Below the pieces are notes generated by a model. That model made no database searches. It had not been told where the DNA came from and saw only the letters and a list, made by a program, of their open reading frames with translations. A DNA stretch of 64,000 bases from positions 83,984-147,983 of the forward strand of contig JBAQNH010000002.1 in NCBI GenBank assembly GCA_049303575.1. Reading direction: 5' to 3'. Both the position numbers and the translations under genes were made by a program. This document shows, one piece after another, positions 1-64,000 of the stretch (the stretch's first letter is position 1; every line of letters starts with the position of its first letter). The DNA is from Microgenomates group bacterium. GTDB taxonomy: Bacteria > Patescibacteriota > Microgenomatia > UBA1400 > MFAQ01.

Positions 1-668
1 ACATCCTCGCCGACAACGGCGCTCGTAGCGCCGCCTTCGGTTCTACCAGTCAGTTGGTTATTCCCGGTCATACTGTGTCCGTTAAAACAGGTACTACTAA
101 TGACCTCAAAGATAACTGGACCATCGGTTATACCCCTGATTATTTAGCTGTCACCTGGGTTGGCAACAACGATAACTCTTCCATGAGTTATGTTGCTTCC
201 GGAGTCACCGGGGCTTCTCCTATCTGGAACAAAATTATGAGGAGACTCCTTAAAGATGTTAAAGACAAACCCTTAGTCAAGCCAGAATTAGTCACCAATT
301 TCCAAGTCTGTAATCTCACTGGCCTCCTTGCCCAACAAGAAAATCAATGTGAATCACACAACGAGTTCTTTATCGACAACATCCTTCCCCCAGGACAGTC
401 CGCCTATCCTACAAAGATGCAGGTCTGGGTCCGCCGTTCGGATAAACAACCGATTCTTCCCGGAGACGAAACCGTTGACCGTGATCTTGAGGAACACACC
501 GTCGTCTCCGATCCCTTCACTCAAAATTTCTGCCTAGACTGCGCTTATCCCGTTGATGACAAGGGTAAAATCTCTTGGCCACAAACCATTATTGATTACT
601 CAAAGTTTCAATATAAAAACATTACCCCTGCCAATTTTCTAAATACTGTTCCTACCAATGCTCCGTAA
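1..668 (+). CDS. class A penicillin-binding protein (PBP1A-like), C-terminal fragment; 5' end lies outside the window
   Basis: Reading frame is open from base 1. Translation (..ILADNGARSAAFG..KTGTTNDLKDNWTIGYTPDYLAVTWVGNNDN..ASGVTGASPIWNKI) closely parallels the C-terminal transpeptidase region (KTGT motif) of the complete PBP at 1947..4301. Confidence 0.7.
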   Translation, partial: ILADNGARSAAFGSTSQLVIPGHTVSVKTGTTNDLKDNWTIGYTPDYLAVTWVGNNDNSSMSYVASGVTGASPIWNKIMRRLLKDVKDKPLVKPELVTNFQVCNLTGLLAQQENQCESHNEFFIDNILPPGQSAYPTKMQVWVRRSDKQPILPGDETVDRDLEEHTVVSDPFTQNFCLDCAYPVDDKGKISWPQTIIDYSKFQYKNITPANFLNTVPTNAP

Positions 669-1875
669 AATAAAAATCTTTTTCCTTTTACTCGGATTGG
701 CATTATCCTCAATCACTGCCTACGCAGTCTGGCGAAGTACCCTCCCTCTTGTTAGTCCGATTGCTCTTATCGACAGTCTTATCGGCAACTCTCCCGCCAT
801 AAAATCCGACAAGGTTATCTATGGATTTTTTCCTTACTGGAACTTAAAGTATGCCGAACAACTAAACATTAAGTCCCTCACCCATTTTGCTTACTTTGCC
901 ATTGATCTCAAAGATGACGGCTCTGTCAATAAAAAGGTTAACCTCGTTGAGTCTGAACCTGGTTGGAACAAACTTAAATCCAAGGATACTAATAAACTTT
1001 TCTACCAGTCAAAACTTCTTGGTCAAAAAACCGTTATTGTCATCACTGCCATGCAGCCGGAAACTATTGAGTCAATTCTTAATTCTCCGGAAAACAAAAG
1101 GACAGCCATTGCTTCCATCATGAATATTTATAAAGACTTCGGCTTTGATGATATCAACGTCGACTTTGAATATGTCGATACCGGCAACAAAACTTTAAGA
1201 GATAATTTTATTGACTTCATTACCAATCTTCGTTTTGCCTGTGTTTCGTATAAAAGTCATTGTCAAATTGATATCGATATCTTTGCTAGCGCTGCCGAAA
1301 AACCCCGTCTTTGGGATCTCAAACAACTCGAACCGATAACCGACAAATTTATTGTCATGGCTTACGACTACTATCGAAAATCATCGACTCAAGCTGGACC
1401 AGTTGCCCCGATAAGAGGTAAATGTTCTGGTACCTTCTCCGATGAGAAAGACTGTCTAGAAGAAGATATTCTTTCTCATATTTCTCAAATAAGTAAACTT
1501 ATTCCCTCAGACAAAATTATCCTCGGAGTACCTTTCTATGGTTATGAATGGCAAACTGCCTCTACCGATTTCCTGGCCAACACTTACCCTGGTACTGGGG
1601 CTCTTGCCACATATCAGCGGATTCAGTCTCTCTTCCAAGATACCAAAATTTCTTCCATCTCTGCTCAGTGGTCAAATTTAACTCTCAGCCCTTACCTCTC
1701 CTACGAAGAAGATGAAAAAATTTACCAAATTCATTTTGAAAATGCTCAGTCCTTGGAACAAAAAATCAAGTTTGTCGAGTCAGCCAATCTCGGTGGTATT
1801 GCCATCTGGGCCCTTGGTTATGAAGGTCCTTCACAAGATTTATGGGAACCCATAAACTCTCTTTTTCTCCCCTAG
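658..1875 (+). CDS. glycoside hydrolase family 18 (chitinase-like) protein, membrane-anchored or secreted
   Basis: N-terminal hydrophobic segment. The DDINVDFEY segment matches the GH18 DxxDxDxE catalytic motif. YGFFPYW and GVPFYGYEW segments are typical of GH18 TIM barrels. Confidence 0.6.
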   Translation: MLRKIKIFFLLLGLALSSITAYAVWRSTLPLVSPIALIDSLIGNSPAIKSDKVIYGFFPYWNLKYAEQLNIKSLTHFAYFAIDLKDDGSVNKKVNLVESEPGWNKLKSKDTNKLFYQSKLLGQKTVIVITAMQPETIESILNSPENKRTAIASIMNIYKDFGFDDINVDFEYVDTGNKTLRDNFIDFITNLRFACVSYKSHCQIDIDIFASAAEKPRLWDLKQLEPITDKFIVMAYDYYRKSSTQAGPVAPIRGKCSGTFSDEKDCLEEDILSHISQISKLIPSDKIILGVPFYGYEWQTASTDFLANTYPGTGALATYQRIQSLFQDTKISSISAQWSNLTLSPYLSYEEDEKIYQIHFENAQSLEQKIKFVESANLGGIAIWALGYEGPSQDLWEPINSLFLP

Positions 1876-1946
1876 TCTTTTCCCGTTTTTCGTTCTAAAA
1901 TATACTTAGTTTGTAAGACCTGCCCTTTGAACAATCCGCCTTCCTC

Positions 1947-4301
1947 ATGGCTCAAAAAAGACACTTTATTCAATCAAAGAATTTTTTATCATATCTCGGT
2001 ACTCCTGTCTTTAAAATTGTTCTCTGGTCGATTTTAATTTTGGGGTACGTCTTTGTCTTCTTTTCCAAACTATTCTCTGCTCCTCTTCCCCAAGTCACTT
2101 TTCCGAAAATTTCCTTTCCAAAAATCTATTTTCCCCATATCTCATTTCCCAAAATAATTTTCCCAAAAATTATTCTCCCTCATTTTCCCAAAACTGTTTA
2201 TCCCCAACCAAAAATTGATTTAAACTCCCTTCGTTCATACCTTTTCTTTTCCCTTGGAGTTATTTCACTGGTTTGTTTCATCTACATTGAGTTTTTTTAT
2301 GGACTCCCTAGTCCAAGGATGCTAACCGACTATCCTTCAAAACTTACTACTCAGATCCTAGACAGAAACGGCAAACTTCTTTACAAAATTTACAAAGACG
2401 AAAATCGCACTTTAGTCACTCTTGACTCACTTCCTTCTCACGTAAAAAACGCCTTCCTTGCCGCCGAAGACAAAGACTTCTACCACCACAAGGGTTTCTC
2501 CGTCTCTGGTACACTTCGCGCACTATACAAAAATATTACTAATAACAAAACAGAAGGAGGTTCTACTATTACCCAGCAACTGGTCAAAAACACCCTCCTC
2601 AACAATGAAAAAACTCTTACCAGAAAGATCAAAGAGCTTATTCTTGCCGTCGAGGTCGAGTATACCTACAACAAAGATAAAATTTTTGAGATGTACCTCA
2701 ACCAGGTCGGTTTTGGTGGACCAGCTTATGGTATCCAAGAAGCCGCCAGACAATATTTCAATATTGATGCCAAAAATCTAAATCTTTCGCAAGCTGCTTT
2801 TCTGGCCGGACTCCCTCAAGCTCCCAGTAAATACTCCCCTTTCGGTAATCAACCGGAACTAGCTAAAGAAAGGCAGAAGTTTGTTCTCGATCAAATGCTC
2901 AAGCTGAACATGATTAACAATGCGGATTATCAAAAAGCCGTCGACCAAAAACTTGTTTTTAACTCTGCCAAAATCGAAATTAACGCTCCTCATTTTGTAA
3001 TGTATATCAAAGATATTCTTACTAAAGATCTCGGTGAAAACGTCGTTAACCAGGGAGGGCTTGTCGTCACTACCACTCTGGATCTAGAACTTCAAGAAAA
3101 GGTTCAGCAAATCGTAACTTCTGAAATCAGTAATTTAAAAAAATATCAAGTCAGTAATGGTGCTGCCCTAGTCACCAATCCCAAGACTGGAGAAATTCTG
3201 GCCATGGTTGGTTCCAAAGACTATTTCAATCTTAACGAAGATGGCCAAGTCAACCTAACCTTAGCCTTACGCCAACCAGGAAGTTCAATTAAACCGCTTA
3301 ACTACGCCTTAGCTTTTGAAAATGGTTATGGCCCTGGAAACGTTATTGAAGACAAGCCTATTTCTTTCAATCTTCCTGGGCAAGAACCGTGGGCTCCCAA
3401 AAACTATGACGGTAAATTTCACGGGTTCGTAACTCTCAGACAAGCTCTTGGTAGCTCCTACAACATTCCTTCAGTTATTCTTCTCTCCAAAAATGGCATC
3501 CAAAACTTAGTTGCCCTGGCCCAAAAAATGGGCATTACTTCCTGGGACGATCCTGGTAGGTTCGGACTTTCCATGGCCCTTGGTAGTCTGGAAGTTAGAA
3601 TGGTCGATCTCGCTACAGCCTACTCAACTTTTGCAAACTCCGGCATAACCACACCCCTAAACTCCATCGTCAAAATTGAAAGGTCCAATGGTGAAAAAAT
3701 CTATCTTTCCACCTGTCCCCAAAAAATGGAGGCTGTCGAGGAAAGCACTTCTGCTCTCGCCAAAGACAATAACTGTTCTCCTCATCAATCAGTTTCCCCC
3801 TCAACCGCCTATCTCATCTCCGACATCCTCGCCGATAACAGCGCTAGAGCTCCAGCCTTTGGAGCAAACTCGGTCATCAACATTAAAAAAACCAAGGTTG
3901 CTGTCAAAACCGGAACCAGTAATGACCTCCGCGATAACTGGACCTTTGGTTACACCGACGACTTTCTCGTTTCCACCTGGGTTGGCAACAACAATAACGC
4001 TCCCATGTCTCGTATTGCTTCGGGTATTACGGGAGCTTCACCTATCTGGGCAAAAATTTTCAACATTATTCTTGAGTCCATTCCTCAAATGACCAAAACG
4101 GACACTGTTGCTCCGACCGGTCTTATAAGAGTCCCCATCTGCACCCTTACCGGCACACTTTCCTGTGAGGGTTGTCCTACTAAATATGAATACTATAAAA
4201 AAGGTACCGAACCAAAAACTACCTGCGACCCAGCCAGAATAAAAGAAATTCTCTACCCCACGCCTTCGTCATCAATTGCCCCCTCTCCTCAAATTCTCTA
4301 A
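1947..4301 (+). CDS. bifunctional class A penicillin-binding protein (transglycosylase/transpeptidase, PBP1A), with an N-terminal FPKI tandem-repeat segment
   Basis: Transglycosylase motifs EDKDFYHHKGFS and TITQQLVKN. Transpeptidase motifs PGSSIKP (SxxK), SYN-like SxN and KTGTSND (KTG). An N-terminal TM helix follows the repeat FPKISFPKIYFPHISFPKIIFPKIILPHFPK. Confidence 0.85.
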   Translation: MAQKRHFIQSKNFLSYLGTPVFKIVLWSILILGYVFVFFSKLFSAPLPQVTFPKISFPKIYFPHISFPKIIFPKIILPHFPKTVYPQPKIDLNSLRSYLFFSLGVISLVCFIYIEFFYGLPSPRMLTDYPSKLTTQILDRNGKLLYKIYKDENRTLVTLDSLPSHVKNAFLAAEDKDFYHHKGFSVSGTLRALYKNITNNKTEGGSTITQQLVKNTLLNNEKTLTRKIKELILAVEVEYTYNKDKIFEMYLNQVGFGGPAYGIQEAARQYFNIDAKNLNLSQAAFLAGLPQAPSKYSPFGNQPELAKERQKFVLDQMLKLNMINNADYQKAVDQKLVFNSAKIEINAPHFVMYIKDILTKDLGENVVNQGGLVVTTTLDLELQEKVQQIVTSEISNLKKYQVSNGAALVTNPKTGEILAMVGSKDYFNLNEDGQVNLTLALRQPGSSIKPLNYALAFENGYGPGNVIEDKPISFNLPGQEPWAPKNYDGKFHGFVTLRQALGSSYNIPSVILLSKNGIQNLVALAQKMGITSWDDPGRFGLSMALGSLEVRMVDLATAYSTFANSGITTPLNSIVKIERSNGEKIYLSTCPQKMEAVEESTSALAKDNNCSPHQSVSPSTAYLISDILADNSARAPAFGANSVINIKKTKVAVKTGTSNDLRDNWTFGYTDDFLVSTWVGNNNNAPMSRIASGITGASPIWAKIFNIILESIPQMTKTDTVAPTGLIRVPICTLTGTLSCEGCPTKYEYYKKGTEPKTTCDPARIKEILYPTPSSSIAPSPQIL
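2095..2195 (+). repeat. in-frame 15-nt tandem repeats (about 6 units) encoding FPKIx pentapeptides in the PBP1A N-terminus
   Basis: TTTCCNAAAATNNNN units are visible in the DNA. Protein reads FPKISFPKIYFPHISFPKIIFPKIILPHFPK. Confidence 0.7.
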
Positions 4302-4304
4302 TAA

Positions 4305-4610
4305 CTAGAGAGTTATCTCCACGTAATTTTTACTTTTTGATTTTTCCGGTGTTGGTTTTGCTTGATCCCTATTCTCCGTTTCAATAATCATTGGTTCTCC
4401 TTTTAAAATACTGCCAATTTTGGGCGCCAACCAAAAACCAATCGTAATCACCAAAATAATTATCAGTGACCAAAACACCACCTTTCTTTCGGCGGCTCTT
4501 TCCTCCTTAGACTTCTTTCTTTTTTTTCTTTTAGGTACTCCGTCTCCCACATTCTCATCATCTTCACTAGGAATCTCAATATCCATATCCTGCTCTTTAA
4601 TTTTTGCCAT
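4305..4610 (-). CDS. small hypothetical membrane protein with a lysine-rich N-terminal region
   Basis: ORF of 101 aa with one predicted TM helix (VVFWSLIIILVITIGFWLA) and a KRKKRKKSKEER segment. No recognisable domain. Confidence 0.35.
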   Translation of the reverse strand: MAKIKEQDMDIEIPSEDDENVGDGVPKRKKRKKSKEERAAERKVVFWSLIIILVITIGFWLAPKIGSILKGEPMIIETENRDQAKPTPEKSKSKNYVEITL

Positions 4611-5586
4611 TTACTTTCCAAACATCGATATTAACAAGACACTTGGGTTGTCTGCCCTCCAAAATATCATTCATGCTATCCGTTACAATTCTGGCCATTG
4701 CTACTCTAGCTTCGACTGTTGCCGATGCTGTGTGTGGCGTCAATACTGTACTGGGAAGTTCATAGAGTTCAGGCGGAATTTTTGATTCATCCTCAAAAAC
4801 ATCCAGACCGGCTCCGGCAATCTGCCTTTCTTTAAGGGCCGTAATCAAAGCCGCTTGATCCACGATTGGACCTCGAGATGTATTAATTAACAGTGCCGTC
4901 GGTTTCATTAATCTTAATTCTCGCTCTCCAATCATGTGTTTTGTCTCCTCCGTCAGAGGCACCGATAAACTTACCACGTCCGCCAATTCCAACAATTGAT
5001 CTAAGGTGTGATAAACCACCGAGTACTCTTCTTCGAACTCCTCATCTCGATGACGATTGAAGTAAATTATTTTCATTCCCAAAGCTCCGGCCATCCTGGC
5101 CGTCCATCGCCCTATTCGCCCAAGGCCGACAATACCCATTACCTTGTCTTTGACCCCTGTTCCCAAAAGTAAGTCCGGTTCCCATCCTTTATACTTTCCG
5201 GCTCTCACAAATCTATCCCCCTCCACAATTCTTCTGAAAAGTGCCAGAGTTAACGCGATTACTTCCTCGGCTACAGCTTCCGTTAGTACCCCTGGTGTGT
5301 TTGTCACGCAAATTCCCCTCTTGGTTGCTTCAGCTACATCAATATTGTCAAAACCCACCGCATAGTTACTGATTACTTTAAGAGTAGGTCCAGCCGCTTC
5401 CATTACCTCCGTGTCGATCCTCTCGGTCAGTAAAGAGATAATTCCTGCCACACCTTTTACACTTCTAAGCAAATCTTCTCTACCAATATCCTTCTTTTGC
5501 CACACCACTACTTCATACTTCTCTTTCAATTCTTTAAGATACTTATCTAAAAAAACATGAGTTACGAATATTTTCTTTTTGTCCAT
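4597..5586 (-). CDS. D-isomer-specific 2-hydroxyacid dehydrogenase (glycerate/hydroxypyruvate reductase-like)
   Basis: NAD-binding GIVGLGRIGRWTARMA segment. Catalytic-domain signature LINTSRGPIVDQAAL..GAGLDVFEDE. Confidence 0.8.
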   Translation of the reverse strand: MDKKKIFVTHVFLDKYLKELKEKYEVVVWQKKDIGREDLLRSVKGVAGIISLLTERIDTEVMEAAGPTLKVISNYAVGFDNIDVAEATKRGICVTNTPGVLTEAVAEEVIALTLALFRRIVEGDRFVRAGKYKGWEPDLLLGTGVKDKVMGIVGLGRIGRWTARMAGALGMKIIYFNRHRDEEFEEEYSVVYHTLDQLLELADVVSLSVPLTEETKHMIGERELRLMKPTALLINTSRGPIVDQAALITALKERQIAGAGLDVFEDESKIPPELYELPSTVLTPHTASATVEARVAMARIVTDSMNDILEGRQPKCLVNIDVWKVNGKN

Positions 5587-5632
5587 ATCTTAATTAAAGC
5601 ACACGGTGTACCGCATTGTACTCAAGCTCCCT

Positions 5633-6625
5633 TCAGGGCACATCCAAGGTTTCCTCCACTGTTTTTAGTTTTCTCTTAAGCCATTTTTCCATCTCCTTTT
5701 TATACAATAATCCGTCTTTTGCTCCCAATTTGGTCACTACCGAACCACCGTTGGCCAACCCCATTTTCAGCACCTCCTCCGCCACTCTTCCTTGTAATAA
5801 ACCAGCCACTACTCCGGAAACAAAGGCATCTCCAGCTCCTGTATCGTCAATCGATTTGTTAGGATATGCCTCCATCTTCAGCCACTTTCCCCCCTTCCAC
5901 ATCCCCGCTCCTCTATCACCATCGGTAATCATCAACAATCGCGTCCCTGCCTTCACAAAGCTATTCACCAAAACCTCTTCCTCTTCAAAACTACCACCCC
6001 AAAACTCCGCCGCTTCCATTCGATTTACGTTAAACAAATCAATTTTGGGTAAAAGACGTAACATTCTCTCTTTTTGTATCAATTCTTTTTTCCCAGGATT
6101 AACTCCAATTTTAATTCCATGCTCCACAGCAAAATCAACCAAATCCTCGAGTAAATCCATTTCTCCCCCCAAGCTGGATACCTGAATCCAGTCGGCTTTT
6201 TTAATTTCTTCCCAGTCAATTTCATTTCTCTCAATCTCGCCGCTTTCCCCACGATATGTCACGATCGATCTTCTTCCATCCGTCGCCACTAGCACCGCCG
6301 AAATACCCGTCTTCCCTTTAGTCCTTTGTAAAAAGGATAAATCCACGTTTTCCTTCTCCAATTCTTTTATCAATATTTCACTCAGTTCATCGTCTCCAAC
6401 CCTGCTTATCATTTTTACGGCTTCGCCCAGTCGATGTAATCCCGCCGCTACGTTTGTTCCTCCACCTCCACTCACCAGGACTCCATTTTCTGCCTCGATT
6501 TTTCCTCCCATCACCTCACACATCGCCACCCCACCCTCAACCTGATGGCTCTTTAAAACTCGCAAACTTTTTGATTTCAAAAGCACATCAATCACCGCTG
6601 CACCAATAACCACTACTTTCTTCAT
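5633..6625 (-). CDS. PfkB-family carbohydrate kinase (ribokinase/fructokinase-like)
   Basis: N-terminal VVIGAAVIDV and a GG dipeptide segment. C-terminal DTGAGDAFVSGVVAG matches the PfkB DTxGAGD signature. Confidence 0.75.
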   Translation of the reverse strand: MKKVVVIGAAVIDVLLKSKSLRVLKSHQVEGGVAMCEVMGGKIEAENGVLVSGGGGTNVAAGLHRLGEAVKMISRVGDDELSEILIKELEKENVDLSFLQRTKGKTGISAVLVATDGRRSIVTYRGESGEIERNEIDWEEIKKADWIQVSSLGGEMDLLEDLVDFAVEHGIKIGVNPGKKELIQKERMLRLLPKIDLFNVNRMEAAEFWGGSFEEEEVLVNSFVKAGTRLLMITDGDRGAGMWKGGKWLKMEAYPNKSIDDTGAGDAFVSGVVAGLLQGRVAEEVLKMGLANGGSVVTKLGAKDGLLYKKEMEKWLKRKLKTVEETLDVP

Positions 6626-6678
6626 ATCTTTATTCTAAACTAAAACCAACCACCCTTTTGTTATAATTCGACTAGTCT

Positions 6679-7470
6679 ATGCAAAGTTCATCGTTTATCA
6701 CCGTTATTGGAGTCTTGTGTTTTGTTTTGATATTTGTCTATCGAATTCAAGCACTGCACATCAAAAAAATCTGGCATCTCTCTCTTCAGCAAATCATTTT
6801 TCTAATCCTTATCCCCGGACTTGTTTTCCCCATGATCTTTTCCTATTTGCAATCGATGGTTCGCCTACCCAGAAGTGATACTTCCTTTTTTCCCGATGGT
6901 TTTTTGGTCAACATAATTTTGTTATCTGTAATGTTCTCTTATGGTGGTGTTGCTATCCATGCCGTTACCAAAATGCTCTCTGGATATCTCAAGGACAAAA
7001 ATAGTGAACTCGCCCAAGTAAATAAATTTTTTCACTTAAATTTTTCTCACAATCTAATTTATAGTGGCATTATCATTTCTTCACTCGGTATAACACTACT
7101 GGAAATAAATCACGTCCCCAATGATGGAATAACCAATCTCGGTTGGGGAATTTTTCGCGGAATTGTTCTTGGACTTAGCTTTGCCATCTTTATTTATTAC
7201 TACACTCGAGCGTCATCAAACATTTATCGCGGTAGGTGGAGTGATCTGAAACTTTTCTTTGGTGTCGCCTGGATAGGTTTTTCTTTACTTCTCTATATCA
7301 TCCAAAAATTTGACATTGGCTTTACCGAGTACCAACTACTGCTTCCCATGCTTCTTTCTTTTTCCTTTGTTGCTGGTCTTAGTCTCATTTTAGTTATCAA
7401 GAAACTAAAAAATGGCGGCCTTCGTCTAAACTTCAAAAAGAAAATAAGTAAAGTTCTTAAACTAGACTAG
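6679..7470 (+). CDS. hypothetical polytopic membrane protein
   Basis: Six or more hydrophobic helices. No recognisable catalytic motif. Confidence 0.4.
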   Translation: MQSSSFITVIGVLCFVLIFVYRIQALHIKKIWHLSLQQIIFLILIPGLVFPMIFSYLQSMVRLPRSDTSFFPDGFLVNIILLSVMFSYGGVAIHAVTKMLSGYLKDKNSELAQVNKFFHLNFSHNLIYSGIIISSLGITLLEINHVPNDGITNLGWGIFRGIVLGLSFAIFIYYYTRASSNIYRGRWSDLKLFFGVAWIGFSLLLYIIQKFDIGFTEYQLLLPMLLSFSFVAGLSLILVIKKLKNGGLRLNFKKKISKVLKLD

Positions 7471-8216
7471 TCTTTATATACTATCTCTGCCAACTTCTTC
7501 GATACTTCGTTAGGGTTCTCATCCTGCCACACGTTTCTGCCGATCGCAATTCCCGCTGCTCCGGCCTGCATCACTCCCTTGACTTCCTCTTCCAAATTTT
7601 CCCAATCTACTTTTTTTCCTCCCTGTGCCAGCACTCCTGTTTTTCCGGCTGCCCTCACCGCCCAGGAAAAACTCTCCGAGTCTCCGGTATAAGGAACCTT
7701 CACAAAATCCGCATTCATCTCCAGTGCCAAACGTGCCCCATAAGCCACCACATCCCGGTCATTTTCCCGCCCGGCCACCTTTCTTCCTCTGGGATACATC
7801 CAGGCAATCACAATCATTCCTCGTTCATGTGCCTCATCCTCGATTCGAGAAAACTCCACCATCATTTGCTCTTCAAACTGACTCCCTACATAAATGGTAT
7901 AACCTACTCCGATTGCCCCCATTTCTGCTGCTTTTTTAACCGTACAAAGTTGTAAAGACAAAGGCTCTTCTCCTTGAAATGATGTTTTTCCGTTAAGTTT
8001 TACAATAAGTGGCACTCCCGATTCTTTTTTATAATACTTTGCCGCAACCCCCTCTTGAAAAACTACTCCGGTAAAATCGCCATTTTGGGCAATCTTCATA
8101 ATGTAATTAGGGTCAACCGATTTCTCGTTAAAATCTACCGGACCATGTTCCATCCCTTGGTCATAAGCCAAAAGCATTACCTTGCCTTTTATTTCGATTC
8201 TTGAAGTGTCAGCCAT
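7467..8216 (-). CDS. class I (DhnA/FbaB archaeal-type) fructose-bisphosphate aldolase or related ADH synthase
   Basis: DhnA-family TIM-barrel signatures (VKLNGKTSF, IAWMYPRG, FVKVPYTG). Sits inside a pentose-phosphate/glycolytic gene cluster. Confidence 0.65.
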   Translation of the reverse strand: MADTSRIEIKGKVMLLAYDQGMEHGPVDFNEKSVDPNYIMKIAQNGDFTGVVFQEGVAAKYYKKESGVPLIVKLNGKTSFQGEEPLSLQLCTVKKAAEMGAIGVGYTIYVGSQFEEQMMVEFSRIEDEAHERGMIVIAWMYPRGRKVAGRENDRDVVAYGARLALEMNADFVKVPYTGDSESFSWAVRAAGKTGVLAQGGKKVDWENLEEEVKGVMQAGAAGIAIGRNVWQDENPNEVSKKLAEIVYKD

Positions 8217-9165
8217 TTATTATTTTTCTTATTACTTTAATAACCCCATCTTTATTAAATCCATATTTAACCAACAATTCTCCCGGATCACCACTTTCTC
8301 CAAATGAATCTTTCATTCCCATTCTAACCATTTTTGTGGGCCATTTTTCACCCAAAACCTCAGCGATCGCTCCTCCTAGTCCTCCGTTAATTTGATGATC
8401 TTCCAAAGTAACCACCTTCCCAGTTTTCTTTGCACTCCGTACAATTGTTTCCTCATCAAGCGGTTTGATTGTGTGTACATTAACCACTTCCACTTCTACT
8501 TCTTCTTTCAATTCTTCGGCCGCCAACAGTGCTTCATAAACCAAACTTCCGCAAACAAAAATTGTTACGTCCTTACCAGTTCTCAATACTTGTGCTTTCC
8601 CTAGCTCAAATGGCGTCGTTGCCGTTGTAAACATCGCCGTCTTCGGCCTAGTGAGTCTTAAATATACTGGTCCTTTATGTGATGCAATCGCCACGGTTGC
8701 CTTCTTAGCTTGTTCAAAATCTGCCGGCACCACTACCATCAAGTTTGGCAAGGCTCGCGTCATGGCAATATCTTCTAAGGCCTGGTGGGTTGCTCCATCT
8801 GGCCCAACTGAAATCCCGGTATGTCCTCCTACAATTTTTACATTGGCATTGGTATAACAAACGGACACTCGCATTTGATCCCAGTTTCTTCCCGGATTAA
8901 AAACAGCATACGAAACAGCAAAAGGAATTTTTCCTGAAAGAGCCAATCCTGCTGACACTCCCATCATATTTTGTTCCGCCACTCCCACCTGCACAAATCT
9001 ATCCGGATGCTGTTTTTCAAACTCATCTACCCTCATACTTTCTCCCAAATCCGCCGTTACTACCACCACTTCTTTATTACTCTTTCCCAACAAAATCATC
9101 GCTTCCCCAAAGCCTTCTCTGGTGGCTTTTCTCTCTACGTTAATTATGTCGTTTACTAAATTCAT
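8209..9165 (-). CDS. transketolase, C-terminal subunit (pyrimidine-binding and C-terminal domains)
   Basis: FGEAMILLGK..VVVTADL..FVQVGVAEQNMMGVSAGLALSG is typical of split-transketolase subunit B. Adjacent to the N-terminal subunit gene. Confidence 0.85.
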   Translation of the reverse strand: MNLVNDIINVERKATREGFGEAMILLGKSNKEVVVVTADLGESMRVDEFEKQHPDRFVQVGVAEQNMMGVSAGLALSGKIPFAVSYAVFNPGRNWDQMRVSVCYTNANVKIVGGHTGISVGPDGATHQALEDIAMTRALPNLMVVVPADFEQAKKATVAIASHKGPVYLRLTRPKTAMFTTATTPFELGKAQVLRTGKDVTIFVCGSLVYEALLAAEELKEEVEVEVVNVHTIKPLDEETIVRSAKKTGKVVTLEDHQINGGLGGAIAEVLGEKWPTKMVRMGMKDSFGESGDPGELLVKYGFNKDGVIKVIRKIING

Positions 9166-9166
9166 T

Positions 9167-10000
9167 TTACTTTAGTTCCCATAATGCTTTTTCCGCCTCT
9201 TCGCTGGTCGGTGCTTTTCCGTGCCAATGAAAGTCTCCCTCTACAAAACTTACTCCCTTACCGGCAATCGTTTTCATAATAACTGCCTTTGGTTGGTCGG
9301 GGAATAATTTTCCTTTTTCAAAAACAGCCATAATTTCCGGAATGTTGTTTCCATCAATTTCAAATACTCGTAGTCCAAAGGCCGTCAACTTATCTTTCAA
9401 AGGTTCAATTGGCATCACTTCTCCTAAATTTCCGCTAATTTGTATTTCATTTCTGTCAATTACAAAGGTCAAATTTCCCAAACCATATTTGGCTGCTGTT
9501 TGGTATGCTTCCCACGTCTGTCCTTCTTGTTGTTCGGCATCGCTGTCAATACATATTACCTTCCATTTTTTCTTATCCATTTTTCCGGCGAGTGCCATTC
9601 CTACTGCCACACTTACTCCCTGGCCTAAAGGACCACCTGTATTTTCAATTCCCGGCAACTGTTTATAGTTACTCCCAGAAAAATCAATTTGTCTTACCGG
9701 ATGCCCCTGCAATCTTGTCCCCAACTTTCTTAGTGTTTTTAACTCCTCCATGGGAAAAAATCCGGCCAAAGCAAGAGCCGCATACTGTACCGGGCAGTAA
9801 TGTCCGCATGATAAAACAACTCTGTCTCGATCATCCCAATATGGTTCATCTGTCTTGAAATTTATTAGTCCTCCAAAATACAATGCTGCAAAAAGATCGG
9901 CTGTGCCTAAAGGTCCTGCTGTATGACCAGACTCGGCCAGCGTTAACATCTTAATTATTTCCACTCTAATTTCTCTCGCTTTATCCATCAAATCCACCAT
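9167..10000 (-). CDS. transketolase, N-terminal (TPP-binding) subunit
   Basis: SGHTAGPLGTADLFAALYF and GPLGQGVSVAVGMALAGK are thiamine-diphosphate-binding signatures. Confidence 0.85.
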   Translation of the reverse strand: MVDLMDKAREIRVEIIKMLTLAESGHTAGPLGTADLFAALYFGGLINFKTDEPYWDDRDRVVLSCGHYCPVQYAALALAGFFPMEELKTLRKLGTRLQGHPVRQIDFSGSNYKQLPGIENTGGPLGQGVSVAVGMALAGKMDKKKWKVICIDSDAEQQEGQTWEAYQTAAKYGLGNLTFVIDRNEIQISGNLGEVMPIEPLKDKLTAFGLRVFEIDGNNIPEIMAVFEKGKLFPDQPKAVIMKTIAGKGVSFVEGDFHWHGKAPTSEEAEKALWELK

Positions 10001-10055
10001 ATATTCATTCTAAACCATTGTCGCCGTACATACTTGCGGTCAGAAAATATAAAAA

Positions 10056-10691
10056 TTAATCAATAAAAGCTTTCTCTCCACTTCCGTCGTCTACCACCGG
10101 CACACTATCTTGTTTATGATTATCTAAAACTTCATCAAACTCTTCCAAATACTTCAGCACCATTTCCGGAGTTGTCGCAATTCTATAAACTCGAAGAGCT
10201 CCCGGTCTTGCCCCTATCAACATATTTTTTACCAAAGATTCCACAATTGGGAACCAAAAATCACCATACAAAATCAAAGGTTTGTGGTGTCCAAAATAAA
10301 GATAGGCCAAACCCCAAGCCATTCCGAACTCCGACAAAGTTCCCGTCCCTCCGTTAAAAATCACATAAGCATTTCCTAGCTCCAGAAGTTTCATCGTTCG
10401 ATCTACATAGTTATTCATGATTACTTCCCGATCCGCCTTATTCTGTTGATCTTTTCCTTCAAAATTTTCAATAAATTTTGGGTAGAACGTTGCTACCGTC
10501 GCCGTGCCGCCACCCTCATGTGCCCCCTCCGTCGCCGCTCTCATCACTCCCGGTCCTCCTCCATTTACAATTTCCAATCCCTTCTGCGCCAACAAACGCG
10601 TCACCTCCAAAACTTCCTTGTAAAGAGGGCTCTCCGGTGGACAGCCTGCAAAACCAAAAACTGTAATTGCTTTTATATTTTTAAATGCCAT
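10056..10691 (-). CDS. LOG-family protein (cytokinin riboside 5'-monophosphate phosphoribohydrolase-like, TIGR00730)
   Basis: ITVFGFAGCP..IVNGGGPGVMRAATEGA..GGTGTLSEF match the LOG Rossmann signature PGGxGTxxE. Confidence 0.7.
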   Translation of the reverse strand: MAFKNIKAITVFGFAGCPPESPLYKEVLEVTRLLAQKGLEIVNGGGPGVMRAATEGAHEGGGTATVATFYPKFIENFEGKDQQNKADREVIMNNYVDRTMKLLELGNAYVIFNGGTGTLSEFGMAWGLAYLYFGHHKPLILYGDFWFPIVESLVKNMLIGARPGALRVYRIATTPEMVLKYLEEFDEVLDNHKQDSVPVVDDGSGEKAFID

Positions 10692-10700
10692 ATATTATCT

Positions 10701-11336
10701 TCACACATTTTCTAATTTTCGATAAACTGTCTCCGGATCCTCGGCAGACAGCAACTCACTTCCAACTGCAAACTCCATTTTTTCTCCTCCTACCTCCAAA
10801 CACTTCTTTATTGTTTCTTCATTCAAACCGCCATCAATTATTATTGTCACCGAAGGCGATAGTTCTCTCACTTTTTTTATTTTTTCCAATACGGCATCGT
10901 TAAACTCTTGTCCCTGAGCTCCAGCCTTCACGCTTAATAACAAAATTGAATCTACCAAGTTTACCCACTCATCCAGCCCCGTCAGTGGTGTCTCTAAATC
11001 AAAAGCCAGTCCCGTTTTCATTCCCGCCTCTTCCGCTTTTGTAATAAAGTCCAACTTATTTGTCATTTTTTCTACCTGTCCATACACCGCCGTTACCCCA
11101 GCCGCTACACATCTCTCCACCCACTCTTCCGGTTCGACAACCATCAAGTGTGCTTCTATCTCTGCCATTGTTTCTATCGTCAGCAATACCTCGGGCATCA
11201 CCGTTTCCACTGGAGCAAATTTTCCATCAATGATATCCATCTGCACTCTCCCCGCAAAACTCTCCACCTTTGTCAAATCCTCCTCAAACTTACTTATATC
11301 CTTGGCCAAAATTGTCGGTACTACTTTATTCATCAA
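10701..11336 (-). CDS. rpe: ribulose-phosphate 3-epimerase
   Basis: PTILAKD..MDIIDGKFAPVET..HLMV..IDGGL pattern is typical of Rpe TIM barrels. Confidence 0.7.
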   Translation of the reverse strand: MMNKVVPTILAKDISKFEEDLTKVESFAGRVQMDIIDGKFAPVETVMPEVLLTIETMAEIEAHLMVVEPEEWVERCVAAGVTAVYGQVEKMTNKLDFITKAEEAGMKTGLAFDLETPLTGLDEWVNLVDSILLLSVKAGAQGQEFNDAVLEKIKKVRELSPSVTIIIDGGLNEETIKKCLEVGGEKMEFAVGSELLSAEDPETVYRKLENV

Positions 11337-11770
11337 AGTAAATTATCTAGCTTCATAACGCGTCTTTTATAGTTTTCTCCGTCGGCGAACTTCTCTGTCA
11401 AAAATATCTTGATCATTCTCTCCACCAAAACCTCATCCACATAATCTGCCGGCACGGATAAGCAATTAATATCGTCGTCGGTCCTCCCTTTAGCCACTGC
11501 TTCTTCTCCAAAAGCCAGTCCACACCTTACTCCTACAAATCTATTTGCCGCAATCATCATTCCAAATCCATTTCTGCAAAATAAAATTATTCTGTCATCG
11601 CTCGAAACCGCTTCCTTAACCGCCGCCTTGGCATAGTCTACATAATCGTCATCTGGAGCCAAAGAAGTCGCGCCCACATCAACCACCTCATATCCTTCAT
11701 TTAAGAGCCAAGCTCCAATTTTTTCCTTCAATTGAAAACCTCCATGATCAGAACCAAGTATTACGTGCAT
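11333..11770 (-). CDS. rpiB: ribose-5-phosphate isomerase B (RpiB/LacAB family)
   Basis: MHVILGSDHGGFQLKE and FCRNGFGMMIAANRFVGVRC are characteristic of RpiB. Confidence 0.8.
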   Translation of the reverse strand: MHVILGSDHGGFQLKEKIGAWLLNEGYEVVDVGATSLAPDDDYVDYAKAAVKEAVSSDDRIILFCRNGFGMMIAANRFVGVRCGLAFGEEAVAKGRTDDDINCLSVPADYVDEVLVERMIKIFLTEKFADGENYKRRVMKLDNLL

Positions 11771-11782
11771 ATATACAATATA

Positions 11783-12082
11783 TCAAAATCCAAACTCGGC
11801 CTTCAGTTCATCGCTCATCATGTCCTTGCTCCAGGGTGGATCCCACACCAGTTCTACCGTTAATTCTTTTACCTCAGGCACCTCCTTCAGTGCGTTCTTA
11901 ATTTTTTTGTCGATTACTGGTGCCAAAGGACACCCGGGAGAAGTCAGAGTCATTTCTACTTCGGCAACACCTCCTTCATACCGAACATCATAAATAAGTC
12001 CCAAATCCACAATCGAAACCCCAAGTTCCGGATCAATTACATCTTTCAGTGCCTCTCTGATTTTGTCTTCAACCATTTTCAT
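11783..12082 (-). CDS. DUF59/MIP18-family Fe-S cluster assembly protein (SufT-like)
   Basis: IDPELGVSIVDLGLIY..TLTSPGCPLAPVI is the DUF59 signature with its conserved Cys. Confidence 0.6.
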   Translation of the reverse strand: MKMVEDKIREALKDVIDPELGVSIVDLGLIYDVRYEGGVAEVEMTLTSPGCPLAPVIDKKIKNALKEVPEVKELTVELVWDPPWSKDMMSDELKAEFGF

Positions 12083-12273
12083 TTTTTCATTCTAAACTCT
12101 GCCTCAATTAAGACAAACACTCCCCAAATTGCCGCCGTCAAACCCACCAACATCCACTGAGTACTGGCAAGCCACAGATCAGTTCCCAGAGCTCCAATAA
12201 AGGCCAAAATTACACTCACTATTGAAAAATATATTAGTGCTTTTCCAATAGCCAATTTATCTTTACTTCTCAT
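12079..12273 (-). CDS. small hypothetical membrane protein; start trimmed to an internal Met forming an ATGA overlap
   Basis: Two hydrophobic helices. The long ORF track version (to 12303) overlaps the upstream ferredoxin gene. Confidence 0.3.
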   Translation of the reverse strand: MRSKDKLAIGKALIYFSIVSVILAFIGALGTDLWLASTQWMLVGLTAAIWGVFVLIEAEFRMKK

Positions 12274-12515
12274 ATTTTCACCTCCAATCTTGTTTCCGGC
12301 CACACTGTTTCTCCAGTTGCCGTATTAATAACTTTTATCGCCATATTTGGACAAGCCTGAGCGGCAAGCATTTTTTCCTCATCACTATTTCCATCCTGAT
12401 CAATCAACTCTGCCTTGTTGTCACTTCCCATTCTAAAAGTCAAACTGGCTAAATTTACACAGGACCTGGCACCGATACATTTATTCTTATCAATCACCAC
12501 CCTGAACTTCGTCAT
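12270..12515 (-). CDS. small ferredoxin-like Fe-S protein; start chosen at the internal Met (MTKFRVVIDKNKC)
   Basis: CIGARSC..AAQACP cysteine pattern resembles mono-cluster ferredoxins. The longer track ORF would overlap the FNR-like gene. Confidence 0.5.
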   Translation of the reverse strand: MTKFRVVIDKNKCIGARSCVNLASLTFRMGSDNKAELIDQDGNSDEEKMLAAQACPNMAIKVINTATGETVWPETRLEVKI

Positions 12516-12546
12516 CACCGGTTCATCATTCATTATCATCAGTTTA

Positions 12547-13254
12547 TCATGCGAATCGCTCATAAAAGATTTGTTCCTCGGGCACACCCATATCCATTAA
12601 CTTTTTTCTCATCTCCATTACCATCTCCGGATTCCCACACAAATAGGCACTCGTTTCTTTTCCTTCAATCTTTATTTTGTCTATTACATCACCCACATGC
12701 CCCTGTACCCCAGGCCATTTTTCCCCCGGATGAGACAAGGTAATATCCAAATGAAAATTATCATACTCTCTCTGTAATTTATCGAGTTCCGCCAACCAGT
12801 AAAGATCTTTTTCAAACCTCATCCCCCAGATTAAATGTGTCCGTCCTCGGAATCCTTTGTTTATCAACAAATCTTCAATCATCGGCTTCAAAGGAGCAGC
12901 TCCAGCTCCGGTCCCTACAAACAATAATTCTTTCTGCGTTGATAGTGTGTCATCTCCTACTACAAACTTACCCAAAAATCCCAACACTTCCACCACATCA
13001 CCCACCTTAAGTCCCAAAACATATTTTGATCCCACTCCCATTGGTGCCACATCCACCACCAGTTCAATATTTTTCTTGTTTGGCAAACTAGCTACTGAGT
13101 ATGACCTTCGCAAACCTTCTTCACTTACTTTCAAACTTACAAACTGTCCGGGAATAAAATCTACTTTTTCTTCTAATTCAATTCCCAGTATCCAGGTGTC
13201 ACCTGCCAAATTAGTCTTATAAATCACCCTACCCGGCATCTTCTTTGCACTCAT
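12547..13254 (-). CDS. FAD/NAD(P)-binding oxidoreductase of the ferredoxin-NADP reductase family
   Basis: RSYSVAS matches the RxYS FAD motif and GTGAGAAPLKPM matches the GTGxAP NAD(P) motif. No Fe-S domain is present. Confidence 0.65.
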   Translation of the reverse strand: MSAKKMPGRVIYKTNLAGDTWILGIELEEKVDFIPGQFVSLKVSEEGLRRSYSVASLPNKKNIELVVDVAPMGVGSKYVLGLKVGDVVEVLGFLGKFVVGDDTLSTQKELLFVGTGAGAAPLKPMIEDLLINKGFRGRTHLIWGMRFEKDLYWLAELDKLQREYDNFHLDITLSHPGEKWPGVQGHVGDVIDKIKIEGKETSAYLCGNPEMVMEMRKKLMDMGVPEEQIFYERFA

Positions 13255-13270
13255 ATTTCAATCATAATCC

Positions 13271-13960
13271 TTATTTAACTCCAATCCAAACTCCCACCAA
13301 AATTAAGGCCACTCCTAAAATAAATCTCATCCATTTGGTATTTTTATGTTCCCATTCTTTCATATTCACAATTTGTTTTCCTCCTGCCATCACCAGCAAA
13401 ATAACAATTAGTGGCAAAATAAATATCAAGTTGTAATAAAGGAAAAATCCTAATACTTTTGCCATACCCAATCCTGATCTCGCAATTACTGCCGTTGTTC
13501 CGATATAGAGAGGCAGCATGCAGGGAGTTGAAAACACCGTTGTTAAAAAACCAATTAAGGCGGTCACTCCAAAACCGGCTTTGGCCATCAATTTAGTCAC
13601 TTTTTCAAAACCTTTCATACTCATTCGTAAATGAATCGGCATGTCGGGGAAAAATACATCCTTTAGTTGAATTAATCCGGCAATTGCCAAGGCTCCCCCA
13701 ACGATGTACTTAAATACACTCGCCAGCCACCAGCGTTGGATATAAAATGCCACTCCATAAAACAACAATCCGGTCAAAAGATAGGTTACAAAAACAGCCA
13801 AAATATATACTACTCCTGTTTTTATTATCCAGTTTCTATCCTTTCCCTTTCCCCCAAAGACAATGAGATAACCCAAAAAGGTAATCATCATTCCGATTCC
13901 ACATGGATTTAATCCGTTGGTTAAAGCGGCTGCCGTGAGTAGTGGAATACTAATTCCCAT
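13271..13960 (-). CDS. ccdA: CcdA/DsbD-family thiol-disulfide transporter transmembrane protein
   Basis: Polytopic protein with the paired motifs NPCGIG and STPCMLP that define the DsbD/CcdA core. Confidence 0.7.
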   Translation of the reverse strand: MGISIPLLTAAALTNGLNPCGIGMMITFLGYLIVFGGKGKDRNWIIKTGVVYILAVFVTYLLTGLLFYGVAFYIQRWWLASVFKYIVGGALAIAGLIQLKDVFFPDMPIHLRMSMKGFEKVTKLMAKAGFGVTALIGFLTTVFSTPCMLPLYIGTTAVIARSGLGMAKVLGFFLYYNLIFILPLIVILLVMAGGKQIVNMKEWEHKNTKWMRFILGVALILVGVWIGVK

Positions 13961-14595
13961 TATTTGTTTTTAAGTAATTCCGTAACTTTGTTCATCACAA
14001 AATCCACCGCCACTTGTTCCCCATTTACATAGATAGTCGGCGTTCCTGAAAGTCGCAAACTGTTACCCAAACTAATATCCTGTTGCACCACCGCCGCTAC
14101 TTCTGCCGAATTAAGTTTTTCTTTAAATGTTTTTTCGTCCAGTTCCAATCTCTTGGCGTATTCCACTAACATTTCTTCAATCTTTGTCTCACCCGTCCAC
14201 TCTTCCTGTGTTTCAAAAAGTAAATCTATCATTTCAAATCCCTTACCCATCATCCGAGCCGCTTCTACCGCTCTGGCTGTAATTATTGAATTTTTGTGAA
14301 TTCCTAATGGAAAATGTCTAAATACTACTTTTACTCCCGGAATATTGTCACTGTATAAACTCCCGATTAAAGCATGTGCTCTTTTACAGGCGGGGCACTC
14401 CATGTCGGAAAAATTGACTACCGTCACCACTGTTTCCCCGTTCTCTTTAACTAACTTTGCTCCGTCCAATAATATATTTTGATCTATCGCAAGGTTTGTT
14501 TGTGTACCACTCATTTTCGACAATCCAAAAATTATCACCATCATCAAGACAGTACTTCCTAGTACTATTTTTAGTATTAATTTCCAGTCATTCAT
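13960..14595 (-). CDS. membrane-anchored thioredoxin-fold thiol:disulfide oxidoreductase (DsbA/TlpA-like)
   Basis: N-terminal TM helix plus a CPAC (CxxC) active-site motif in a thioredoxin-like context. Confidence 0.6.
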   Translation of the reverse strand: MNDWKLILKIVLGSTVLMMVIIFGLSKMSGTQTNLAIDQNILLDGAKLVKENGETVVTVVNFSDMECPACKRAHALIGSLYSDNIPGVKVVFRHFPLGIHKNSIITARAVEAARMMGKGFEMIDLLFETQEEWTGETKIEEMLVEYAKRLELDEKTFKEKLNSAEVAAVVQQDISLGNSLRLSGTPTIYVNGEQVAVDFVMNKVTELLKNK

Positions 14596-14599
14596 TGTT

Positions 14600-14956
14600 T
14601 TAATTAAACACTTTTAATAATCCTCGAAATGCCAGTGTAGCACACTTCATTCTACCTGCATTTATCTCCCCTCCGAGCATCTGTACTACTCCTTCTTCTC
14701 CAAACTTTTCCAAATCTGTTTTGCTCATGCCCACCACTTTTTCGGAAATCATCGAAGCTCCTGCTGTTGAAATCGCGCACCCAATTCCCTGCCACTTCAT
14801 CTCCGTAATTTTTCCATTGTTAATCTTCACAAAGATTTTAATCAGGTCTCCACAAGAAGAGTTCGCTTCATCCACTATTTTATTGGCTCCAGGAAGTTCT
14901 CCCATATTCCTCGGGTTCTTATAGTGATCAATAATTATTTCTCGATACTCTGACAT
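14600..14956 (-). CDS. sufU: SUF-system Fe-S scaffold protein SufU/NifU-like
   Basis: HYKNPRNMG..SCGDLIKIF..GIGCAIS conserved cysteines and motif order match SufU/IscU. Confidence 0.8.
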   Translation of the reverse strand: MSEYREIIIDHYKNPRNMGELPGANKIVDEANSSCGDLIKIFVKINNGKITEMKWQGIGCAISTAGASMISEKVVGMSKTDLEKFGEEGVVQMLGGEINAGRMKCATLAFRGLLKVFN

Positions 14957-16237
14957 TTATGCAAATACTTTTGGTACTTCTCTAATTTTATCGACCATAT
15001 AATCGATTTCCTCTTTGGTGTTGTAAAGATAAAAGGTCGCTCTTACCATCGCCGTCACTCCAAAACTAGTCACCAAAGGAGCTGCACAGTGTTGACCTGA
15101 ACGCACCGCAATACCAAAGCTATCTAATATCTGTGCCGTGTCGTGAGCATGTACTCCAACAACATTAAAGGGAATAGCTCCTCCACGAGTCTCCGCTTCC
15201 GGTCCATAAAGTATCACCAGACCTTCTTTCTCCAAACCTCTCATTTTTTTCAGAGCATACTCTAAGACTTCTTTTTCGTGTTTGTGGATATTTTCCATTC
15301 CGACAAACTCCAAATACTTTACCGCCGCACCCAATCCTACAATTCCGGCAATATCCGGCGTCCCGGCTTCAAACTTGGTTGGTAATTCTGCCCAGGTAGC
15401 CCCAGTTAGTTTTACTTCCCCAATCATATCTCCACCAAAAAGAAATGGTTTCATCTTTTTTAGAATCTCTTTGTTTCCCCAAAGTACCCCTATTCCCGTT
15501 GGGCCAAGCATTTTATGTCCGGAAAAAACCAAAAAATCTATTCCCAGTTTTGCAACATCTACTTTCATATGCGGCACCATCTGTGCTCCGTCAACTAAAA
15601 TCAACGCTGCTGGCGACCTTCTCCTCACTGTTCTCACAATTTCCTCGACTGGCGTTTCTGTTCCCAGGACATTCGACTGTCCTGTAAATGTCACCATTTT
15701 TACCTTATCGTCCAACAAATCACTCCAACCACCAACAACTACTTTTAGCCCATTCTCTTCCATCGTTTCTATTTTCTTAGTCTTTTCCAACTCCCCTTTT
15801 TCGTTTACATCCACCACTCGAAGTTGCGCACCTTTTTTTCTACACAGTTCCTGCCACGGAATCATATTTGAGTGATGCTCCAACTTGGTGATAACTACCG
15901 CGTCACCCTTGTGAACATTTTCCTCACCCCAAGAATAAGCTACCAAATTGATACTTTCTGTCGCGTTCCTGGTAAAGATTATTTCTTCTGCTTTCGCCCC
16001 AATAAACTTGGCCACTTTTGCTCTCGTCTCATCGACTAGGCGCGTCGACTCAACCGACATCTCATACACTCCTCGGTGAATATTGGCATTTGTCTCACGG
16101 TAATACTTGTTCATAGCCTCGATTACTGCTTCTGGTTTCTGGCTGGTTGCTCCGGAATCAAAATAGACCAAATTATAACCATGGATTTTCCGCTTTAAGA
16201 TAGGGAAGTCTTCTCTGATTTTGTTTACGTCAAACAT
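14957..16237 (-). CDS. sufS: cysteine desulfurase SufS (PLP-dependent)
   Basis: SGHKMLGPTGIGVLWG carries the PLP-lysine. RSGQHCAAPL carries the active-site Cys. Confidence 0.9.
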   Translation of the reverse strand: MFDVNKIREDFPILKRKIHGYNLVYFDSGATSQKPEAVIEAMNKYYRETNANIHRGVYEMSVESTRLVDETRAKVAKFIGAKAEEIIFTRNATESINLVAYSWGEENVHKGDAVVITKLEHHSNMIPWQELCRKKGAQLRVVDVNEKGELEKTKKIETMEENGLKVVVGGWSDLLDDKVKMVTFTGQSNVLGTETPVEEIVRTVRRRSPAALILVDGAQMVPHMKVDVAKLGIDFLVFSGHKMLGPTGIGVLWGNKEILKKMKPFLFGGDMIGEVKLTGATWAELPTKFEAGTPDIAGIVGLGAAVKYLEFVGMENIHKHEKEVLEYALKKMRGLEKEGLVILYGPEAETRGGAIPFNVVGVHAHDTAQILDSFGIAVRSGQHCAAPLVTSFGVTAMVRATFYLYNTKEEIDYMVDKIREVPKVFA

Positions 16238-16245
16238 ACTTTATT

Positions 16246-16710
16246 TTAATCGAAATTAATAAAACCATTAATAATAATGTTTTTTGCTTTTATTTCTTCA
16301 ATTCCTCTGGACCTCAAATAAAACAACTGTTCATCATCAATCTTCCCCACGCTTGCCGAGTGACTGGCTTTTACTCTGTTGGCCTCAATCTCCAGTTCCG
16401 GCTCCGCCGTCGCCCCAGACTTTTTATCCAAAAGCAATATTTTCATTGCTAAAAAACTATCTGTATTTTGTGCCTGTTTCTCTATTTTTACCAGCCCTTT
16501 AACCGCTATTCTCGCCCCATTTTCCGCCACCCCTTTTATTACCACTCTTCCAAAAGTATTCGGCACCGTATGGGAAATTATCAAGTTTAATTCATACTCT
16601 CCGGACTCTCTGGCATCGATTATTCCCAACCACTCCAATCTTTTCCCCTCTCTATCTAAAGAAAGTTTGATTTCGTGTTTTCCTGGTTTGGTAATCCTTA
16701 AGTTTTCCAT
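16246..16710 (-). CDS. sufD: short SufD-like Fe-S assembly protein (C-terminal beta-helix portion only)
   Basis: Homologous to the SufB/SufD C-terminal core (compare LFYLRSRG with LLYLMSRG in SufB). Position between sufB and sufS. Confidence 0.5.
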   Translation of the reverse strand: MENLRITKPGKHEIKLSLDREGKRLEWLGIIDARESGEYELNLIISHTVPNTFGRVVIKGVAENGARIAVKGLVKIEKQAQNTDSFLAMKILLLDKKSGATAEPELEIEANRVKASHSASVGKIDDEQLFYLRSRGIEEIKAKNIIINGFINFD

Positions 16711-16716
16711 ATATTT

Positions 16717-18144
16717 TTAACCGACACTCCCTTCCATTTCTAACCCTACCAGTCTATTCATTTCCACGGCATATTCCATGGGTACTTCTTTCATTACTGG
16801 TTCTAAAAAGCCATTAACTACCATTGCCTCCGCTTCGTGTTCCGCTAAACCTCTACTCATTAGATATAGTAGTTGTTCTTCGCTCACTCGACTAACTACT
16901 GCCTCATGCTCCAAAATCACATCTTCTTCAAATATTTTGTTTGTTGGATACGTATCGCTTCTGCTTTTTTCGTCAAGAATCAAGGCATCGCATACCACCT
17001 TAGATCGTGATCCATAAGCTCCTTTATTTATCCGCACCATTCCTCGATATGTCGCTCTTCCTCCGTTTTTACTGATTGATTTACTGATTATCTGTGAAGT
17101 TGTGTTCGGAGCCAAATGAATCATCTTTGCTCCGGTGTCTTGATGTTGGCCTTTTCCGGCCCAAGCAATCGAGAGCATCTCGGCACGTGCTCCCTCTCCC
17201 GCCAATACACATGAGGGATACTTCATCGTCAGAGCCGAACCCAAATTTCCATCCACCCATCTCATTTCTCCCTTTTCTTCCACCCAAGCTCTTTTGGTCA
17301 CCAGGTTATAAATATTTTTGTACCAATTTTGTACGGTGGTGTACTGTACTCTTGCCTTTTTCTTCACAATTACTTCCACCACAGCGGCATGTAGCGATGC
17401 CGATGAAAACGAAGGCGCCGAACAACCCTCAATATAGTGCACGTTTGCCCCTTCTTCGGCAATAATTAAAGTTCTTTCAAACTGTCCCGCACTCTCGCTA
17501 TTAATTCTAAAATACGCCTGCAAGGGCAAACCTACATTCACACCCTCAGGGACATAAACAAATGAGCCTCCACTCCACACCGCCGTATTCAAAGCTGCCA
17601 GCTTGTTGTCTCCCATTGGCACAATTGTGCCAAAGTATTTTTTCACAATTTCTGGATAAAGTTTTAATGCTTCGTCCATTGACAAGAAGAGTACTCCTTT
17701 TGCCGAAAGGGTTTTCCTCAAAGATCCATAAACCACTTCCGAATCATACTGTCCCTTTACCCCAGCAAGCATCTCTCGTTCGGCTTGAGGCACTCCAATT
17801 TTTTCAAAAGTTTCCTTTACCGAAACTGGCACATCTTTCCAAGATTTTTTTCCAATTACGGCAGGCTTTAAATAATAATAAATATCTTCAAAATGAATTG
17901 GTGCCATATCTCCACCCCAGGTAGGAATCGGTTTAGACAAATACACTTTGTAAGCCGCCAATCTATTCTGCAGCATCCATTCTGGCTCTTCTTTCATTGC
18001 CGAAATCTCACGAATTAATTTTTCGTCCAAACCCCTTTCCCCTTTATATGAATAAGCAATATCGTCTGCCTTTCCTAATTTATATGACTCATCAAACTCC
18101 TTAACTATTACTTCTGGTTTAAAATCCTTCTTAGCGTATCGCAT
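16717..18144 (-). CDS. sufB: Fe-S cluster assembly protein SufB
   Basis: Length and motifs (..[27 protein letters not shown]..) are typical of SufB. Confidence 0.85.
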
Positions 18145-18149
18145 TTTAT

Positions 18150-18872
18150 TTATCGATACCCTGTTTTTTCTAATCGCTCGACTATTTCTTTTCCTCCCTG
18201 TTCCACAATAACTCCATCTTTCATCACCGCCACGACATCTGGAGTCAAGTAATTCAAAATTCTCTGGTAGTGAGTAATCACCAAAACGCTCATTTTTTGT
18301 TCTTTAACCATCTCTGCCACATTCTGGGCAATTATGGCCAAAGCATCAATATCGAGCCCCGAATCAATCTCGTCCATTATTAACAACTTTGGTCTTAACA
18401 CTCTCATTTGCAGAATCTCCATTTTCTTTTTCTCTCCGCCACTGAAACCTTCATTCAAACCACGAGCCAACAAATCAGGACTTAAGTGCAGCTTTCCTGC
18501 CTCTTTCTCTACCGTTTTTTTAAGATCCAGTGCCGACACTGTTACCTCTTTGTTTTTAGCGCGCAACGCAGAAAGAAGCATCTCCCGCACTGTCACTCCA
18601 GGAATAGCCACAGGATATTGAAAGGCCAAATAAATTCCTCTGTTGGCTCGCTCATCAGGAGTAAGTGTTGCCAGATCCTTACCCTCAAAAGTAATTTTTC
18701 CCTCTGTCACTTCATATTTTGGATTCCCGATAATCACCGAGGCCAAGCTCGATTTTCCCGATCCGTTAGGACCCATCAGAGCCACCACTTCTCCTTCATT
18801 TACTAATAAATCAACTCCATTGAGAATTTCTTTTTCTTCAACATTTACCTTAAGATTTTCTATTTTCAACAT
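18150..18872 (-). CDS. sufC: Fe-S cluster assembly ATPase SufC
   Basis: Walker [13 protein letters not shown] signature FSGGEKKK, Walker [13 protein letters not shown]. Confidence 0.9.
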
Positions 18873-18873
18873 T

Positions 18874-19260
18874 TTATTTGGCTAAATCTTCTAAAGTATA
18901 TTTTTCCAGTAGTCCATTAATATCCTCGGTCAACTTGTCCATAAAACCTATCTGGCCACAACCACCTTCCATTGGACATCCGTCGCACGTCACTGGCTCA
19001 ACCTCTCCCTCAATTGCCTCTAACGCTTCGCGTATCTGAATTTCTTTTGGTTCATAGTTCAGTCCATATCCACCACCCCTACCTTCTCTACTATTTAGAA
19101 TCCCGTTTTCTACCAAAGAAGCTGCAATCTTGCTCATAAAAGCCCTGGGCATACCCATCTCCGACAGCTCCTTCAAATTGATACGTCCCTTTCGGCCTCG
19201 TAAAGCCAAAACAGAAAGCATTGATAGGCCATAATCGGCCTTTTTAGTAAGAGTAAACAT
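18874..19260 (-). CDS. Rrf2-family transcriptional regulator (IscR/SufR-like)
   Basis: N-terminal MFTLTKKADYGLSMLSVLA winged-helix signature. Three Cys in the C-terminal region. Position upstream of the suf genes. Confidence 0.75.
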   Translation of the reverse strand: MFTLTKKADYGLSMLSVLALRGRKGRINLKELSEMGMPRAFMSKIAASLVENGILNSREGRGGGYGLNYEPKEIQIREALEAIEGEVEPVTCDGCPMEGGCGQIGFMDKLTEDINGLLEKYTLEDLAK

Positions 19261-19301
19261 ATACTTGGACTATTATACTCCAAGTAACCTCATTCAGCCA
19301 C

Positions 19302-20135
19302 CTATTTCTTGGATACCGCACCCTCAATCTGCTCCCAGTCACGCACCTTACGGATTTTCAAATTCTTTTTCCAGGCAGTCTCAATTACTGACAACTCTAC
19401 CCCCAACTCGCGAGCTAGACCCAATAAAGCCACCGTATCTTTGGGAAAACACTTTCCACCAAAACCTCTTTGGGTTGTAATGTCCAGATGTGAGTCATAA
19501 ATACGTTTGTCTGCCACCACCATCTTTTTCATTTCCCCATAATTCACCCCCAATTTCTCACACAGGTCAAACATCTCGTTGGCAAAAATAACTTTCGTGG
19601 CTAGGTAGGTGTTGGCCATATACTTCACTACTTCAGCCGTTGTCGGATCAGTCTCAAAAATCGGCGTCTTAGGAAAAGTTGCTCGATAAAGATCCACTAC
19701 CCACTGTTTTACTTCATTGTTGTCTGCGCCCACCACGACTCTGTCTGCATTCACAAAATCCATTAAGTAGTTTGCCTCAGTCAAAAACTCTGGGTTAAAG
19801 GCCATTCTCGGATACTTCATTTTTTTCATCAATCTTCTCGTTGTTCCGGGAACAATCGTCGACTTCAACACGATAATTGGTTCAACCTTATTTTTTCTGG
19901 CAATTTTTACTATTTCCGCCGTTATATCCTCCACAATTGATAAATCAATTTTTTTGTACTCTTTAGTCATTGGCGTTGGCACACCCACAAAAATGACTTC
20001 CGACTTCTTTACTACTTCCTCCAGAGGTAACTTCGGCAAAAACTTATCGTAAATATAAATCTCGTTTCCTTCCTTAAATCCATACTCTACTGCTTTACCT
20101 ACGAACCCGTATCCTACAATTCCGATTTTGTACAT
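19302..20135 (-). CDS. nucleotide-sugar dehydrogenase (UDP-glucose/GDP-mannose dehydrogenase family), short form
   Basis: N-terminal KIGIVGYGFVGKA Rossmann motif. GGKCFPKD matches the catalytic-Cys motif GGxCxPKD. Confidence 0.6.
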   Translation of the reverse strand: MYKIGIVGYGFVGKAVEYGFKEGNEIYIYDKFLPKLPLEEVVKKSEVIFVGVPTPMTKEYKKIDLSIVEDITAEIVKIARKNKVEPIIVLKSTIVPGTTRRLMKKMKYPRMAFNPEFLTEANYLMDFVNADRVVVGADNNEVKQWVVDLYRATFPKTPIFETDPTTAEVVKYMANTYLATKVIFANEMFDLCEKLGVNYGEMKKMVVADKRIYDSHLDITTQRGFGGKCFPKDTVALLGLARELGVELSVIETAWKKNLKIRKVRDWEQIEGAVSKK

Positions 20136-20170
20136 ACCATTAGTGTAACACTGACAATATCCCTGTCAAG

Positions 20171-20803
20171 TTAAAACAATCCCATTTGTTGCTCTATTTT
20201 TCCGGGATTCTCTTCCTTCGGATAGGAAAAATCTACTTCGATTTCTCTTGGCTCATTCCAATGGTCGATAAACTTCAGCTTTTTATTTTTCATTCCAAAG
20301 TCATAAATACCCTTCGTTACCTCAACATCCATTTCACAATATTTTTTTAGATTAGCCAAACTTTCTTTGTCCCCTTTTGCCCACCACATCACCGCGTCTG
20401 CTCCCGAAGCATTCTTCCCCTGTCCCAAACACTCCTTGGCCACCGAATCCAATTTTACCCGATGTCCAAAAACATCTTTGATAATTTTCATCACGTCAAA
20501 ATGTTTCAATTTAGTAAAGTCGCCCTTATAAACTCCATTTACTGCTGGGACATCAAATCCCAAACTGTTGTAGCCAATTATTCTGTCCGCTTCTTCAAAC
20601 CAACTCCACATCTGATCAAAGTCCTCCTCCCAAAAACTTTTCATTTCCCCACTTAACTCTTTAAGATCACTGTCTATCTCCCGCCTATATACCGACACAA
20701 TAGATATTCCCAAATCTTCCGGCTTCCTCGCGTTAATATCATCAAAAAATTTCTTTGTCTCAATATCAAAAAATACCTCTACTCTGTTTCCTTCGGCTGT
20801 CAT
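20171..20803 (-). CDS. predicted RNase H-like/DEDD-type 3'-5' exonuclease
   Basis: VFFDIETKKF resembles exonuclease motif I (DxE). IGYNSLGFDVPAV resembles motif II. Otherwise uncharacterised. Confidence 0.4.
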   Translation of the reverse strand: MTAEGNRVEVFFDIETKKFFDDINARKPEDLGISIVSVYRREIDSDLKELSGEMKSFWEEDFDQMWSWFEEADRIIGYNSLGFDVPAVNGVYKGDFTKLKHFDVMKIIKDVFGHRVKLDSVAKECLGQGKNASGADAVMWWAKGDKESLANLKKYCEMDVEVTKGIYDFGMKNKKLKFIDHWNEPREIEVDFSYPKEENPGKIEQQMGLF

Positions 20804-20815
20804 AAGAGAACATAT

Positions 20816-21322
20816 TTAATCACCCTTTTCCCATTTTTGCATCCGGTCCTTTCCAAATCTCCCCAAGAAATACACCCCCATGCCCGCAACAAGCACCGGA
20901 ATATAGTACTCCCACACTCCGGCATCGGGTAAAGCAGACTCATCGGGTAGAGCTGCTGGAGTTGCCACAGATGCCGAAGCCGTTGAATTAAATTTTAAGG
21001 TGAATGAAATACTCTGCACTCCCGAAGTAATTACGATCAAGTTGTCTCCCTGATCCAAAGAAGCAGGCACAAACTGCCACACTCCGCTGGTACTAGCCGT
21101 CGCGTAATTTAAAAGAGTTTTAATTTTTACCCCAACCTCAGCACTTGGTGACGCCGTTCCTGTAAGTGTCGGTACTCCTCCGGTGTAATTCACCACGCTG
21201 TAGTTTGTTCCCAAAGTCGACAACACTCCCACACTGGTTAAGGTCAGATCATACGCCCAAACACTTTTCACCATTAAAATACCTCCCCATAGTCCCAAAA
21301 GACCCAATATTCCCTTTTTCAT
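20816..21322 (-). CDS. hypothetical secreted/surface protein with a C-terminal membrane anchor; start trimmed to MKKGILG to abut the upstream gene
   Basis: Signal-peptide-like N-terminus (MKKGILGLLGLWGGILMVKSVWA). Ser/Thr-rich middle. C-terminal hydrophobic helix plus basic tail. Confidence 0.35.
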   Translation of the reverse strand: MKKGILGLLGLWGGILMVKSVWAYDLTLTSVGVLSTLGTNYSVVNYTGGVPTLTGTASPSAEVGVKIKTLLNYATASTSGVWQFVPASLDQGDNLIVITSGVQSISFTLKFNSTASASVATPAALPDESALPDAGVWEYYIPVLVAGMGVYFLGRFGKDRMQKWEKGD

Positions 21323-21323
21323 A

Positions 21324-22664
21324 TTAGATTTCAATTTCATCATGTAACATGGGCAAGTCAACTTTTACACCTGGTAAATCCTGCCTTATCTTTTCCGCCA
21401 AAACCAATCTTGGTAGTTCTTCCCCATGGGTCAGGATCACATGTGATAATCCTTCCATCTTGCCAAGCCATGTCAAGATCTGACCCTGATCGGCGTGTGA
21501 ACTCATAGTCTTAATCTCTTTTATTTTTGCCCTGATTGTGACTTCGTTCCCCCATACATTTACTTTTTTTATGCCGTCTTTTATCAAACGACCCATTGTT
21601 CCATCAGCTTGATAACCTACAAAGACAAGCTGTGTCTTAGGCTCACCTAAAAACGAAACTACATGGTGAATAACTCTCCCCCCGCTCATCATTCCGCTTC
21701 CTGCCACAATTATTTTCGTCCCCATCATATTTTTTATCTGCCTGCTTTTTTCCATCGTGTCGCTCAAAACTAAACTCGGAAAATCAAATGGATCATCTGT
21801 TTGGGCTTGTGTCTCCAGTTTTCGATTATATAAATTTGGAAAATCCCTAAAAATCTCGGTCGCTTTAATTGCCATTGGACTATCCAAAAATACCGGTGTT
21901 TTTTCTGCCATTCTTCCTTGTTTTTTTAGTTGATCAAAAATGTATAAAATTTCTTGAGCTCTCTGTAAAGAAAAGGAGGGAATAATTACTGTTCCTTTTT
22001 CGGCTTCCGCTTCAGCCACAATTTTGGCCAGCTCCTCTACCTCGTCTCGACTTTCGTGTATTTCATCTCCGTATGTTGATTCGACTACCGATATGTCTGC
22101 TTTTGTTACCCAGTGAGTTGGATCGAGCAATGGTTCCGGAGTATTTCCGAGATCTCCACTAAAAGAAACTCGTTTCCCGGTTTTTGTATCACGAACCAGT
22201 ACCGTCGCTGATCCCAAGATGTGTCCCGCATCCATCAATACCACTTCAAACTCACCCACCATAAAGGGTTTGTCATACTCCACCAGCTGCACCTGTTTCA
22301 TTATTTTTTCAACATCTTCGTCGGTATACAGTACTACTCTTAATTCTTCCTCTTTGGCTATCTTTGCCGAGTCATATAGCACCAACTCCGCCAGTGCTTT
22401 AGTTGCCTCAGTCATAAAGATTGGTCCCCTAAAACCATAACGGAGAAGTAAAGGCAGTCTTCCGCAATGATCCAAATGCGCATGTGTTAAAACTACTGCC
22501 GTCAACTTATCAAAATCCATGTCTGGTTTAACTGAGTTCAAGCCCATTTCTTCCGCCTTTCCTTGAAACATTCCGTAATCAACCATCAAACCGGTCGACT
22601 CTCCAGTGAGAAAATAGCATGAACCGGTAACCATAGAGGCAGCCCCCAAAAACTTTATTTTCAC
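21324..22664 (-). CDS. metallo-beta-lactamase/beta-CASP family RNA-processing nuclease (RNase J/CPSF-like)
   Basis: MBL motif HAHLDHCG. N-terminal KFLGAASMVTGSCYFL is typical of beta-CASP RNases. About 446 aa. Confidence 0.7.
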   Translation of the reverse strand: MKIKFLGAASMVTGSCYFLTGESTGLMVDYGMFQGKAEEMGLNSVKPDMDFDKLTAVVLTHAHLDHCGRLPLLLRYGFRGPIFMTEATKALAELVLYDSAKIAKEEELRVVLYTDEDVEKIMKQVQLVEYDKPFMVGEFEVVLMDAGHILGSATVLVRDTKTGKRVSFSGDLGNTPEPLLDPTHWVTKADISVVESTYGDEIHESRDEVEELAKIVAEAEAEKGTVIIPSFSLQRAQEILYIFDQLKKQGRMAEKTPVFLDSPMAIKATEIFRDFPNLYNRKLETQAQTDDPFDFPSLVLSDTMEKSRQIKNMMGTKIIVAGSGMMSGGRVIHHVVSFLGEPKTQLVFVGYQADGTMGRLIKDGIKKVNVWGNEVTIRAKIKEIKTMSSHADQGQILTWLGKMEGLSHVILTHGEELPRLVLAEKIRQDLPGVKVDLPMLHDEIEI

Positions 22665-22707
22665 TAATCCAGTTTATCAGAGACCCAATCTTTGCTAAAA
22701 TGAACTC

Positions 22708-23463
22708 ATGACTTGTCCTCACTGTAGCCAGCCTCTTTCCTTTATTGCTGTGGACACCATTGATGGTAATACTCAAACTGTCAGTGAATGCCTTAACTGT
22801 GGTGGTCATTTTCTTCCCCCTTACATGGCTAACTTCCTTTCCGTCGAGACCGCAAAAAATATTGACTCTGTTCTCCCCAAATCCAAAACCGTTCCGGCCA
22901 CTCGCCCGGTCTGTCCCAAGTGCGGTCAAACTATGTCCAGTATCAAAGATGACGCCGTCCCGGAAACCGTTACTGTTTTTACCTGTCCCAACAATCATGG
23001 CGACTTTTTCCCCAAAGGTCAGCTTCTAAACTTCAAAAAGGCCCAACAGGCTAAGATCTATTATCACAAACTCTGGGGCATCCCCCTAAAATCGGCCTTC
23101 GCCGTCATCATTCCTTTATTTATTGTTTTTACCGCCATTGCGGTCATACCGACCATCACCAAACAACTAGGCACCTCCCAAGAATCTCGCGTCAAAGCCG
23201 GTGACATTCTTACTGCTCCCTTAATTACTCCCATTTCCAACACCCAGGTCCTCATCTCTTTCTCTACCAAAAGTCCTGCCAAAGCCCAGGTTCGCTTCAC
23301 TGAAGGTCTAGACCAAACCTTTGTCATCTCGCAAACTCCCCAAACCAATCATCTTCTTAACGTGGAAGGTCTCCTGCCGGGAACACTCTATAAATACGTC
23401 ATTACTCTAAACATCAACAACAAACTAACTACCACCCAGGAGTACACCTTCGCCACCCCCTAA
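22708..23463 (+). CDS. hypothetical double zinc-ribbon membrane protein with a C-terminal beta-rich (Ig/FN3-like) domain
   Basis: CPHC..CLNCGG and CPKCG..CPNNH cysteine pairs. Central TM helix (AFAVIIPLFIVFTAIAVI). Confidence 0.4.
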   Translation: MTCPHCSQPLSFIAVDTIDGNTQTVSECLNCGGHFLPPYMANFLSVETAKNIDSVLPKSKTVPATRPVCPKCGQTMSSIKDDAVPETVTVFTCPNNHGDFFPKGQLLNFKKAQQAKIYYHKLWGIPLKSAFAVIIPLFIVFTAIAVIPTITKQLGTSQESRVKAGDILTAPLITPISNTQVLISFSTKSPAKAQVRFTEGLDQTFVISQTPQTNHLLNVEGLLPGTLYKYVITLNINNKLTTTQEYTFATP

Positions 23464-23469
23464 AACCAA

Positions 23470-23493
23470 AAGCCGCCTGTTTCCAAGCGGCTT
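23470..23493. terminator. bidirectional hairpin terminator between convergent genes
   Basis: AAGCCGC-(10 nt loop)-GCGGCTT, a 7-bp GC-rich stem flanked by A/T runs on both sides. Confidence 0.5.
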
Positions 23494-23510
23494 CAAACCC
23501 ACACAATCCT

Positions 23511-23852
23511 TTATTTCTTATAGATACAGTATCGGTTTGTCTTTACCTCCTTCCACTCATAGTCGTACCTAGAAGAAAAGGTAATTTTTTCGGTTTTGTA
23601 CCCGACATAAACGCAGTCATTGTCGGGGAACAATACTTCCATCGGCGTCCAATGGTAAGGGCTATCGGGACTAATCATTGATCCTACACGCTTGTAGGCC
23701 AAGGCTGTCCCCGCCCATTCTGAATCATCTGCCAGCTGGTCAAAATTGACCTCAGCGAAAGACTTCGTCGTCTCTCTGCCGCAGGCAGTTAACAAAACCG
23801 ACAGAATTATAACTACTAGAATTACGGTCACTTTCTTCATCTTTTCCTCCAA
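23511..23852 (-). CDS. hypothetical lipoprotein
   Basis: Signal peptide ending in the lipobox LLTAC. Confidence 0.4.
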   Translation of the reverse strand: MEEKMKKVTVILVVIILSVLLTACGRETTKSFAEVNFDQLADDSEWAGTALAYKRVGSMISPDSPYHWTPMEVLFPDNDCVYVGYKTEKITFSSRYDYEWKEVKTNRYCIYKK

Positions 23853-23918
23853 AAATCACAGAAAAGGATTGGTTTAAGGTTCAACTTACGACTCATATAC
23901 TATCATGTCTAGCCTCAA

Positions 23919-24710
23919 ATGTCAAGTTATAGGACTATTTCTCCCCGTGTGGGTTATAATAAGCTAGTGACTACCAAACGTGAATTTACCCCCTACGAGC
24001 AAAACCATCTCCGAAAATGGGCACCAAAGATCGATCCTAACACGATTGGCAATCAGCCTGTCGAGTATGCCACCGGCCACGCTGAGTTTCTCGGTCTGGA
24101 CTTTTTGGTTACACCGGACACCCTCATTCCCCGTATCGAGTCCGAACAGATAGTAAACGACGCGCTTCAATTTATCGACGATCATGATCTTGCCCACCCT
24201 ACCATCGCCGATATAGGGACCGGTTCCGGCTGTCTCGGTATTTCCCTTGCCACAAAGCTGGCCAAACGCCAAATTCCTTACTCCATCTTCCTTTCTGACA
24301 TCTCCCTCAAAGCTCTCAAGGTTGCCGACTTAAACGCCCAAAGGCTACTTCACTCTCCTGAAAATATCTACTTTCAAGAGTCAAACCTTCTCGAAAATTT
24401 TCCCAAAATTAAATTTGATCTTATTCTCGCCAATCTTCCCTATATTCCCTCGAAGAACATCGCCTCACTCGACTCCTCCATCAAAGACTTCGAACCAAAA
24501 ATAGCCTTGGATGGCGGTCCCAATGGCAATCTTTTCATCAACGCCCTCCTCGATAAGCTCCCCCTATTTCTCAAAAAAGGTGGTCGGGCAGTACTCGAGA
24601 TTGATGATACCCACACCCTCGAAAGTTTTTCTTTCCCCAAAGGTATATCAGCCAAGATCATCAATGACTGTTTCCACAAACCTCGTTTCCTTGTTTGTTC
24701 TTATTTGTAG
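23919..24710 (+). CDS. prmC: release-factor glutamine N5-methyltransferase PrmC/HemK
   Basis: SAM-binding ADIGTGSGCLGISLA. Catalytic NPPY-type motif as ILANLPYIP. Confidence 0.75.
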   Translation: MSSYRTISPRVGYNKLVTTKREFTPYEQNHLRKWAPKIDPNTIGNQPVEYATGHAEFLGLDFLVTPDTLIPRIESEQIVNDALQFIDDHDLAHPTIADIGTGSGCLGISLATKLAKRQIPYSIFLSDISLKALKVADLNAQRLLHSPENIYFQESNLLENFPKIKFDLILANLPYIPSKNIASLDSSIKDFEPKIALDGGPNGNLFINALLDKLPLFLKKGGRAVLEIDDTHTLESFSFPKGISAKIINDCFHKPRFLVCSYL

Positions 24711-25150
24711 TGGCCCTTAATTTGGAAAAGAATATACATTGATATTCCCGTTCCAATAATCAAACCTCCTAAATTTACTGTAACCAAGTTATATATCGCC
24801 ATTATCAAGCCTGAATAGAACATTAGTCTCCAAGCCGAAATCTTTCTTTTAAACAAACCGGGTAAAGCCACTGCCAAAAGCACCATACTGGCAACCGAAA
24901 TCCACCACGCTATGTTATATCCAAAACGATACGAGTAACCCCAACCGGGCATCATCAAAGCCGAGAGGCCAAGAGCCCCAAGCAAAGTCGGTAGGCTAAA
25001 TACCAATGCCACTAGCGCAATCCAGGGGCTGAATCTAACAATTATTTCTTTTATGCTAGTCGGTAGGGCCGGAAGTTTTTTGACAAAAATGTCTTCCAGC
25101 TTCACCTCTATCTGCTTGATAACACCTCCCTCGTTATTTTGTTTTGCCAT
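24701..25150 (-). CDS. hypothetical membrane protein
   Basis: Three to four hydrophobic helices. No motif recognised. Confidence 0.35.
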   Translation of the reverse strand: MAKQNNEGGVIKQIEVKLEDIFVKKLPALPTSIKEIIVRFSPWIALVALVFSLPTLLGALGLSALMMPGWGYSYRFGYNIAWWISVASMVLLAVALPGLFKRKISAWRLMFYSGLIMAIYNLVTVNLGGLIIGTGISMYILFQIKGHYK

Positions 25151-25196
25151 AAATTAATTCTACACATTTTTTTAAATATTTGTTAAACTTATTACA

Positions 25197-25853
25197 GTGT
25201 TTAAAACCTGGATTATTTGTATCACTATTATTTCTGTAAGTCTCTTCTTGGGTATTAATCTCTATCCCCGAAACCGTTTCCAGCCCCAAGAAGATTTTGA
25301 TCCCCAGGAAACCACCGCCGTTTTTCTTAACTCACCCTTGTTGATCCCCAAAGAGCTTGCTCAGATTCCTCTCTCCCAAAAGGTTCTTGGCGATTCGAAT
25401 GTCGACAAAAAGATCTACGTCGACCTCACCAATCAAACCCTCTATGCCTATGAAGGCGAAAATCTTATTTACAGTTTCCTGGTATCTACCGGTAAGTGGG
25501 GTAAAACACCAACCGGAGTTTTTAATATCTGGGGTAAGTTTCGCTACACCAAAATGAGTGGTGGTTCTACCGCCCTACGTACCTATTACTACCTTCCCAA
25601 TGTCCCCTATGTCATGTTTTACAGCAATGATCAAGTTGCTGCCTCTCGCGGTTTTTCTCTTCACGGCACCTACTGGCATGATAACTTTGGCCACCCCATG
25701 TCCCATGGTTGTGTCAATATGAAAACTTCTGAGGCCGCTCTAATCTATGAGTGGTCTGATCCTCAAATTCCCCAGGGGAGTAAATCCACACGTTCAACTT
25801 CTGATAATCCAGGCACCCAAATCATTGTCTACGGAAAAGCTCCCCCATCTTAA
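25197..25853 (+). CDS. L,D-transpeptidase (YkuD-family catalytic domain)
   Basis: N-terminal TM helix. Catalytic motif HGT..SHGCVNM (His/Cys dyad). Confidence 0.75.
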   Translation: MFKTWIICITIISVSLFLGINLYPRNRFQPQEDFDPQETTAVFLNSPLLIPKELAQIPLSQKVLGDSNVDKKIYVDLTNQTLYAYEGENLIYSFLVSTGKWGKTPTGVFNIWGKFRYTKMSGGSTALRTYYYLPNVPYVMFYSNDQVAASRGFSLHGTYWHDNFGHPMSHGCVNMKTSEAALIYEWSDPQIPQGSKSTRSTSDNPGTQIIVYGKAPPS

Positions 25854-25909
25854 TAGTTCATTATCTAAGACTGTTGCCTTAAAATATTTTTAGGGTATAA
25901 TCTTCACGT

Positions 25910-26560
25910 ATGACTAAAGCAAAATTTATCAAAATCAAAAAGTTCTTTTCCCAGTTCCCCACGAAAAAATTCACCAAGGGTCAAATAATTCTTAAACCGG
26001 GAGACAAGTTTGAGAATATTTACTTCATTAAAAATGGTTTCGTTAAAGCCTATACCGTTACCCCCAAAGGCAAAAACATCATCAATCTTTTTAAGCCTTT
26101 ATTCTATTTCTCCCTCATGCACTTCACCATGGACCATCGAAATGATTTTTACTTCAAAACTCTTACCCCCGTTGAAGTAAATATTGTCCCCTTCTCAGAG
26201 TTTCAAAAATTTATTGATGAAGATAAAAGTATAAGTCTCTCTATCATGGAGTTATTTTTCAGTTCCCTTATGAACTATTTCGTCAATCAAGGTAACATTG
26301 TCTGCGGTTGTGCCCAAAACAAAGTCGCTTCAATTCTCCTACAACTCACTCATGATCATGGTGACCTTAAAAATGGTAAGCTTGTTGTCAACTTCCCGGC
26401 CACCCATAGAGTCATCGCTAATATCGTTGGGCTTACTCGTGAAACCACTAGTGTCCAAATGAGTAAACTTCAAAAAATGGGAATCATTTCTACTAAACGA
26501 ACCCAGTTCGTGGTAAACGACCTCAAAAAACTAAAGGAGCTGGCTCAAGTATCAGAGTAA
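25910..26560 (+). CDS. Crp/Fnr-family transcriptional regulator
   Basis: N-terminal cNMP-binding-like beta-roll. C-terminal HTH (RETTSVQMSKLQKMGII). Confidence 0.6.
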   Translation: MTKAKFIKIKKFFSQFPTKKFTKGQIILKPGDKFENIYFIKNGFVKAYTVTPKGKNIINLFKPLFYFSLMHFTMDHRNDFYFKTLTPVEVNIVPFSEFQKFIDEDKSISLSIMELFFSSLMNYFVNQGNIVCGCAQNKVASILLQLTHDHGDLKNGKLVVNFPATHRVIANIVGLTRETTSVQMSKLQKMGIISTKRTQFVVNDLKKLKELAQVSE

Positions 26561-27355
26561 CTTCTTAATTCTTCCCATCACTTTTTCGGTCGCTTTTTCT
26601 CCGATCTCAATTGCTTCTTTTCCTCTGATAAAATCAAAATCCTCGATATATTCCATTACCGGCTCTATCACTACGTCCGCTCCTCTAACTTCCTTTTTGG
26701 CCAAGTTGTATCTTAGCGCAAAATAACTATTCTTCAAAATATCAATTGTTGAACTCGAGAAACCCCTTCTATAATTTTTCCCCGAAAAATACACTCCATC
26801 CAAGTTCACCGCAATTATTATTTCCGCCCCCATGTTCTTAGCTACTTCCACTGGCACCGGAGAGGATACTCCCCCATCCACCAACAATCGTCCCTCGGTC
26901 AAGACTGGTGAATAAACCAGTGGCACCGAGACACTGGCTCGGATTGCTTCTGCCAAACCTCCTTTAGAAAAGATCACCGTTTCCGCCGTACCCATATCTG
27001 TAGCCACTGCCGCAAACGGTATTTTTAAGTCTTCAATTTTTTCGCCATTAAACAGTTTTTTCAAAAACTCCAAAGTTTTTTCTCCTTTGATCAAGCCCCC
27101 TCCCCACGTCGGATCAACCAACACCTTAGCCAAATCTTTGTAAGTAACCCCTCTAACCATTTCTTCCAAGTCGTCAACTCTTCCCCACGATGCAAATAGT
27201 CCTCCGACCAAAGCTCCCGAGCTTGATCCTACAATAAAATCTATCGGCACTTTATTTTTCAACAAAGTTTTAATTACCCCGATATGAGCTAAACCCCTTG
27301 CGCCACCACTCCCCAGTACCAGTCCCACTTTTTTCTTCTTTTTAAAAAAACACAT
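26552..27355 (-). CDS. patatin-like phospholipase; start trimmed to MCFFKKKKK
   Basis: Oxyanion GSGGARG (GxGxxG). Nucleophile GSSSGA (GxSxG). Catalytic Asp in the DGG context (LLVDGGVSS). Confidence 0.75.
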   Translation of the reverse strand: MCFFKKKKKVGLVLGSGGARGLAHIGVIKTLLKNKVPIDFIVGSSSGALVGGLFASWGRVDDLEEMVRGVTYKDLAKVLVDPTWGGGLIKGEKTLEFLKKLFNGEKIEDLKIPFAAVATDMGTAETVIFSKGGLAEAIRASVSVPLVYSPVLTEGRLLVDGGVSSPVPVEVAKNMGAEIIIAVNLDGVYFSGKNYRRGFSSSTIDILKNSYFALRYNLAKKEVRGADVVIEPVMEYIEDFDFIRGKEAIEIGEKATEKVMGRIKKLL

Positions 27356-27402
27356 TAAACTAATGTTACAACAACATCGCGCTCTCGATATAATAAGAAG
27401 CA

Positions 27403-28173
27403 GTGACCAATTTACAAGCAATCATTCTCGCCATCGTTGAGGGCCTTACCGAGTTCCTTCCTATTTCCAGTACTGGTCACTTAATTCTCACTCAAAAACT
27501 TCTGGGAATTACCGCCACCGAGTTCACCAAAAGTTTCAACATTCTTGTTCAACTCTCGGCTATCCTTGCGGTGGTTGTCCTTTACTGGAAAAAAATTATT
27601 GGCTCACGACACCTTTGGCGACAACTAATTATTGCCTTTATACCCACAGGGATTCTTGGTTTCGTTTTCTATAAATACGTTAAGATTTTTCTTCTAGACA
27701 ATGTCTTGGTCACCGTTCTTGCTCTGCTCATTGGCGGTTTTATTTTACTCATTATCGATCGCCTTCCCAAACTCACTCTCGGCTCAAAAAAAATCTCTAT
27801 GTTAAACTCCCCAAATCTTCTCTCTATTGGTCTCTTTCAGTCTTTATCTATGATCCCCGGAGTATCTCGCTCTGCCGCTTCCATTATTGGTGGTCTCTTT
27901 TCCGGTCTCTCTCGAGTTGAGGCTGTCGAGTTTTCCTTTCTCCTGGCTATTCCTACCATGGTTGCCGCCAGTGGCTATGACTTACTCAAAACCGGTTTTT
28001 CTTTTACCTCCCAAGAATTTTTTCTCCTTGCTCTAGGCTCTCTCTTTTCCTTCCTGGCTTCCCTTCTGGCCGTCAAATCCTTTACCTCCTTCGTTGCTAA
28101 ACACAACTTTACCATCTTCGCCGTTTATCGGATAGTTTTCGCCTTCATTGTTCTCTGGTTGCTCAACTCCTAG
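27403..28173 (+). CDS. uppP: undecaprenyl-diphosphatase UppP/BacA
   Basis: LTEFLPISSTGHL and ..SRSAASIIGG.. conserved motifs. Eight TM helices. Confidence 0.85.
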   Translation: MTNLQAIILAIVEGLTEFLPISSTGHLILTQKLLGITATEFTKSFNILVQLSAILAVVVLYWKKIIGSRHLWRQLIIAFIPTGILGFVFYKYVKIFLLDNVLVTVLALLIGGFILLIIDRLPKLTLGSKKISMLNSPNLLSIGLFQSLSMIPGVSRSAASIIGGLFSGLSRVEAVEFSFLLAIPTMVAASGYDLLKTGFSFTSQEFFLLALGSLFSFLASLLAVKSFTSFVAKHNFTIFAVYRIVFAFIVLWLLNS

Positions 28174-28182
28174 GAATTTATT

Positions 28183-28380
28183 TTATCTTTTTAGGGTAGA
28201 CATACCAAGCAACTTATAAACTAAACAAAACCCCGTTAGCGCATTTATCACCAGTATCCCCCCTAAAATATACAGCACGATCTGCCATGTTCCTTCACCC
28301 ACACTATATCCCACCAGTATCAATATTACCCCCACTACCGCCCTTATTAGTCTATCCATTTCACCCACGTTTTGTGTCAT
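28183..28380 (-). CDS. small two-helix membrane protein (DUF2892/YgaP-like)
   Basis: 65 aa. GxxxG-rich hairpin of two TM helices. Confidence 0.35.
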   Translation of the reverse strand: MTQNVGEMDRLIRAVVGVILILVGYSVGEGTWQIVLYILGGILVINALTGFCLVYKLLGMSTLKR

Positions 28381-28475
28381 TTATTACTATCATAACATGA
28401 TAAACGAAACTATGAAAATAGCCTCAAAAAAAATGGGGCTCATTTAAAGTCCCAATTTTTTTATACCAAATGGTC

Positions 28476-28715
28476 TTATTTTTTGATTACTTTCTTGACT
28501 ACTTTCTTTTTTGCAGCAACTACGGTTCTTTTAACCTTGGCTACTTGAGCCTTTCCTTTTCTTACTGTTTTATTTACGGTATTTCTAACCGCAGTTCTGT
28601 TCTCTTTTTTTGAAAGAAAAATTGCAACCACTCCGACAGCGACACCAATAACAGTGGCTCCTATGGCTGCAAGTATTCCTCTTTTAATCTTCTTTTTTCT
28701 GGCAGGACTTTTCAT
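28476..28715 (-). CDS. small lysine-rich membrane-anchored protein
   Basis: KKKIKRG N-terminus, one TM helix, then a highly basic KxxK-rich tail (VAAKKKVVKKVIKK). Confidence 0.3.
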   Translation of the reverse strand: MKSPARKKKIKRGILAAIGATVIGVAVGVVAIFLSKKENRTAVRNTVNKTVRKGKAQVAKVKRTVVAAKKKVVKKVIKK

Positions 28716-28788
28716 GTCTTTTGAAATTGTTAACTAACTCATTATTGCACAAAACCACCTCATTAAAAATACCACTATCACACCCTCC

Positions 28789-29010
28789 CTATATTTTTTT
28801 CAACTTCTCCCGGGCATACTCACGCGCCTTTCCCTCTCTGTCCTCAAAATCGGGGAAATCGGGGTGATTTTCCACAATATGTCGACTCCCTTCCCTAAAA
28901 CTTTTTTTAAACGCCCCCTCCCAGTCGTCAGCCTTCACCTCTAAGATAAAATCGCATCCGGGGGTAGGACATTTCCAAGAGTATCTACTCATAAAAATAG
29001 GTACCTCCAC
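28789..29010 (-). CDS. small hypothetical protein
   Basis: 73 aa. CPTPGC pair. Charged C-terminus. Confidence 0.3.
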   Translation of the reverse strand: MEVPIFMSRYSWKCPTPGCDFILEVKADDWEGAFKKSFREGSRHIVENHPDFPDFEDREGKAREYAREKLKKI

Positions 29011-29127
29011 CCTTCAACTTTTCTAATATTAATATAAATAATCTTAACACCGCTAGGTTAAAAACAAAAATCAGCATCGCTTCAATCTTTTTCCCAAAAA
29101 TAATAACAGTAAATATATAATTAACTA

Positions 29128-29694
29128 TTGATGAGAAAAATCAATTATAAAATTGTCCGCAACCTTGTTATCGGCATCTTAACCTTTGGCCTTCCGATAG
29201 CTCTCATCATTATCTTTCGTAACGACATCAAAAACATTGAAAAAATAATTCCGGCAACTGGTCTCACCGGACCTCTTCTCTCAATTCTTCTTATGGGTAT
29301 TCTCTCGGCAACCCCTATCCCCACCGATCCGATTGTTATTTTAAACGGTGCCATTTTCGGACCGTGGATTGGTATCCTGGTTTCCTGGATGGGTAATAAT
29401 CTTGCCTCCGTTATCGAATATTATTTAGGTCGAGGCTTGGGTGAAGTTGCCAATTTTGAAAAAATAAAGAGCAAACTTCCCCTTGGTCTTGGTCGTTTCC
29501 CGGCCGACTCGGTTTGGTTTCTTCTTTTTGGTCGTTTTATTCCTCAGTTCGGCGGCAAAATTGTTTCCCTTACCGGTGGTTTTTATCGTGTTCCCCTCGT
29601 GCGCTATCTCTGGACCGCTTTCCTAAGCAATCTCCTTGGCTCGATCCTCTTGGCTTATGGGGGCTACTCTCTCCTTCACGTTTTCATCAAGTAA
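29128..29694 (+). CDS. DedA/TVP38-family membrane protein (tentative)
   Basis: Polytopic protein. Loop motif GRFIPQFGGKIVSLTGG resembles the DedA signature. Confidence 0.4.
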   Translation: MMRKINYKIVRNLVIGILTFGLPIALIIIFRNDIKNIEKIIPATGLTGPLLSILLMGILSATPIPTDPIVILNGAIFGPWIGILVSWMGNNLASVIEYYLGRGLGEVANFEKIKSKLPLGLGRFPADSVWFLLFGRFIPQFGGKIVSLTGGFYRVPLVRYLWTAFLSNLLGSILLAYGGYSLLHVFIK

Positions 29695-30309
29695 AAATCT
29701 CTTAAACCAATTTTCTGCCAGCCCTGCTACTTTTTCTAAAGCTCCTTCCTCTTCAAACAAATGTGTTGCTCCGGCCACAATTTCCACCTTCTTTGCACAC
29801 CCGATTTTTACATATGCCTTCCGATTTAGCTCAATCACCTTTTTGTCTTCACTTCCCACAATTAACAAAACCGGCGCTTCAATAAGGTCAAGTTCGTCCA
29901 TCGCCAAGTCCGGTCTACCACCTCGAGAAACTACCGCCCCTATCTTTGTCCCCCAGAACGCCGCTGCCGATAAAGCTGCAGCGCTTCCCGTACTTGCTCC
30001 GAAATATCCAATTTTAAACCCGCTGGTTTTTTCATTTTCCATACACCATTTGGTCACTGCAATTAGCCTCTCCGTCAAGAGATCAATATTAAATCTATTT
30101 TCCGACTCCTTTTCCTCCTCTTCTGTTAAAAGATCAAAAAGCAACGTTGCCAGTTTTCCCTTATTTAACTCCTCGGCCATAAATACATTTCTTACACTCG
30201 TTCCTTCGCTTCCGGTACCGTGAGCAAAAATAATCAAACCATAAGAATCAGCTGGAATTTCCAAGTTCGCTTTCAATAAAACATTTTGGACCGGTATCTC
30301 AATTTCCAT
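29623..30309 (-). CDS. alpha/beta hydrolase (dienelactone hydrolase-like)
   Basis: IFAHGTGSEG oxyanion region. GASTGSAAA matches the GxSxG nucleophile elbow. Confidence 0.65.
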   Translation of the reverse strand: MEIEIPVQNVLLKANLEIPADSYGLIIFAHGTGSEGTSVRNVFMAEELNKGKLATLLFDLLTEEEEKESENRFNIDLLTERLIAVTKWCMENEKTSGFKIGYFGASTGSAAALSAAAFWGTKIGAVVSRGGRPDLAMDELDLIEAPVLLIVGSEDKKVIELNRKAYVKIGCAKKVEIVAGATHLFEEEGALEKVAGLAENWFKRFLLDENVKERVAPISQEDRAKEIA

Positions 30310-30359
30310 CTACCTAAACTATAACAAATCTTACACATCAAACACAATAACTAGTTTGT

Positions 30360-31862
30360 TTATTTTGTTACCAACAAACCAATAATTCCCAAAATACTCA
30401 GGCACACCAAAGTTGCCCCAACCACCCCACGCAACACACTTCTCGTTTTGTTTTTCATTCCCACCACAGCTTCGGCCGCCATAATGTCGGCGATTGCCAT
30501 AGAATTTCCAATCGCGGCTCCGGAAATTTCCAAAGCCAGTATTTTTGTCACACTCAAATGATAAAGCACACTCGCCTGCGATAAAATATTTCCAAACAAA
30601 ATATTCGAAATGGTAATACTGCCGGTAAGAAACGAGCCGAAAGCTCCAATAAATGGCGCTACAAAAGGCAGGATACTTCCATTTAAGTTTTTTGTTAACA
30701 CACTTAAAACCGGTGGTAAACCGGAGATATTGTTTCCGGAATTAACCATTAGCTGAATCATTGTCGACATCGACAAAATAACCAAAAATGGATCAACTGT
30801 ACTTAAAGTTGCCTTTTTTCCGCTTTCGATCAGTAATTTTTTCTTCCCCCACAATAAAGCCAAAGGGATTCCCACCACCACAAAAATTACTCCCGGATTA
30901 AACAGGTTAAAGACATGTTGATACCCCCACGGAAAGCTAATTTGAAAAGACTTTAACACAAATTTCCCCAAGACCAACAATGCGAAGACCACTAAATATG
31001 GCAACACCACTTTATACAAAGGCAAACTCATTTTTCTTACTGAATGTACCATTAAACTTCTTTCGTTTTTCGGCACAAACATCTTTAATTTGAGAGAAAT
31101 TACTATCAACACAATAGCGAGCAAAGATCCAATAATCGATACAAACTCTTGACCGAGACTCACCACAATCAACGACGAAATTACAAAAAGGAAACCGGAC
31201 CACAAGGCAAACGGTAGCACTTCCACAAAATGTGTCCATTTTTGTTTTTGGCCTTTTGCCATCACCCAGATCATAAACACCGGCATAAGAATTCCCACGC
31301 TATTAAACAAAACCGTAAACCATGGCACGCCGGTCACATCCAAACCTGCAAAACCCACCCTTATCGGTGTTCCCACGGCACCAAATGTTCCAGCACTGCT
31401 ATTTCCTAGCAATGAGATTATTACTGCCGTCAAAGGAGACAACCCTATACTTACCAGCACCGGAGCTACAATTGCCCCCGGGGTCCCAAATCCGGCCATT
31501 CCTTCCAAAAAGTTTATCAAAAACCAGGCCAAAAGAACTACTTGAATCCGATAATCCTTTGATATTGACTCCAGATACAAACTGATATTTTCAATCACTT
31601 TTACCCTCTTCAGAATTTCCAGAAAAAACACCGCTCCAAAAACAATTAAAAATATGTCAAATGCCACAAAGAATCCTTTTACGACCGAGTTTAACAAGTA
31701 CAACGGAATTATTTTCCAATAAGCTATTTGAATTATCATCACTACCGTCAGTGCCAACAAAGAAATCTGCCGTAAAGTTAGTCTCTTAAAAAACAAAAGA
31801 CTCAAAAACAAAACAAATGGTAACAAAGCAAACACCAAAGATAAATCAAGCATCTCTTTCAT
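30360..31862 (-). CDS. L-lactate permease family (LctP) transporter
   Basis: About 500 aa with 12 or more TM helices. GMAGFGTPGAIVAPVLVSIGLSPL resembles the LctP signature (GFGTP.A.APLLV.LGF.P). Confidence 0.6.
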   Translation of the reverse strand: MKEMLDLSLVFALLPFVLFLSLLFFKRLTLRQISLLALTVVMIIQIAYWKIIPLYLLNSVVKGFFVAFDIFLIVFGAVFFLEILKRVKVIENISLYLESISKDYRIQVVLLAWFLINFLEGMAGFGTPGAIVAPVLVSIGLSPLTAVIISLLGNSSAGTFGAVGTPIRVGFAGLDVTGVPWFTVLFNSVGILMPVFMIWVMAKGQKQKWTHFVEVLPFALWSGFLFVISSLIVVSLGQEFVSIIGSLLAIVLIVISLKLKMFVPKNERSLMVHSVRKMSLPLYKVVLPYLVVFALLVLGKFVLKSFQISFPWGYQHVFNLFNPGVIFVVVGIPLALLWGKKKLLIESGKKATLSTVDPFLVILSMSTMIQLMVNSGNNISGLPPVLSVLTKNLNGSILPFVAPFIGAFGSFLTGSITISNILFGNILSQASVLYHLSVTKILALEISGAAIGNSMAIADIMAAEAVVGMKNKTRSVLRGVVGATLVCLSILGIIGLLVTK

Positions 31863-31919
31863 TCTATAATTTTCTTCCCCATTCCGCTCAACTAAATCGA
31901 TACCTTTCCTCTATCCTCC

Positions 31920-32189
31920 CTATACCTTAAAAACAGCTGGGTATGCCGATTTAAATAAGTTGAGATTGTTTTCATCCGCCGCTTCGAGTATCTTGGCCAA
32001 CAGTTGTTGATCACTCATTGTCCACACTGGCAAAGTAGCCAGTGACTCCGGTACAAAATCAGGCATTACTTCAACCCCCTGAGTTATCTTTCTTAGAAAT
32101 ACATACAAACCCTTCTGCTCCCTAGTTATCGGCACTCCACTACACTTCTCCATACTACTCAACTGCGCTAAAGAACATTCTTCTATCAT
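31920..32189 (-). CDS. hypothetical protein
   Basis: ORF only. Confidence 0.3.
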   Translation of the reverse strand: MIEECSLAQLSSMEKCSGVPITREQKGLYVFLRKITQGVEVMPDFVPESLATLPVWTMSDQQLLAKILEAADENNLNLFKSAYPAVFKV

Positions 32190-32397
32190 CCCTCAAGTCT
32201 AGCACTAGTAGTCGTTATTTCCCCATTCAAATTCTCTGACCGGTTATCAACCTGTAAACAATAACTATCAATGCGATAACCAACAAACTATGAATCAAAC
32301 TTCCCCCGACAGCAAATACGCTAAACCCTAGAAACCACCCCACAATTAACAGTATTACGATGAACCAAATTATATCCATTTTTACCTCCTTTCTGAG

Positions 32398-32796
32398 CTA
32401 CTCCTCTGGTTGTCTTTCACCTGAGAAAATCCGTACTAATTTAACTATTCCCCAAGCCAAAATGGCGTAAACAATCACCGCCACCACGGTAGATGGTTCA
32501 ATTACCGACGCCGTCTCTAACCCTTGGGCAAATCCCCTGCGGAATATTCCCTCAAAAGGTAAAATAAACATCCCTGTAACACCATACACAAACCCCACAA
32601 AGCCACTCGAAAGACTTGCTCCCATCAATTTGAGTACAAAACGAAAGGCTAGTAGTATTTCTACTACTCCAAAAAGGAAGTAGATTAAATACTCAATCGT
32701 CTGAGAATCACTCGCTTGAACCTTAACTGGAGCAACCACAACTGGTTTTCCACTATTTTCTTGTCTAATAACTGTTTCCTTAATTATTTCTGCCAT
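32398..32796 (-). CDS. hypothetical membrane protein
   Basis: Three TM helices. Confidence 0.35.
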   Translation of the reverse strand: MAEIIKETVIRQENSGKPVVVAPVKVQASDSQTIEYLIYFLFGVVEILLAFRFVLKLMGASLSSGFVGFVYGVTGMFILPFEGIFRRGFAQGLETASVIEPSTVVAVIVYAILAWGIVKLVRIFSGERQPEE

Positions 32797-32863
32797 TTAA
32801 TTTTTACCCTACAACATGTTAATAATATTACAATATCAAGTATCGCAACAATTAGCAAGTTTG

Positions 32864-34060
32864 TTATTTCTTCACAAACAAAACCACGTTTGGCAAATTT
32901 CTACCAGGACCAACCTTATACCCTCCACTCCACAAAGCCGTTGACCCACCATTATCCAAGTTGATTGCACTTTTAATTCCCATCGCGTGCAATACCTTGG
33001 CTGACTCCGCTACCGTCGCACCGTGCACCACGCCAATATATCCGGTACTTCCCGTCGCCCCCAGGAAACTTCGGTTTCCCCTACTTGCTTCCTTTTCCTC
33101 TCCTCCGCTTCCAAACATAATATTTCCGTCCAAAACTAATAGCGGTCTATTGGCAATTACACTGTCCACGCTGGTATCTCTTCCCCAGCCAGATGTCTGG
33201 CCAATAAACCTGGCCGAACTACCGGAAAATACAGCCACCGGTACCGTGCTATACACGTTATTATCAGAATTGAAATACACCTTATTTTTATTCATCACTA
33301 AAACATCAAAGGAATTTTTTTTGCTCGCACACGAAGGATAAGTCTCTGGACAAAAATAGGTCCCATTTACTCCGGCATAAGCACCGCTTCTACTGACATA
33401 CGTTGCCAAAGGCAACACGGGGCAGTCATTGGCACAAGTTCCATCGGACGCCGTATCTACAATCACCCTTGTGCTGCCCAAATCTGCCGACACGACATCG
33501 ACCAAAAAAGAGGTGCCATCCACCGTAACTTTCTGTCTCCGGTATCCGGATGTCGGAGCCTCAACAATCTCCGGCACATTTGCCGGTATCGGAGCCGCCA
33601 CCAAAGAGGCCAGTCTTGCTTTCTCTTTATCAATCTCTGCCACTAACTCTTTGGTAGTTTTAAGGGCATTCTGAAGATCATTCTTCGCCAAAAAATCTAG
33701 AATTGAAGAAAATTTGCTTAGTTGGGTAGTGATCTTTGATCCACGATCTTGAAGATATAGTACTTGTTCATATGCTTCCACCGCCGCCTTAAAACTAAGT
33801 TTCAAATCTGCCATCTGTTTCTTGACCTCTGTATTTGTTTTTCGCAAATCTTCGTTATTTAATCTGTCTATCTCTGCTTGAATACTTAAAATTGTTTCGT
33901 TATTTTTTACAATCTGTTGCTCCAACTCAACATTTATTCTTTGTGTCTCCTGCTGTTTCTGGGATAACCTGTAAAACAAAAAGCCAAAAACCGCCAATAC
34001 TATGAATCCTACGACAATAAATAACCAAGTTGACCGAAATTTTTTATTTATCTTGACCAC
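32864..34060 (-). CDS. phosphodiester glycosidase family protein (DUF2233/NAGPA-like), membrane-anchored with a coiled coil
   Basis: N-terminal TM helix, about 130 aa of coiled coil, then the C-terminal NLDNGGSTALW motif (NLDGGGS signature). Confidence 0.55.
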   Translation of the reverse strand: MVKINKKFRSTWLFIVVGFIVLAVFGFLFYRLSQKQQETQRINVELEQQIVKNNETILSIQAEIDRLNNEDLRKTNTEVKKQMADLKLSFKAAVEAYEQVLYLQDRGSKITTQLSKFSSILDFLAKNDLQNALKTTKELVAEIDKEKARLASLVAAPIPANVPEIVEAPTSGYRRQKVTVDGTSFLVDVVSADLGSTRVIVDTASDGTCANDCPVLPLATYVSRSGAYAGVNGTYFCPETYPSCASKKNSFDVLVMNKNKVYFNSDNNVYSTVPVAVFSGSSARFIGQTSGWGRDTSVDSVIANRPLLVLDGNIMFGSGGEEKEASRGNRSFLGATGSTGYIGVVHGATVAESAKVLHAMGIKSAINLDNGGSTALWSGGYKVGPGRNLPNVVLFVKK

Positions 34061-34185
34061 CGTAAAACAATCCTAACATAGATGTAAATTTGATTACAAC
34101 TTCGTTGTCTTTATCAAATTATAAGCGTGACTACCACAAAAAAACACGGCTCCGTCCTTCTTCGACAAATGTTTTTCAGTCCAAA

Positions 34186-34389
34186 TTATTTTGCCTGGTT
34201 AACGTTTACATCAATCTGACTTGGTATATTTATCTGAGGAGTCCCTCCTTGCGTATTTTGAATCGCAGGAAGTCCGTAAACGTATACCAAATATCCCAGC
34301 ACCAGCAAAATAACCAGTCCCACAATCCAGCCTATTGGTCCACCTGAGTCATTAGAAGCCGGTGGATTATTTACTATAGTTGTCATCAA
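34186..34389 (-). CDS. small hypothetical membrane protein
   Basis: 67 aa. One TM helix. Confidence 0.3.
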   Translation of the reverse strand: MMTTIVNNPPASNDSGGPIGWIVGLVILLVLGYLVYVYGLPAIQNTQGGTPQINIPSQIDVNVNQAK

Positions 34390-34514
34390 TACTCACCTCC
34401 TTTACTGTTAAATTTATTGGGTTTGTTTTCGTCCAAAACACACCTCTACTTCTAATATATCCTTTTTACACCCAAGTTGTATTAACTTTCACAAAACAAA
34501 ACCAGCTAAGTATA

Positions 34515-35399
34515 ATGTTAATGGGAATAAAAAAACCGACCATCATGAAAAAATGGATACTGACTAGCTTCTTTGCCTTTGGTGTTTTAACACTCATCCT
34601 TCTTTTTATTCCTATTATTCCTAAAAAACCTTCTTCCCCCTCCTCTGCACCGGCCCCATCCCCCACCATCGCCGTCCCAACCCCCAAAATCTATCAACCC
34701 ATTGATCAATATCTTCCACCCGTTATACCCACATCCTCCTCCTATACCCTCATTTTTGTTGGTGACTCCATGACTGAAAGCCTCGGCGAAAACTTTGACA
34801 AACTCAGAGTTAGTCTTAAAAAATACTATCCCGATAAGATTTTTGGGCTCTTTAACTACGGCTTTGGCTCAACCAATGTTCTTTCGGTTGAAGATCGTCT
34901 CAATCGCGATATCGTTTATTTGGGCAGAAATATGCCTGCCATCCTTGGCCGCAGTTTCGATATTATTTTTATTGAGTCCTTTGGCAACAATCCTCTTTCT
35001 GAGTTTGCTCTTGATGTCGGCTTACAAAAGCAAACCGCCGCTCTTGACTATCTGGTTGCCGAAATAGCCGGCACTCATCCCAACTCTCTAATCGTCTTTA
35101 TTGCCACCGTTGCACCTTCACAAGCCTTTTATGGTAAAGGGGTCGTTACCCTCTCACCATTAGTCAGAAATCAATGGGCCAACGAAAGACGCGCTTACAT
35201 TGAAAACCATATCAACTATGCCAAACGCCATAACATTCCTCTCATTAATGTCTACGAAAAAACTCTGGACAAAAAAGGTCTTACCCTCACTAAATATCTT
35301 GACCAGGGAAACTACATTCATCCATCAGCCGAAGGCGTTAGTCTCATCAGCCAAATGATTGCCGACTTTTTATACAAAAATCTCATTCTCAAAAACTAG
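34515..35399 (+). CDS. SGNH/GDSL-family hydrolase, secreted/anchored; start moved from 34380 to the internal ATG preceded by TATAAT
   Basis: LIFVGDSMTE (GDS motif block I). N-terminal signal/TM (MKKWILTSFFAFGVLTLILLF). Pro/Ser-rich linker. Confidence 0.5.
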   Translation: MLMGIKKPTIMKKWILTSFFAFGVLTLILLFIPIIPKKPSSPSSAPAPSPTIAVPTPKIYQPIDQYLPPVIPTSSSYTLIFVGDSMTESLGENFDKLRVSLKKYYPDKIFGLFNYGFGSTNVLSVEDRLNRDIVYLGRNMPAILGRSFDIIFIESFGNNPLSEFALDVGLQKQTAALDYLVAEIAGTHPNSLIVFIATVAPSQAFYGKGVVTLSPLVRNQWANERRAYIENHINYAKRHNIPLINVYEKTLDKKGLTLTKYLDQGNYIHPSAEGVSLISQMIADFLYKNLILKN

Positions 35400-35469
35400 T
35401 ATCCTACTCTTCCACTAAAAAAGCTTTTATCAACTTCCCCTCCAGGTAGAAAAATAGTAAGATCAAACA

Positions 35470-37077
35470 GTGACAACATTTGCAAAAAACATTAAGGTTT
35501 TTGTAAAAACTCAATGGTTCGTTTTTTTTCTGTTGGTATTTGCTGCTTTACGCCTAATAAATCTTAAATCCGGATACATTTGGTTCGACGATACCGCCAC
35601 CATCGGTGGCATTAACAAAATCCCTTGGCCAAATTTATTTGGAGAAGTCTTAAACCACACCACCAACGCTGTAACTGGACCATTCCTCCCAACACTATTG
35701 TCCAGAATCATCGTCAACCTCTTCGGTCCGGACATCTTATTACTACGCCTACCGGACTTCATAATTTCGATACTCTCGATCATTTTATTTAAAAAGTATG
35801 TCTTATCAAAAATCTTCTCCAGCCAATCAATTCAATTCTTAGTCTTGATTGCTATTTGTTTCTCCATCCCCTTCATTCTCTATAGCCAATCAATTCAACC
35901 TAGTATTTATTATTTTTTTTCCAGCATTGTTCAATTTGGCATATTTTTAAGTCTTTGGCGAGAGATACGGTCACTCGACAGTCTTGGTAAACTCAACAAA
36001 AAAGTTCTCCTCTTTGGCTTAATCTCCACTCCGCTGTTTTTGGTTAATTACATGAGCGTCATTGTCTTTTTTATTCTTCTCGGAACTCTTTTAATGTATT
36101 TTTTGCACCAAGTCCTAAAAAACAAACTGGCCCTTAAAAAATTAATCTCGTTCTCTCTTTATGCTCTGTTGGGAAGCATTCCTTACCTGGCCTTAACCTA
36201 CTGGAGACTTGGTGGTGACGAAACATATATCCGACAGTATTTTGAAGGCTCTTACTACGTCAACGGACTAACGGATATCTTTAAACTAATCTACGATACT
36301 GTTTCGTATTTGTTCAACTTTGCGTATACCCTAAACCTTTACCGACCCCTTGGTTACAACCTTTTATCCGCCCCCTTTTTGCTTCTGGTTATTCTGGGTT
36401 TAATAGACTTGATTTACAAGAACCGAAAACTCTGGCTAATCTTTGTTTACATCTTGATGATTTTTGCAGCCTTATCTATCTTTAAAATAATTCCTTTGGG
36501 AGGCGTTCGTCATATCCTCATCTTCGCCCCGTTTATTTTTGTTTTCTTTGGCATGGGTCTGCATAAACTAGGATTAATAGTCATCTCCAAGTTTAAAGGT
36601 CAAAAATTTATAAATACTACTCTGGCAGTCATCCTCATCACCTACATCTTGACGATTTTTATGACTTCAGGAAAATACGTTTACCTCCATCGTCAGAGTG
36701 CTGTTGACCTAAACAAGATCGTTAAGTTCGCCAATCAATACTCCGTTAAATCCATCCTCGATCTCGAGTCATATGATCAGTTATCCATCATCGACTACTC
36801 AAACGGAAAAATCCTAAAAAAGAATGGCCTCTCCATTTATCCCCTGGATAAAAAATCTTGTCCGGATATCATGGAATCCTACCTTCTGGTAGCCTATCAT
36901 TACCCCCTCGACCCCAAATGGAACTTTCCTCTACCCGATAACTGTCTCACAAAATTCAACATTGGTACTCTTGAAGAAAATCTGGGTAACCTTGACCAGA
37001 GTACTATTGCTCAGTCCATCTACTACCCTCAAAATGGCTTCTTTATCTACATCATTCAGTCCATCTCCAATTTATAG
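35470..37077 (+). CDS. large polytopic membrane protein, possibly a GT-C fold glycosyltransferase (ArnT/PMT-like)
   Basis: 535 aa. Ten or more TM helices in the N-terminal two thirds and a soluble C-terminal domain. Architecture only. Confidence 0.35.
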   Translation: MTTFAKNIKVFVKTQWFVFFLLVFAALRLINLKSGYIWFDDTATIGGINKIPWPNLFGEVLNHTTNAVTGPFLPTLLSRIIVNLFGPDILLLRLPDFIISILSIILFKKYVLSKIFSSQSIQFLVLIAICFSIPFILYSQSIQPSIYYFFSSIVQFGIFLSLWREIRSLDSLGKLNKKVLLFGLISTPLFLVNYMSVIVFFILLGTLLMYFLHQVLKNKLALKKLISFSLYALLGSIPYLALTYWRLGGDETYIRQYFEGSYYVNGLTDIFKLIYDTVSYLFNFAYTLNLYRPLGYNLLSAPFLLLVILGLIDLIYKNRKLWLIFVYILMIFAALSIFKIIPLGGVRHILIFAPFIFVFFGMGLHKLGLIVISKFKGQKFINTTLAVILITYILTIFMTSGKYVYLHRQSAVDLNKIVKFANQYSVKSILDLESYDQLSIIDYSNGKILKKNGLSIYPLDKKSCPDIMESYLLVAYHYPLDPKWNFPLPDNCLTKFNIGTLEENLGNLDQSTIAQSIYYPQNGFFIYIIQSISNL

Positions 37078-37154
37078 CCCGTATTCGAGTACTCACCGTC
37101 TTGTAACTAATCTAACCATTTGACGCCCGTTAAAATTTCTTCTATGATGACTAT

Positions 37155-37736
37155 ATGACCAAAACTAACTTTTCCCTAAAATTCGTTATTATTTTCCTGT
37201 TTTTTGCTCTTCTTGCCTCACCTGCGTTAGCTCAAACAGAAAAGGGTAAGGAAAATGGCATTAATCGTAGAAACCCATCCCCTCAAGCTCTCGTCACCAC
37301 CGCCAAAGCAAACTCCTGCCAAGCTAGAGAGTCGGGCGTCAAAACTCGTATGGCACAGTTGACCAAGTTGTCCATCAACATGGAGACAACTTTCGACCGG
37401 ATTGCCGAAAAAGTTAAAGCATACTATACCGAGACTGTTCTACCTTCCGGTAAATCAGTCGCCAACTATGATGCCTTGGTTGCCGACATTGCCGCCAAGA
37501 AAGCTATCGTCCAAACAGAGCTTGCCGATGCCGATACCGACATTAAAAGTTTCAGCTGTATCTCAGGAGAACCAAAAACTCTTATGAACCAGTATCAAGT
37601 AAACATGCGAGCAGTCAAAACAGCTCTCAAAAACTATCGTACTTCAATCGTTAATCTTATCGTCGCCGTCAGAACCGTCTCCAAAGACATCGAGGCTACT
37701 CCGACAGTCACCGTCACCCCCTCCCCTACGATATAA
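37155..37736 (+). CDS. hypothetical secreted protein
   Basis: Signal peptide (..LASPALA). No motif. Confidence 0.4.
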   Translation: MTKTNFSLKFVIIFLFFALLASPALAQTEKGKENGINRRNPSPQALVTTAKANSCQARESGVKTRMAQLTKLSINMETTFDRIAEKVKAYYTETVLPSGKSVANYDALVADIAAKKAIVQTELADADTDIKSFSCISGEPKTLMNQYQVNMRAVKTALKNYRTSIVNLIVAVRTVSKDIEATPTVTVTPSPTI

Positions 37737-37761
37737 ATATTAATTAAACAACTAAATCAAA

Positions 37762-37989
37762 ATGAAGTACAACACCAAACTCTTTTTGTTTATCCTTATC
37801 GCCGTTATCATTGGTCTATTCATAATCTCGCTTAAGACTCAAAAAGTTGTCAATAACTCCTTCGACGCCACCCAAGATATCCAAAGATCAAGTGATCTGG
37901 ATCAAGCTGAAGACCAACTCAACGTCATAAATGTCGACAGTGTCGATCCGGGACTAAATCAGTTAAACACCGAGGCTGCTACTTTCTAA
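37762..37989 (+). CDS. small hypothetical membrane protein
   Basis: 75 aa. One TM helix. Confidence 0.25.
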   Translation: MKYNTKLFLFILIAVIIGLFIISLKTQKVVNNSFDATQDIQRSSDLDQAEDQLNVINVDSVDPGLNQLNTEAATF

Positions 37990-38045
37990 GTCCCATAAAC
38001 ATCAACGTAACGATTGATCTAGCCGTTCTATTCACCAACCTACCC

Positions 38046-38267
38046 TTACGCCTCTAACTGTTTTGAGGGACACTTTGTGTCGGCATATGAACAAAAAACG
38101 CAACAATCACCTGCTTTTGGTCTCAGTATCTCACCACAATGTATGCATTTGTAAAAAAATTGGCACGCATCGGTTGGCATCTCCACTTTTTGTGGTTTTC
38201 CACATTTTGGGCACACCAAAACAGCAGTCGTTGTAATACTATTTGTTTTACTCATAACCAGTCTCAT
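38046..38267 (-). CDS. GDCCVxC-domain cysteine-rich metal-binding protein
   Basis: CPKCG..CIHCGEIL..KAGDCCVFCSYADTKCP contains the GDCCVxC signature and flanking CxxC pairs. Confidence 0.55.
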   Translation of the reverse strand: MRLVMSKTNSITTTAVLVCPKCGKPQKVEMPTDACQFFYKCIHCGEILRPKAGDCCVFCSYADTKCPSKQLEA

Positions 38268-38276
38268 TTAACAAAT

Positions 38277-38552
38277 TTATTTTCCTAACCACTTGTTATA
38301 CAACCTGATAGTCGCATAAGTTGTTATCCAAGTCAGCAAGCCTATGGAAATAAGACCCCACAAAACAGTTCCAAAGGACATCACTGATGTTGTTTTAAGA
38401 CTTTCTATACTGATACTATGCAACCAAGCATTTGCTATACCAAAAATAAAATCGGGAGCAAGCGTAGATATCAGCCAGCAAGCTACATAAAAAACAACCA
38501 TCACCGTTGTGGTTGCGTTGGCAAACGTTTTAGCACTTAACATTGTTACCAC
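38277..38552 (-). CDS. hypothetical membrane protein co-directional with the GDCCVxC protein
   Basis: Three TM helices. 10-nt gap to the downstream gene. Confidence 0.35.
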   Translation of the reverse strand: MVTMLSAKTFANATTTVMVVFYVACWLISTLAPDFIFGIANAWLHSISIESLKTTSVMSFGTVLWGLISIGLLTWITTYATIRLYNKWLGK

Positions 38553-38764
38553 CTCCTTTCGATTAGTTTTTACTAAGTAAATATCCGTGTCCTAAAAACC
38601 ATTATAGACTACAAATTACACACCGAGTTTAAAAGCTATCCAGCAGGAAAAACCACTCCCAACAACCCTATCTCCCAGCTACCCAGTTACTCTTGACTTT
38701 TAGGCCTATAAGTGGTATCATACCTCACTTGAAGTTGGCTGGCACACTAAGAAAAGGAGAATAC

Positions 38765-39028
38765 ATGAAAAAATTTCTGTACCTGAGCGCGATCGTTTTA
38801 CTGCTTGTCTTCGTCATGGCGGCCGTGGCCACAACCACGGTAAAGGCCGATTATATCGACTACGTGACCAACCCCGGACTCCAGCACGCTTCTGAGTCCG
38901 GAACCTTCCACGGAGCCTTCCAGTACTTCGAAGGTCTCAAAGCCGGCTGGATTCCCGAAGCAGCCAGAAATGGCGGTATTGGGGACACCACCGGGCCCGC
39001 AAACTCCTGGTGGGGCAAAAACCACTAA
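38765..39028 (+). CDS. small secreted hypothetical protein; start at MKKFLYLSAIV, preceded by the AAGGAG RBS
   Basis: AAAGGAGAATAC-ATG spacing. Signal peptide. Followed by a strong intrinsic terminator. Confidence 0.45.
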   Translation: MKKFLYLSAIVLLLVFVMAAVATTTVKADYIDYVTNPGLQHASESGTFHGAFQYFEGLKAGWIPEAARNGGIGDTTGPANSWWGKNH

Positions 39029-39078
39029 AAAATATTTCCGCGCGCTAAACAAACCCCAAGCTAGCCAGCTTCTCTCAC

Positions 39079-39107
39079 AAGGTGCCCCCAAAGGGCACCT
39101 TTTTTTA
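39079..39107 (+). terminator. rho-independent terminator
   Basis: AAGGTGCCC-CCAAA-GGGCACCTT hairpin followed by TTTTTTT. Confidence 0.75.
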
Positions 39108-39187
39108 CGTCAATTTTTTGTAACTTTGGGTCAAATTTCAAGCTTTTGGACACTGCTCTTTAGCCCTTGCTCCTAAGAACAAATCGT

Positions 39188-39397
39188 CTAGCTGTCTAGT
39201 CCAGCCTCCGTACTTATTCCTCTTAATCTTTTCTTTTCATCATCCAACTCCTTTAATCTTTTAAAATCGTCATCTAATTCCTTTTCTAGCAATTCAGCCA
39301 CATTTGTATACGACAAACCATCATCTTCTATCAACTCTGGTGGTTCATCCAGTCCTTCCGGCTCAGCCCATTGGAATGGTATTTCTTGTTCGCTCAT
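39188..39397 (-). CDS. small acidic hypothetical protein
   Basis: 69 aa. Very Asp/Glu-rich. Confidence 0.3.
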   Translation of the reverse strand: MSEQEIPFQWAEPEGLDEPPELIEDDGLSYTNVAELLEKELDDDFKRLKELDDEKKRLRGISTEAGLDS

Positions 39398-39405
39398 ATC
39401 GATTC

Positions 39406-39714
39406 CTATGACTTAATCATTATTAACAACATCTTAAACGGTTCCAACGCTCTTACCGAATGAAGACTGTTGGCAGGCATTAAAAGAGATTCTCCCGACT
39501 TCACTAAATTTACTGTTCCAGATACGGTAATTTCAGCGCTTCCCTCTATCCCCATAACAAATGCATCATACGGAGCTTTGTGCTCACTTAAACCCTGATC
39601 TTTGTCAAAAGCAAAGATTGTTATTGTCCCTGTGGTTTTATTTAGAATCTCTTTACTAACAACAGAGCCCGATTGAAAATTTATTTGTTGACTTAGTTTT
39701 TTAGAATTATCCAT
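39406..39714 (-). CDS. cupin-domain protein
   Basis: Small beta-barrel (102 aa). Motif-2 region SLLMPANSLHSVRALE is consistent with a cupin. Confidence 0.5.
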   Translation of the reverse strand: MDNSKKLSQQINFQSGSVVSKEILNKTTGTITIFAFDKDQGLSEHKAPYDAFVMGIEGSAEITVSGTVNLVKSGESLLMPANSLHSVRALEPFKMLLIMIKS

Positions 39715-39839
39715 AATTAATTATATCCTAACAAACCCAAGCCTCGAAAATCGTAGCTCTGATATAACCACACATTTGACTTCAACAAATAATCAATCCG
39801 ATAGACCGACTCACGGAGTTATCTATCCTCAAAATACCG

Positions 39840-40439
39840 TTATTCAAACCTAAAAGTAGCCAGAATTTGATCTGTCAAAGCCTTGTTTACCTCTGTCGGA
39901 GGATATGTTGATACTGTAAATAGTTTCCCCTCTTTTATGATCGCTGTCGTATAGTGTGCTTTGGGTCCTGAAATATTAACCAGTCCTTCAATCCCCTTTA
40001 TTCCATCAATCGTCGCCTCCTTAACTGATTTTGGATCCATTCCTGTTTTGATTTTATCTAGCTCCTTACTGGTTACTGTCTCCAGTGGCTGATACAAAGC
40101 ATAAAGCTGATATGTTGGACTGTCTGATGATCCTTTCTCGACATAAAAACTAGCAACCCTAATTCTTCCGACATCGTCAGCTATTTCTTTTCTAAAGGTT
40201 GTATCGAGTGGAGTTTCCAAGGTGAGGAATAACCCCGCCTCATTAAATGTTTGCTTATTGCTTATCTCCCCTCCACAACCAGTAGTGGGCCTAGGTGTTG
40301 ATGGCTTTCCGTGCTGTATCCAAGAGCCATTTGTACAAATCCAAGTATCTTCATTCCCACCGAGAAGGAAACGAGCAATCAATAGTCCAACGAGTCCGAT
40401 TACAACGATAACAACGAAAGATATAAGGTACTTCTTCAT
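39840..40439 (-). CDS. hypothetical membrane-anchored/secreted protein
   Basis: N-terminal TM/signal. No motif. Confidence 0.4.
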   Translation of the reverse strand: MKKYLISFVVIVVIGLVGLLIARFLLGGNEDTWICTNGSWIQHGKPSTPRPTTGCGGEISNKQTFNEAGLFLTLETPLDTTFRKEIADDVGRIRVASFYVEKGSSDSPTYQLYALYQPLETVTSKELDKIKTGMDPKSVKEATIDGIKGIEGLVNISGPKAHYTTAIIKEGKLFTVSTYPPTEVNKALTDQILATFRFE

Positions 40440-40642
40440 ATGTCCTAATTATAAACCCACCACGTTTGTGGGCTCATCCTTATTCAAGTCCTCAAGGAGG
40501 CTCATTTGGGTATATTAAGTCACAACCAGATTTTCGAACTTTTCCGTAAATTTTTATTGTTACTCACCACTTCCATCTGTCACGACAAAAAACAACTAGA
40601 AACTTTCTACCAATTACAGCCATCCTTGGAATTATTTCATAT

Positions 40643-40999
40643 CTAAATTACGCCAAAGAAAAGCAGAACCAAAAATACAACAGTTAGAGCTCCAAAGACA
40701 CCAACTGTTTGAAAAAATAGGCGTACTGCCTCTTTTTTCTTTCCTTCAAATAAAAGCTGAAGTGGTTGATAAAAAAACAGATATGCCATTACCGCAACAG
40801 AAAGAGTTAGTAACGACAAAAATATGATTGGAGCAAAAAATGTGTCGGGTTTATTCTTAAGGGGTTGTGTCAAGAAAGTCATAATGGTGACACCGAGAAT
40901 TATGTAAGCCGAAGCACCAAGACCATTAACAATAGGATTCTTAGTCATATCGCATATTATAACCAGTTTTGCTCGCCAGCTGGGTCGATTTTCGAACAC
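40643..40999 (-). CDS. hypothetical membrane protein
   Basis: Three TM helices. Confidence 0.35.
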   Translation of the reverse strand: MFENRPSWRAKLVIICDMTKNPIVNGLGASAYIILGVTIMTFLTQPLKNKPDTFFAPIIFLSLLTLSVAVMAYLFFYQPLQLLFEGKKKEAVRLFFQTVGVFGALTVVFLVLLFFGVI

Positions 41000-41016
41000 A
41001 TATTCAATAAAAAAGA

Positions 41017-41772
41017 CTATCTCAATTCAGCTTTCAGCATCTCCTGAGCAGCAAAGTTAAAGAAATCATCATCAATTGTTTTATTGAAATCAAGATACTC
41101 CTTAACCTTTGGTCTTATTATCTCTCCCAACCTCTTTCTATTAACCACCTCTTCTCTTTCTCCTTCTCTTACAACCGGAGCAAAACTTCCTAATGGTTGG
41201 ATTTCTGGTGCAAAAATACCCTGAACGGCATAGGCAATTCCTTCATCAAGTAAGGTTGAATCTTTCCCGTGTTCATTTTCCAGGCCGGATATTCTCTCAA
41301 AAGCTTGTGCAAATTTTGAACCAGGTTTACTATCCAACAATCCATGAACTCCTTCATGGAGCACTGTTGAAGCACAGGTTGCATTGATAATTTCTCTACA
41401 TTTTGCATCTTTTTCGTTTTCCTCAACACCTTGTAAGGCTGTCCCCAATGCCAATTTCATCTCGTTAATTGCCTCTTCATCTTTTGGAAGTTGTATTTCA
41501 ATTACTCCGTTACCAATTTGTTGTCCTTCACCGACACGGCCATCAGTCAACTTGATAGACAGGTCTTTCGTTTCGATAGGAGAATAATCACCGAATAATC
41601 TTTTAACTTTCCCAAGAGCCAAATCAACTTCATCTGTCTTTAATCTTTCCGTTAGTAAAAATACTTGCACGGAATCACCATCCTGACGCATATCCTCTAT
41701 GGGGAATTTTAACCTGTTGTCAGACTCTATTTGATTTTCTGATGATGTACTATTTTCTTCTGGATCATCCAT
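41017..41772 (-). CDS. hypothetical cytoplasmic protein with an HExxH motif (putative zinc metallopeptidase)
   Basis: VLHEGVHGLLD contains HExxH. Acidic N-terminus. No signal peptide. Confidence 0.4.
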   Translation of the reverse strand: MDDPEENSTSSENQIESDNRLKFPIEDMRQDGDSVQVFLLTERLKTDEVDLALGKVKRLFGDYSPIETKDLSIKLTDGRVGEGQQIGNGVIEIQLPKDEEAINEMKLALGTALQGVEENEKDAKCREIINATCASTVLHEGVHGLLDSKPGSKFAQAFERISGLENEHGKDSTLLDEGIAYAVQGIFAPEIQPLGSFAPVVREGEREEVVNRKRLGEIIRPKVKEYLDFNKTIDDDFFNFAAQEMLKAELR

Positions 41773-41849
41773 ACCAAAAGTATACTAGAAGTTCGAGCCC
41801 TATCTGGTCTCCTTCAGTTATAAGGATAAAGTTGTGCCTAAAATTTTTG

Positions 41850-41923
41850 CTCCCCCGGCAGGGCTCGAACCTGCGACATCCTCCTTAACAGGGAGGCGCT
41901 CATACCAACTGAGCTACAGGGGA
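41850..41923 (-). tRNA. tRNA-Asn (anticodon GTT)
   Basis: Hand-folded cloverleaf: acceptor TCCCCTG/CGGGGGA, D-stem GCTC/GAGC, anticodon stem CCTCC/GGAGG with loop CTGTTAA, T-arm GCAGG-TTCGAGC-CCTGC, discriminator G. Coordinates +/-2. Confidence 0.8.
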
Positions 41924-41952
41924 ATAAAAACGTACACCTATTACGACAAGCC

Positions 41953-42279
41953 CTATTTTACCAACACACCACCCTTATTATCAAGTAAAACAAACCTAGC
42001 GTGAATTTCTCTGTGACAATTAGCACATACCAGTAAACACTTTTCTGCCTCATCAATAATTTTATCCCAACTTCTGGTTAAACCCCGCTGAGACAATTCA
42101 AACTCCTTAGTAGACTCATCAATATGGTGAAAATCTAATGCAACCAAACATCTCGAATAGCCACAAATCTGACACACACCTCCCTTATAGCCTACTAACT
42201 TCTTTTTCATTCGTAGTCTTCTAATGTTAGTAGCTTTTGATAAATATTCCCGTCTATCCGCATATTTTCTCTTATCCAT
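41953..42279 (-). CDS. HNH endonuclease
   Basis: CQICGYSRC..LDFHHID..CANCHREIH form the HNH zinc-finger nuclease motif. Confidence 0.7.
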   Translation of the reverse strand: MDKRKYADRREYLSKATNIRRLRMKKKLVGYKGGVCQICGYSRCLVALDFHHIDESTKEFELSQRGLTRSWDKIIDEAEKCLLVCANCHREIHARFVLLDNKGGVLVK

Positions 42280-42321
42280 ACAATAATAATACCGTAAATA
42301 ACACGAAATCTCAAATTAATT

Positions 42322-42354
42322 TCCCAATAAAATGGGCACCTTTTCGGTGCCCAT
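42322..42354 (-). terminator. rho-independent terminator downstream of the 42358..42741 gene
   Basis: ATGGGCACC-TTTTC-GGTGCCCAT hairpin. On the minus strand it is followed by TTTTATT. Confidence 0.65.
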
Positions 42355-42357
42355 AAT

Positions 42358-42741
42358 TTATATTTCTTTCAATAGATTCAGGTATTTTTCAACATCATCA
42401 GGATGATACTCAGCCAATGAACCAATCAGCATTTCCATATCAATCTTTGATATTCCAATTACTTTCGACACTGCAAGCTTCATCATTTCTTTGACAACAT
42501 AAAAATACAGCTGCTCATCTGTTCGAGGTAATGGGTGTGTTGAGTGATCGGTCAAGAAGTTACCCAAAATCAACATACTATTGGTTCCAACACGTTCCTG
42601 AGACGGTACGTGTAAGAATTCTACCCCATTAAGAATGGGAGATATTACGAAAAATTGTCCACCGATTTCTACGGACAACGAACTTGAGCATGTTTTTTCG
42701 GCAATTTTTCTCAAAAAATACAGGTCACGATTTTCTTTCAA
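42358..42741 (-). CDS. hypothetical protein
   Basis: ORF of 127 aa followed by a rho-independent terminator. No motif. Confidence 0.35.
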   Translation of the reverse strand: MKENRDLYFLRKIAEKTCSSSLSVEIGGQFFVISPILNGVEFLHVPSQERVGTNSMLILGNFLTDHSTHPLPRTDEQLYFYVVKEMMKLAVSKVIGISKIDMEMLIGSLAEYHPDDVEKYLNLLKEI

Positions 42742-42811
42742 TGTACACCTCCACGAACAGAATGAATTTCAACCCGTATTGTATCAATTAGTGCCCCATA
42801 ACACAATCTTC

Positions 42812-43138
42812 TTACTTCAATCTTCCCAAAACCACATTCAACAATGCCAAAACTACGGCCGCCAGTAAGGCTGCTCCAAAGTTTTTTACTCCAAAGCCCG
42901 GCACAATCTCCCCCATCAGCATAATTAGCCCTGCATTAATCACAAAAGTGAACAAACCTAAAGTCAAAAAATTTACCGGTAGGGTCAACAAAATCAGTAT
43001 TGGCTTTAATACTATCGATAACACCCCCCACACCACTGCCACCACCCCCAATGTCCCCCAGTCCGCTATCATAATTCCCGGAACAATTTTTGCCGTAATA
43101 AAAAACCCGAGAGCATTAACCAACAATTGTATTAACAT
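42812..43138 (-). CDS. 4-TM phage-holin-family (PF04020-like) membrane protein
   Basis: 108 aa and four TM helices. N-terminal LVNALGFFITAKIVPGI pattern is typical of the family. Confidence 0.5.
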   Translation of the reverse strand: MLIQLLVNALGFFITAKIVPGIMIADWGTLGVVAVVWGVLSIVLKPILILLTLPVNFLTLGLFTFVINAGLIMLMGEIVPGFGVKNFGAALLAAVVLALLNVVLGRLK

Positions 43139-43216
43139 ACCCCATCTTTATTCAAATTAACTCCGTTGTCAAATTGTACCCTTGTCTATCTCCTTGTTCT
43201 TTGCCATAATGGCGCC

Positions 43217-43819
43217 ATGACCGAAAGTTTGAAAGGTATCTCTGGCTCCATGTTTGCCGGGAAAACGGAAACCCTCCTCCGAGAAATCTCTCGGGCAGAA
43301 ATTAGCAAGAAAAAGGTTCAGGTTTTTAAACCAATTGTCGATGATCGCTGGGGCGAAAAAGACAAAGTTCGATCTCATTCCGGCGGAGAACACGATGCTT
43401 GTGCCGTAAAAAACGCCCTTGATATTCTTGCGTGTCTAGACGCAGATACTCAAGTCGTCGCCATTGAAGAAATCCAGTTTTTTGACCCGGAAATAATCAA
43501 CGTCGTTCGGGCTCTTCTGGAAGCTGATATCCGCGTCATCTTCGCCGGACTTTCTCAGGACTTCAGGGGAGAACCTTTCGGCTCCATGCCTACCCTCCTA
43601 GCCCTTTGTGACGAAATTGAAAAACCTACCGCTATTTGTACTGAAGAAGTCGACGGAAAAATCTGTGGTGCCAACGCTTCCAAAACCCAACGACTCATCA
43701 ATGGCCAGCCCGCAAACTTTAACGATCCCATTGTTCTCATCGGCGACCAAGACGAAGGCTATCAAGCTCGTTGTCCCAAACACCACAAAGTTCCGGGTAA
43801 ACCTCTTCCTAAAATCTAA
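43217..43819 (+). CDS. tdk: thymidine kinase
   Basis: P-loop ISGSMFAGKTETLLREI. C-terminal zinc ribbon (C..C...C..H). The track ORF begins at an upstream TTG; ATG (MTESLKG) is preferred. Confidence 0.85.
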   Translation: MTESLKGISGSMFAGKTETLLREISRAEISKKKVQVFKPIVDDRWGEKDKVRSHSGGEHDACAVKNALDILACLDADTQVVAIEEIQFFDPEIINVVRALLEADIRVIFAGLSQDFRGEPFGSMPTLLALCDEIEKPTAICTEEVDGKICGANASKTQRLINGQPANFNDPIVLIGDQDEGYQARCPKHHKVPGKPLPKI

Positions 43820-43820
43820 A

Positions 43821-44936
43821 CTAATCTAAGTAATCCTGCAGCTTTCTTCTTCTTGAAGGATGTCGTAGCTTCCTCAGGGCTTTGCTCTCTATCTGTCTTA
43901 TACGCTCGCGAGTCACTCCAAATACCTTACCCACCTCTTCGAGAGTTAAAGGTTTACTGCCGTCAAGACCAAAGCGCATTCGCAGCACCTTACTTTCACG
44001 CTCGGTAAGGCTTCCTAGAGCCTCTTCCAGGTTCTCATGCATCAGCTGTTTACTAGTTGATTCATAGGGAGTTGCCTGTCGTTCATCGGGGATAAAGTCC
44101 CCCAGCATTGAGTCTTCATCATCCCCTATTGGTGTTTCCAAAGAAGTCGTCTTTTGGGCAATTTTCAAAATTTCACGCACTTTTTCCGGTGTCGTCTCCA
44201 ACTCTGCGGCCACCTCTTCATCTGTAGGCTCACGACCCAAATCTTGCATTAGTTTTCTCTGAGTACGAATTAGTTTGTTTATCGTCTCCACCATGTGTAC
44301 CGGAATACGAATTGTTCTGGCCTGATCGGCAATCGCCCGGGTAATCGCCTGACGGATCCACCAAGTAGCATACGTTGAGAACTTAAATCCCTTTGTCCAG
44401 TCATACTTCTCAACCGCTCGGATTAGTCCCTTATTACCCTCTTGAATCAGATCCAAAAAACTCATTCCTCTACCCATGTACTTCTTGGCAATAGAAACTA
44501 CCAAACGTAAATTACTCTTAGTTAGCATGTCTTTCGCATTTCGATCTCCTCGTTCCACTTTCTGAGCTAGAGAAATTTCCTGTTCACGTTTCAATAGCGG
44601 AATGCGTCCAATTTCTTTAAGATACATGCGCACTGGATCATTTACCTCTGTGTCTTCCAGTTTTGAAAGTGACTCTAACTCTTTTTCCAGATCACTGGTC
44701 GCCTCAATTATCTCGGCATCCTGCCCGGACAGCACACTCTCAAACACATCAATATCTTCTTTAAATAACAACTCGTAGAGATAGTCCAGATCATTTACTT
44801 CATCTTCAGCTGTAGGAAAATACACCAAGATATCATCTTGGGTTACAAAGCCTTGTTCTTGCCCAAGTTCTAGAATTGCTTTGATTTTTTGTTGAATGGA
44901 AAGAGTCCCTTTATTTTCAGCCATAATAGTCTCCAT
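43821..44936 (-). CDS. rpoD: RNA polymerase primary sigma factor (sigma-70/RpoD)
   Basis: Region 2 ([27 protein letters not shown]) and region 4 HTH ([29 protein letters not shown]). Confidence 0.9.
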
Positions 44937-44961
44937 TAGCTTACCACAAAAGAGCTTAAAA

Positions 44962-46728
44962 TCAACCCAAAAACGCTATTACCCTACTTTCTTTCTTGTT
45001 TAGCTCATTGAGCTTCGCAAATATCTCATCTTCTTTTTCTTCATTCCTTTCCCTCCTTGCCAGGTTCATCTCCTCCATTAGCTCTTTTTTTCGGTCACGA
45101 ATTATTTCTCTCAACAGTTGTACCGCTGCTTCTTCAACTTCTTTTTGGCCAGGCACCTCTTCGGAGTCTTCCGCCATGTATGCTTCTCCCGCTACTTCCC
45201 GTAGTTCTTCAGGAATATTTTTTACCAGTTCATCTACCGGCTGATTTTCTCTATTCTCCAGTAACCAGGTAATCAGTTTTCCCTCCGCTCCGGCAACGCT
45301 CACTCCCCCAAACCAGGGCGACACTATCTTTACCGCTTCCTGTTTCAAAATCAAAAGGCCAATCAATCGCCGAGCTAGTTTTACAATTCGTTTTTCCTCT
45401 ACCTTACCCCTTTCTTCACTTGTATTTTTTATCTCCTGCTTTCCGAAAATCTTTTTTTCTATCTCTCCCATCACTCCCTTTGTGGCCACCCCAATTTTGT
45501 CGGCCAATCGCTTTGCCCAAACTTCTCTTACCACATCATTTTCAATTTTTGCCAGAAATGGCACTACCTCTTCCGTAATTTTTTTAACGCCGTCTACTTT
45601 TGTCACGTCAAATTTTTTAAAAGCGCCGTCCATTATAAATTCATAAACATCGACTGATTTTTCCACCAGTTCCTTCCATTTTTCTGGAGACTTTCGGGCT
45701 ATTTCATCTGGATCTTTGCCGCCTTCTATCTGTACAACTTTTATGTTCATACCTCTCTTTTCTGCAAGCTCCACCGACCTTTTTATAGCCACGCTTCCTG
45801 CTTCATCCGCATCCATGGAAAGGTAAATTTTGTCTGCTAGTCTGGCCAGTAATTCTATCTGGTCTTCCGTCAGGGCCGTCCCCCCTACTGCCACTGTTTC
45901 TGTAATTCCAGCGGCATATGAGCTGATACAATCCATCTGTCCCTCCACCAAAACGACTCTTTTCTTTTCTCTAATTGCTTTTTTTGCTTGGAAAAAACCA
46001 TACAACATTCTGCTCTTGTGATACAGTGCCGTTTCCGGAGAGTTCATGTATTTTGGTTCATCATCTTTGGCCAATGTCGGTAAAATTCTTCCCGTAAAAC
46101 CAACCACCTTACCTCCGGCATCCTGCAAAGGAAACATTATTCTCCCTCGAAATTTATCGAAAACTCCCCCTTCTTTTGATTTTCGGCTCACCAGTCCCAC
46201 TTTTTCCAGCAACTCTTCGCTATATCCTTTTTTCTTAATCAAATAATTAACCACTCCTTCCCAACTCTGCATCGCAAATCCAAGATTAAAGGTCTCCATC
46301 AGTTTTTCGTTTATTTTCCGACTCCCAAGATACTCTCTGGCCGCCGCTCCGGCATTCCCCTCCATCAGTAGCCAGTGATAGTATCGTGCCGCCAGGTCCA
46401 TTACTTCCAACATCTTTGCTCGTTCGTCACTATCATCTCTCCTTCTGCTTACTAGCTTCACCCCGGCTTTTTCGGCTAGTCTTTCCAAAGCTTCCCGAAA
46501 CTCAATTCCCTCTATTTCCATCAGAAACTTTATTACATCCCCTCCGGCACCACACCCAAAACATTTATACAGCCCCATCTCTTCATTCACCATGAACGAT
46601 GGTGTCTTCTCTGAGTGAAACGGGCACAATCCTTTGTGGTGTCTTCCCATCTTCTTCAACACGACATAAGATCCCACCACGCCGACAATATCAGTTTTTC
46701 TCTTTATTTCCTCAACTTGATCTTCCAT
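44962..46728 (-). CDS. dnaG: DNA primase DnaG
   Basis: Zinc finger [26 protein letters not shown] ([11 protein letters not shown]). Classic dnaG-rpoD order. Confidence 0.9.
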
Positions 46729-46805
46729 CTTTGGGTTTTATTGGTATCAACCTGGCTCAATTGTACCCTAAAAAGGGACTCGCTTCATTCCCAAAACAAC
46801 TCTCG

Positions 46806-47042
46806 TTATTTCTTTTTTTTCTTCGTCGGTGTTGTCAGTCTGATATCTTTGTTTGTAATCAAATAAATGATCGGTAAAATTCCCAGACTATTTACCAAGA
46901 GTAAGGCGACAAACCAAACTTTCTGGTCTCTCTGAGCACTTTTGAAAAGAGTTACTCCTTTCAAAATCAAATCCGACAACACCAAAATCACTACCAACGG
47001 CGCCATACCTCCATATACAGGCATAAAGAATAAATTGTTCAT
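46806..47042 (-). CDS. small hypothetical membrane protein
   Basis: 78 aa. Two TM helices. Confidence 0.3.
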   Translation of the reverse strand: MNNLFFMPVYGGMAPLVVILVLSDLILKGVTLFKSAQRDQKVWFVALLLVNSLGILPIIYLITNKDIRLTTPTKKKKK

Positions 47043-47095
47043 AACTTAATCTTACACATTTTTTTCAACTTTTTCTTGTTTCCCCTATTTATCTC

Positions 47096-47473
47096 TTACA
47101 CAGGCAGGTACTTCTTTACAATCTTCGGAACTTCCTGAATGTCCACGTTTGCTTTCACAATGTAGTCCTTCGCTCCCAACTTCTTTCCTTCAGAGATACT
47201 CGTCTCTTGTTCAAAGTTGGTCAAAATGACAACAGGAATATCCTTCGTTTCTGGGTTTTGACGTATCACTTTCAAGACCTCAAAACCATTCTTAATTGGT
47301 AATAACAGATCGAGAAGTATCAGATCCGGAATTTCTCGCTGGATCATCTTCTCTGCTTCCTCTCCATCTGTCGCCAAACTTAATTCATAACCCTCGTTTT
47401 GAAGGATAAGAGACAGGGCGTTGGCGAGCACCGTGTCATCCTCCACGATCATCACTCTCTTCTTTTCTTCCAT
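47096..47473 (-). CDS. single-domain response regulator (CheY-like receiver only)
   Basis: MIVEDD..DLILLDLLLP..conserved K receiver signature. No output domain. Confidence 0.8.
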   Translation of the reverse strand: MEEKKRVMIVEDDTVLANALSLILQNEGYELSLATDGEEAEKMIQREIPDLILLDLLLPIKNGFEVLKVIRQNPETKDIPVVILTNFEQETSISEGKKLGAKDYIVKANVDIQEVPKIVKKYLPV

Positions 47474-49922
47474 TTTTTTGTTTAATTGGTAACTCTACAA
47501 AGAAGGTCGTTCCTAATTTTTCCTTAGACTCAAACCAAATCTTTCCTCCGTGGCTCTCCACCATACTTTTGGCCAAATAAAGTCCCAATCCTGATCCTGG
47601 AATTGTTTTTGCCACGTTATCCGCTCGAAAAAACTTATCAAATACTTTACTTTGTTGTTTCAATGGTACCCCCAACCCATGATCTCTCACATAGATCTTC
47701 ACCTTTCCCAAACCCAGCTCTGCCCCAACTTCAATTTTACTTCCTTCAGGTGAATATCTGACTGCATTATCAAACAAATTGCCGAAGACCTGGACCATTT
47801 GTGTCACGTCCGCGTCAATTTCCAAGTCCTCAGAAATAAGCTCCATTCCCTCGATGGTAATCTTCTTGTTCAAAAAGAGCCTTCCCTGTTCGTCAATCGA
47901 TCGCTGGAGCAAGTCCTTAACCGGGTAACTCGACACCTCTTTTACGATCTTTCCGCTATCGGCTTTTGACGTGGCCATCAGGTCATTCACCAAATCTATC
48001 ATTCGATTATTACTTTCACCAATTTTTTCAATATATTTCTGAATCTTCTCAATCGACATCTTTGGTGCATTTTGGTCCAATAGTTCCACAAACCACTTAA
48101 TCCCGGTTAGCGGAGTTCGGAGTTGATGGCTAGCCAAAGATATAAAATCGACTCTCATCTGTTCTAGCGCCTTTTCTTTTGTTACATCTCGCAAAACCCA
48201 CACCGTTCCCACTAGTTTCAAATTTTCATCAACAATAGGAGACGCCACTCCATCAACCGATACCGAAGTCCCGCTTTTGTTTCTTACTACTAAAGTATCT
48301 ACTGGCTTTGCTTGTTGTTTTTTTTCAAACACCGTCTCAATCAAATCGACTGGTTTTTTGCCTGTAGTTTCATAAGACAACGATAGTACTTCTTCAATAT
48401 TTTTTCCCATCATCTCCCTTTCGCCCAGACCAAACAATATCTCCATTGCTTTATTCGCCAAAATAATTTTTTTCTTGTCGTCGGTTACAAAAACGGCGTC
48501 ACCCATATCATGTAAGATTGCCTCCAGTTTATGTTTTTCCGTCAAAATATTCATATTGGCTCTCGCCAGTTCAATCTCCGCCCGTTTTCGACCCTCAATG
48601 TTTATTCCCAAAACCAACAAGTACTCCTTTTCGCCGATCATTAAAGTCGTTATTGAACACAAACAGGTAATTATTTCTCCGTTCTTTTTTCTAAACCGAT
48701 ACTCCTTATCTCGAATAATTTTATTTTTCTTCAACTCTTCAATCATTTTGTCCCTTTCTGTATTCTCAGCCCAAATGTTCAGACTCAAAACAGACTTTCC
48801 AATAACCTCCTCCTTTTTATAACCAAGAGACTCCGTAAAGGCGTTATTAACATCCAGATATATTCCTTCTTTAAGTGACGAAATCGTAATTATTTGAGGA
48901 CCGTTTTTAAATACTTGCGAAAACTTTTCTTCCGACTCTATTAATTTTTTTTCAGTCCTTTCTCTCTCTGTAATGTCACGCACGAAAGCCTGCAATCTTC
49001 CATCAGACAATCTCCTTGCCTTGGCTTCTATTATCAACACCTGTCCGTTTTTTCTTAACATCTTTCTCTTAAAATTCAAGTCCGTCCCTAATGCAAGTTG
49101 ATCCAGTCTTTTTTTTGCAGCCTCTCTTTCCTCAGACAAGTATGTGTCAATAATATTCACCTTTTTAATTTCTTCATCGGTATAACCCAACATTTCTTTC
49201 ATCTTTGAATTCACCAATAAAAAATGGCCCCTGGTATCCACTACAAAAATACCATCTGCTGCTTGTTCAATCAAAACTCGGTATTTTTCTTCACTCTCGG
49301 CCAGTTCTTCTACCACCAGATCCCGTTTCAGTCTATTGGACATCATTACCCCCAACATCAAAGTTGCCAAAGGATTAACGGTAATCACTGGAAACCAAAT
49401 AGTCAAAAAGGCTTCCCCCATAATTTCCTTGGGTAACAATACTACCAAAGCCAAATCAACTATGTGTATCACCAAGCCAAAAAGATACATCTCTATCCAA
49501 AGTAACTGGTGTAATTTTTTTCCTCTGAGATACCTCCATATCAGCCCAAAAGCACCGGCCATAATGATCTCCGATACTCCTGCTAAAGTTCCCACTCCTC
49601 CAATAGAAATTCTATATAAAACTGTCACAATAATCGCAATCAGTGTTGGAATCCAACCAAAAAATAATCCGGAAATCCCTAACAAAACAGTTCTTGTATC
49701 GAAAATCAGTCCTGGAATTAGTTCCCACTTCGTTGACATTACCGCCAACCCAACTCCTCCCAGAATTATTCCTACCATCACTTGCCAAATATAAGAGTTG
49801 CTCTTTTTTTGTCTTGTTGTTAACAACTCAAAAATCAAAACCATCGTCAAAAGAAGCGACGCGTTATAAACAAGACCCATAAAAAATTCACTATTCATTT
49901 CTCCTCCCCCCAGGCAGGTCAA
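47436..49922 (-). CDS. sensor histidine kinase with an N-terminal polytopic membrane domain and multiple PAS domains
   Basis: Six or more TM helices, three PAS-like repeats, HisKA (LASHQLRTPLTGI) and HATPase (GSGLGLYLAKSMVESHGGKIW). Confidence 0.85.
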   Translation of the reverse strand: MTCLGGGEMNSEFFMGLVYNASLLLTMVLIFELLTTRQKKSNSYIWQVMVGIILGGVGLAVMSTKWELIPGLIFDTRTVLLGISGLFFGWIPTLIAIIVTVLYRISIGGVGTLAGVSEIIMAGAFGLIWRYLRGKKLHQLLWIEMYLFGLVIHIVDLALVVLLPKEIMGEAFLTIWFPVITVNPLATLMLGVMMSNRLKRDLVVEELAESEEKYRVLIEQAADGIFVVDTRGHFLLVNSKMKEMLGYTDEEIKKVNIIDTYLSEEREAAKKRLDQLALGTDLNFKRKMLRKNGQVLIIEAKARRLSDGRLQAFVRDITERERTEKKLIESEEKFSQVFKNGPQIITISSLKEGIYLDVNNAFTESLGYKKEEVIGKSVLSLNIWAENTERDKMIEELKKNKIIRDKEYRFRKKNGEIITCLCSITTLMIGEKEYLLVLGINIEGRKRAEIELARANMNILTEKHKLEAILHDMGDAVFVTDDKKKIILANKAMEILFGLGEREMMGKNIEEVLSLSYETTGKKPVDLIETVFEKKQQAKPVDTLVVRNKSGTSVSVDGVASPIVDENLKLVGTVWVLRDVTKEKALEQMRVDFISLASHQLRTPLTGIKWFVELLDQNAPKMSIEKIQKYIEKIGESNNRMIDLVNDLMATSKADSGKIVKEVSSYPVKDLLQRSIDEQGRLFLNKKITIEGMELISEDLEIDADVTQMVQVFGNLFDNAVRYSPEGSKIEVGAELGLGKVKIYVRDHGLGVPLKQQSKVFDKFFRADNVAKTIPGSGLGLYLAKSMVESHGGKIWFESKEKLGTTFFVELPIKQKNGRKEESDDRGG

Positions 49923-49977
49923 TTACCATGTAACAATTCTAACACAGCAGCTTCAACAAGTTCAACGATATTAAGAT

Positions 49978-50009
49978 GCGGAAGGGATGTAACAAAGTCC
50001 GAACCTTTT
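49978..50009. repeat. copy A of a roughly 30-nt imperfect direct repeat (GCGGA.G.G..AAC.AAGTCCGAACCTTT)
   Basis: Core AAGTCCGAACCTTT at 49995..50008. The partner copy is at 50956..50985. Confidence 0.6.
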
Positions 50010-50130
50010 CAATCTCTAGTTAAATTTCGCCGACGATACCCCTTCTCCTCTTTCCCTCCTTGCTTGTACAACATAATTATCAATATCTAGTTTTTTCATC
50101 TCTTCTCCGGCAAACTTAAGAAACTCCTCG

Positions 50131-50823
50131 TCAATTTATTCTCCTCCATGTTAAATGCTCGTATATGCTAGACCAAATAAAACCAAAGCTTAATGCAAAC
50201 AGAAGTTCTTCTGGCGGGATGCCAAGGATCAAAACTCCAGAAATAGCTTTTAAATTCCAAACTTTTTCCACATAACCCGGATATACAGCAATAAGTGTAA
50301 TGAAATATATAAAATATATTCCTAAAAATATTATCGCGCTTGTGATCATTTTTTTCATTAAATCGGGACGACAATACCACGAAAATAGTCCACCTCCTGT
50401 CATTGATATCACGGCAATGTAAATGGGATTAATGGAAGTTGTCATAAGAAGCAAGAAAAAAATAATCGGGGCGGAAAACAAAGCTATTAAATGATTGCGA
50501 TGTCGTCGTGAGTGTCGTTCGTGATAATTAATTTTTTCGTGTTTTGTCTTAAAAATTAGTTCATAACTTATAACCGCAATTCCACCAATGCCAAAAGAAA
50601 AAATCAGGCTTTCAATATCAAATCCAGTTCGTAAGGCTAAATTAAAAAGAGAAGGAGGACTCCAATATTCCGGGACAAATAATGGTTCGGTAAGACCAAG
50701 AATAGATGTCCACAAGCTTACAACCAGCATTTCTCGTTTTTTGTCTTTAGTATTTAGGGAAAAATAAATCACCCCCCAAACCCCTATTAACATTAAGCTC
50801 CAAATGAGCCATACATATTGCAT
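50131..50823 (-). CDS. lycopene cyclase domain-containing membrane protein (CrtYcd-like), tentative
   Basis: Two-repeat polytopic protein. Each half carries a PxE(E) motif (LTEPLFVPEYW and LGIPPEELLFALSFG) as in lycopene cyclase domain proteins. Confidence 0.4.
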   Translation of the reverse strand: MQYVWLIWSLMLIGVWGVIYFSLNTKDKKREMLVVSLWTSILGLTEPLFVPEYWSPPSLFNLALRTGFDIESLIFSFGIGGIAVISYELIFKTKHEKINYHERHSRRHRNHLIALFSAPIIFFLLLMTTSINPIYIAVISMTGGGLFSWYCRPDLMKKMITSAIIFLGIYFIYFITLIAVYPGYVEKVWNLKAISGVLILGIPPEELLFALSFGFIWSSIYEHLTWRRIN

Positions 50824-50955
50824 AAAGTTTAACTATCTGCAAGTTAGTGTATGAAATTTTTATGACTTAGTCAAACAAAATTGGGGATTTAGCATTCACA
50901 AATAGGTTAGGTTAGTCAAAGGCAACATCTTGTGATTTCACAAAAGTGAAAAATA

Positions 50956-50985
50956 GCGGAGAGTGGAACGAAGTCCGAACCTTTA
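50956..50985. repeat. copy B of the roughly 30-nt imperfect direct repeat
   Basis: Core AAGTCCGAACCTTT at 50971..50984. The two copies flank the 50131..50823 gene. Confidence 0.6.
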
Positions 50986-51017
50986 TTAAACTATGATAAT
51001 TGTAAAATAGATTTTAT

Positions 51018-51614
51018 ATGCCAAAAGTAAATTATTTAGAAAGAGTTAAAGGATTAAGTGGCGCGATAAAAGTTTTGAAGGATAGTCTTAATAAGGTAAA
51101 GGGAGGAGACTCTGATTACTATATAACATTGGCAAGTGTGCTTAGATCGTTGGTAGCTGGTGGCAACAAAAACTTTAACCCACTATTAATTGATCTGGCA
51201 AAAATAAACAATTACTCTTTAAAATGTTTTGGTAGTGGAAGTATCTCATTAATCAGAGAGATTTTAGGTAATGAAACTGCTGAAAACAACCTAGTTTCCT
51301 TACACCCACAACACTTTATTACATTACAGCAATTTAGCCCCGCACAAGACGAATATTCACTTGACGAATGGTTAGAATCAGAAACGATGGCTTTATTTGG
51401 AAAAATTTATACACCAAACTACATTCTTAGAGCTGTTGCTGACACAGAAGCTAGTCACTATGATATTGAACAACCCCAAAAATATCTTAATTTAAAAAAA
51501 ATTATTTCTGAGACAGATATTGGACAACAAAACGATGTAATAAAATTTTTAATAGAGTTAGGAGACGTCGTCGTGTATTTTGGAGAAAAGCTAATAGAAA
51601 CGATCAGTAAATAG
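51018..51614 (+). CDS. hypothetical protein convergent with the trypsin-like protease gene
   Basis: 198 aa. No signal peptide and no recognisable motif. Confidence 0.4.
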   Translation: MPKVNYLERVKGLSGAIKVLKDSLNKVKGGDSDYYITLASVLRSLVAGGNKNFNPLLIDLAKINNYSLKCFGSGSISLIREILGNETAENNLVSLHPQHFITLQQFSPAQDEYSLDEWLESETMALFGKIYTPNYILRAVADTEASHYDIEQPQKYLNLKKIISETDIGQQNDVIKFLIELGDVVVYFGEKLIETISK

Positions 51615-51684
51615 CTGATTACATTAATCGAGGTTTATATACACTTACGAAGGATCTTGAATTGAGTTATAACCATTATTTAAA

Positions 51685-52560
51685 CTAGCCAATAATGTTA
51701 TGTTTTTTAAATATTTCGAGAAATGTTGGAGTTGCAAAGCCATAAGAATATGTCGCGTTTAGTGTCTCAATATAAGCTTTTTCCTTGTATTCTTTGTAGT
51801 TTCTAATTCTTTCAGGTTCGACAACGACCTCTCTAATATTGATTGGGTGAGAGTGCCAACCTTTAACGATTGAAATAAGTCTCCCAGTCTTTGCGTCAAA
51901 AATTGGCCCACCGCTATTGCCTGGATTGAAAGCGAGTGTAAACTCATAAAAAAAGTCTTTGTCAGAAGTGTGGTATCTACAATTTACTACTCCTAAATCA
52001 GTTCTGAGTTTTATATCACCAACTTTTGGTTTGTAAACGTCCTTATTATCAAATGATAACTCACAAAGTGGATATCCTAATAAACCTACTTCCGAACCAA
52101 TAGGTAAATAATCCTTAGAAATTCTAATAAAATCGTTTTTGTCGGCATACAAAGTATCGCCAACTTGATAGAAGTTATCTTTCAAATAGATTATTGCCAA
52201 ATCTACATCAGGATATACAAATAAATCTTTATTGATTTCTAGATCCATAAAACTCCAATGAATGTTATCCTCGTCGTCATGTTTTAGGAGATAGTATTTA
52301 TCCCCATCTTTATGTTGTTGAAATTCATTATTGATGACATGAGCAGCTGTTATAAAGCGATTAGGGGCTGCGGTGAACCCAGAACCTAATGTCAACCAAT
52401 TTGTTTCCTCCTGACCATTAACCATAACTTTTCTTCCTCTCACCACAAGATATACGGATTTTTTTATCAGTTTTACGCAATCAACAAATGAGTGAAATGA
52501 CTCAGGTCGCTTGGGACGTTTTAAACCTTTATATTTTTTCTTAGGCTTCTTTGTACTCAT
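51685..52560 (-). CDS. intracellular trypsin-like (chymotrypsin-fold, S1) serine protease
   Basis: Catalytic triad contexts TAAHVI (His), DLAIIYL (Asp) and NPGNSGGPIFD (GDSGGP-type Ser). Basic N-terminus with no signal peptide. Confidence 0.65.
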   Translation of the reverse strand: MSTKKPKKKYKGLKRPKRPESFHSFVDCVKLIKKSVYLVVRGRKVMVNGQEETNWLTLGSGFTAAPNRFITAAHVINNEFQQHKDGDKYYLLKHDDEDNIHWSFMDLEINKDLFVYPDVDLAIIYLKDNFYQVGDTLYADKNDFIRISKDYLPIGSEVGLLGYPLCELSFDNKDVYKPKVGDIKLRTDLGVVNCRYHTSDKDFFYEFTLAFNPGNSGGPIFDAKTGRLISIVKGWHSHPINIREVVVEPERIRNYKEYKEKAYIETLNATYSYGFATPTFLEIFKKHNIIG

Positions 52561-52733
52561 AACTTCATTGTTTCTAAATAATGTTTATAATTTTACTCTT
52601 TTGATAAGTAATAATTAGTGAGATTTGATATACAACCAATGACTTTTGTGTTTCCATAATACTGGTTACACTCTTAAACCGAGTTCCCCATCACTGCAAA
52701 GTCGTGATAATATGCTCTGTTGAGGGTAACCAG

Positions 52734-52817
52734 CGGAGACGGTGGGATTCGAACCCACGGGACTTTTTCAAGTCATGGTTTAGCGAACCATTGTCTTAAC
52801 CACTGGACTACGTCTCC
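52734..52817 (-). tRNA. tRNA-Ser (anticodon GCT), class II with a long variable arm
   Basis: Acceptor GGAGACG/CGTCTCC, anticodon stem ATGGT/ACCAT with loop TCGCTAA, variable hairpin GACTT..AAGTC, T-arm TGGG-TTCGAAT-CCCA, discriminator G. Coordinates +/-2. Confidence 0.8.
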
Positions 52818-52833
52818 TTAACTCAAAATTATA

Positions 52834-53838
52834 TCATCGTAACTTGGAAATTAGCCTGTAGTTTGAACTCCCAACTACCTTGAAATATCGGATAATCTCA
52901 TCCTTTTTATATAGCCACACTTTATTATTGGACTGATACTTTGGAGAAAAACCTAAAGTAGTTAGTGTTTCGAAGACAAATGTTAATAACGGAGTTGATA
53001 CGTTTGTGAAGTTTATGGTTAGGTACGAGTATTGTTTTCCGTTTATTGTGTATTTATGTTCAAATAGTCCTCCGTCTGTATCAATAAGCCCTCTAAGACA
53101 CATTGTTGAATAATTGATGTCTCCTGTTATCCACTTTGGAACCGTTATTTGAATTTTTGATTTGTTTCCAAAGGAAATACCATTTTTATTCAAGAACTTA
53201 ACGAGATTAACACCGCTATACTTTAACGAAATTGCATTGGCTTTCTTGTATTTATATAGAGATGGGGAATATTTAAATAATTTTTCTGATAGATCCTTGA
53301 CATACTCCATATATTTATTGTCTAAAATTGAATTAAGGGTGATGGTCAGTTGATATTTTGTTAGTCCTCCATCACCTAAAACAATTCCAAACAACTCGGC
53401 TAATTGTTTTGATTCGTTTGGAAAATTAAAAATATTGGGTACATTGCAACCAATTGAACGATAATAATCTGGATTTTCTTTCCTGTTTTTCTGGGACATT
53501 TCTCCTCCTTTTTTTCGCCCAGATTCATTTCCAGGTGGTCCATATAGTTTATTCCTCTTTAGTGTACCAATAGGTCCATTGATTCTTCCACTCCACCATT
53601 CTTCTCTTTCTTCCAATATTGGTGGAAGGGTAATGCCAGAAATTTTGCTAATTTTTTTCATTGCGTCTCTACTTCCTAAAGTCTTTTCGCTAATCCAATA
53701 CCTGAAGCTTCTTCCTGAGATACCAACAAATTTTGATAGACCATCCGAGTTTAGAGTAAGGATAGCCATAACCTTTTTCAAGTATTTGTTTTGTTCTCCT
53801 CGTTTAAATACCAATCTTGTCATAGCTAATCCTAACAA
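52834..53838 (-). CDS. free-standing double-motif LAGLIDADG homing endonuclease with an N-terminal HTH-like region
   Basis: Two LAGLIDADG motifs, LFGIVLGDGGL and LRGLIDTDGGL. Lies 16 nt upstream of tRNA-Ser(GCT) on the same strand. Confidence 0.75.
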   Translation of the reverse strand: MLGLAMTRLVFKRGEQNKYLKKVMAILTLNSDGLSKFVGISGRSFRYWISEKTLGSRDAMKKISKISGITLPPILEEREEWWSGRINGPIGTLKRNKLYGPPGNESGRKKGGEMSQKNRKENPDYYRSIGCNVPNIFNFPNESKQLAELFGIVLGDGGLTKYQLTITLNSILDNKYMEYVKDLSEKLFKYSPSLYKYKKANAISLKYSGVNLVKFLNKNGISFGNKSKIQITVPKWITGDINYSTMCLRGLIDTDGGLFEHKYTINGKQYSYLTINFTNVSTPLLTFVFETLTTLGFSPKYQSNNKVWLYKKDEIIRYFKVVGSSNYRLISKLR

Positions 53839-53879
53839 AACCCGAAATGAATGTCAAAATACGTATATAAACACATCTG

Positions 53880-53895
53880 AATGATAAAATATACA
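53880..53895 (+). promoter_or_regulatory. putative extended -10 promoter (TGATAAAAT) for tRNA-Ser(TGA) and the following tRNA
   Basis: TGnTAAAAT is about 10 nt upstream of the mature 5' end. The same motif recurs before three other tRNA genes. Confidence 0.5.
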
Positions 53896-53900
53896 GGTTC

Positions 53901-53982
53901 GGAGAGTGGGCAGGACGGTAATGCGTTGGTCTTGAAAACCAATGAGCGCAAGCTCTAACAGGTTCGACCCCTGTACTCTCCG
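53901..53982 (+). tRNA. tRNA-Ser (anticodon TGA), class II
   Basis: Acceptor GGAGAGT/ACTCTCC, anticodon stem TTGGT/ACCAA with loop CTTGAAA, variable hairpin GAGC-GCAA-GCTC, T-arm CAGG-TTCGACC-CCTG, discriminator G. Preceded by TAAAAT. Confidence 0.8.
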
Positions 53983-53987
53983 CCTCA

Positions 53988-54072
53988 GGAGGGGTCGCAT
54001 AGTGGTCGAGTGCTCCGGTTTACTAAACCGGCGTATCGCAAGATACCGCGGGTTCGAATCCCGCCCCCTCCG
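53988..54072 (+). tRNA. class II (Ser-type) tRNA with an apparent anticodon ACT (unusual A34); possibly a tRNA-Ser variant or pseudogene
   Basis: Acceptor GGAGGGG/CCCCTCC, 3-bp D-stem GCA/TGC as in tRNA-Ser, anticodon stem CCGGT/ACCGG with loop TTACTAA, variable hairpin GTATC-GCAA-GATAC, T-arm GCGGG-TTCGAAT-CCCGC, discriminator G. Confidence 0.55.
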
Positions 54073-54094
54073 CATTTAAATAGTTACACAACTA

Positions 54095-54487
54095 TTATCT
54101 AATGTCTGGGTTTTTGCAATATTCTGTCTCAATCATTAGTGACTCATCCGTAAATCGTATCGCTATCCTTTCCTGTCTCAACTCGACAGCCAAGTTTCCA
54201 ATGAACTCTATAAATCTTTCTTTAAATCGATCTTTTTCCTCTGGAAATCTGGGGTAGACTGAGGACTCAATCAAAATAGCTGGCTCGCTATACTCATTTT
54301 TACCGGAAACCACTATCCCGCTTGGAGTCAAAGTACCAGAAAAGGTAAAATCGTTAACTTTTGAAGCTGATATTTTTATTGCTTTTTTTACTTCGTCTAA
54401 AGAGAAAGTTTTGTTTGAGTAACCCACCTTCAAACCCAAAATAACCCTTGCCTCAAAAGTCTCAATGTTTAAGCCAGTTTTATACAT
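54095..54487 (-). CDS. hypothetical protein
   Basis: ORF of 130 aa. No motif. Confidence 0.4.
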   Translation of the reverse strand: MYKTGLNIETFEARVILGLKVGYSNKTFSLDEVKKAIKISASKVNDFTFSGTLTPSGIVVSGKNEYSEPAILIESSVYPRFPEEKDRFKERFIEFIGNLAVELRQERIAIRFTDESLMIETEYCKNPDIR

Positions 54488-54561
54488 TTACTAGATTTTA
54501 CCTTAATTGTTGTCGAAACCCATTACTCCCGCAACCCTCACCTTTTTGTTACACTTATCAC

Positions 54562-55329
54562 ATGGAGGAACCTCAGCACCCAAAGACACCCACACTACCC
54601 CTCACTACCGTGGTCATCAACGAACTGGTAGATACCAAAGAAAAAGTTTCCACCCCTCCCAAAAAGGTCAGAACTCTCCCTTGGATTATTCTCGGTCTAA
54701 TAATTTCTTTAATTCTTGCTGGTATCGGCACCTTAGTCTGGAAATGGGCTCAATCTGCCAAACAACCCGATCTGGTTATCAATGCTCCTGATACTTCAAA
54801 CCCTTCAATTACTCCCCTTCCAACACCGATCGGTGAAACCACCACACTTGTTCCCCAAAGTCTTCTTTTTGAAGACAAGGCATATCGGAACGAACTCGCC
54901 AGATTTCAAATTAATGTTCCGCTCGGTTGGCAGATTGACGACTCGGGGGAGTCGGGATCGATTCTTGTCATCGTCGACCCTAAAGCTACCATCGTAAGTG
55001 GTAATGCCCTCCTCACTTTTGTGAACGTTTCCACTGGCAAAGCTTCCGGAGAAACACTTGAAAGCTATGTTAAGTCTGCCCGAGACGGTCTCATAAAAAA
55101 CTTTAATCAATATGTCATCAAAGAAGACAAAGACATGACTATTAGTGGTAATACCTACCACCTCATTGGTGGTAGCTATCAAATACAAGGTATTACGATG
55201 AAAAATCGCAATCTTCTTCTCGTTTTTAATGATCGTGGTTACGCCATCTCCGCCACGGCACCAGAATCTGTTTGGTCAAAAAAAGAACTTCTTCTCAATG
55301 CCACCATTTTTTCCTTCAAAAACTTCTAA
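54562..55329 (+). CDS. hypothetical membrane-anchored (type II) protein; start set at MEEPQHP
   Basis: TM helix LPWIILGLIISLILAGIGTLVW followed by a Pro/Thr linker and a soluble domain. The upstream part of the track ORF overlaps the minus-strand gene. Confidence 0.4.
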   Translation: MEEPQHPKTPTLPLTTVVINELVDTKEKVSTPPKKVRTLPWIILGLIISLILAGIGTLVWKWAQSAKQPDLVINAPDTSNPSITPLPTPIGETTTLVPQSLLFEDKAYRNELARFQINVPLGWQIDDSGESGSILVIVDPKATIVSGNALLTFVNVSTGKASGETLESYVKSARDGLIKNFNQYVIKEDKDMTISGNTYHLIGGSYQIQGITMKNRNLLLVFNDRGYAISATAPESVWSKKELLLNATIFSFKNF

Positions 55330-55358
55330 GGTAACAGTTCGTTGTGTTAAGATGAAAT

Positions 55359-55859
55359 GTGCCCAATATCGACCCCTTAAATTCTGAAGAAGTCATCCTT
55401 TTGGAATGGACTTCCTATGAAAGACCTCAAAAAAAATGGAGCAAAGAGTTCTACAGTTCCGTTCTCGTTATGGCTTTTCTCGCTAGCGTTATCCTTTATT
55501 TCATCGAAGGCATTATGCCCGTACTGGTAATTGGTGCGATGGTCTTTATGCTTTGGGCCATGAGTCGTACTGAACCTCGCTTAGAAAAATATGCCCTCTC
55601 CACCTGGGGACTTAAAACCAAAGAGAGAACTTATCGTTTTGAAAATATGAGTCAATTTTGGTTAGAAAATAAATGGGGAGGCAGACTTATGCGAATTAAC
55701 CTCATTGGTGCTCCCTGGCATCTCGTCATCGTCGTCAACTCGGAATCCGAAGGCAAACTGAAAAAACTCATGCTTCAATACGTCGCCTATCAAGAGCCAC
55801 CCATTACCTGGAGCGACCGTTTGGTTAAGTGGTTTGGTGACAAAGTCCCACTGGAGTAA
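55359..55859 (+). CDS. hypothetical membrane protein
   Basis: Two TM helices. No motif. Confidence 0.4.
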   Translation: MPNIDPLNSEEVILLEWTSYERPQKKWSKEFYSSVLVMAFLASVILYFIEGIMPVLVIGAMVFMLWAMSRTEPRLEKYALSTWGLKTKERTYRFENMSQFWLENKWGGRLMRINLIGAPWHLVIVVNSESEGKLKKLMLQYVAYQEPPITWSDRLVKWFGDKVPLE

Positions 55860-55974
55860 ATTTGATTTTCTTTTAAACTAAAGATAACAGTCTTGCCCTA
55901 AAAGAAGAAATCATGTATTACGCGCACAACACAGCAGACCATTTACTAAACAAAGTGAACGAAAAAGACCCGTA

Positions 55975-55990
55975 GATGGTAAAATATGCT
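55975..55990 (+). promoter_or_regulatory. putative extended -10 promoter (TGGTAAAAT) for tRNA-Arg(GCG) and tRNA-Ser(CGA)
   Basis: Conserved GGTAAAATAT box 11 nt upstream of the tRNA 5' end. Confidence 0.5.
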
Positions 55991-55996
55991 TTGTTT

Positions 55997-56070
55997 GCGC
56001 TCGTAGCTCAGTTGGATAGAGCACTAGGTTGCGGACCTAGGGGTCGCAGGTTCAAATCCTGCCGGGCGCA
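55997..56070 (+). tRNA. tRNA-Arg (anticodon GCG)
   Basis: Acceptor GCGCTCG/CGGGCGC (one T-G wobble), D-stem GCTC/GAGC, anticodon stem CTAGG/CCTAG with loop TTGCGGA, T-arm GCAGG-TTCAAAT-CCTGC, discriminator A. Preceded by TGGTAAAAT. Confidence 0.7.
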
Positions 56071-56076
56071 CTTTTG

Positions 56077-56158
56077 GGAGGGTGGGCAGGACGGTAATGC
56101 GTTGGTTTCGAAAACCAATGAGCGCAAGCTCTAACAGGTTCGACCCCTGTACCCTCCG
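56077..56158 (+). tRNA. tRNA-Ser (anticodon CGA), class II; near-duplicate of the TGA isoacceptor
   Basis: Identical to tRNA-Ser(TGA) except for the anticodon loop (TTCGAAA) and a compensated acceptor pair (GGAGGGT/ACCCTCC). Confidence 0.8.
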
Positions 56159-56188
56159 CATTTTATATATTTCTCCTTGTGCCACTAA

Positions 56189-56204
56189 AGAGATAAAATC
56201 ACCT
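56189..56204 (+). promoter_or_regulatory. putative -10 promoter (GATAAAAT) for tRNA-Arg(CCG)
   Basis: Same box at the same distance from the tRNA 5' end. Confidence 0.45.
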
Positions 56205-56207
56205 CAC

Positions 56208-56282
56208 GTACCTGTAGCTCAGTTGGATTAGAGCGTTCCCCTCCGAAGGGAAAGGTCGTGCGTTCGAATCGCACCAGGTGCA
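56208..56282 (+). tRNA. tRNA-Arg (anticodon CCG)
   Basis: Acceptor GTACCTG/CAGGTGC (T-G wobble), D-stem GCTC/GAGC, anticodon stem TTCCC/GGGAA with loop CTCCGAA, T-arm GTGCG-TTCGAAT-CGCAC, discriminator A. Preceded by GATAAAAT. Confidence 0.75.
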
Positions 56283-56306
56283 CAAATTTATCTGCTATCA
56301 TAGGCC

Positions 56307-57047
56307 ATGATTGAAAGAGATCCAATTCATAACCAAACTGCCGAAAAACTTCGTCAGCTAGACATTAAAGCCGTTCTTTTTGACTTCGACGACACTCTCA
56401 TCCACACCGGCGAACTCTTCTCTAAATACATGGAGGAATATGTCAAAGTCGTCTCCACCACACTTGGAATAGACTACTCCACTCTTCGTATCAGGCTACA
56501 AGAATTAAACGACGAAGGCTATCACAAAATGGGCGTCTCTCCACAAAGATGGAGCCTAGTTCTCGACCAGCTTTCACAGGAATTAAACAATGCCCCTGTG
56601 GTCAAAGAAAATCTCGACATTCTCATGAAAATCTACACCGACGAACCTAGAATAAAATCCGGAGCCAAAGTTATCCTCAAAGGTCTCAAGGACACGGGCT
56701 TTAAGCTTGGTCTGGTCACCCACGCCAACACTGATTGGACCATGAGGAAACTTGACCAAACTGGGCTCCTAAACTACTTCGACACTATCAAAATCGCCGA
56801 CGAAAATGGATTCAAAACTGTTGAGCACTGGAAAAGTGGTATCGAAATGCTCGGGGTCGAAAGCCAGCAATGTCTTGTTGTCGGAGATAATCTTAAAGGC
56901 GACATTATTCCTTCCGCTTCTCTGGGGGCAAAAGTCCTTTGGATGCCTAGCTCTTGGTCTGTATATCGACAAGGTGAGGTACCGGAAGGCACGATCGCAA
57001 TGGATGAACTTAGTGACTTTTGGGACTCCGTTCAAAAACTTGCGTGA
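56307..57047 (+). CDS. HAD-superfamily hydrolase
   Basis: Motif I AVLFDFDDTL (DxD). Motif II LVTHAN. Motif IV VVGDNLKGDI. Confidence 0.7.
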   Translation: MIERDPIHNQTAEKLRQLDIKAVLFDFDDTLIHTGELFSKYMEEYVKVVSTTLGIDYSTLRIRLQELNDEGYHKMGVSPQRWSLVLDQLSQELNNAPVVKENLDILMKIYTDEPRIKSGAKVILKGLKDTGFKLGLVTHANTDWTMRKLDQTGLLNYFDTIKIADENGFKTVEHWKSGIEMLGVESQQCLVVGDNLKGDIIPSASLGAKVLWMPSSWSVYRQGEVPEGTIAMDELSDFWDSVQKLA

Positions 57048-57064
57048 TGTGAATCCAAGCTCGA

Positions 57065-57080
57065 ACTGGTAAAATATACA
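57065..57080 (+). promoter_or_regulatory. putative extended -10 promoter (TGGTAAAAT) for tRNA-Ser(GGA)
   Basis: Same box at the same distance from the tRNA 5' end. Confidence 0.5.
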
Positions 57081-57087
57081 CCTGTAC

Positions 57088-57171
57088 GGAGGAGTCGGAT
57101 AGTGGTCCATTCCACATGCTTGGAAAGCATGCAGGCGCAAGCCTACGTGGGTTCGAATCCCACCTCCTCCG
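57088..57171 (+). tRNA. tRNA-Ser (anticodon GGA), class II
   Basis: Acceptor GGAGGAG/CTCCTCC, anticodon stem CATGC/GCATG with loop TTGGAAA, variable hairpin GGC-GCAA-GCC, T-arm GTGGG-TTCGAAT-CCCAC, discriminator G. Preceded by TGGTAAAAT. Confidence 0.8.
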
Positions 57172-57177
57172 CAAAAA

Positions 57178-57588
57178 CTATTTCAAGCCGTGGATATGGA
57201 AACAGTGGGTGTATTTTTTGTCCTCAAAGTTTATGTGTCCTACCCACCATTTTTGTAGGAAATCAAAAATGTCATACGACAACTCCACCCCTACCCCTTC
57301 TTTCTTTTTTGCTATGAGTTTTTTTACTTCATCTACGTATGCTTGATGAATGGTCTCATGAACCTCTTTTTCTTCATAGTTGAACTCGTCAAAATATTTT
57401 TCTTCAGTTTTAAAATGAAAGTCAGCATACTCAACCAGCTTATCTAGTATGGCGTCAATATCTTCATGAGCCTTGAAGGTTACCATTTTGTCATAAAGAT
57501 CGTTGATGATTGAAAACATCTTCTGATGTTGTAAATCAATTTCTTTAACTCCTACCGAATTCTTCTCTGTCCAGATTAGTATTGGCAT
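57178..57588 (-). CDS. hemerythrin-like metal-binding protein; start trimmed to MPILIWTEKNSVGV
   Basis: W..S.GV..ID.QH..MF.. at the N-terminus. HF..EE..F, H..H and HI..ED.K match hemerythrin His/Glu ligand spacing. Confidence 0.6.
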   Translation of the reverse strand: MPILIWTEKNSVGVKEIDLQHQKMFSIINDLYDKMVTFKAHEDIDAILDKLVEYADFHFKTEEKYFDEFNYEEKEVHETIHQAYVDEVKKLIAKKKEGVGVELSYDIFDFLQKWWVGHINFEDKKYTHCFHIHGLK

Positions 57589-57608
57589 ATTAGAGAATTC
57601 TATTACAT

Positions 57609-58277
57609 TTAGTGAGCTAAAGCTAATCCCCAAACCACCGCCGCTCCTTTTTTCTTGAGCATCTTGGTGCACTCCCTCATATCCGCTCCGCTAGTAAAAA
57701 CATCGTCCACTAGCAATATCTTTTTCCCTTTTAATTTTTTCTTGAAATTTTCTCTAACCTCAAAAACTCCTTTTACGTTTTTTTCTCTCACTTCTCTCTC
57801 CAAAATCAACGACTGTTGTTTTGTTTTTTGTTTTCTTCGCAGCACCTCTTTTACTTCAACCTTCATTTTTTTACCAATCACTCTTGCTATTTCTTCCGCC
57901 TGGTTAAAACCCCTCCAATTCTCACGGTAAAAATGCAAAGGAACGGGCACTAAATAATCAAAGCTCTCCCCAGACTCAAACTGAAAGTTTTTCAAAACAC
58001 TCTTTATTAACTCCTTATTAAAATCAAATTTAATTCCATCAATTATCGACCTCATTTTTACATCCTGATAATCATAAATCACAATTAGTCCATCCATTCC
58101 CATTTTCTTTTTACACTCCCTGTGTGTCCAACCCATCGGCGACTCTCCCCCACACTCTGAACATATTTGATCAGCTATCGAAAGTTCTCGAAAACACTTG
58201 CCACCTAAATCTTTTCCATATTTTCCACATCCATAGCATCTTTTGGGAAACAAAAAATCAAACACCATATCAAACAC
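57609..58277 (-). CDS. comFC: ComF-family protein (phosphoribosyltransferase domain with an N-terminal zinc finger)
   Basis: N-terminal CYGCG..CSECGG. C-terminal PRTase motif KKILLVDDVFTSGADM. Confidence 0.7.
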   Translation of the reverse strand: MFDMVFDFLFPKRCYGCGKYGKDLGGKCFRELSIADQICSECGGESPMGWTHRECKKKMGMDGLIVIYDYQDVKMRSIIDGIKFDFNKELIKSVLKNFQFESGESFDYLVPVPLHFYRENWRGFNQAEEIARVIGKKMKVEVKEVLRRKQKTKQQSLILEREVREKNVKGVFEVRENFKKKLKGKKILLVDDVFTSGADMRECTKMLKKKGAAVVWGLALAH

Positions 58278-58395
58278 AAAACAATTCTAACCGAGTAAAT
58301 ACAAAAAATCTCCCCGTTAGGAGAGATTTTTGTATATTGTGGAGATGGGGCGCCACTTCTTGAACCATTTCTGTTATCCCTCATTTCTTCGGTAA

Positions 58396-58716
58396 ATGAT
58401 AACTGGCACTTGGAAAATGACAACCGTTGGCTTTTGCTTCCACCCGAAAAAAGTGATGGTCTTTCTTCGTATAATAGTTATAGTGACTATAAATACTAAA
58501 CCCAAGCAATTACCCAAACCGAAAGTGGCTGTTCCTGTTCCTCAGCCACGAATTAGGATACTTGATGGCGGATATAACTCGGGCATTTCGGGCTTTGTCA
58601 GCTCCCTTCAATCAGTCAATCTCAATGCTCCCGAAGCCTCACAAAACGCCCACTCAATAAGCGACAACCGAGGTGGAAGAATAGAGCTTGGCTTGGAGAA
58701 TTACATTAAGAAGTGA
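58396..58716 (+). CDS. hypothetical protein (first gene of the putative integrated element)
   Basis: ORF only. Hydrophobic N-terminus. Confidence 0.25.
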   Translation: MITGTWKMTTVGFCFHPKKVMVFLRIIVIVTINTKPKQLPKPKVAVPVPQPRIRILDGGYNSGISGFVSSLQSVNLNAPEASQNAHSISDNRGGRIELGLENYIKK

Positions 58717-58757
58717 GACCTTGAACCTTTCAGGATGAAGGTCAAGTAAGTAATTAA

Positions 58758-59192
58758 ATGGACGAAGAAACCGACATAATTTTCCGAAAAGTGGAGCCTT
58801 TCTTGAAGTGCGGTCTGAGCCTCCACAAAGCCTGTCTACAGGCTCAAATACCCAAAAGCACGGCATATGACCTATACAAGAATAACAAGTCATTCTCGGA
58901 AAGAATAGACACCAGTAGAAATTATTACTCAGTGCTTGTAACTAGCATTGTCACGAAGGAGCTTGAGAGGATAAGCTCAAAGCAAGACCGAGGTAAGAAA
59001 TTACAACCATTGGAAGTCAGGCTCATTCAATGGATAGCCACAAACAGCCGTTCTCTCAAGGGTGAGTATGGCGACGAGCCTGAGAAATTGGATGAAGAGA
59101 TAAAGCAAGACGACACCATTACATTACTTCAAAAAATAATTAACGACTGTTCTCGGAAAGACAAGGATACACTGGAAGAGCAACCCTCTTGA
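58758..59192 (+). CDS. hypothetical protein, possible HTH (terminase-small-subunit-like) N-terminus
   Basis: GLSLHKACLQAQIPKSTAYDLY resembles a helix-turn-helix. Acidic C-terminus. Confidence 0.3.
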   Translation: MDEETDIIFRKVEPFLKCGLSLHKACLQAQIPKSTAYDLYKNNKSFSERIDTSRNYYSVLVTSIVTKELERISSKQDRGKKLQPLEVRLIQWIATNSRSLKGEYGDEPEKLDEEIKQDDTITLLQKIINDCSRKDKDTLEEQPS

Positions 59193-59311
59193 ACGGTATT
59201 TATAATCATTATAAGTTGTCCTCTTTGGGTTGAGTTTCCTTTCTGCTTCAACCATCACATTCCAACTCGGATTAGCCAACTTAATACTTAGGTAAATTAA
59301 CTCCTACAAGG

Positions 59312-59905
59312 CTAATCATTAAGGTGTTGCATAGCGTAGTCTGCTTCTGCCGCTGTAAATTTACCGCCATACTGTGAAACGAGTTGGTCACGAACAGCTG
59401 CTGGTGACAGGTTCATAGTATCTTGGTAAGTTTTTGCCTGTGAGAGAGCATTTGCATTCCAATTTGCTTTTACATTATCTATTGCATATTGTGCTGCTTT
59501 TGGCGAAAATTTCCCGCCATATTGTGAAACAAGTTGGTCATAGACACCCTGCTTAGACAAATGCATTGAGTTGGCATATGTTGTTGCTTGGGCAAGAGCA
59601 GATTTGTATTCCGCTGGCACATTTGTGCTTGGTGCTGTTGGTGCAATCGGAGTGGTTTTTGCGGAAACTGTCACACTGGGAGTTGGTTGAGTAGTATCGG
59701 TATCAGTAGTGACGGTCTCGTTACTCTCGGTTGTTTTACTTCCCTTACCTCCACTTGCAGAACCAATCATACCCAAAATAAATATAGCCAAAATAACCGT
59801 GAGTATCGGATGTCTTGCAAACCAAATCCTTTGGTCTGACTGACAATAAGGACACTTCTTGGCTTTATTATCTATCTCTTTCTGACAAGACTTACATTTT
59901 TTCAT
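59312..59905 (-). CDS. Ltp-family (PF07553-like) surface protein with an N-terminal zinc ribbon and TM anchor; putative superinfection-exclusion protein
   Basis: CKSCQ..CPYC zinc ribbon, one TM helix and a Thr-rich linker. Two tandem repeats: QATTYANSMHLSKQGVYDQLVSQYGGKFSPKAAQYAIDNV and QAKTYQDTMNLSPAAVRDQLVSQYGGKFTAAEADYAMQHL. Confidence 0.55.
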   Translation of the reverse strand: MKKCKSCQKEIDNKAKKCPYCQSDQRIWFARHPILTVILAIFILGMIGSASGGKGSKTTESNETVTTDTDTTQPTPSVTVSAKTTPIAPTAPSTNVPAEYKSALAQATTYANSMHLSKQGVYDQLVSQYGGKFSPKAAQYAIDNVKANWNANALSQAKTYQDTMNLSPAAVRDQLVSQYGGKFTAAEADYAMQHLND

Positions 59906-60019
59906 TATTCTTGTTTGTTAATAATTTTTTAATACTCCTTGTCACCTACCTACTTCAAATTGTAATCCATTCCACAGTCTAAAAACAACAATGCAGTTCG
60001 GGGATGTAAAATCAGGGCA

Positions 60020-61561
60020 ATGGAATACTACGACCTTGATGTCACAAAACTAAAGTATGTCCTCTACCTTCGCAAGTCCACCGACGACGCTCAAAGGCAA
60101 GTCAGGTCTATTGGCGACCAAGAGGCAGAATGCTTTGACCTCCAAAGACGGCTCGGACTAAATATCGTCAAAACCATAAAGGAAACAAAGTCGGCAAAGT
60201 CCCCTAACAAGCGTCCACAATTCCGAGAAATGCTTGATGGAATAAAAATGGGCAAGTATGACGCCATTCTTGCTTGGAACCCCGATAGGTTGGCAAGAAA
60301 TATGCTTGAGGGTGGAGAAATAATTTATTTGGTGGACGAAAACATTATCAAAGACCTAAAGTTCGTTACTCACCCATTCACACCCGACCCAAACGGCAAA
60401 ATGCTTCTCGGGTTGGCTTTTGTCCTCTCCAAGCAATACTCGGATGACCTCTCTCAAAAGATTTCCCGAGGAGTAAAAAGAAGCTTCAGTGAAGGCAAGA
60501 TTGGCACCTACAAACATGGTTACAAGCGTGATGATGAAGGGTTCCAAGTTCCCGACGGAAAGAAGTTTGAGCTCATTAAGGAGGCTTGGGAGCTTAGAGC
60601 CGAAGGTCGTTCCCTTGAAGAAATAGCCTCCATCATAAACGACAAGGGATATGAGAGAAAAATAAAAAGAACGGGAGTAATTATGAAGGCAGACGCCAAA
60701 CTATTGAGTAAGCTTTTCCGAGACCCATTTTATTTTGGAACTTTGATACAAGCGGGTCAAACAATAAACCTTCTCCAATTTGGCTTTATTCCTGCCACCA
60801 CAAAAGAAGTTTACGAACATATCCAGTTGCTCTCATCAAACCGACTCCGACCATTCAATGTCAGGCGAATGACATTCTTCCCTCTTAAGGCAATACTGAG
60901 GTGTTCATTTTGCGGAAAGAATATGGTGGTGGCTCCATCAACAAGCCGAGGAGGAGGAAAGCTTTTGTATTGTCGTTGCGATACCAAAGGATGTCCGAGG
61001 ATAAAGAAATCGCTCCGAATGAAGTTTGTCTTTGATTTTATCTACGACTTTTTGGATAACAATCTAAAAATCACCGAGAAGGAATACCAAAAATATCTTG
61101 ATGAAACCGACGCTCTCAATGTAGAAGCGACAAGTAATACCTACCTTCAAATCCATACTCTTGAGGGACAGGTAAAAGCTATCACCCAAGAAATCAAGGA
61201 AAGCTCACTTGGTCTCGTCAAAATAAACTCCAAATCTCCAGCCTTCAATATAGTAAACGATAGGATTTCAAGCCTAGACAATGAAAAGTCAGGCTTGGAA
61301 GAGAAACTACGAGACCTCAGGAGCACTCTAAAAAGCCCCGAGAGTCAGAGGTTGGGTATGGATGAGTTCTTGAACCTGTGTAAAAATGCGGGTGCTATCG
61401 CAAGAAGTGCCACCGAAGTTCAAAAAGATACAATTTGCCGATATGTTTTCTTGAACCTATCTGTGGATGAGGAAAAAGTAGTGGCATATCAACTAAAAGA
61501 GCCGTTCAACACATTGGTCAAACGGCTCTTTATCCAAGAAGGTGGAGACGGAGGGAATTGA
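60020..61561 (+). mobile_element. large serine recombinase (serine integrase) CDS
   Basis: Resolvase-type catalytic N-terminus (VLYLRKSTDDAQRQ, nucleophilic Ser), recombinase domain, zinc-ribbon (CSFCGKN..CRC) and coiled-coil. The 3' end overlaps the tmRNA 3' end. Confidence 0.85.
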
Positions 61562-61935
61562 ACCCTCGTCTGAAATAATAAATCTACAATTTCTACAAGC
61601 TTAGTTTGCCGTTTTTCCATAAAGCTTCAGGCAAACAAGAACACTTTATGGTCGACTTAGAATAAGTTAGTCTCCAAGCCTAAATCACGCCTTGAAGCAT
61701 TCAATCCGGTGTTTTTTCGCCTTAAAGGTACCCCGGGATCCGATATTCTCTAGAGCGTCTCGAACTCGAGTTTAGGCAAAAGCGTAAACGGGAGCGAAAG
61801 ATTTGGCTTCACTTGAGGTGAAACCAAGTAACTTGTCTTCTTTATTGACAGTTGTATTTTGGTCTTTTTTACTCCTTTTACCAAAGGAGGCTTGCAGTTG
61901 TAAACGTACTAGTCCATCGATTCCGGTCGTCCCCA
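61541..61935 (-). ncRNA. ssrA: tmRNA (ssrA), about 395 nt
   Basis: 5' GGGGACGACCGGAATCGATGG matches the tmRNA 5' consensus (GGGGnuGAuucuGGAUUCGAcGG). Acceptor GGGGACG pairs with 3' CGTCTCC, giving a G3:U wobble, with discriminator A plus CC. T-arm GAGGG-TTCAATT-CCCTC. Candidate tag ORF GCC..TAA encodes AKSFAPVYAFA. smpB lies immediately upstream. Confidence 0.75.
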
Positions 61936-61983
61936 TAAGAACCACCTATAGTATATCAAATTCTGAGGCTAAAAGCAAGACTA

Positions 61984-62226
61984 TTAGGACCTTAATGTTC
62001 TAAAATACTCAATTTTCTCAGTCAAAGTGACTCCCATCATCTGAGCACGAGACGCAGCCATTACCACACCAGCCAAAAATAAATCAAATTCGTCATCATC
62101 CATCGCGGATACTTTAGCTTTTATGCCTTCTTGCCACTTTTTCAGGCTCATTTTCGGCGTAAAATCCTTACTCCATGAATAATTAACGATGCTGGCAGGC
62201 ATTACTTTACTCCAAAATAGGTCCAT
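61984..62226 (-). CDS. small hypothetical protein between smpB and ssrA
   Basis: ORF of 80 aa. No motif. Confidence 0.3.
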   Translation of the reverse strand: MDLFWSKVMPASIVNYSWSKDFTPKMSLKKWQEGIKAKVSAMDDDEFDLFLAGVVMAASRAQMMGVTLTEKIEYFRTLRS

Positions 62227-62236
62227 TTTTACCCTT

Positions 62237-62677
62237 TCAGTTAGTTAGTTTTAAACGTCTCGCAAGACCCAACTGACTTTCACGCTTTTTGAGTATCTCT
62301 CTTTTTTCAAACTTCTTCTTGCCTCGGACTAAAGCGATCTTCACCTTCACGAGACTGCCCTTATTATACAGCGAGATAGGCACGACTGTCAACCCTGCCG
62401 ATCTCATTTTGCTCTGAATCTCGATGATTTCTTTCCTGTGCAGCAACAATTTTCTTCGTTTGTCGGGATCATATTCCTCCGCACTGTCATGCCTGTACTT
62501 GGGAATGCTCAGTCCCAGCACATACGCCCCGTCATTCTCAAAAATGACTCTTGCTCCCAACATCGTTGCTCCTCCGTCACGAACACTTTTCACCTCAGCC
62601 CCACTCAATACAATACCGGACTCAAAATCCTCAATAATCTCATAATCAAATCTGGCTTTTTTATTCTCCACGATCAT
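62237..62677 (-). CDS. smpB: SsrA-binding protein SmpB
   Basis: ARFDYEI..GIVL.GAEVKS..KRRKLLLHRKEI..KGSLVKVKIALVRGKK are canonical SmpB motifs. Confidence 0.9.
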   Translation of the reverse strand: MIVENKKARFDYEIIEDFESGIVLSGAEVKSVRDGGATMLGARVIFENDGAYVLGLSIPKYRHDSAEEYDPDKRRKLLLHRKEIIEIQSKMRSAGLTVVPISLYNKGSLVKVKIALVRGKKKFEKREILKKRESQLGLARRLKLTN

Positions 62678-62697
62678 GGATATATTGTAGCAAGCAA

Positions 62698-63966
62698 TTA
62701 GTTCAAAACTCCTACTGTTCCCTCCGTCAACACCAGCAGAATGGTCCCGTCGTACTCAATGTCTGTTGCTGTCTTCAATTTTTCCGACTTTAACTGTTGT
62801 TCGCAGTTTCCGGTTTCTTTACTACAGACAATTACCACTCCGTTTATCTTGTCTAGTATTGCCAAGCCATTGCCATCCAACTGCACCGCGATTCTCGCCG
62901 TTTTTATCCCTTCCGGCACACCGTTCAAGGAAAACTGTTCTCTGGCTCCTCTCCTAAACTTTTCTACCACTCCCGACTCTCCCAAGACCCATACGTCACT
63001 GTCAATCGCCATATCCACGGGCACTACACTTATCGACTGACCCTGTGCTAACCACCGAACTCTGTCTCCATAGCCATCACTTATTGCTCCGTATTTATAA
63101 ATCTCTTTGTTTCCACTATCCAGTACATAAAGATTTGCTCCAAATCTGCCGATTGTCGTTGCTTTGCTCACTGCCATATCAAAAACAATTCCTCCCGTCT
63201 CTTTCCCGTTTACACTCACTCCCTTGGGACTCAATATCAATACTCTACTGCCATCACTGGTTGCATCCAACCACTCAAGACCCTCACCTTTTCCGGCAAC
63301 TACCTTGATATCCTTGGTCGCTGTTGCCGCCGAAACTACTGTTCCCAACTTACTGTCCGTCACTAATACACTTCCGGACTTTATTAAACTCATTCTGTCC
63401 CCCACAAATCCGGGTCGAACTAATTGAATGTTTACCATCTCCGCAAACTGGCTTTCTTTTTCTCCAGAAGTTATCGTCCACGCGTTATTAAGTCGTCCTT
63501 CCAAAGCTGCCACCTCATCCCTGTACTTTCCTTTTACAAACTCTGCTTTTTGTACATCAAAAGTTTTTCTTACGTCTTCAATCAATTTTCTTGCTCCAGA
63601 TGGATTAATCTTTACCAAATCCTGAGCTTCCTGAATGTTGTTCACTATTGGTTCGGAAAATTCTTTCCATTTTTTTGCCTCTCTATCGGCTTGAATTTTT
63701 ATCGACCCAGTCACCAAACTTACTGCTAATAAGATTAGAAATAAAACTCCCATTAAAACAGCCCACTTCTTCCTTTTTTGTCCTCCTTCGCGATCTATCC
63801 GAAGATCTTCCCTCCCTGATGGTTTAATTTTTCTCCACCAATTTAATAGTTTGTCTTTTGCTTTAACCGGCCCAATTAACTCTTCTCCGGCCAAATCTTC
63901 CTCTCTCTCCGGCCTGTAAAAAGTTTCCCTTTCTGCTTCTGGCTTTTCAATTATCTCCTCAACCAC
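62698..63966 (-). CDS. hypothetical membrane-anchored protein with a large extracytoplasmic beta-rich domain
   Basis: Acidic N-terminus, one TM helix (WAVLMGVLFLILLAVSLV) and a 300-aa C-terminal domain. No motif. Confidence 0.4.
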   Translation of the reverse strand: MVEEIIEKPEAERETFYRPEREEDLAGEELIGPVKAKDKLLNWWRKIKPSGREDLRIDREGGQKRKKWAVLMGVLFLILLAVSLVTGSIKIQADREAKKWKEFSEPIVNNIQEAQDLVKINPSGARKLIEDVRKTFDVQKAEFVKGKYRDEVAALEGRLNNAWTITSGEKESQFAEMVNIQLVRPGFVGDRMSLIKSGSVLVTDSKLGTVVSAATATKDIKVVAGKGEGLEWLDATSDGSRVLILSPKGVSVNGKETGGIVFDMAVSKATTIGRFGANLYVLDSGNKEIYKYGAISDGYGDRVRWLAQGQSISVVPVDMAIDSDVWVLGESGVVEKFRRGAREQFSLNGVPEGIKTARIAVQLDGNGLAILDKINGVVIVCSKETGNCEQQLKSEKLKTATDIEYDGTILLVLTEGTVGVLN

Positions 63967-64000
63967 AATTTCACTTTCCTCAGTTTCTTCAGTTTTTTCC

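What the first reader, a model, noticed from the sequence alone, without database searches (positions are those of the whole stretch)
51018..52560. Intracellular trypsin-like protease convergent with an uncharacterised protein in a tRNA/homing-endonuclease-flanked islet: candidate defence or abortive-infection pair
The 291-aa protease has an intact His/Asp/Ser triad (TAAHVI, DLAIIYL, GNSGGP) but no signal peptide and a basic N-terminus, so it acts in the cytoplasm. Its convergent partner (198 aa) matches nothing I recognise.

The pair sits between direct repeats at 50956..50985 and a tRNA-Ser/LAGLIDADG junction, the kind of context where defence islands accumulate. Cytoplasmic trypsin-like proteases are effectors or regulators in several recently described anti-phage systems.
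Basis: inference. Interest (0 to 1): 0.5.

Follow-up and report, generated by a model that had tools for sequence, protein, structure and literature searches.

The report
Orphan protease gene beside unrelated stranger
Two real but functionally unlinked accessory genes lie in a small, probably imported stretch of a tiny-genome (Patescibacteria) bacterium; the protease belongs to a family that in other genomes sits next to restriction-modification genes, while its neighbour belongs to a separate family of unknown function.

Summary
Both ORFs are real and intact. They are 51018-51614 (+), 198 aa, and 51685-52560 (-), 291 aa. The 291-aa protein is a Trypsin_2 protease with an invariant His74/Asp120/Ser216 triad and no signal peptide or membrane segment.

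The "pair" is not supported. No partner homologue occurs in 35 other protease loci. No protease occurs in 19 loci that carry the partner or its family. The genes are convergent and match no PADLOC system.

The protease belongs to a tightly conserved family of about 295 aa. The family is sporadic, with about 29 loci among 185,579 species genomes, mostly Patescibacteria. In at least 18 of 32 independent loci it lies beside restriction-modification or nuclease genes. In nine of those the neighbour is a LexA/S24 module, usually fused to the DNA methyltransferase. These cassettes often border tRNA genes or serine recombinases. The window copy is solitary.

The partner belongs to an unannotated family of 110 representatives. 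Its confident model (pLDDT 89) is a helical bundle that resembles HEPN/AbiV only weakly.

Four genes at 50131-53838 have GC3 of 26-30% against 41% for the window. One of them is a LAGLIDADG endonuclease, which suggests acquired DNA.

Verdict: a modest finding, with an interesting family-level lead outside the window.

The parts
51685..52560 (-). 291-aa cytoplasmic trypsin-fold serine protease. It is a solitary copy of a conserved, roughly 295-aa family found mainly in Patescibacteria.
   Evidence: Pfam Trypsin_2 E 7e-10, above the gathering score. His74/Asp120/Ser216 are invariant in 26 homologues. More than 215 homologues at 53-69% identity. No hydrophobic segment. GC 0.345, GC3 0.291, z about -2.1.
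51018..51614 (+). 198-aa protein of an unannotated family. The model is a helical bundle with a small beta insert. It is not linked to the protease in any other locus.
52733..52817 (-). tRNA-Ser(GCU), 173 nt upstream of the protease start codon
   Evidence: ARAGORN. Rfam tRNA 56.6 bits.
52834..53838 (-). Free-standing double-motif LAGLIDADG homing-endonuclease ORF (334 aa) between two tRNA-Ser genes
   Evidence: Pfam LAGLIDADG_3 E 7e-6. PADLOC HEase 1.8e-5. PHROG endonuclease 2.8e-6. GC 0.337.
50131..50823 (-). 230-aa membrane protein with a lycopene-cyclase domain. It is the leftmost gene of the low-GC segment.
   Evidence: Pfam Lycopene_cyc E 4.9e-17. GC 0.349, GC3 0.299, z about -2.
50131..53838 (.). 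Low-GC four-gene segment, probably acquired DNA
   Evidence: All four genes have GC 0.33-0.35 and GC3 0.26-0.30. The window's gene means are 0.414 (sd 0.033) and 0.407 (sd 0.056). The 2-kb composition profile dips to 0.34-0.35 at 50-54 kb.
50971..50984 (+). One copy of the 14-nt exact direct repeat AAGTCCGAACCTTT. The mate is at 49995-50008. The two copies bracket the 230-aa gene, not the pair.
   Evidence: k-mer search and alignment. The repeat is compatible with chance.

Best explanation
The two ORFs are independent accessory genes that happen to lie tail-to-tail in a small, low-GC, probably horizontally acquired segment (50.1-53.9 kb) next to a tRNA cluster. They are not a two-gene system.

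Shown:
- The 291-aa gene encodes a soluble, catalytically intact chymotrypsin/trypsin-fold serine endopeptidase.
- It belongs to a tightly conserved, sporadically distributed family found mainly in Patescibacteria.
- The usual home of that family is the edge of restriction-modification cassettes. These cassettes are often bordered by tRNA or tmRNA genes and sometimes carry a large serine recombinase.
- In a quarter of the loci the protease gene is transcribed divergently from a DNA methyltransferase that carries an N-terminal LexA-type module. That module keeps the DNA-binding domain, the Ala-Gly cleavage site and the Ser/Lys dyad.

Inferred:
- In that setting the LexA part represses the shared intergenic promoter.
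- The protease would then be made when the LexA-methyltransferase is cleaved or lost, for example after DNA damage, infection or loss of the cassette.
- Once made, it would cut a protein target, either to switch off restriction or to stop the cell.
- The window copy has no methyltransferase, LexA or nuclease partner. It is an orphaned but still intact copy running from its own promoter.
- The 198-aa gene is a stand-alone member of a different, unannotated family that also occurs in a prophage tail-module 'moron' position and fused to TPR repeats. My best guess is a small HEPN-like nucleic-acid- or ligand-binding accessory protein acting on its own.
For: - Pair not conserved: searches give 0 co-occurrences in 35 other protease loci and in 19 partner-family loci.
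- Protease identity and triad.
- Sporadic distribution: about 29 true loci among 185,579 species-representative genomes. Identity stays at 54-67% across Microgenomates, Paceibacterota, Saccharibacteria, Jorgensenbacteria and MAGs labelled Gammaproteobacteria. Flanking syntenic proteins in L008 are only 37% and 53% identical, against 67% for the protease.
- Restriction-modification context: type III; HTH-ApaLI-MTase-DUF6602; TaqI nuclease plus LexA/S24-MTase fusions; GmrSD and type I M/S; HARE-HTH/PD-(D/E)XK.
- Pfam tally over 135 neighbours: N6_N4_Mtase 9, Peptidase_S24 9, LexA_DNA_bind 8, Eco57I 5, N6_Mtase 4.
- LexA module next to the protease in 9 loci, with cleavage site and catalytic residues kept.
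- An exact TTATCCACA box in the LexA-MTase/protease intergenic region of 6 loci.
- tRNA or tmRNA at cassette edges. Serine recombinase in 5 loci.
- Low GC/GC3 of the window segment.
- Partner family and fold.
Against: - No experiment or expression data exist for any member, so all function is inferred from neighbourhood.
- The window copy has none of the restriction-modification neighbours, so the family context may not apply to it.
- Five or six homologues sit between housekeeping genes: glmS/guaA, gyrA, groEL, dnaN. This fits a house-cleaning protease as well as an orphaned mobile gene.
- A functional link between the two window genes that is specific to this lineage cannot be formally excluded. 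Only three genomes carry close partner homologues.
- The LexA-repression and protease-target steps are speculation.
- The boundaries of the low-GC segment were not confirmed by comparison with an 'empty site' genome.
Confidence: 0.62

Rival explanations
1. One reading: protease and partner together form a two-gene defence, abortive-infection or toxin-antitoxin-like module. One would be the sensor or inhibitor and the other the effector.
For: The genes are adjacent with a 70-nt gap in a low-GC, mobile-looking segment. The protease domain resembles protease effector domains in PADLOC models. The partner fold weakly recalls HEPN/AbiV toxins.
Against: There are no co-occurrences outside this window. 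The genes are convergent, so they do not form an operon. The partner matches no defence model. The PADLOC hits on the protease are generic protease-domain matches at the same level as Pfam Trypsin_2.
Confidence: 0.06
2. The protease is an ordinary housekeeping or quality-control protease of Patescibacteria, comparable to a PDZ-less HtrA. Its restriction-modification neighbours are coincidental.
For: The sequence is very strongly conserved. Housekeeping genes flank it in L006/L007 (glmS, guaA), L026 (gyrA), L027 (groEL) and L028 (dnaN). The closest relative, L008, shares synteny with window genes 43821-46728.
Against: It occurs in only about 29 of 185,579 species genomes. The window copy has atypical GC. 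Restriction-modification or nuclease neighbours occur in at least 18 of 32 loci and serine recombinases in 5. It has no PDZ domain and no signal peptide. NCBIfam HtrA/DegP scores are 16-18 bits against cut-offs above 400.
Confidence: 0.15
3. The segment is a decayed prophage or phage-derived element. The protease would be a phage (prohead or accessory) protease and the partner a phage moron.
For: A partner-family member sits at the end of a siphovirus tail module. The BFVD fold match is to a Gordonia phage protein. There is a weak PHROG 'protease' hit, 1.2e-5. A serine recombinase abuts the tmRNA gene 7.5 kb away.
Against: The protease has no match in IMG/VR contigs, INPHARED phage genomes or PLSDB plasmids. 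The partner has none in IMG/VR or INPHARED. No structural or replication phage genes lie beside the pair. Ordinary-looking genes (a HAD-like hydrolase, a ComF-like protein, by inspection of the translations) and seven tRNA genes lie between the pair and the recombinase.
Confidence: 0.07
4. The 198-aa protein is a stand-alone HEPN-type RNase toxin or AbiV-like single-gene abortive-infection protein, independent of the protease.
Confidence: 0.15

Closest known systems
PDZ-less members of Pfam Trypsin_2 (PF13365) / MEROPS clan PA family S1 bacterial serine endopeptidases (HtrA/DegP-like catalytic domain)
   Same: The domain scores above the gathering threshold. The His-Asp-Ser order is kept, with the TAAHV and GNSGGP motifs. 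The best PDB sequence matches are DegP/MucD and Deg2/Deg9.
   Different: It has no PDZ domain and no signal peptide or membrane anchor. It has a conserved Lys/Arg-rich N-terminal tail and a conserved extension of about 55 aa at the C-terminus. PDB matches are marginal, E 1e-4 over 30-50 residues. NCBIfam HtrA models score far below their cut-offs.
Protease effector domains of defence systems in PADLOC: retron type XI RT-protease, PDC-M35A, Lamassu LmuA-protease
   Same: These are the best PADLOC hits, at E 2.7e-10, 2.7e-9 and 2.5e-7. All are cytoplasmic trypsin-like domains encoded in defence loci.
   Different: Only the protease portion of the models aligns, for example positions 331-489 of 510 in RT-Protease_XI. 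The gene has no reverse transcriptase, no SMC-like LmuB and no PDC-M35B-like neighbour. The E-values are no better than for generic Trypsin_2.
Accessory genes of restriction-modification cassettes, and N-terminal HTH-bearing self-regulating methyltransferases (from general knowledge of C-protein and SsoII/EcoRII-type control; review PMC3874152 appeared but was not read)
   Same: In related loci the protease sits at the edge of C-protein / nuclease / methyltransferase cassettes. The methyltransferase carries an N-terminal DNA-binding module that faces a divergent promoter.
   Different: The DNA-binding module here is a complete LexA (wHTH plus self-cleaving S24) rather than a simple HTH. A dedicated trypsin-like protease gene is attached. 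I found no description of either feature in the literature library. None of this is present in the window itself.
HEPN-superfamily toxins / AbiV (for the 198-aa protein)
   Same: It is a helical bundle of similar size. HEPN toxins, Csm6 HEPN and AbiV recur among weak structural hits. It is a stand-alone gene, sometimes in prophage.
   Different: No significant score was obtained. There is no Rx4-6H motif and no Pfam HEPN hit. The model has an extra beta insert.

Membership tests
Trypsin_2 / clan PA (S1) serine peptidase (protease ORF) | Profile match above the curated threshold | tested here: met
   PF13365 scores 40.2 bits against 27.6. PF00089 scores 25.7 against 20.6.
Trypsin_2 / clan PA (S1) serine peptidase (protease ORF) | Catalytic triad His, Asp, Ser in that order, in conserved motifs | tested here: met
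   His74 (TAAHV), Asp120 (DLAI) and Ser216 (GNSGGP) are invariant in 26 sequences.
Trypsin_2 / clan PA (S1) serine peptidase (protease ORF) | Double beta-barrel chymotrypsin fold | not tested
HtrA/DegP/DegQ family | One or two C-terminal PDZ domains, and export (signal peptide or membrane anchor) | tested here: not met
   No PDZ hit in Pfam. NCBIfam degP_htrA_DO scores 18.2 bits against a cut-off of 416. No hydrophobic N-terminus.
Retron type XI (RT-protease) | Reverse-transcriptase domain fused to the protease | tested here: not met
   The PADLOC hit covers only model positions 331-489 of 510. Pfam finds no RT domain in the ORF. The ncRNA was not searched for.
Lamassu (LmuA-protease variant) | LmuB SMC-like ATPase gene adjacent to LmuA | tested here: not met
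   The neighbours are the 198-aa ORF, a tRNA and a LAGLIDADG ORF. None is SMC-like.
PDC-M35 candidate system | A second gene (PDC-M35B) next to the PDC-M35A protease | tested here: not met
   The partner and the other neighbours give no PADLOC PDC-M35 hit.
Two-gene operonic toxin-antitoxin or defence pair | Co-orientation or co-transcription, and recurrent co-occurrence of the two families | tested here: not met
   The orientation is convergent. Co-occurrence is 0 of 35 and 0 of 19.
Restriction-modification-linked protease cassette seen in related loci | DNA methyltransferase, LexA module or restriction nuclease within 3 genes of the protease | tested here: not met
   tblastn of all such neighbours against the 64-kb window finds only the serine recombinase at 60020-61561.
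HEPN superfamily / AbiV (198-aa ORF) | Rx4-6H catalytic motif | tested here: not met
   The nearest candidates, Arg/Lys138 and His147, are separated by 8 residues, and residue 138 varies (R, K or Q).
HEPN superfamily / AbiV (198-aa ORF) | Significant sequence-profile or structural similarity to HEPN domains | tested here: inconclusive
LAGLIDADG homing endonuclease (neighbour 52834-53838) | LAGLIDADG motif(s) and a profile match | tested here: met
   PF14528 scores 26.7 bits against 22.5. Two motifs (…VLGDGGL…, …LIDTDGGL…) are visible in the translation.

The most novel reading that the evidence does not exclude
The roughly 295-aa protease family may be an undescribed accessory component of restriction-modification cassettes in Patescibacteria. 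It would be genetically wired to methyltransferases that carry a complete self-cleaving LexA module. DNA damage, infection or loss of the cassette would remove the LexA-methyltransferase repressor and switch on the protease. The protease would then either destroy the restriction nuclease (a built-in 'restriction alleviation' device in organisms with minimal proteolytic machinery) or kill the cell (abortive infection or post-segregational killing). The window copy would be a stranded relic of such a cassette. The 198-aa gene would be a separate, new HEPN-like accessory family shared with phages.
Probability: 0.2. Interest if true: 0.65.

Novelty: new member of a known kind. Interest (0 to 1): 0.33.

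Why it matters
For this window the result is mostly a correction. The proposed defence 'pair' is two unrelated accessory genes, so it should not be counted as a new two-gene system.

The by-product matters more. A sharply conserved cytoplasmic protease family travels with restriction-modification cassettes in candidate-phyla-radiation bacteria. In about a quarter of the loci its neighbour carries an intact LexA self-cleavage module, usually fused to the methyltransferase. If that link is functional, restriction-modification activity would be tied to a DNA-damage-type switch and a dedicated protease. I could not find this arrangement described. It is testable in vitro even though these organisms are mostly uncultured.

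The 198-aa protein defines a family absent from Pfam. A confident structural model for it now exists.

Tried and rejected
- Pairing hypothesis. I searched for the partner in all protease loci and for the protease in all partner-family loci. I also compared the protease's neighbours in other loci with the partner by alignment. No relation was found, so the hypothesis is rejected.
- tRNA-fragment / att-site idea for 50956-50985. The best local alignment to any tRNA gene of the window is about 9 matched bases. Rejected.
- Direct repeat as an islet boundary. The 14-nt repeat brackets only the adjacent gene and is compatible with chance.
- att duplication of the tmRNA 3' end. No repeat of 12 nt or more was found nearer than 2.4 kb coordinates. 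This is uninformative, because serine recombinases need no long repeat.
- First structure model of the partner, from 3 sequences. It was unusable, with pLDDT 43. It was redone with 25 sequences.
- Single-sequence locus scans of the genome and viral collections found nothing. Alignment-based scans were needed.
- The afdb50 fold library was unavailable.
- Phage and plasmid collections gave no match.
- PDB sequence search of the partner profile gave one insignificant hit, E 0.014.
- Five of 25 partner-family members give weak hits to one PADLOC 'Cas1' model, best E 8.8e-5. I regard this as unexplained and did not use it.
- Literature searches for LexA-methyltransferase fusions or for this protease family returned nothing relevant.
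- The TTATCCACA box seen in LexA-MTase/protease intergenic regions has no exact copy anywhere in the 64-kb window. By inspection of the upstream sequence, only a two-mismatch look-alike, TTATCAAAA, lies upstream of the protease.

Full report
**1. What is there**

The window comes from a 704-kb contig of a 'Microgenomates group' (Patescibacteria/CPR) metagenome-assembled genome.

- ORF 51018..51614 (+, 198 aa) and ORF 51685..52560 (-, 291 aa) are convergent and 70 nt apart.
- Upstream of the protease lie tRNA-Ser(GCU) at 52733..52817 (-) and a 334-aa double-motif LAGLIDADG ORF at 52834..53838 (-). Six more tRNA genes (Ser x4, Arg x2) follow up to 57172.
- On the other side is a 230-aa lycopene-cyclase-domain membrane protein at 50131..50823.
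- The four genes 50131-53838 have GC 0.33-0.35 and GC3 0.26-0.30. The 61 genes of the window average 0.414 (sd 0.033) and 0.407 (sd 0.056), so these four lie 2.0-2.6 sd low (the dip is also visible).

**2. The protease**

- It passes Pfam Trypsin_2 and Trypsin.
- His74, Asp120 and Ser216 are invariant in a 26-member alignment. That alignment also shows a conserved Lys/Arg-rich N-terminal tail (consensus KKYxGPKxPKRPExFHSF) and a conserved C-terminal extension.
- It has no hydrophobic segment, so a cytoplasmic location is reasonable.
- NCBIfam HtrA/DegP/MarP models score about 16-22 bits against cut-offs of 250-450, and no PDZ domain is found.
- PDB sequence matches are marginal.
- PADLOC hits (RT-Protease_XI 2.7e-10, PDC-M35A 2.7e-9, LmuA 2.5e-7) cover only the protease part of those models. 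They are no stronger than generic Trypsin_2.

**3. Distribution of the protease family**

- More than 215 cluster representatives share 53-69% identity and a length of about 295 aa.
- Only about 29 true loci were found among 185,579 species-representative genomes. The scan requires two family-invariant peptide patterns.
- None was found in IMG/VR, INPHARED or PLSDB.
- Hosts carry many labels: Paceibacterota, Saccharibacteria, Jorgensen-, Kaiser-, Kerfeld- and Peribacteria. A few MAGs are labelled Gammaproteobacteria, Flavobacteriales or Chlamydiae.
- In L008, the best-matching full-length locus and the only one sharing flanking genes with the window, the protease is 67% identical. The two syntenic flanking proteins are only 37% and 53% identical, and the genes in between differ.
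- This pattern fits a mobile gene under strong constraint. It does not fit a core gene.

**4. Neighbourhood of the protease family**

I called ORFs in 36 loci, clustered the neighbours and annotated them. Of 32 non-redundant loci other than the window, at least 18 have restriction-modification or nuclease genes beside the protease:

- L002: type III Mod, NYN, Res.
- L003 and L011: HTH, ApaLI (in L003), MTase, DUF6602.
- L009: GmrSD.
- L010 and L016: type I M/S.
- L009, L010, L012 and L023: a HARE-HTH/PD-(D/E)XK protein directly after the protease.
- Nine loci with a LexA/S24 module next to the protease.
  - In seven the module is fused to the N-terminus of a methyltransferase. The methyltransferase belongs to either of two unrelated families, PF01555 or PF02384/PF07669: L013, L014, L015, L017, L022, L025, L032.
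  - In L021 the module is a separate gene beside the methyltransferase.
  - In L020 it stands alone.

The typical order is C-protein HTH, then nuclease (for example TaqI-type in L014), then LexA-MTase on the opposite strand, then the protease divergent from the MTase.

The LexA modules keep the Ala-Gly cleavage site and the Ser/Lys dyad when aligned with E. coli LexA.

Six of these intergenic regions contain an exact TTATCCACA box. Eleven boxes occur in the whole 455-kb locus set (window included) against about 3.5 expected.

A tRNA or tmRNA gene lies within about 1 kb of the cassette or protease in at least 9 loci. A large serine recombinase occurs in 5 loci, and in four of them it abuts a tRNA gene.

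Five or six loci have purely housekeeping flanks: glmS/guaA, gyrA, groEL, dnaN.

The window has no methyltransferase, LexA or nuclease homologue. Its copy is therefore solitary.

**5. The 198-aa partner**

- It has no Pfam, NCBIfam, PADLOC or PHROG match.
- Only two close homologues exist, at 80% and 72% identity. Neither is next to a protease.
- A profile search of 1.84 billion representatives found 110 relatives at E below 1e-3. They are stand-alone proteins of 190-250 aa, N-terminal domains of proteins of about 400 aa (some with TPR repeats), or C-terminal domains of proteins of about 340 aa.
- The most conserved positions are Arg43, Pro55-Leu-Leu, Trp118 and His147. The consensus also shows YTPNEIIR and KEGGxHYD stretches.
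- With 25 sequences AlphaFold gave pLDDT 89 and pTM 0.88: a helical bundle with a small beta insert.
- Foldseek against the PDB was not significant.
- BFVD gave a Gordonia phage protein at E 4e-4, TM 0.54.
- One relative sits at the end of a siphovirus tail module.
- Nineteen loci with family members contain no trypsin-like protease and share no conserved neighbour.

**6. Interpretation**

- The 'direct repeat' is a single 14-nt match that brackets the neighbouring gene. It is not informative.
- The 'pair' interpretation fails the co-occurrence test in both directions.
- The 'defence-related' flavour survives only for the protease family, by association, and not for this particular locus.
- My preferred reading (confidence about 0.6) has three parts.
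  - The genes are two independent accessory genes in a small acquired segment.
  - The protease is an orphaned but intact copy of a family linked to restriction-modification cassettes.
  - The partner is a stand-alone member of an unannotated family, at best HEPN-like.
- The regulatory and mechanistic model is inference only. It proposes that the LexA part of the methyltransferase represses the divergent protease gene, and that the protease acts on the nuclease or on cell proteins after derepression.

**7. Novelty and score**

For the window this is a new member of known kinds: a Trypsin_2 protease and a hypothetical protein. Interest is modest, at 0.33.

The family-level association of a LexA module (usually fused to the methyltransferase) with a dedicated protease in CPR restriction-modification cassettes did not turn up in the literature library. 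It is the most novel reading. I give it about 0.2 probability of being a functional unit of the kind proposed, with interest of about 0.65 if true.

Noticed in passing
L014:6346-7866(-), L017:5218-7881(-), L025:6052-7881(-); also L013, L015, L022, L032 (fused), L021 (split), L020 (stand-alone): These DNA methyltransferases belong to two unrelated families (PF01555, or PF02384/PF07669). Each carries a complete N-terminal LexA module: a LexA DNA-binding domain plus Peptidase_S24, with the Ala-Gly site and Ser/Lys retained. They sit in C-protein/nuclease cassettes, divergent from the protease gene. I found no description of this in the literature library.
   Followed up: partly
Intergenic regions upstream of the protease in L013 (1237), L014 (7931), L015 (2564), L017 (7884), L025 (7884 and 7973), L032 (7516): An exact TTATCCACA sequence, identical to the classical DnaA-box consensus, recurs between the LexA-methyltransferase and protease genes. 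In L025 it appears as an inverted pair, one copy at each gene start. It could be the operator of the LexA module or a DnaA site. The window has no exact copy.
   Followed up: partly
window 60020-61561 (+) and 61541-61934 (-): A 513-aa large serine recombinase ends inside the 3' end of the tmRNA gene (21-nt overlap), with smpB just beyond at 62237-62677. Homologous recombinases abut tRNA genes in the same way in protease loci L019, L020, L029 and L032. This suggests an integrative element at ssrA. Its left boundary was not found.
   Followed up: partly
window 53988-54073 (+): ARAGORN calls this tRNA-Ser with anticodon ACU. The anticodon loop reads TTACTAA, so A is at position 34. That is unusual for bacteria, and a tRNA-Ser(GCU) is also present at 52733-52817. 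Five tRNA-Ser genes (GCU, UGA, ACU, CGA, GGA) lie within 4.5 kb.
   Followed up: no
window 52834-53838 (-): A free-standing double-motif LAGLIDADG endonuclease ORF lies between two tRNA-Ser genes rather than inside an intron or intein. It has an N-terminal extension of about 130 aa, a TTG start and low GC (0.337).
   Followed up: no
window 1-50000 versus 50000-62000: GC skew is strongly negative (-0.2 to -0.4) over the first 50 kb. It is near zero from 50 to 62 kb and returns to -0.39 at 62-64 kb. The change probably reflects gene orientation: mostly minus-strand genes before 50 kb and mixed orientation after. The break coincides with the start of the low-GC segment.
   Followed up: no
Partner-family proteins P0125-P0164 (alignment A4): Five of 25 members give weak hits (best E 8.8e-5) to one PADLOC 'Cas1' model, although they match nothing in Pfam. 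This is unexplained. The model may contain an extra helical domain.
   Followed up: no
L003:3101-3658, L011:2319-3035: A DUF6602 protein is inserted between the methyltransferase and the protease in ApaLI-type cassettes. PADLOC hits for it are PD_DExK 1.6e-9 and a weak NucC-like hit. It may be a second nuclease of these cassettes.
   Followed up: no

Follow-up and report, generated by a model that had tools for sequence, protein, structure and literature searches.

A large and apparently undescribed family of LAGLIDADG endonucleases has its members directly 5' of a tRNA-Ser gene in many bacterial phyla, and a literature search found no description of a tRNA-Ser-linked LAGLIDADG family. One member lies in the stretch of 64,000 nucleotides from a Microgenomates group bacterium that was analyzed here (the window). 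It is an intact, stand-alone, two-motif LAGLIDADG endonuclease gene, and its product is predicted to cut DNA. The usual view of homing endonucleases is of passengers carried by introns and inteins or, where their genes are free-standing, of genes found in phages and organelles. The family is probably a selfish lineage of free-standing homing endonucleases specialized for the 5' flank of tRNA-Ser genes, a reading that we hold with moderate confidence from the comparison of its loci.

The endonuclease gene and its product

The original prediction, made from the DNA of the window, described a 334-aa double-motif LAGLIDADG ORF with an N-terminal extension resembling a helix-turn-helix (HTH), 16 nt ahead of tRNA-Ser(GCU) and about 60 nt from tRNA-Ser(UGA). 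Both the protein and its position agree with our annotation (Table 1), in which the longer form begins at TTG. The ATG is the conserved start of the family (M-[ST]-R-L-V-F) and also the start of the NCBI model (P0001, 329 aa, 100% identical).

Table 1. Endonuclease gene of the window, its domains, its promoter elements and the flanking tRNA-Ser genes
Feature	Position in the window	Strand	Remarks
Endonuclease gene	52834..53823	(-)	329 aa from ATG at 53823; stop TGA 52834-52836
Alternative longer ORF	52834..53838	(-)	TTG start at 53838, giving 334 aa
N-terminal XRE-type helix-turn-helix domain	53605..53817	(-)	residues ~8-78 (334-aa numbering); W48 invariant
Conserved basic helical linker	53419..53604	(-)	REEWWSGRxNG...GRxKGGxxSQ...NPxYY (alignment A1)
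LAGLIDADG domain 1	53125..53418	(-)	motif LFGIVLGDGGL at 53362-53394; catalytic D156
LAGLIDADG domain 2	52837..53124	(-)	motif LRGLIDTDGGL at 53065-53097; catalytic D255
Promoter-like site of endonuclease gene	53829..53857	(-)	TTGACA-17 nt-TAGGAT, TG ahead of -10
Extended -10 element TGATATAAT of tRNA-Ser(GCU)	52828..52836	(-)	10 nt between its end and the tRNA 5' end
tRNA-Ser(GCU), downstream partner	52733-52817	(-)	16 nt past the endonuclease stop, same strand
tRNA-Ser(UGA), divergent upstream neighbor	53901-53984	(+)	62 nt from TTG, 77 nt from ATG
tRNA-Ser(ACU)	53988-54073	(+)	3 nt past tRNA-Ser(UGA)

The AlphaFold2 model of the window protein (mean pLDDT 90) has a double LAGLIDADG fold, and by AlphaFold2 and Foldseek together the tandem alpha-beta-beta-alpha-beta-beta-alpha arrangement was found. 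A Foldseek search of the PDB gave 128 matches at E<=0.001, and all of the 50 matches listed were LAGLIDADG enzymes or intein endonuclease domains. I-Tsp061I (2dch; E 4.6e-11, TM 0.74 on target) was the top match, and intein endonucleases and I-DmoI were among the further top matches. Pfam LAGLIDADG_3 matched residues 244-320 of the window protein (26.7 bits, cutoff 22.5) and 39 of 40 family members. The HTH is modeled as four helices (15-27, 31-38, 42-49 and 57-67), and endonuclease homologues were matched by the HTH_3, HTH_19, HTH_17 and Xre-like-HTH models (Pfam HTH_3 in 12/40). In the linker, which is modeled with helices at 88-99, 105-121 and 123-128, residues W82, R108, G111 and G112 are invariant or nearly so in the alignment.

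D156 (LGD156GG) and D255 (DTD255GG) are both invariant in alignment A1, and in the family as a whole 261 of 262 proteins have an acidic residue at each of the two catalytic positions, the sole exception being P0158 (K/K). Since both catalytic residues are present and so widely conserved, the gene is not a pseudogene, which their loss would have indicated.

Rfam searches, both at the gathering threshold and at E<=1, showed no group I or group II intron in positions 52400-54300 or in 16 related loci; around the ORF and in these loci they returned tRNAs and tmRNA alone. ARAGORN and Rfam agree on all three flanking tRNA-Ser genes, which are complete (48-57 bits, Rfam), and no Hint or intein domain was found in the window protein by Pfam. 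Thus, the gene is free-standing, as the original prediction had it, and intron, intein and rRNA are not involved. The CPR LAGLIDADG enzymes, known mainly from rRNA insertions (PMC11270868), and the closest solved structures, all of intron- and intein-encoded enzymes, might suggest that an intron or a split host gene had been overlooked and that the endonuclease is of this conventional kind. However, in addition to the searches above, the ORF has its own ATG behind a promoter-like site, and elsewhere the ORF fills spacers between complete genes, so that we consider this explanation extremely unlikely.

Two other origins were rejected. For a phage or plasmid origin, the searches covered phage records and IMG/VR: 50,697 phage records gave no match, and IMG/VR gave a single close relative (38% identity), adjoining tRNA-Ser(GGA). 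For membership in a defense system, PADLOC gave only a generic 'HEase' similarity, and the flanks are housekeeping genes.

Promoter-like site and overlap with the promoter of the downstream tRNA gene

The mRNA of the endonuclease is probably leaderless or nearly so, since the ATG is only about 6 nt past the -10 of the promoter-like site. The module TTGAC...TTCGGGTTT..TAG(G/T)ATTA is conserved in L085, L086, L087 and L001, and is also found ahead of the L067 copy. At the other end of the gene, the TGA within TGATATAAT doubles as the endonuclease stop codon. We considered TGATATAAT as a piece of the mobile element and rejected this, because the same TGnTAwAAT stands at -18 to -22 ahead of endonuclease-free tRNA genes in related genomes. 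Therefore, TGATATAAT is the tRNA's own promoter. Joining the window flanks and setting them against the spacer of L067, which is empty, suggested an exact insertion point between TTGAC and TGnTATAAT; other empty sites do not bear it out, and it is kept as a lead only.

The fusion of the stop codon with the tRNA's -10 box might suggest a decaying relic, once mobile and now inactive, that is tolerated because an essential tRNA has part of its promoter within the 3' end of the gene. The low GC content of the gene (33.7% versus 41.1% for the window) and the decayed relatives, including L001, the closest relative in the genome collection, with an in-frame stop in its endonuclease, point in the same direction. 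However, the window ORF has its full length and retains all residues that are invariant in the family (alignment A1), the relatives with 62-67% identity have intact copies in the same arrangement, and the family dN/dS is well below 1 where measured. Moreover, the promoter overlap would shield only the last ~30 nt and not 329 codons. A relic is therefore a very improbable explanation.

The endonuclease had also been suggested as a possible explanation of local tRNA duplication and rearrangement. For duplication, this finds no support in the five tRNA-Ser genes of the window, whose pairwise identities of only 59-72% speak against a recent origin by duplication. The isoacceptor tRNA-Ser(ACU) is old and has been conserved separately. 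The layout with a divergent tRNA-Ser(UGA) is also present in L001, L085 (part), L086, L087, L012, L047 and L063. There is a local inversion at the window relative to related loci, and nothing links it to the endonuclease.

The family and its placement at tRNA-Ser genes

The family consists of 312 clusters (50% identity) at E<=1e-30, and a scan with a single peptide pattern located 482 family loci among 185,579 species, one genome each, a count that hinges on this one pattern and on incomplete metagenome-assembled genomes. The hosts of the homologous loci are CPR, Omnitrophota, Planctomycetota, Nitrospirota and others, with the caution that taxonomic labels of metagenome-assembled genomes are unreliable.

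In 73 of 80 homologous loci, a tRNA-Ser gene on the same strand starts between -131 and +38 nt (median +5) from the endonuclease stop codon, and in about 27 loci the stop codon is inside the tRNA. Among these downstream tRNAs, GCU is the most frequent isoacceptor (34 loci), followed by CGA (16), GGA (10), UGA (7) and ACU (6). The placement is the same in the additional loci L081, L085-L087, L090 and L092. A genome contains hundreds to thousands of genes, of which 4-5 encode tRNA-Ser, so that a random downstream neighbor would be tRNA-Ser in less than 1% of cases. This placement is what defines the family; it is neither chance nor a peculiarity of one locus. Thus the window copy, which had been taken for an unusual isolated case, turns out to be one member of a family in which its position is the rule, and the suggestion that its target is tRNA-associated fits this family-wide linkage.

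The left flanks are diverse (serS, tadA, another tRNA or a promoter) and the right flank alone is constant. The spacers on either side of the ORF, to tadA, a tRNA or serS on the left and to tRNA-Ser on the right, are 0-36 nt long, and the insert is a bare intergenic ORF. Protein clades follow the tRNA-Ser isoacceptor. Most tRNA-Ser genes are unoccupied, even in the same genomes; 84 genes without endonuclease were counted in the same loci. In the flanks of the 80 loci, neither an integrase nor a transposase recurred. One XerC/D-like recombinase family occurs in 6 of them at variable positions. Furthermore, a different family of HTH-containing ORFs was seen in the same kind of spot (L091:2527-3150, L057:1497-2195 and L002:74-535) and might be a second such family.

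Occupied and empty junctions

The junction of tadA and tRNA-Ser(GCU) is empty in L021, L041 and L075, with spacers of 6-36 nt, and filled in L026, L031, L051, L057 and L077, where the ATG is 0-20 nt past, or overlaps, the tadA stop codon. The genomes in which it is empty carry the endonuclease at the UGA/CGA junction instead, and this second junction is empty in L051. Similarly, the spacer between UGA(-) and GCU(+) is filled in the window and empty in L067 and L078. No near-identical genome pair that differs by the insert alone was found. A metagenome scan with a 44-mer of Nitrospira tRNA-Ser(UGA) recovered no empty allele in its three matches: L088 is the L028 contig, L090 is occupied and L089 ends without upstream sequence.

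Copy number varies between genomes, and three genomes of the set have two copies. Decay is seen as in-frame stops in L001, L059, L060 and L078, as recurrent N-terminally truncated forms and as K/K at the catalytic positions in one variant. Other observations count against homing. Where one genome has two copies, these fall into old clades, each specific to an isoacceptor, and the clades diverge in parallel. In addition, an occupied allele would have to escape cutting, yet L057, which is occupied, has the same first 15 nt of the tRNA as L021 and L041, which are empty.

Endonuclease and host gene histories

Histories were compared with neighbor-joining trees only, and dN/dS was calculated by Nei-Gojobori. 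Omnitrophota with SerRS 86-89% identical have endonucleases that are only 46-53% identical, and the two trees disagree. Some of these endonucleases are mosaic. From the N to the C terminus, the thirds of L072 and L025 are 75, 78 and 53% identical, and their adjacent tRNA-Ser(UGA) genes 87%; the thirds of L054 and L038 are 47, 42 and 70% identical, and their downstream tRNA-Ser(CGA) genes 95%. The apparent linkage of endonuclease segments with adjacent tRNA alleles in both pairs is compatible with co-conversion. The flanking tRNAs of L060 (92% identical) were dropped as proof of conversion, since UGA/CGA pairs are 80-89% identical in several loci whatever their position.

Nitrospirales present a different picture. 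In a distant pair, synonymous divergence is 0.8-0.9 for the endonuclease versus at least 2, or saturated, for three flanking genes, which weakly suggests transfer; in close pairs it is within the range of the flanking genes. The endonuclease is as conserved as SerRS (0.73 vs 0.74), dN/dS is 0.10-0.25 and the tree matches the SerRS tree, so that inheritance looks vertical, and it persists in Nitrospirales beyond what the classic course of invasion, decay and loss predicts. In the clade of the window, the layout is conserved, and the endonuclease matches its neighbors in degree of conservation (62-67% identity among relatives, versus SmpB 70%, ComF-like 54% and HAD 50%). The copy in this clade looks like a resident that is now stable, constrained and vertically inherited. 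The original prediction had suggested that the gene may be mobile or domesticated; signs of mobility are found at the level of the family, but the window copy itself is syntenic.

Such constancy might also be explained by domestication, with the protein serving, like WhiA and HO, as a locus-specific DNA-binding protein or nuclease useful at tRNA-Ser genes. It could regulate tRNA-Ser transcription, as the promoter is in the 3' end of the gene, or convert, amplify or replace tRNA-Ser alleles. The strong purifying selection in Nitrospirales, the conserved synteny in the clade of the window and the parallel divergence of isoacceptor-specific clades within genomes are in line with a host role. So are the HTH fused to the enzyme together with a conserved promoter or operator-like element, TTCGGGTTT..TAGGATTA, the linkage to serS, tadA and tRNA-Ser, and the precedent of tRNA-locus amplification by phage SegB (PMC13096335). 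However, the family looks sparse among the species scanned, and the catalytic Asp is nearly always kept, unlike in WhiA. Junctions are empty or filled depending on the genome, copy number is variable, decayed copies exist, the Omnitrophota alleles are incongruent and mosaic, and most tRNA-Ser genes do without the endonuclease. Therefore, we consider domestication unlikely, although it is the likeliest of the alternatives.

A related possibility, which we regard as distinctly improbable, is that the family is not purely selfish and that a locus-specific nuclease is retained because its breaks would drive conversion, replacement, amplification or anticodon diversification of tRNA-Ser alleles. 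If so, the possible outcomes would include the extra tRNA-Ser(ACU) adjoining the endonuclease in Microgenomates, and the family would be a chromosomal counterpart of the tRNA-locus amplification by phage SegB, which is used to escape tRNA-cleaving toxins.

A proposed model for homing at tRNA-Ser genes

In the homing model that we prefer, the protein would be a monomeric homing endonuclease of the two-domain LAGLIDADG type, extended at its N terminus by an HTH module for DNA binding, and the niche of this selfish lineage would be the few nucleotides immediately 5' of tRNA-Ser genes. The ORF would be expressed from its own promoter in the clade of the window, where the promoter is recognized as a sequence pattern, and by read-through from an upstream tRNA, tadA or serS gene in other phyla. 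From the fold, the intact catalytic residues and the position, we infer that the enzyme would bind a long asymmetric site spanning the 5' part or promoter of an insert-free tRNA-Ser gene and make a double-strand break there. Repair off the occupied allele would then copy the ORF of about 1 kb into the spacer and would often carry along some of the neighboring tRNA allele, a step suggested by the occupied and empty junctions and by the mosaic alleles. The insertion would replace the upstream half of the site, and the occupied allele would no longer be cut. The ORF ends in the tRNA's -10 box or just inside the tRNA, the tRNA is intact, and the cost to the host is probably low.

A large chromosomal family across several bacterial phyla thus dispenses with splicing and occupies the DNA just 5' of an essential and conserved tRNA-Ser gene, its reading frame terminated by the promoter or the body of the tRNA. 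If the homing reading holds, it defines a new niche that selfish DNA can occupy in genomes as streamlined as those of CPR bacteria, and it might explain the patchwork of tRNA-Ser alleles in Omnitrophota. It would also predict a set of meganucleases of natural origin that carry an added HTH, and the empty junctions would give clues to their targets. If the genes are kept for a host function at tRNA-Ser loci, they would represent a new kind of tRNA gene maintenance system. In either case, annotators should be aware that ORFs that seem to run into tRNA genes at such loci are real genes.

Comparison with known systems

The monomeric enzymes I-Tsp061I, I-DmoI, PI-PfuI and PI-SceI, from archaeal rRNA introns and from inteins, share the fold and both catalytic motifs with the window protein, and this group is its sole significant sequence match in the PDB. 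While the genes of these enzymes are nested in rRNA or protein genes, as parts of introns or inteins, the window endonuclease is free-standing and directly 5' of a tRNA. It also differs from the I-Tsp061I/I-DmoI type by the extra N-terminal HTH and basic linker of about 140 aa.

The LAGLIDADG endonucleases of CPR rRNA insertions (PMC11270868) come from the same host group and the same enzyme superfamily as the window gene. Both they and the tRNA-Ser family are thought to home target-specifically into conserved RNA genes. The CPR insertions interrupt genes for 16S or 23S rRNA, in many cases as group I introns, whereas the tRNA-Ser family never interrupts an RNA gene, and the main text of that paper contains no word starting with 'tRNA'. 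Mobile elements at tRNA genes are also known from the same phylum as the window gene: Patescibacteria have group I introns that split tRNA-Asn or tRNA-Asp at the anticodon loop; most of these have no endonuclease gene, and where one is present it is of the HNH type (PMC13011429). No tRNA-Ser case and no flanking LAGLIDADG genes are reported there.

WhiA, a LAGLIDADG and HTH transcription factor, and yeast HO resemble the window gene in combining a LAGLIDADG core with an extra DNA-binding domain in a stand-alone chromosomal gene. The Pfam WhiA LAGLIDADG model weakly matched 3 of 40 family members. However, WhiA has lost the catalytic residues, carries its HTH at the C terminus and is near-universal in its phyla, whereas the tRNA-Ser family keeps the catalytic Asp, has an N-terminal HTH and looks sparsely distributed.

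A parallel in placement is found among the free-standing phage endonucleases with intronless homing (T4 Seg/Mob type), especially T4 SegB (PMC2330249; PMC13096335), which, like the tRNA-Ser family, is a bare endonuclease ORF in the spacer of a tRNA cluster. Both would be expected to take flanking tRNA genes along by co-conversion as they spread, and modular DNA-binding add-ons are typical of free-standing enzymes. SegB is a phage GIY-YIG enzyme, while the tRNA-Ser family, absent from the phage collection, consists of LAGLIDADG enzymes on bacterial chromosomes and, unlike SegB, is restricted to tRNAs of one amino acid.

Endonuclease gene and flanking tRNA genes

The original prediction was of a free-standing LAGLIDADG gene among tRNA-Ser genes. 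Both LAGLIDADG motifs that it named were found in the ORF, which three tRNA-Ser genes flank (Table). No intron family of Rfam, group I introns included, matched the endonuclease region or its flanks, even at E ≤ 1. The protein matched Pfam LAGLIDADG_3 above threshold, and the 64-kb window contains only one copy of the family. The prediction is thereby confirmed: this is an intact, free-standing gene. Its real start was placed at ATG 53823 from the family alignment and an identical NCBI protein (P0001), a 329-aa "hypothetical protein" from a 704-kb contig of a Microgenomates group bacterium. An AlphaFold2 model built with 40 homologues had a mean pLDDT of 90, and its top PDB matches were I-Tsp061I, intein endonuclease domains, and I-DmoI. 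The predicted nuclease fold and the catalytic residues are intact. N-terminal to the fold, residues 1 to 130-140 are modelled as an HTH of four helices followed by a basic helical linker, which is conserved. Pfam HTH_3 was matched by 12 of the 40 homologues.

Table. Coordinates of features in the window and, where a locus is named, in other fetched loci
Feature	Position	Strand	Remarks
Endonuclease ORF, TTG start	52834..53838	−	334 aa; six-frame ORF list
tRNA-Ser(GCU)	52733-52817	−	same strand as ORF, 16 nt past stop codon; ARAGORN and Rfam
tRNA-Ser(UGA)	53901-53984	+	divergent from ORF; ARAGORN and Rfam
tRNA-Ser(ACU)	53988-54073	+	3 nt past UGA gene; ARAGORN and Rfam
tRNA-Arg (GCG, CCG)	55997-56071; 56208-56283		
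tmRNA	61541-61934		
Extended −10 box	53880-53900		5′ of tRNA-Ser(UGA)
'Plastid-psbl-rps4' matches	52734-52783; 54023-54072	+; −	Rfam, sub-threshold; antisense to two tRNA-Ser genes
Low-GC block	~50200-53500		32-36% GC vs 41% for window
ORFs of low-GC block	50131-50823; 51018-51614; 51685-52560		between tRNA-Ser(GCU) and histidine kinase gene
Second-family ORFs	L091:2527-3150; L057:1497-2195; L002:74-535		153-232 aa; unrelated to endonuclease family
tRNA-Ser(GCU), endonuclease-linked	L011:4975-5060		49.1 bits vs Rfam tRNA-Sec threshold of 47

The five tRNA-Ser genes of the window are clustered in about 10 kb, along with smpB, the tmRNA gene, and two genes for tRNA-Arg. The fifth serine tRNA, tRNA-Ser(ACU) (loop TTACTAA), accompanies tRNA-Ser(GCU) and also occurs in L001, L006, L007, L009, L010, L044, L056, L067, L078, L080, L086, and L087. 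It is a separate orthologous group, since the window copy is 90% identical to that of L001, whereas its identity to the window's other tRNA-Ser genes is only 59-72%. It adjoins the endonuclease gene in every fetched locus, these loci having been chosen for the endonuclease. A tRNA-Ser with unmodified A34 is unusual in bacteria. The usual bacterial tRNA-Arg anticodon is ACG, but all CPR loci seen have GCG and CCG and no ACG; Omnitrophota and Planctomycetota loci combine a tadA-like gene with tRNA-Arg of either anticodon, ACG or GCG. The tRNA-Sec model match in L011, where the anticodon is still GCU, probably reflects unusual arm lengths, and the 'Plastid-psbl-rps4' matches are almost certainly spurious, caused by tRNA-like sequence.

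Distribution and placement of the family

Nearly all of the 192 relatives from a protein search are about 330 aa long. Among 1.84 billion representative proteins, all of which were scanned, 312 clusters (50% identity) reached E ≤ 1e-30. The family looks rare across species: scanning a single genome of each species gave 482 loci. In 73 of the best 80 of these 482 loci, which were the ones examined, the first feature 3′ of the ORF is a same-strand tRNA-Ser gene, starting −131 to +38 nt (median +5) from the stop-codon end; about 27 of the ORFs stop within the tRNA gene. Three of the seven exceptions are contig ends, one has a convergent tRNA-Ser (L058), and three truly miss the tRNA (L052, L056, and the 1.2-kb contig L017), with L052 and L056 still inside tRNA-Ser clusters. 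Loci found by other routes (L081, L085-L087, L090, L092) have the same placement. Placement is almost constant, and the tRNA-Ser context characterises the family as a whole.

The partner isoacceptor is GCU in 34 loci, CGA in 16, GGA in 10, UGA in 7, and ACU in 6. In neighbour-joining trees (identity or BLOSUM distances), protein clades track isoacceptor and host group, and two copies of one genome fall into separate clades, one GGA and one ACU, whose divergence runs in parallel. Host labels, taken from metagenome-assembled-genome records, are CPR/Patescibacteria, Omnitrophota, Planctomycetota, Nitrospirota, and a few others; several of them are probably wrong.

Anatomy of the insertion

What lies on the left depends on the clade. 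Many CPR genomes, the window among them, have a divergent tRNA-Ser there, and Nitrospirales have serS. In Omnitrophota the ORF follows either the 3′ end of tRNA-Ser(UGA) or, as in Planctomycetota, the stop codon of a gene for a tadA-like deaminase. Spacers on either side of the ORF are 0-36 nt. No recurrent integrase or transposase was found near the ORF in the 80 loci; one XerC/D-like recombinase family occurred in only 6 of the 80, at no fixed position.

In the window's clade the ORF has its own promoter pattern, TTGACA-17 nt-TAGGAT, and the ATG is about 6 nt past the −10 box, which suggests that the mRNA is leaderless. The promoter module, with invariant TTCGGGTTT..TAG(G/T)ATTA, is kept among relatives whose proteins are only 60-67% identical, and it also precedes the L067 copy, which is at a different junction. 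The stop codon of the ORF, TGA, opens TGATATAAT; this is the extended −10 box of tRNA-Ser(GCU) itself, with 10 nt between the end of the box and the tRNA. Similar boxes precede tRNA genes without endonuclease in related genomes. As read from the sequence, the ORF has no 3′ sequence of its own, and its frame runs to the first stop in the tRNA promoter or tRNA body. Downstream tRNAs and their promoters are intact at the insertions. In CPR loci, extended −10 boxes (TGnTAwAAT) are at −18 to −22 nt from first-in-operon tRNA genes, with no recognisable −35; this fixed short distance implies tRNA leaders of probably only a few nucleotides.

Mobility and persistence

Several observations favour mobility, the rarity of the family among them. 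Occupancy of the junctions is polymorphic. The tadA|tRNA-Ser(GCU) junction is filled in L026, L031, L051, L057, and L077 and empty in L021, L041, and L075, where the gene is at UGA|CGA instead; that second junction is empty in L051. The UGA(−)|GCU(+) spacer, which the gene occupies in the window, is empty in L067 and L078. The fetched loci also contain 84 tRNA-Ser genes without the ORF. In Omnitrophota with SerRS 86-89% identical, the endonucleases are only 46-53% identical, and the two neighbour-joining trees disagree. The endonuclease gene is a mosaic whose parts each travel with the adjoining tRNA allele. Some copies are decayed, with in-frame stops (L001, L059, L060, L078), recurrent N-terminal truncations, and one variant with lysine at both catalytic positions (K/K).

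Other observations speak against a simply selfish element. In Nitrospirales, where the order is serS, endonuclease, tRNA-Ser(UGA), the endonuclease is as conserved as SerRS, its tree agrees with the SerRS tree, and pairwise Nei-Gojobori dN/dS, saturated for distant pairs, is 0.10-0.25. The window's clade has kept the layout ACU(−) UGA(−) | ORF GCU(+): L085-L087 have exactly 16 nt from ORF to tRNA, and L001 has 10 nt. The protein of this clade matches its neighbours in degree of conservation. No recent gain/loss pair was found among the loci examined. Because of this long vertical persistence under constraint, the main rival, that the endonuclease has been domesticated, is given some weight, as an unlikely explanation. 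In nine Omnitrophota/Planctomycetota loci (L025, L035, L038, L046, L054, L060, L071, L072, L075) the order is RtcB-like ligase, archease (in six of them), serS, membrane protein, and tRNA-Ser array.

The best-supported reading, which we hold with moderate confidence, is that the family is a lineage of free-standing homing endonucleases that has specialised in the tRNA-Ser 5′ flank. Its grounds are the nuclease fold with catalytic residues, the fused HTH, the near-constant placement, bare-ORF insertions with empty counterparts, and mosaic and incongruent alleles. Because the right flank alone is constant, the putative recognition site would include the 5′ part or promoter of the tRNA-Ser gene. 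Insertion would destroy this site; occupied and empty GCU alleles can have their first 15 nt in common, a point against this reading as far as self-immunity is concerned. Spread might occur through break repair following DNA uptake, and isoacceptor-specific clades may have arisen by switching among paralogous tRNA-Ser genes.

A second ORF family and a low-GC block

In L091 the K/K variant, which is catalytically dead, is parted from tRNA-Ser(GCU) by a different, HTH-containing ORF, whose stop is also inside the tRNA. Homologues of this second ORF are directly before tRNA-Ser(CGA) in L057, filling the UGA|CGA spacer, and before tRNA-Ile in L002; these ORFs end inside, or ≤27 nt from, the tRNA. 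From this placement, the endonuclease family may not be alone in competing for the niche before the tRNA. Pfam and PHROGs recognise only the HTH, which is N-terminal in the two longer members. All three members have a motif like LYWCEGS/LFWCEGT/LYWGEGG, by our reading of which the family may be LAGLIDADG-like.

The low-GC block of the window includes the endonuclease gene and three ORFs, the last of them with a serine-protease-like motif (GNSGGP). L085, the closest relative, has different genes in the syntenic stretch, and thus the block looks like a variable islet 3′ of the tRNA.

Comparison with known systems

No description of the endonuclease family was found in the literature searched. 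Neither the paper on endonucleases of CPR rRNA insertions (PMC11270868) nor the one on Patescibacteria tRNA group I introns (PMC13011429) describes it, and it is distinct from both kinds of element. By fold it is a LAGLIDADG member closest to archaeal intron and intein enzymes, and unlike WhiA it keeps the catalytic residues. In lifestyle it is like T4 SegB, a free-standing phage endonuclease in a tRNA cluster (PMC2330249), but it belongs to another catalytic family, is chromosomal, and is associated with serine tRNAs only.

Follow-up and report, generated by a model that had tools for sequence, protein, structure and literature searches.

Can a bacterial tRNA-Ser gene with the anticodon ACU, which places an A at position 34 in the split Ser/Arg codon box, encode a working tRNA, and which codons would such a tRNA read? 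tRNAs with A34 for split boxes, the Ser/Arg box being named explicitly, have been stated to be universally missing, also in phages (PMC8007984), and their absence is called an open paradox in a 2026 study (bioRxiv 10.64898/2026.05.15.725136). In that study, Raval et al. (2026) list 695 ANN genes other than ACG from GtRNAdb, with every ANN type represented but only the four-fold-box Leu(AAG) and Thr(AGU) fixed in whole genera (bioRxiv 10.64898/2026.05.15.725136). The initial annotation of this locus started from the premise that A34 is essentially restricted to tRNA-Arg(ACG), which agrees with both sources, and put forward three options: a novel decoding arrangement, a GCU or TGA tRNA copy that had mutated recently, or a duplicate without function. 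Our literature search found no report of tRNA-Ser(ACU) in bacteria or CPR, nor any on TadA in CPR.

The tRNA-Ser(ACU) gene and its genomic setting

The gene was found in a stretch of 64,000 nucleotides, referred to here as the window (Table 1), and its sequence is GGAGGGG-TC-GCA-TAGTGGTCGAG-TGC-T-CCGGT-TTACTAA-ACCGG-C-GTATC-GCAA-GATAC-C-GCGGG-TTCGAAT-CCCGC-CCCCTCC-G. ARAGORN calls it tRNA-Ser(act), giving its span as 53988..54073, and together with Rfam it bears out the assignment as a class II tRNA with ACT at positions 34-36. The score against the Rfam tRNA model (RF00005) is 55.8 bits (E = 2.6e-9, gathering score 29) and is comparable to those of the other Ser tRNAs of the window, four in number (45-57 bits). 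The acceptor stem is a perfect helix of 7 bp (GGAGGGG/CCCCTCC) in the sequence and in the ARAGORN fold, followed by T8 and C9 and by a D stem of 3 bp (GCA/TGC), the D loop having A14, G18G19 and the 20a/20b insertion typical for bacterial Ser tRNAs. The anticodon arm consists of a 5-bp stem (CCGGT/ACCGG) and a 7-nt loop, where T33 precedes and A37 follows the anticodon, and the long variable arm forms a hairpin with a 5-bp stem, GTATC-GCAA-GATAC, kept in the relatives with compensatory change. In this way, the 3-bp D stem, the variable hairpin and the symmetrical anticodon arm described initially are all found on the sequence. Also, the T arm is canonical (GCGGG-TTCGAAT-CCCGC), the acceptor 3' strand is followed by the discriminator G73 (G at 54072), and CCA is not encoded in the gene. 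Serine identity is set by the variable arm and G73 and not by the anticodon, class II Leu and Tyr tRNAs having A73 in contrast to the G73 of Ser tRNAs.

A sequencing error at the anticodon was also considered. From a separate assembly, a Logan contig (SRR28062879) matches 53947..56120 of the window at 100% identity, A34 included; this contig may share its sample with the window assembly, so the stronger case against an error, and the one on which it is rejected, is the recurrence of ACT in many other metagenomes.

Regarding the organism, the RpoD of the window is 91-92% identical to those of Candidatus Collierbacteria bacterium GW2011_GWB1_44_6 and GWB1_45_35 (NCBI names), with more distant matches named Microgenomates or Patescibacteria. 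From this placement, the window is assigned to the chromosome of a Candidatus Collierbacteria bacterium (Microgenomates, CPR/Patescibacteria), a member of a group of tiny bacteria from groundwater. The presence of rpoD, dnaG, sufBCDS and PBP1A also indicates a bacterial chromosome, and a phage origin is rejected on these genes and on a megablast of 50-60 kb of the window against GenBank phages, which was without match. Likewise, an origin from Chloroflexota, prompted by the resemblance of the tRNA 5' half to Dehalococcoidia Ser(GCU), is overruled by the RpoD placement. The G+C content is 41% and the GC skew is very strongly negative, being about -0.2 to -0.4 at 1..50000 and 62000..64000 and flattening between 50 and 62 kb, the region of the tRNA cluster and of inserted genes. 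A similar strand disparity has reportedly been described in a paper on a Microgenomates genome.

The tRNA cluster holds every Ser isoacceptor and two CGN Arg tRNAs (Table 1). It includes a second AGY-box gene, an ordinary tRNA-Ser(GCU), the presence of which had been proposed as a check.

Table 1. Features of the tRNA cluster and of the tRNA-Ser(ACU) gene, in window coordinates
Feature	Position	Strand	Basis or remark
tRNA-Ser(GCU)	52733..52817	-	ARAGORN; partner gene, ordinary AGY reader, divergently transcribed
LAGLIDADG ORF	52834..53838	-	free-standing, between Ser(GCU) and Ser(UGA); insertion absent from close relatives
Extended -10-like element TGATAAAAT	53882..53890	+	ends about 10 nt before tRNA-Ser(UGA) begins; putative promoter of the UGA and ACU genes
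tRNA-Ser(UGA)	53901..53984	+	ARAGORN; 3 nt upstream of tRNA-Ser(ACU)
tRNA-Ser(ACU)	53988..54072	+	class II, G73 discriminator; ARAGORN, Rfam, ten distinct orthologous sequences
Anticodon loop TTACTAA	54020..54026	+	invariant in 10/10 clade sequences, including three lineages found without anticodon constraint
Anticodon ACT (A34 C35 U36)	54022..54024	+	sequence and ARAGORN
tRNA-Arg(GCG)	55997..56071	+	ARAGORN and Rfam; marker of inosine-free CGN decoding in the lineage
tRNA-Ser(CGA)	56077..56159	+	ARAGORN
tRNA-Arg(CCG)	start 56208	+	ARAGORN
tRNA-Ser(GGA)	start 57088	+	ARAGORN
tmRNA gene	61541..61934	-	annotated together with the tRNA cluster

A generic sigma-70 promoter scan gave nothing above background on the + strand and did not call the TGnTAAAAT element upstream of tRNA-Ser(UGA), and its role as a promoter is therefore proposed from conservation: in the alignment of relatives, TGnTAAAAT is seen at the same place in six lineages (the window, L209, L210, L211, L217 and L232). 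This conserved element fits co-transcription of tRNA-Ser(UGA) and tRNA-Ser(ACU), which are probably expressed together.

The gene had initially been described as part of an array associated with a homing endonuclease. This association is incidental, the LAGLIDADG ORF being an insertion absent from close relatives; in L210/L212, no more than 57 bp separate Ser(GCU) from Ser(UGA). The outgroup L226/L227 encodes a homolog (7007..8020; 40% identity over the full length, E = 5e-88) in another spacer of the cluster, the one from Ser(CGA) to Ser(GGA), and the endonuclease family seems to move within this tRNA cluster. At the other end of the cluster, a large serine recombinase ORF (60020..61561, +) overlaps the tmRNA 3' end by about 20 nt, and the sequence adjoining the tmRNA 3' end in L210 corresponds to 58304..58348 of the window, which suggests an inserted element of about 3.2 kb at approximately 58349..61540. 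Direct repeats bounding this island at the tmRNA were looked for and none was found. As a separate observation, Ser(UGA) and Ser(CGA) have in common an unusual body, GGAGAGT-GG-GCA-GGACGGTAA-TGC..., in which position 8 is G and not U, and score lower in Rfam (48 and 45 bits, respectively); this body is kept in several relatives, the canonical type being present in L216, L223 and L226, and the 37-nt repeat common to both genes breaks short-read assemblies.

Conservation in Collierbacteria and origin from the GCU family

A metagenome scan with the sequence from the D arm to the anticodon arm, ACT being required, gave 8 contigs (L209-L216), all of them with tRNA-Ser(ACU) in the same neighbourhood, that is, with Ser(UGA) adjacent, a separate Ser(GCU), Arg(GCG), Ser(CGA), Arg(CCG), Ser(GGA), and a tmRNA with a related tag, VNKEDKLLGF...YAFA. 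In nucleotide comparisons with the window, the protein-coding flanks of these contigs reach no more than 65-88% identity, so they represent species different from that of the window. A set of 8 contigs selected by ACT cannot tell how many relatives have G at position 34, and further loci were fetched through RpoD homologs or synteny alone, without anticodon constraint. Ser(ACU) was found in three lineages reached through RpoD: L217-219 (RpoD 91% identical, GWB1_45_35 type), L220 (80% identical, on a 710-kb contig) and L232 (88% identical), in each case beside Ser(UGA) and with a separate Ser(GCU). Their anticodon stems are TCAGT/ACTGA in L217-219 and GCGGT/ACCGC in L220 and L232, and their D, T and acceptor stems also differ from those of the window.

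Together, the search gives ten distinct tRNA-Ser(ACU) sequences from independent metagenomes of one clade, with RpoD identities of about 80-100%, all ten having G73. The UGA-ACU tandem is kept in L209, L210/212, L211/215, L213, L217-219 and L232, and all loci of sufficient length also have a separate tRNA-Ser(GCU). Public genomes have contained the gene since the 2015 Rifle data, from which L219 derives (SRR1658462). In the nine sequences that align cleanly, 23 base pairs make up 207 cells, all of which (100%) are paired, and in 7 of the pairs both sides have changed. Covariation is scored at 0.275 as against 0.097 in shuffles, none of the 500 shuffles reaching the former value, and in controls with slid partners there are no double-sided changes and the signal is gone. 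A hand tally that includes the divergent L217 finds 8 of 17 stem positions compensatory. The invariant TTACTAA loop and the compensatory stem changes in the ten sequences argue that the tRNA, anticodon included, is under purifying selection as a working tRNA. A tRNA-Ser isoacceptor with an anticodon thought to be unused is fixed across a clade.

As for the origin of the gene, two sister lineages (L223/224 and L226/227, two contigs each, RpoD 77-79% identical) serve as outgroups. Their cluster is tmRNA-Ser(UGA)-Ser(GCU)-Arg(GCG)-Ser(CGA)-...-Ser(GGA), and ACU is absent from it; the slot directly after Ser(UGA) holds Ser(GCU), and in most Collierbacteria loci ACU stands there. When ACU tRNAs are set aside, the window tRNA is closest to the GCU tRNA of the outgroup, at 80% identity. 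Since GCU occupies this slot in the outgroups and the closest non-ACU relatives are GCU tRNAs, a G34-to-A change in a GCU gene is the most likely origin of the ACU gene, and the simplest history would be a duplicated AGY-box Ser gene of which one copy underwent that change. The likeness to bacterial tRNA-Ser(GCU) extends to the class II body, G73, the 3-bp D stem and the arm CCGGT-TTNCTAA-ACCGG; the two differ in that G34 reads AGC and AGU, whereas A34 would be expected to read AGU only. The arm CCGGT-TTGCTAA-ACCGG, one transition away from the ACU arm, is a common Ser(GCU) arm in many phyla, and in a scan of a genome collection with N at position 34 all of the matches listed (at least 120) have G34, a result that gives no gauge of the frequency of ACU. 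Regarding the suggestion of a recently mutated copy from GCU or TGA, the GCU ancestry holds, but the recent date does not, given ten distinct ACU sequences in a clade whose RpoD identity goes down to about 80%.

The layout of the AGY-box genes is not fixed, L216 having ACU(-) followed by UGA(+) and GCU(+), and L214 an ACU-GCU tandem. Moreover, the tRNA-Ser(ACU) of L217-219 is only about 68% identical to that of the window. On these two grounds, gene conversion or a second independent origin of ACU is also conceivable within the clade.

Reading of the AGY box

In the window, AGT is used 219 times versus 115 for AGC, in reply to the usage check proposed initially, and AGU is the commonest Ser codon. 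However, outgroups without ACU use AGU even more (85% of AGY) than the ACU-bearing window, so codon demand alone does not explain the gain of ACU. The most frequent Arg codon in the window is AGA, with 267 of 627 Arg codons, and would be exposed to misreading if A34 were converted to inosine. The organism of the window does not use Arg(ACG), having Arg(GCG) instead, and related loci totalling 410 kb, with 118 tRNAs, contain 13 Arg(GCG) and 0 Arg(ACG). This replacement of the usual bacterial Arg(ACG) in all related loci is a known CPR trait: Shulgina and Eddy describe CPR bacteria without tRNA-Arg(ACG), GCG, UCG and CCG being used instead (PMC8629427). By tblastn, no TadA homolog was found in the fetched loci, but these 410 kb cover little of each genome, and the negative result is weak evidence.

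With respect to the behavior of such an anticodon on the ribosome, an orthogonal tRNA with ACU in E. coli reads AGU, with AGC below detection (at least 95:5), and carries no inosine (PMC11066159). Engineered ACU tRNAs in E. coli (Schmitt et al. 2024; Raval et al. 2026) have the same anticodon as the gene described here and the orthogonal version is active and AGU-selective, but they are artificial and work in a host containing TadA, whereas the Collierbacteria gene is natural and evolutionarily retained. Split-box ANN tRNAs in E. coli more often lower fitness, and for one of them, Phe-tRNA(AAA), partial modification to inosine was inferred (bioRxiv 10.64898/2026.05.15.725136).

Based on these data, we favor, with a probability of about 0.72, a functional lineage-specific tRNA-Ser, derived from GCU, whose undeaminated A34 would read AGU by Watson-Crick pairing beside the GCU tRNA. 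According to this proposal, one AGY-box gene would have become ACU in a Collierbacteria subclade while a second GCU gene was retained; the ACU gene would be transcribed with tRNA-Ser(UGA) from the conserved candidate extended -10 promoter; and the tRNA would be charged by SerRS through its class II variable arm and G73, a charging predicted in spite of the odd anticodon because SerRS does not read it. Then, an A34:U3 Watson-Crick pair would decode AGU, and the GCU tRNA would serve AGC (and AGU by wobble). A34 would not be deaminated to inosine, since the lineage appears to decode CGN by Arg(GCG)/Arg(CCG) and not through the ACG/TadA system, and inosine would put Ser at AGA (Arg). The sequence data establish the gene and its fold, the conservation and covariation, the descent from the GCU family, the retention of the GCU partner and the codon usage, whereas we infer expression, serylation, the unmodified A34 and AGU-only decoding, AGU-specific decoding by undeaminated A34 being the best-supported mechanism. 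Of the options raised initially, the novel decoding arrangement is the one left, in the specific form of a second AGY-box Ser tRNA with A34 beside a retained GCU tRNA.

Other explanations have to be weighed against this one. It is highly improbable that tRNA-Ser(ACU) is a duplicate of tRNA-Ser(GCU) that mutated recently or is in decay, tolerated thanks to the intact GCU copy. A GCU copy is indeed present wherever the locus is long enough to judge, the ACU arm is a single transition from a common GCU arm, and split-box ANN genes in GtRNAdb are reported as sporadic and always with GNN (bioRxiv 10.64898/2026.05.15.725136). Nonetheless, those sporadic genes, which resemble the present case in their constant GNN partner, are scattered across species, whereas here the gene is clade-wide with covariation: ten distinct sequences keep ACU and TTACTAA, 207/207 cells are paired with stems varying only by compensation, the Rfam score is on par with other Ser tRNAs, and the promoter-like element is conserved in a clade spanning about 80-100% RpoD identity. 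The earlier idea of a non-functional duplicate is rejected on the 100% pairing and on the compensatory change in 7/23 pairs. Even less credence, hardly any, is given to a role as serine donor for a non-ribosomal reaction (e.g., Fem/MurM-type cross-bridge synthesis), the tRNA being kept from translation. Dedicated non-proteinogenic tRNA isoacceptors occur in Gram-positive bacteria, and an odd anticodon would be harmless in such a role; but an irrelevant anticodon would drift and this one is invariant, the elongator features are all canonical (G18G19, T loop TTCGAAT, G-C-rich T-stem pairs), and no Fem-type gene adjoins tRNA-Ser(ACU).

The remaining alternatives accept a working tRNA and concern the state of A34. 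Deamination would give a Ser(ICU) reading AGU, AGC (and AGA), like the tRNA-Arg(ICG) of other bacteria, and almost all known natural bacterial and eukaryotic A34 tRNAs are deaminated (PMC8007984), the split-box Phe-tRNA(AAA) of E. coli being inferred as partly modified too (bioRxiv 10.64898/2026.05.15.725136). Also, the gene has in common with the tRNA-Arg(ACG)/TadA system a genome-encoded A34 and agrees with the TadA substrate at three positions, U33-A34-C35. However, position 36 is T (54024) and not G, so the TadA-type loop U33-A34-C35-G36-A37 is not matched, and in the split Ser/Arg box inosine would miscode, with ICU placing Ser at AGA, which makes up 267 of the 627 Arg codons. Moreover, the clade has only Arg(GCG) and no Arg(ACG), CPR being reported without the latter (PMC8629427), E. 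coli TadA left an ACU-anticodon tRNA unmodified (PMC11066159), and the fetched loci gave no TadA homolog, a weak point. On balance, inosine at this position is very unlikely. A functional tRNA whose A34 carries another, undescribed modification that tunes or restricts pairing to U is unlikely too, if to a lesser degree. In bacteria, the wobble position nearly always carries a modification, a plain A34 is considered unfavourable on the ribosome, and the loop may be strictly invariant because an enzyme recognizes it; against this, there is no candidate enzyme, CPR genomes are reduced, and unmodified ACU is already AGU-selective in E. coli (PMC11066159). We retain, then, the reading of AGU by an undeaminated A34 as the favored explanation.

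The nearest natural parallels to a fixed A34 are the Leu(AAG) and Thr(AGU) tRNAs of Lactobacillales, Leuconostocaceae and Mollicutes, which are also fixed clade-wide, in AT-rich genomes (PMC8007984; bioRxiv 10.64898/2026.05.15.725136). Unlike these, which serve four-fold boxes where misreading is synonymous and where the GNN tRNA has been replaced, the gene described here belongs to a split box and its GNN partner is kept.

Two further features of the tRNA sets were seen. The partner tRNA-Ser(GCU) of the window has C33 (C at 52785; loop TCGCTAA) and not the near-universal U33; this C33 is conserved only in the sublineage of the window (also L210, L212 and L216), the GCU tRNAs of other Collierbacteria having U33, and it could reflect either specialisation or relaxation after ACU appeared. 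Also, a more distant Microgenomates genome (L230, RpoD 73% identical) has a tRNA-Ile(UAU) at 2420..2495 (-), another anticodon listed as generally absent from bacteria.

Viral tRNA-Ser(ACU) and the avoidance of A34

A first scan of viral sequences (IMG/VR) was made with the anticodon arm of the window, any base being allowed at position 34; this base was G in 64 matches, A in 16 and C in 6, two of the C34 cases being called by ARAGORN as ordinary class I Arg(CCU) tRNAs. A second scan, whose pattern retained only TTACTAA, a class II-length gap and GGTTCGAATCC, gave at least 120 matches, and among those listed ARAGORN called tRNA-Ser(act) in 108 of 114 new loci. In sum, tRNA-Ser(ACU) is present in at least 124 loci of uncultured viral contigs (16 in L124-L204 and 108 in L235-L348) with at least 106 distinct sequences, which contradicts the published statement that phages lack this anticodon (PMC8007984). 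At least 30 different anticodon stems, mostly complementary, surround the loop TTACTAA in this set, and the median G+C is 37% among the matches listed. The array partners are Thr(UGU), Asn(GUU), Gln(UUG), Glu(UUC), Arg(UCU), Lys(UUU), Leu(UAA) and Ile(UAU), and Ser(GCU) stands alongside ACU in only 1 of the 108 second-scan loci among the matches listed and in 0 of the 16 first-scan loci.

The phage tRNAs resemble those of Collierbacteria in the class II body, the TTACTAA loop and the compensating stems, but they are at most 82% identical to them and are usually the sole AGY-box Ser tRNA of their array. This low identity suggests that the viral and Collierbacteria ACU tRNAs are probably of independent origin; a recent transfer from phage, for which the best Collierbacteria-viral match would again be the one of 82%, is unsupported. 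In GenBank phages, three representative queries found only Ser tRNAs of 74-81% identity and no close relatives, the one match whose anticodon was checked, the homolog in S-PM2, being annotated GCT.

A broader proposal would be that Collierbacteria and, independently, many uncultured phages decode a split box with A34 that is unmodified or bears an undescribed non-inosine modification, ACU reading AGU and GCU, with C33 in the sublineage of the window, reading AGC. We regard this extended scheme as doubtful. If true, it would be a natural exception to the rule of no A34 in split boxes and possibly a first step to separate meanings for AGU and AGC. Deamination-driven miscoding, superwobble misreading and ribosomal dislike of A34 are candidate reasons for the avoidance of A34, for which a clade-wide tRNA-Ser(ACU) in a lineage apparently without the inosine system offers a natural test case, the many independent phage versions being likewise a natural system. 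For annotation, Ser(ACU) calls should not be dismissed as pseudogenes, and the gene bears on codon-usage and tRNA-adaptation models of CPR bacteria and phages.

Finally, single ARAGORN calls of other A34 tRNAs were obtained in the viral loci, being Phe(AAA) (two), His(AUG), Tyr(AUA), Ser(AGA), Gly(ACC) (two) and Thr(AGU). Two IMG/VR sequences of 136 and 306 kb (L197/L198), with strong PHROG matches (phrog_35576, 765 bits), carry Arg(GCG) next to Ser(ACU), Ala(UGC) and Thr(UGU), and may be phages whose hosts decode without inosine.
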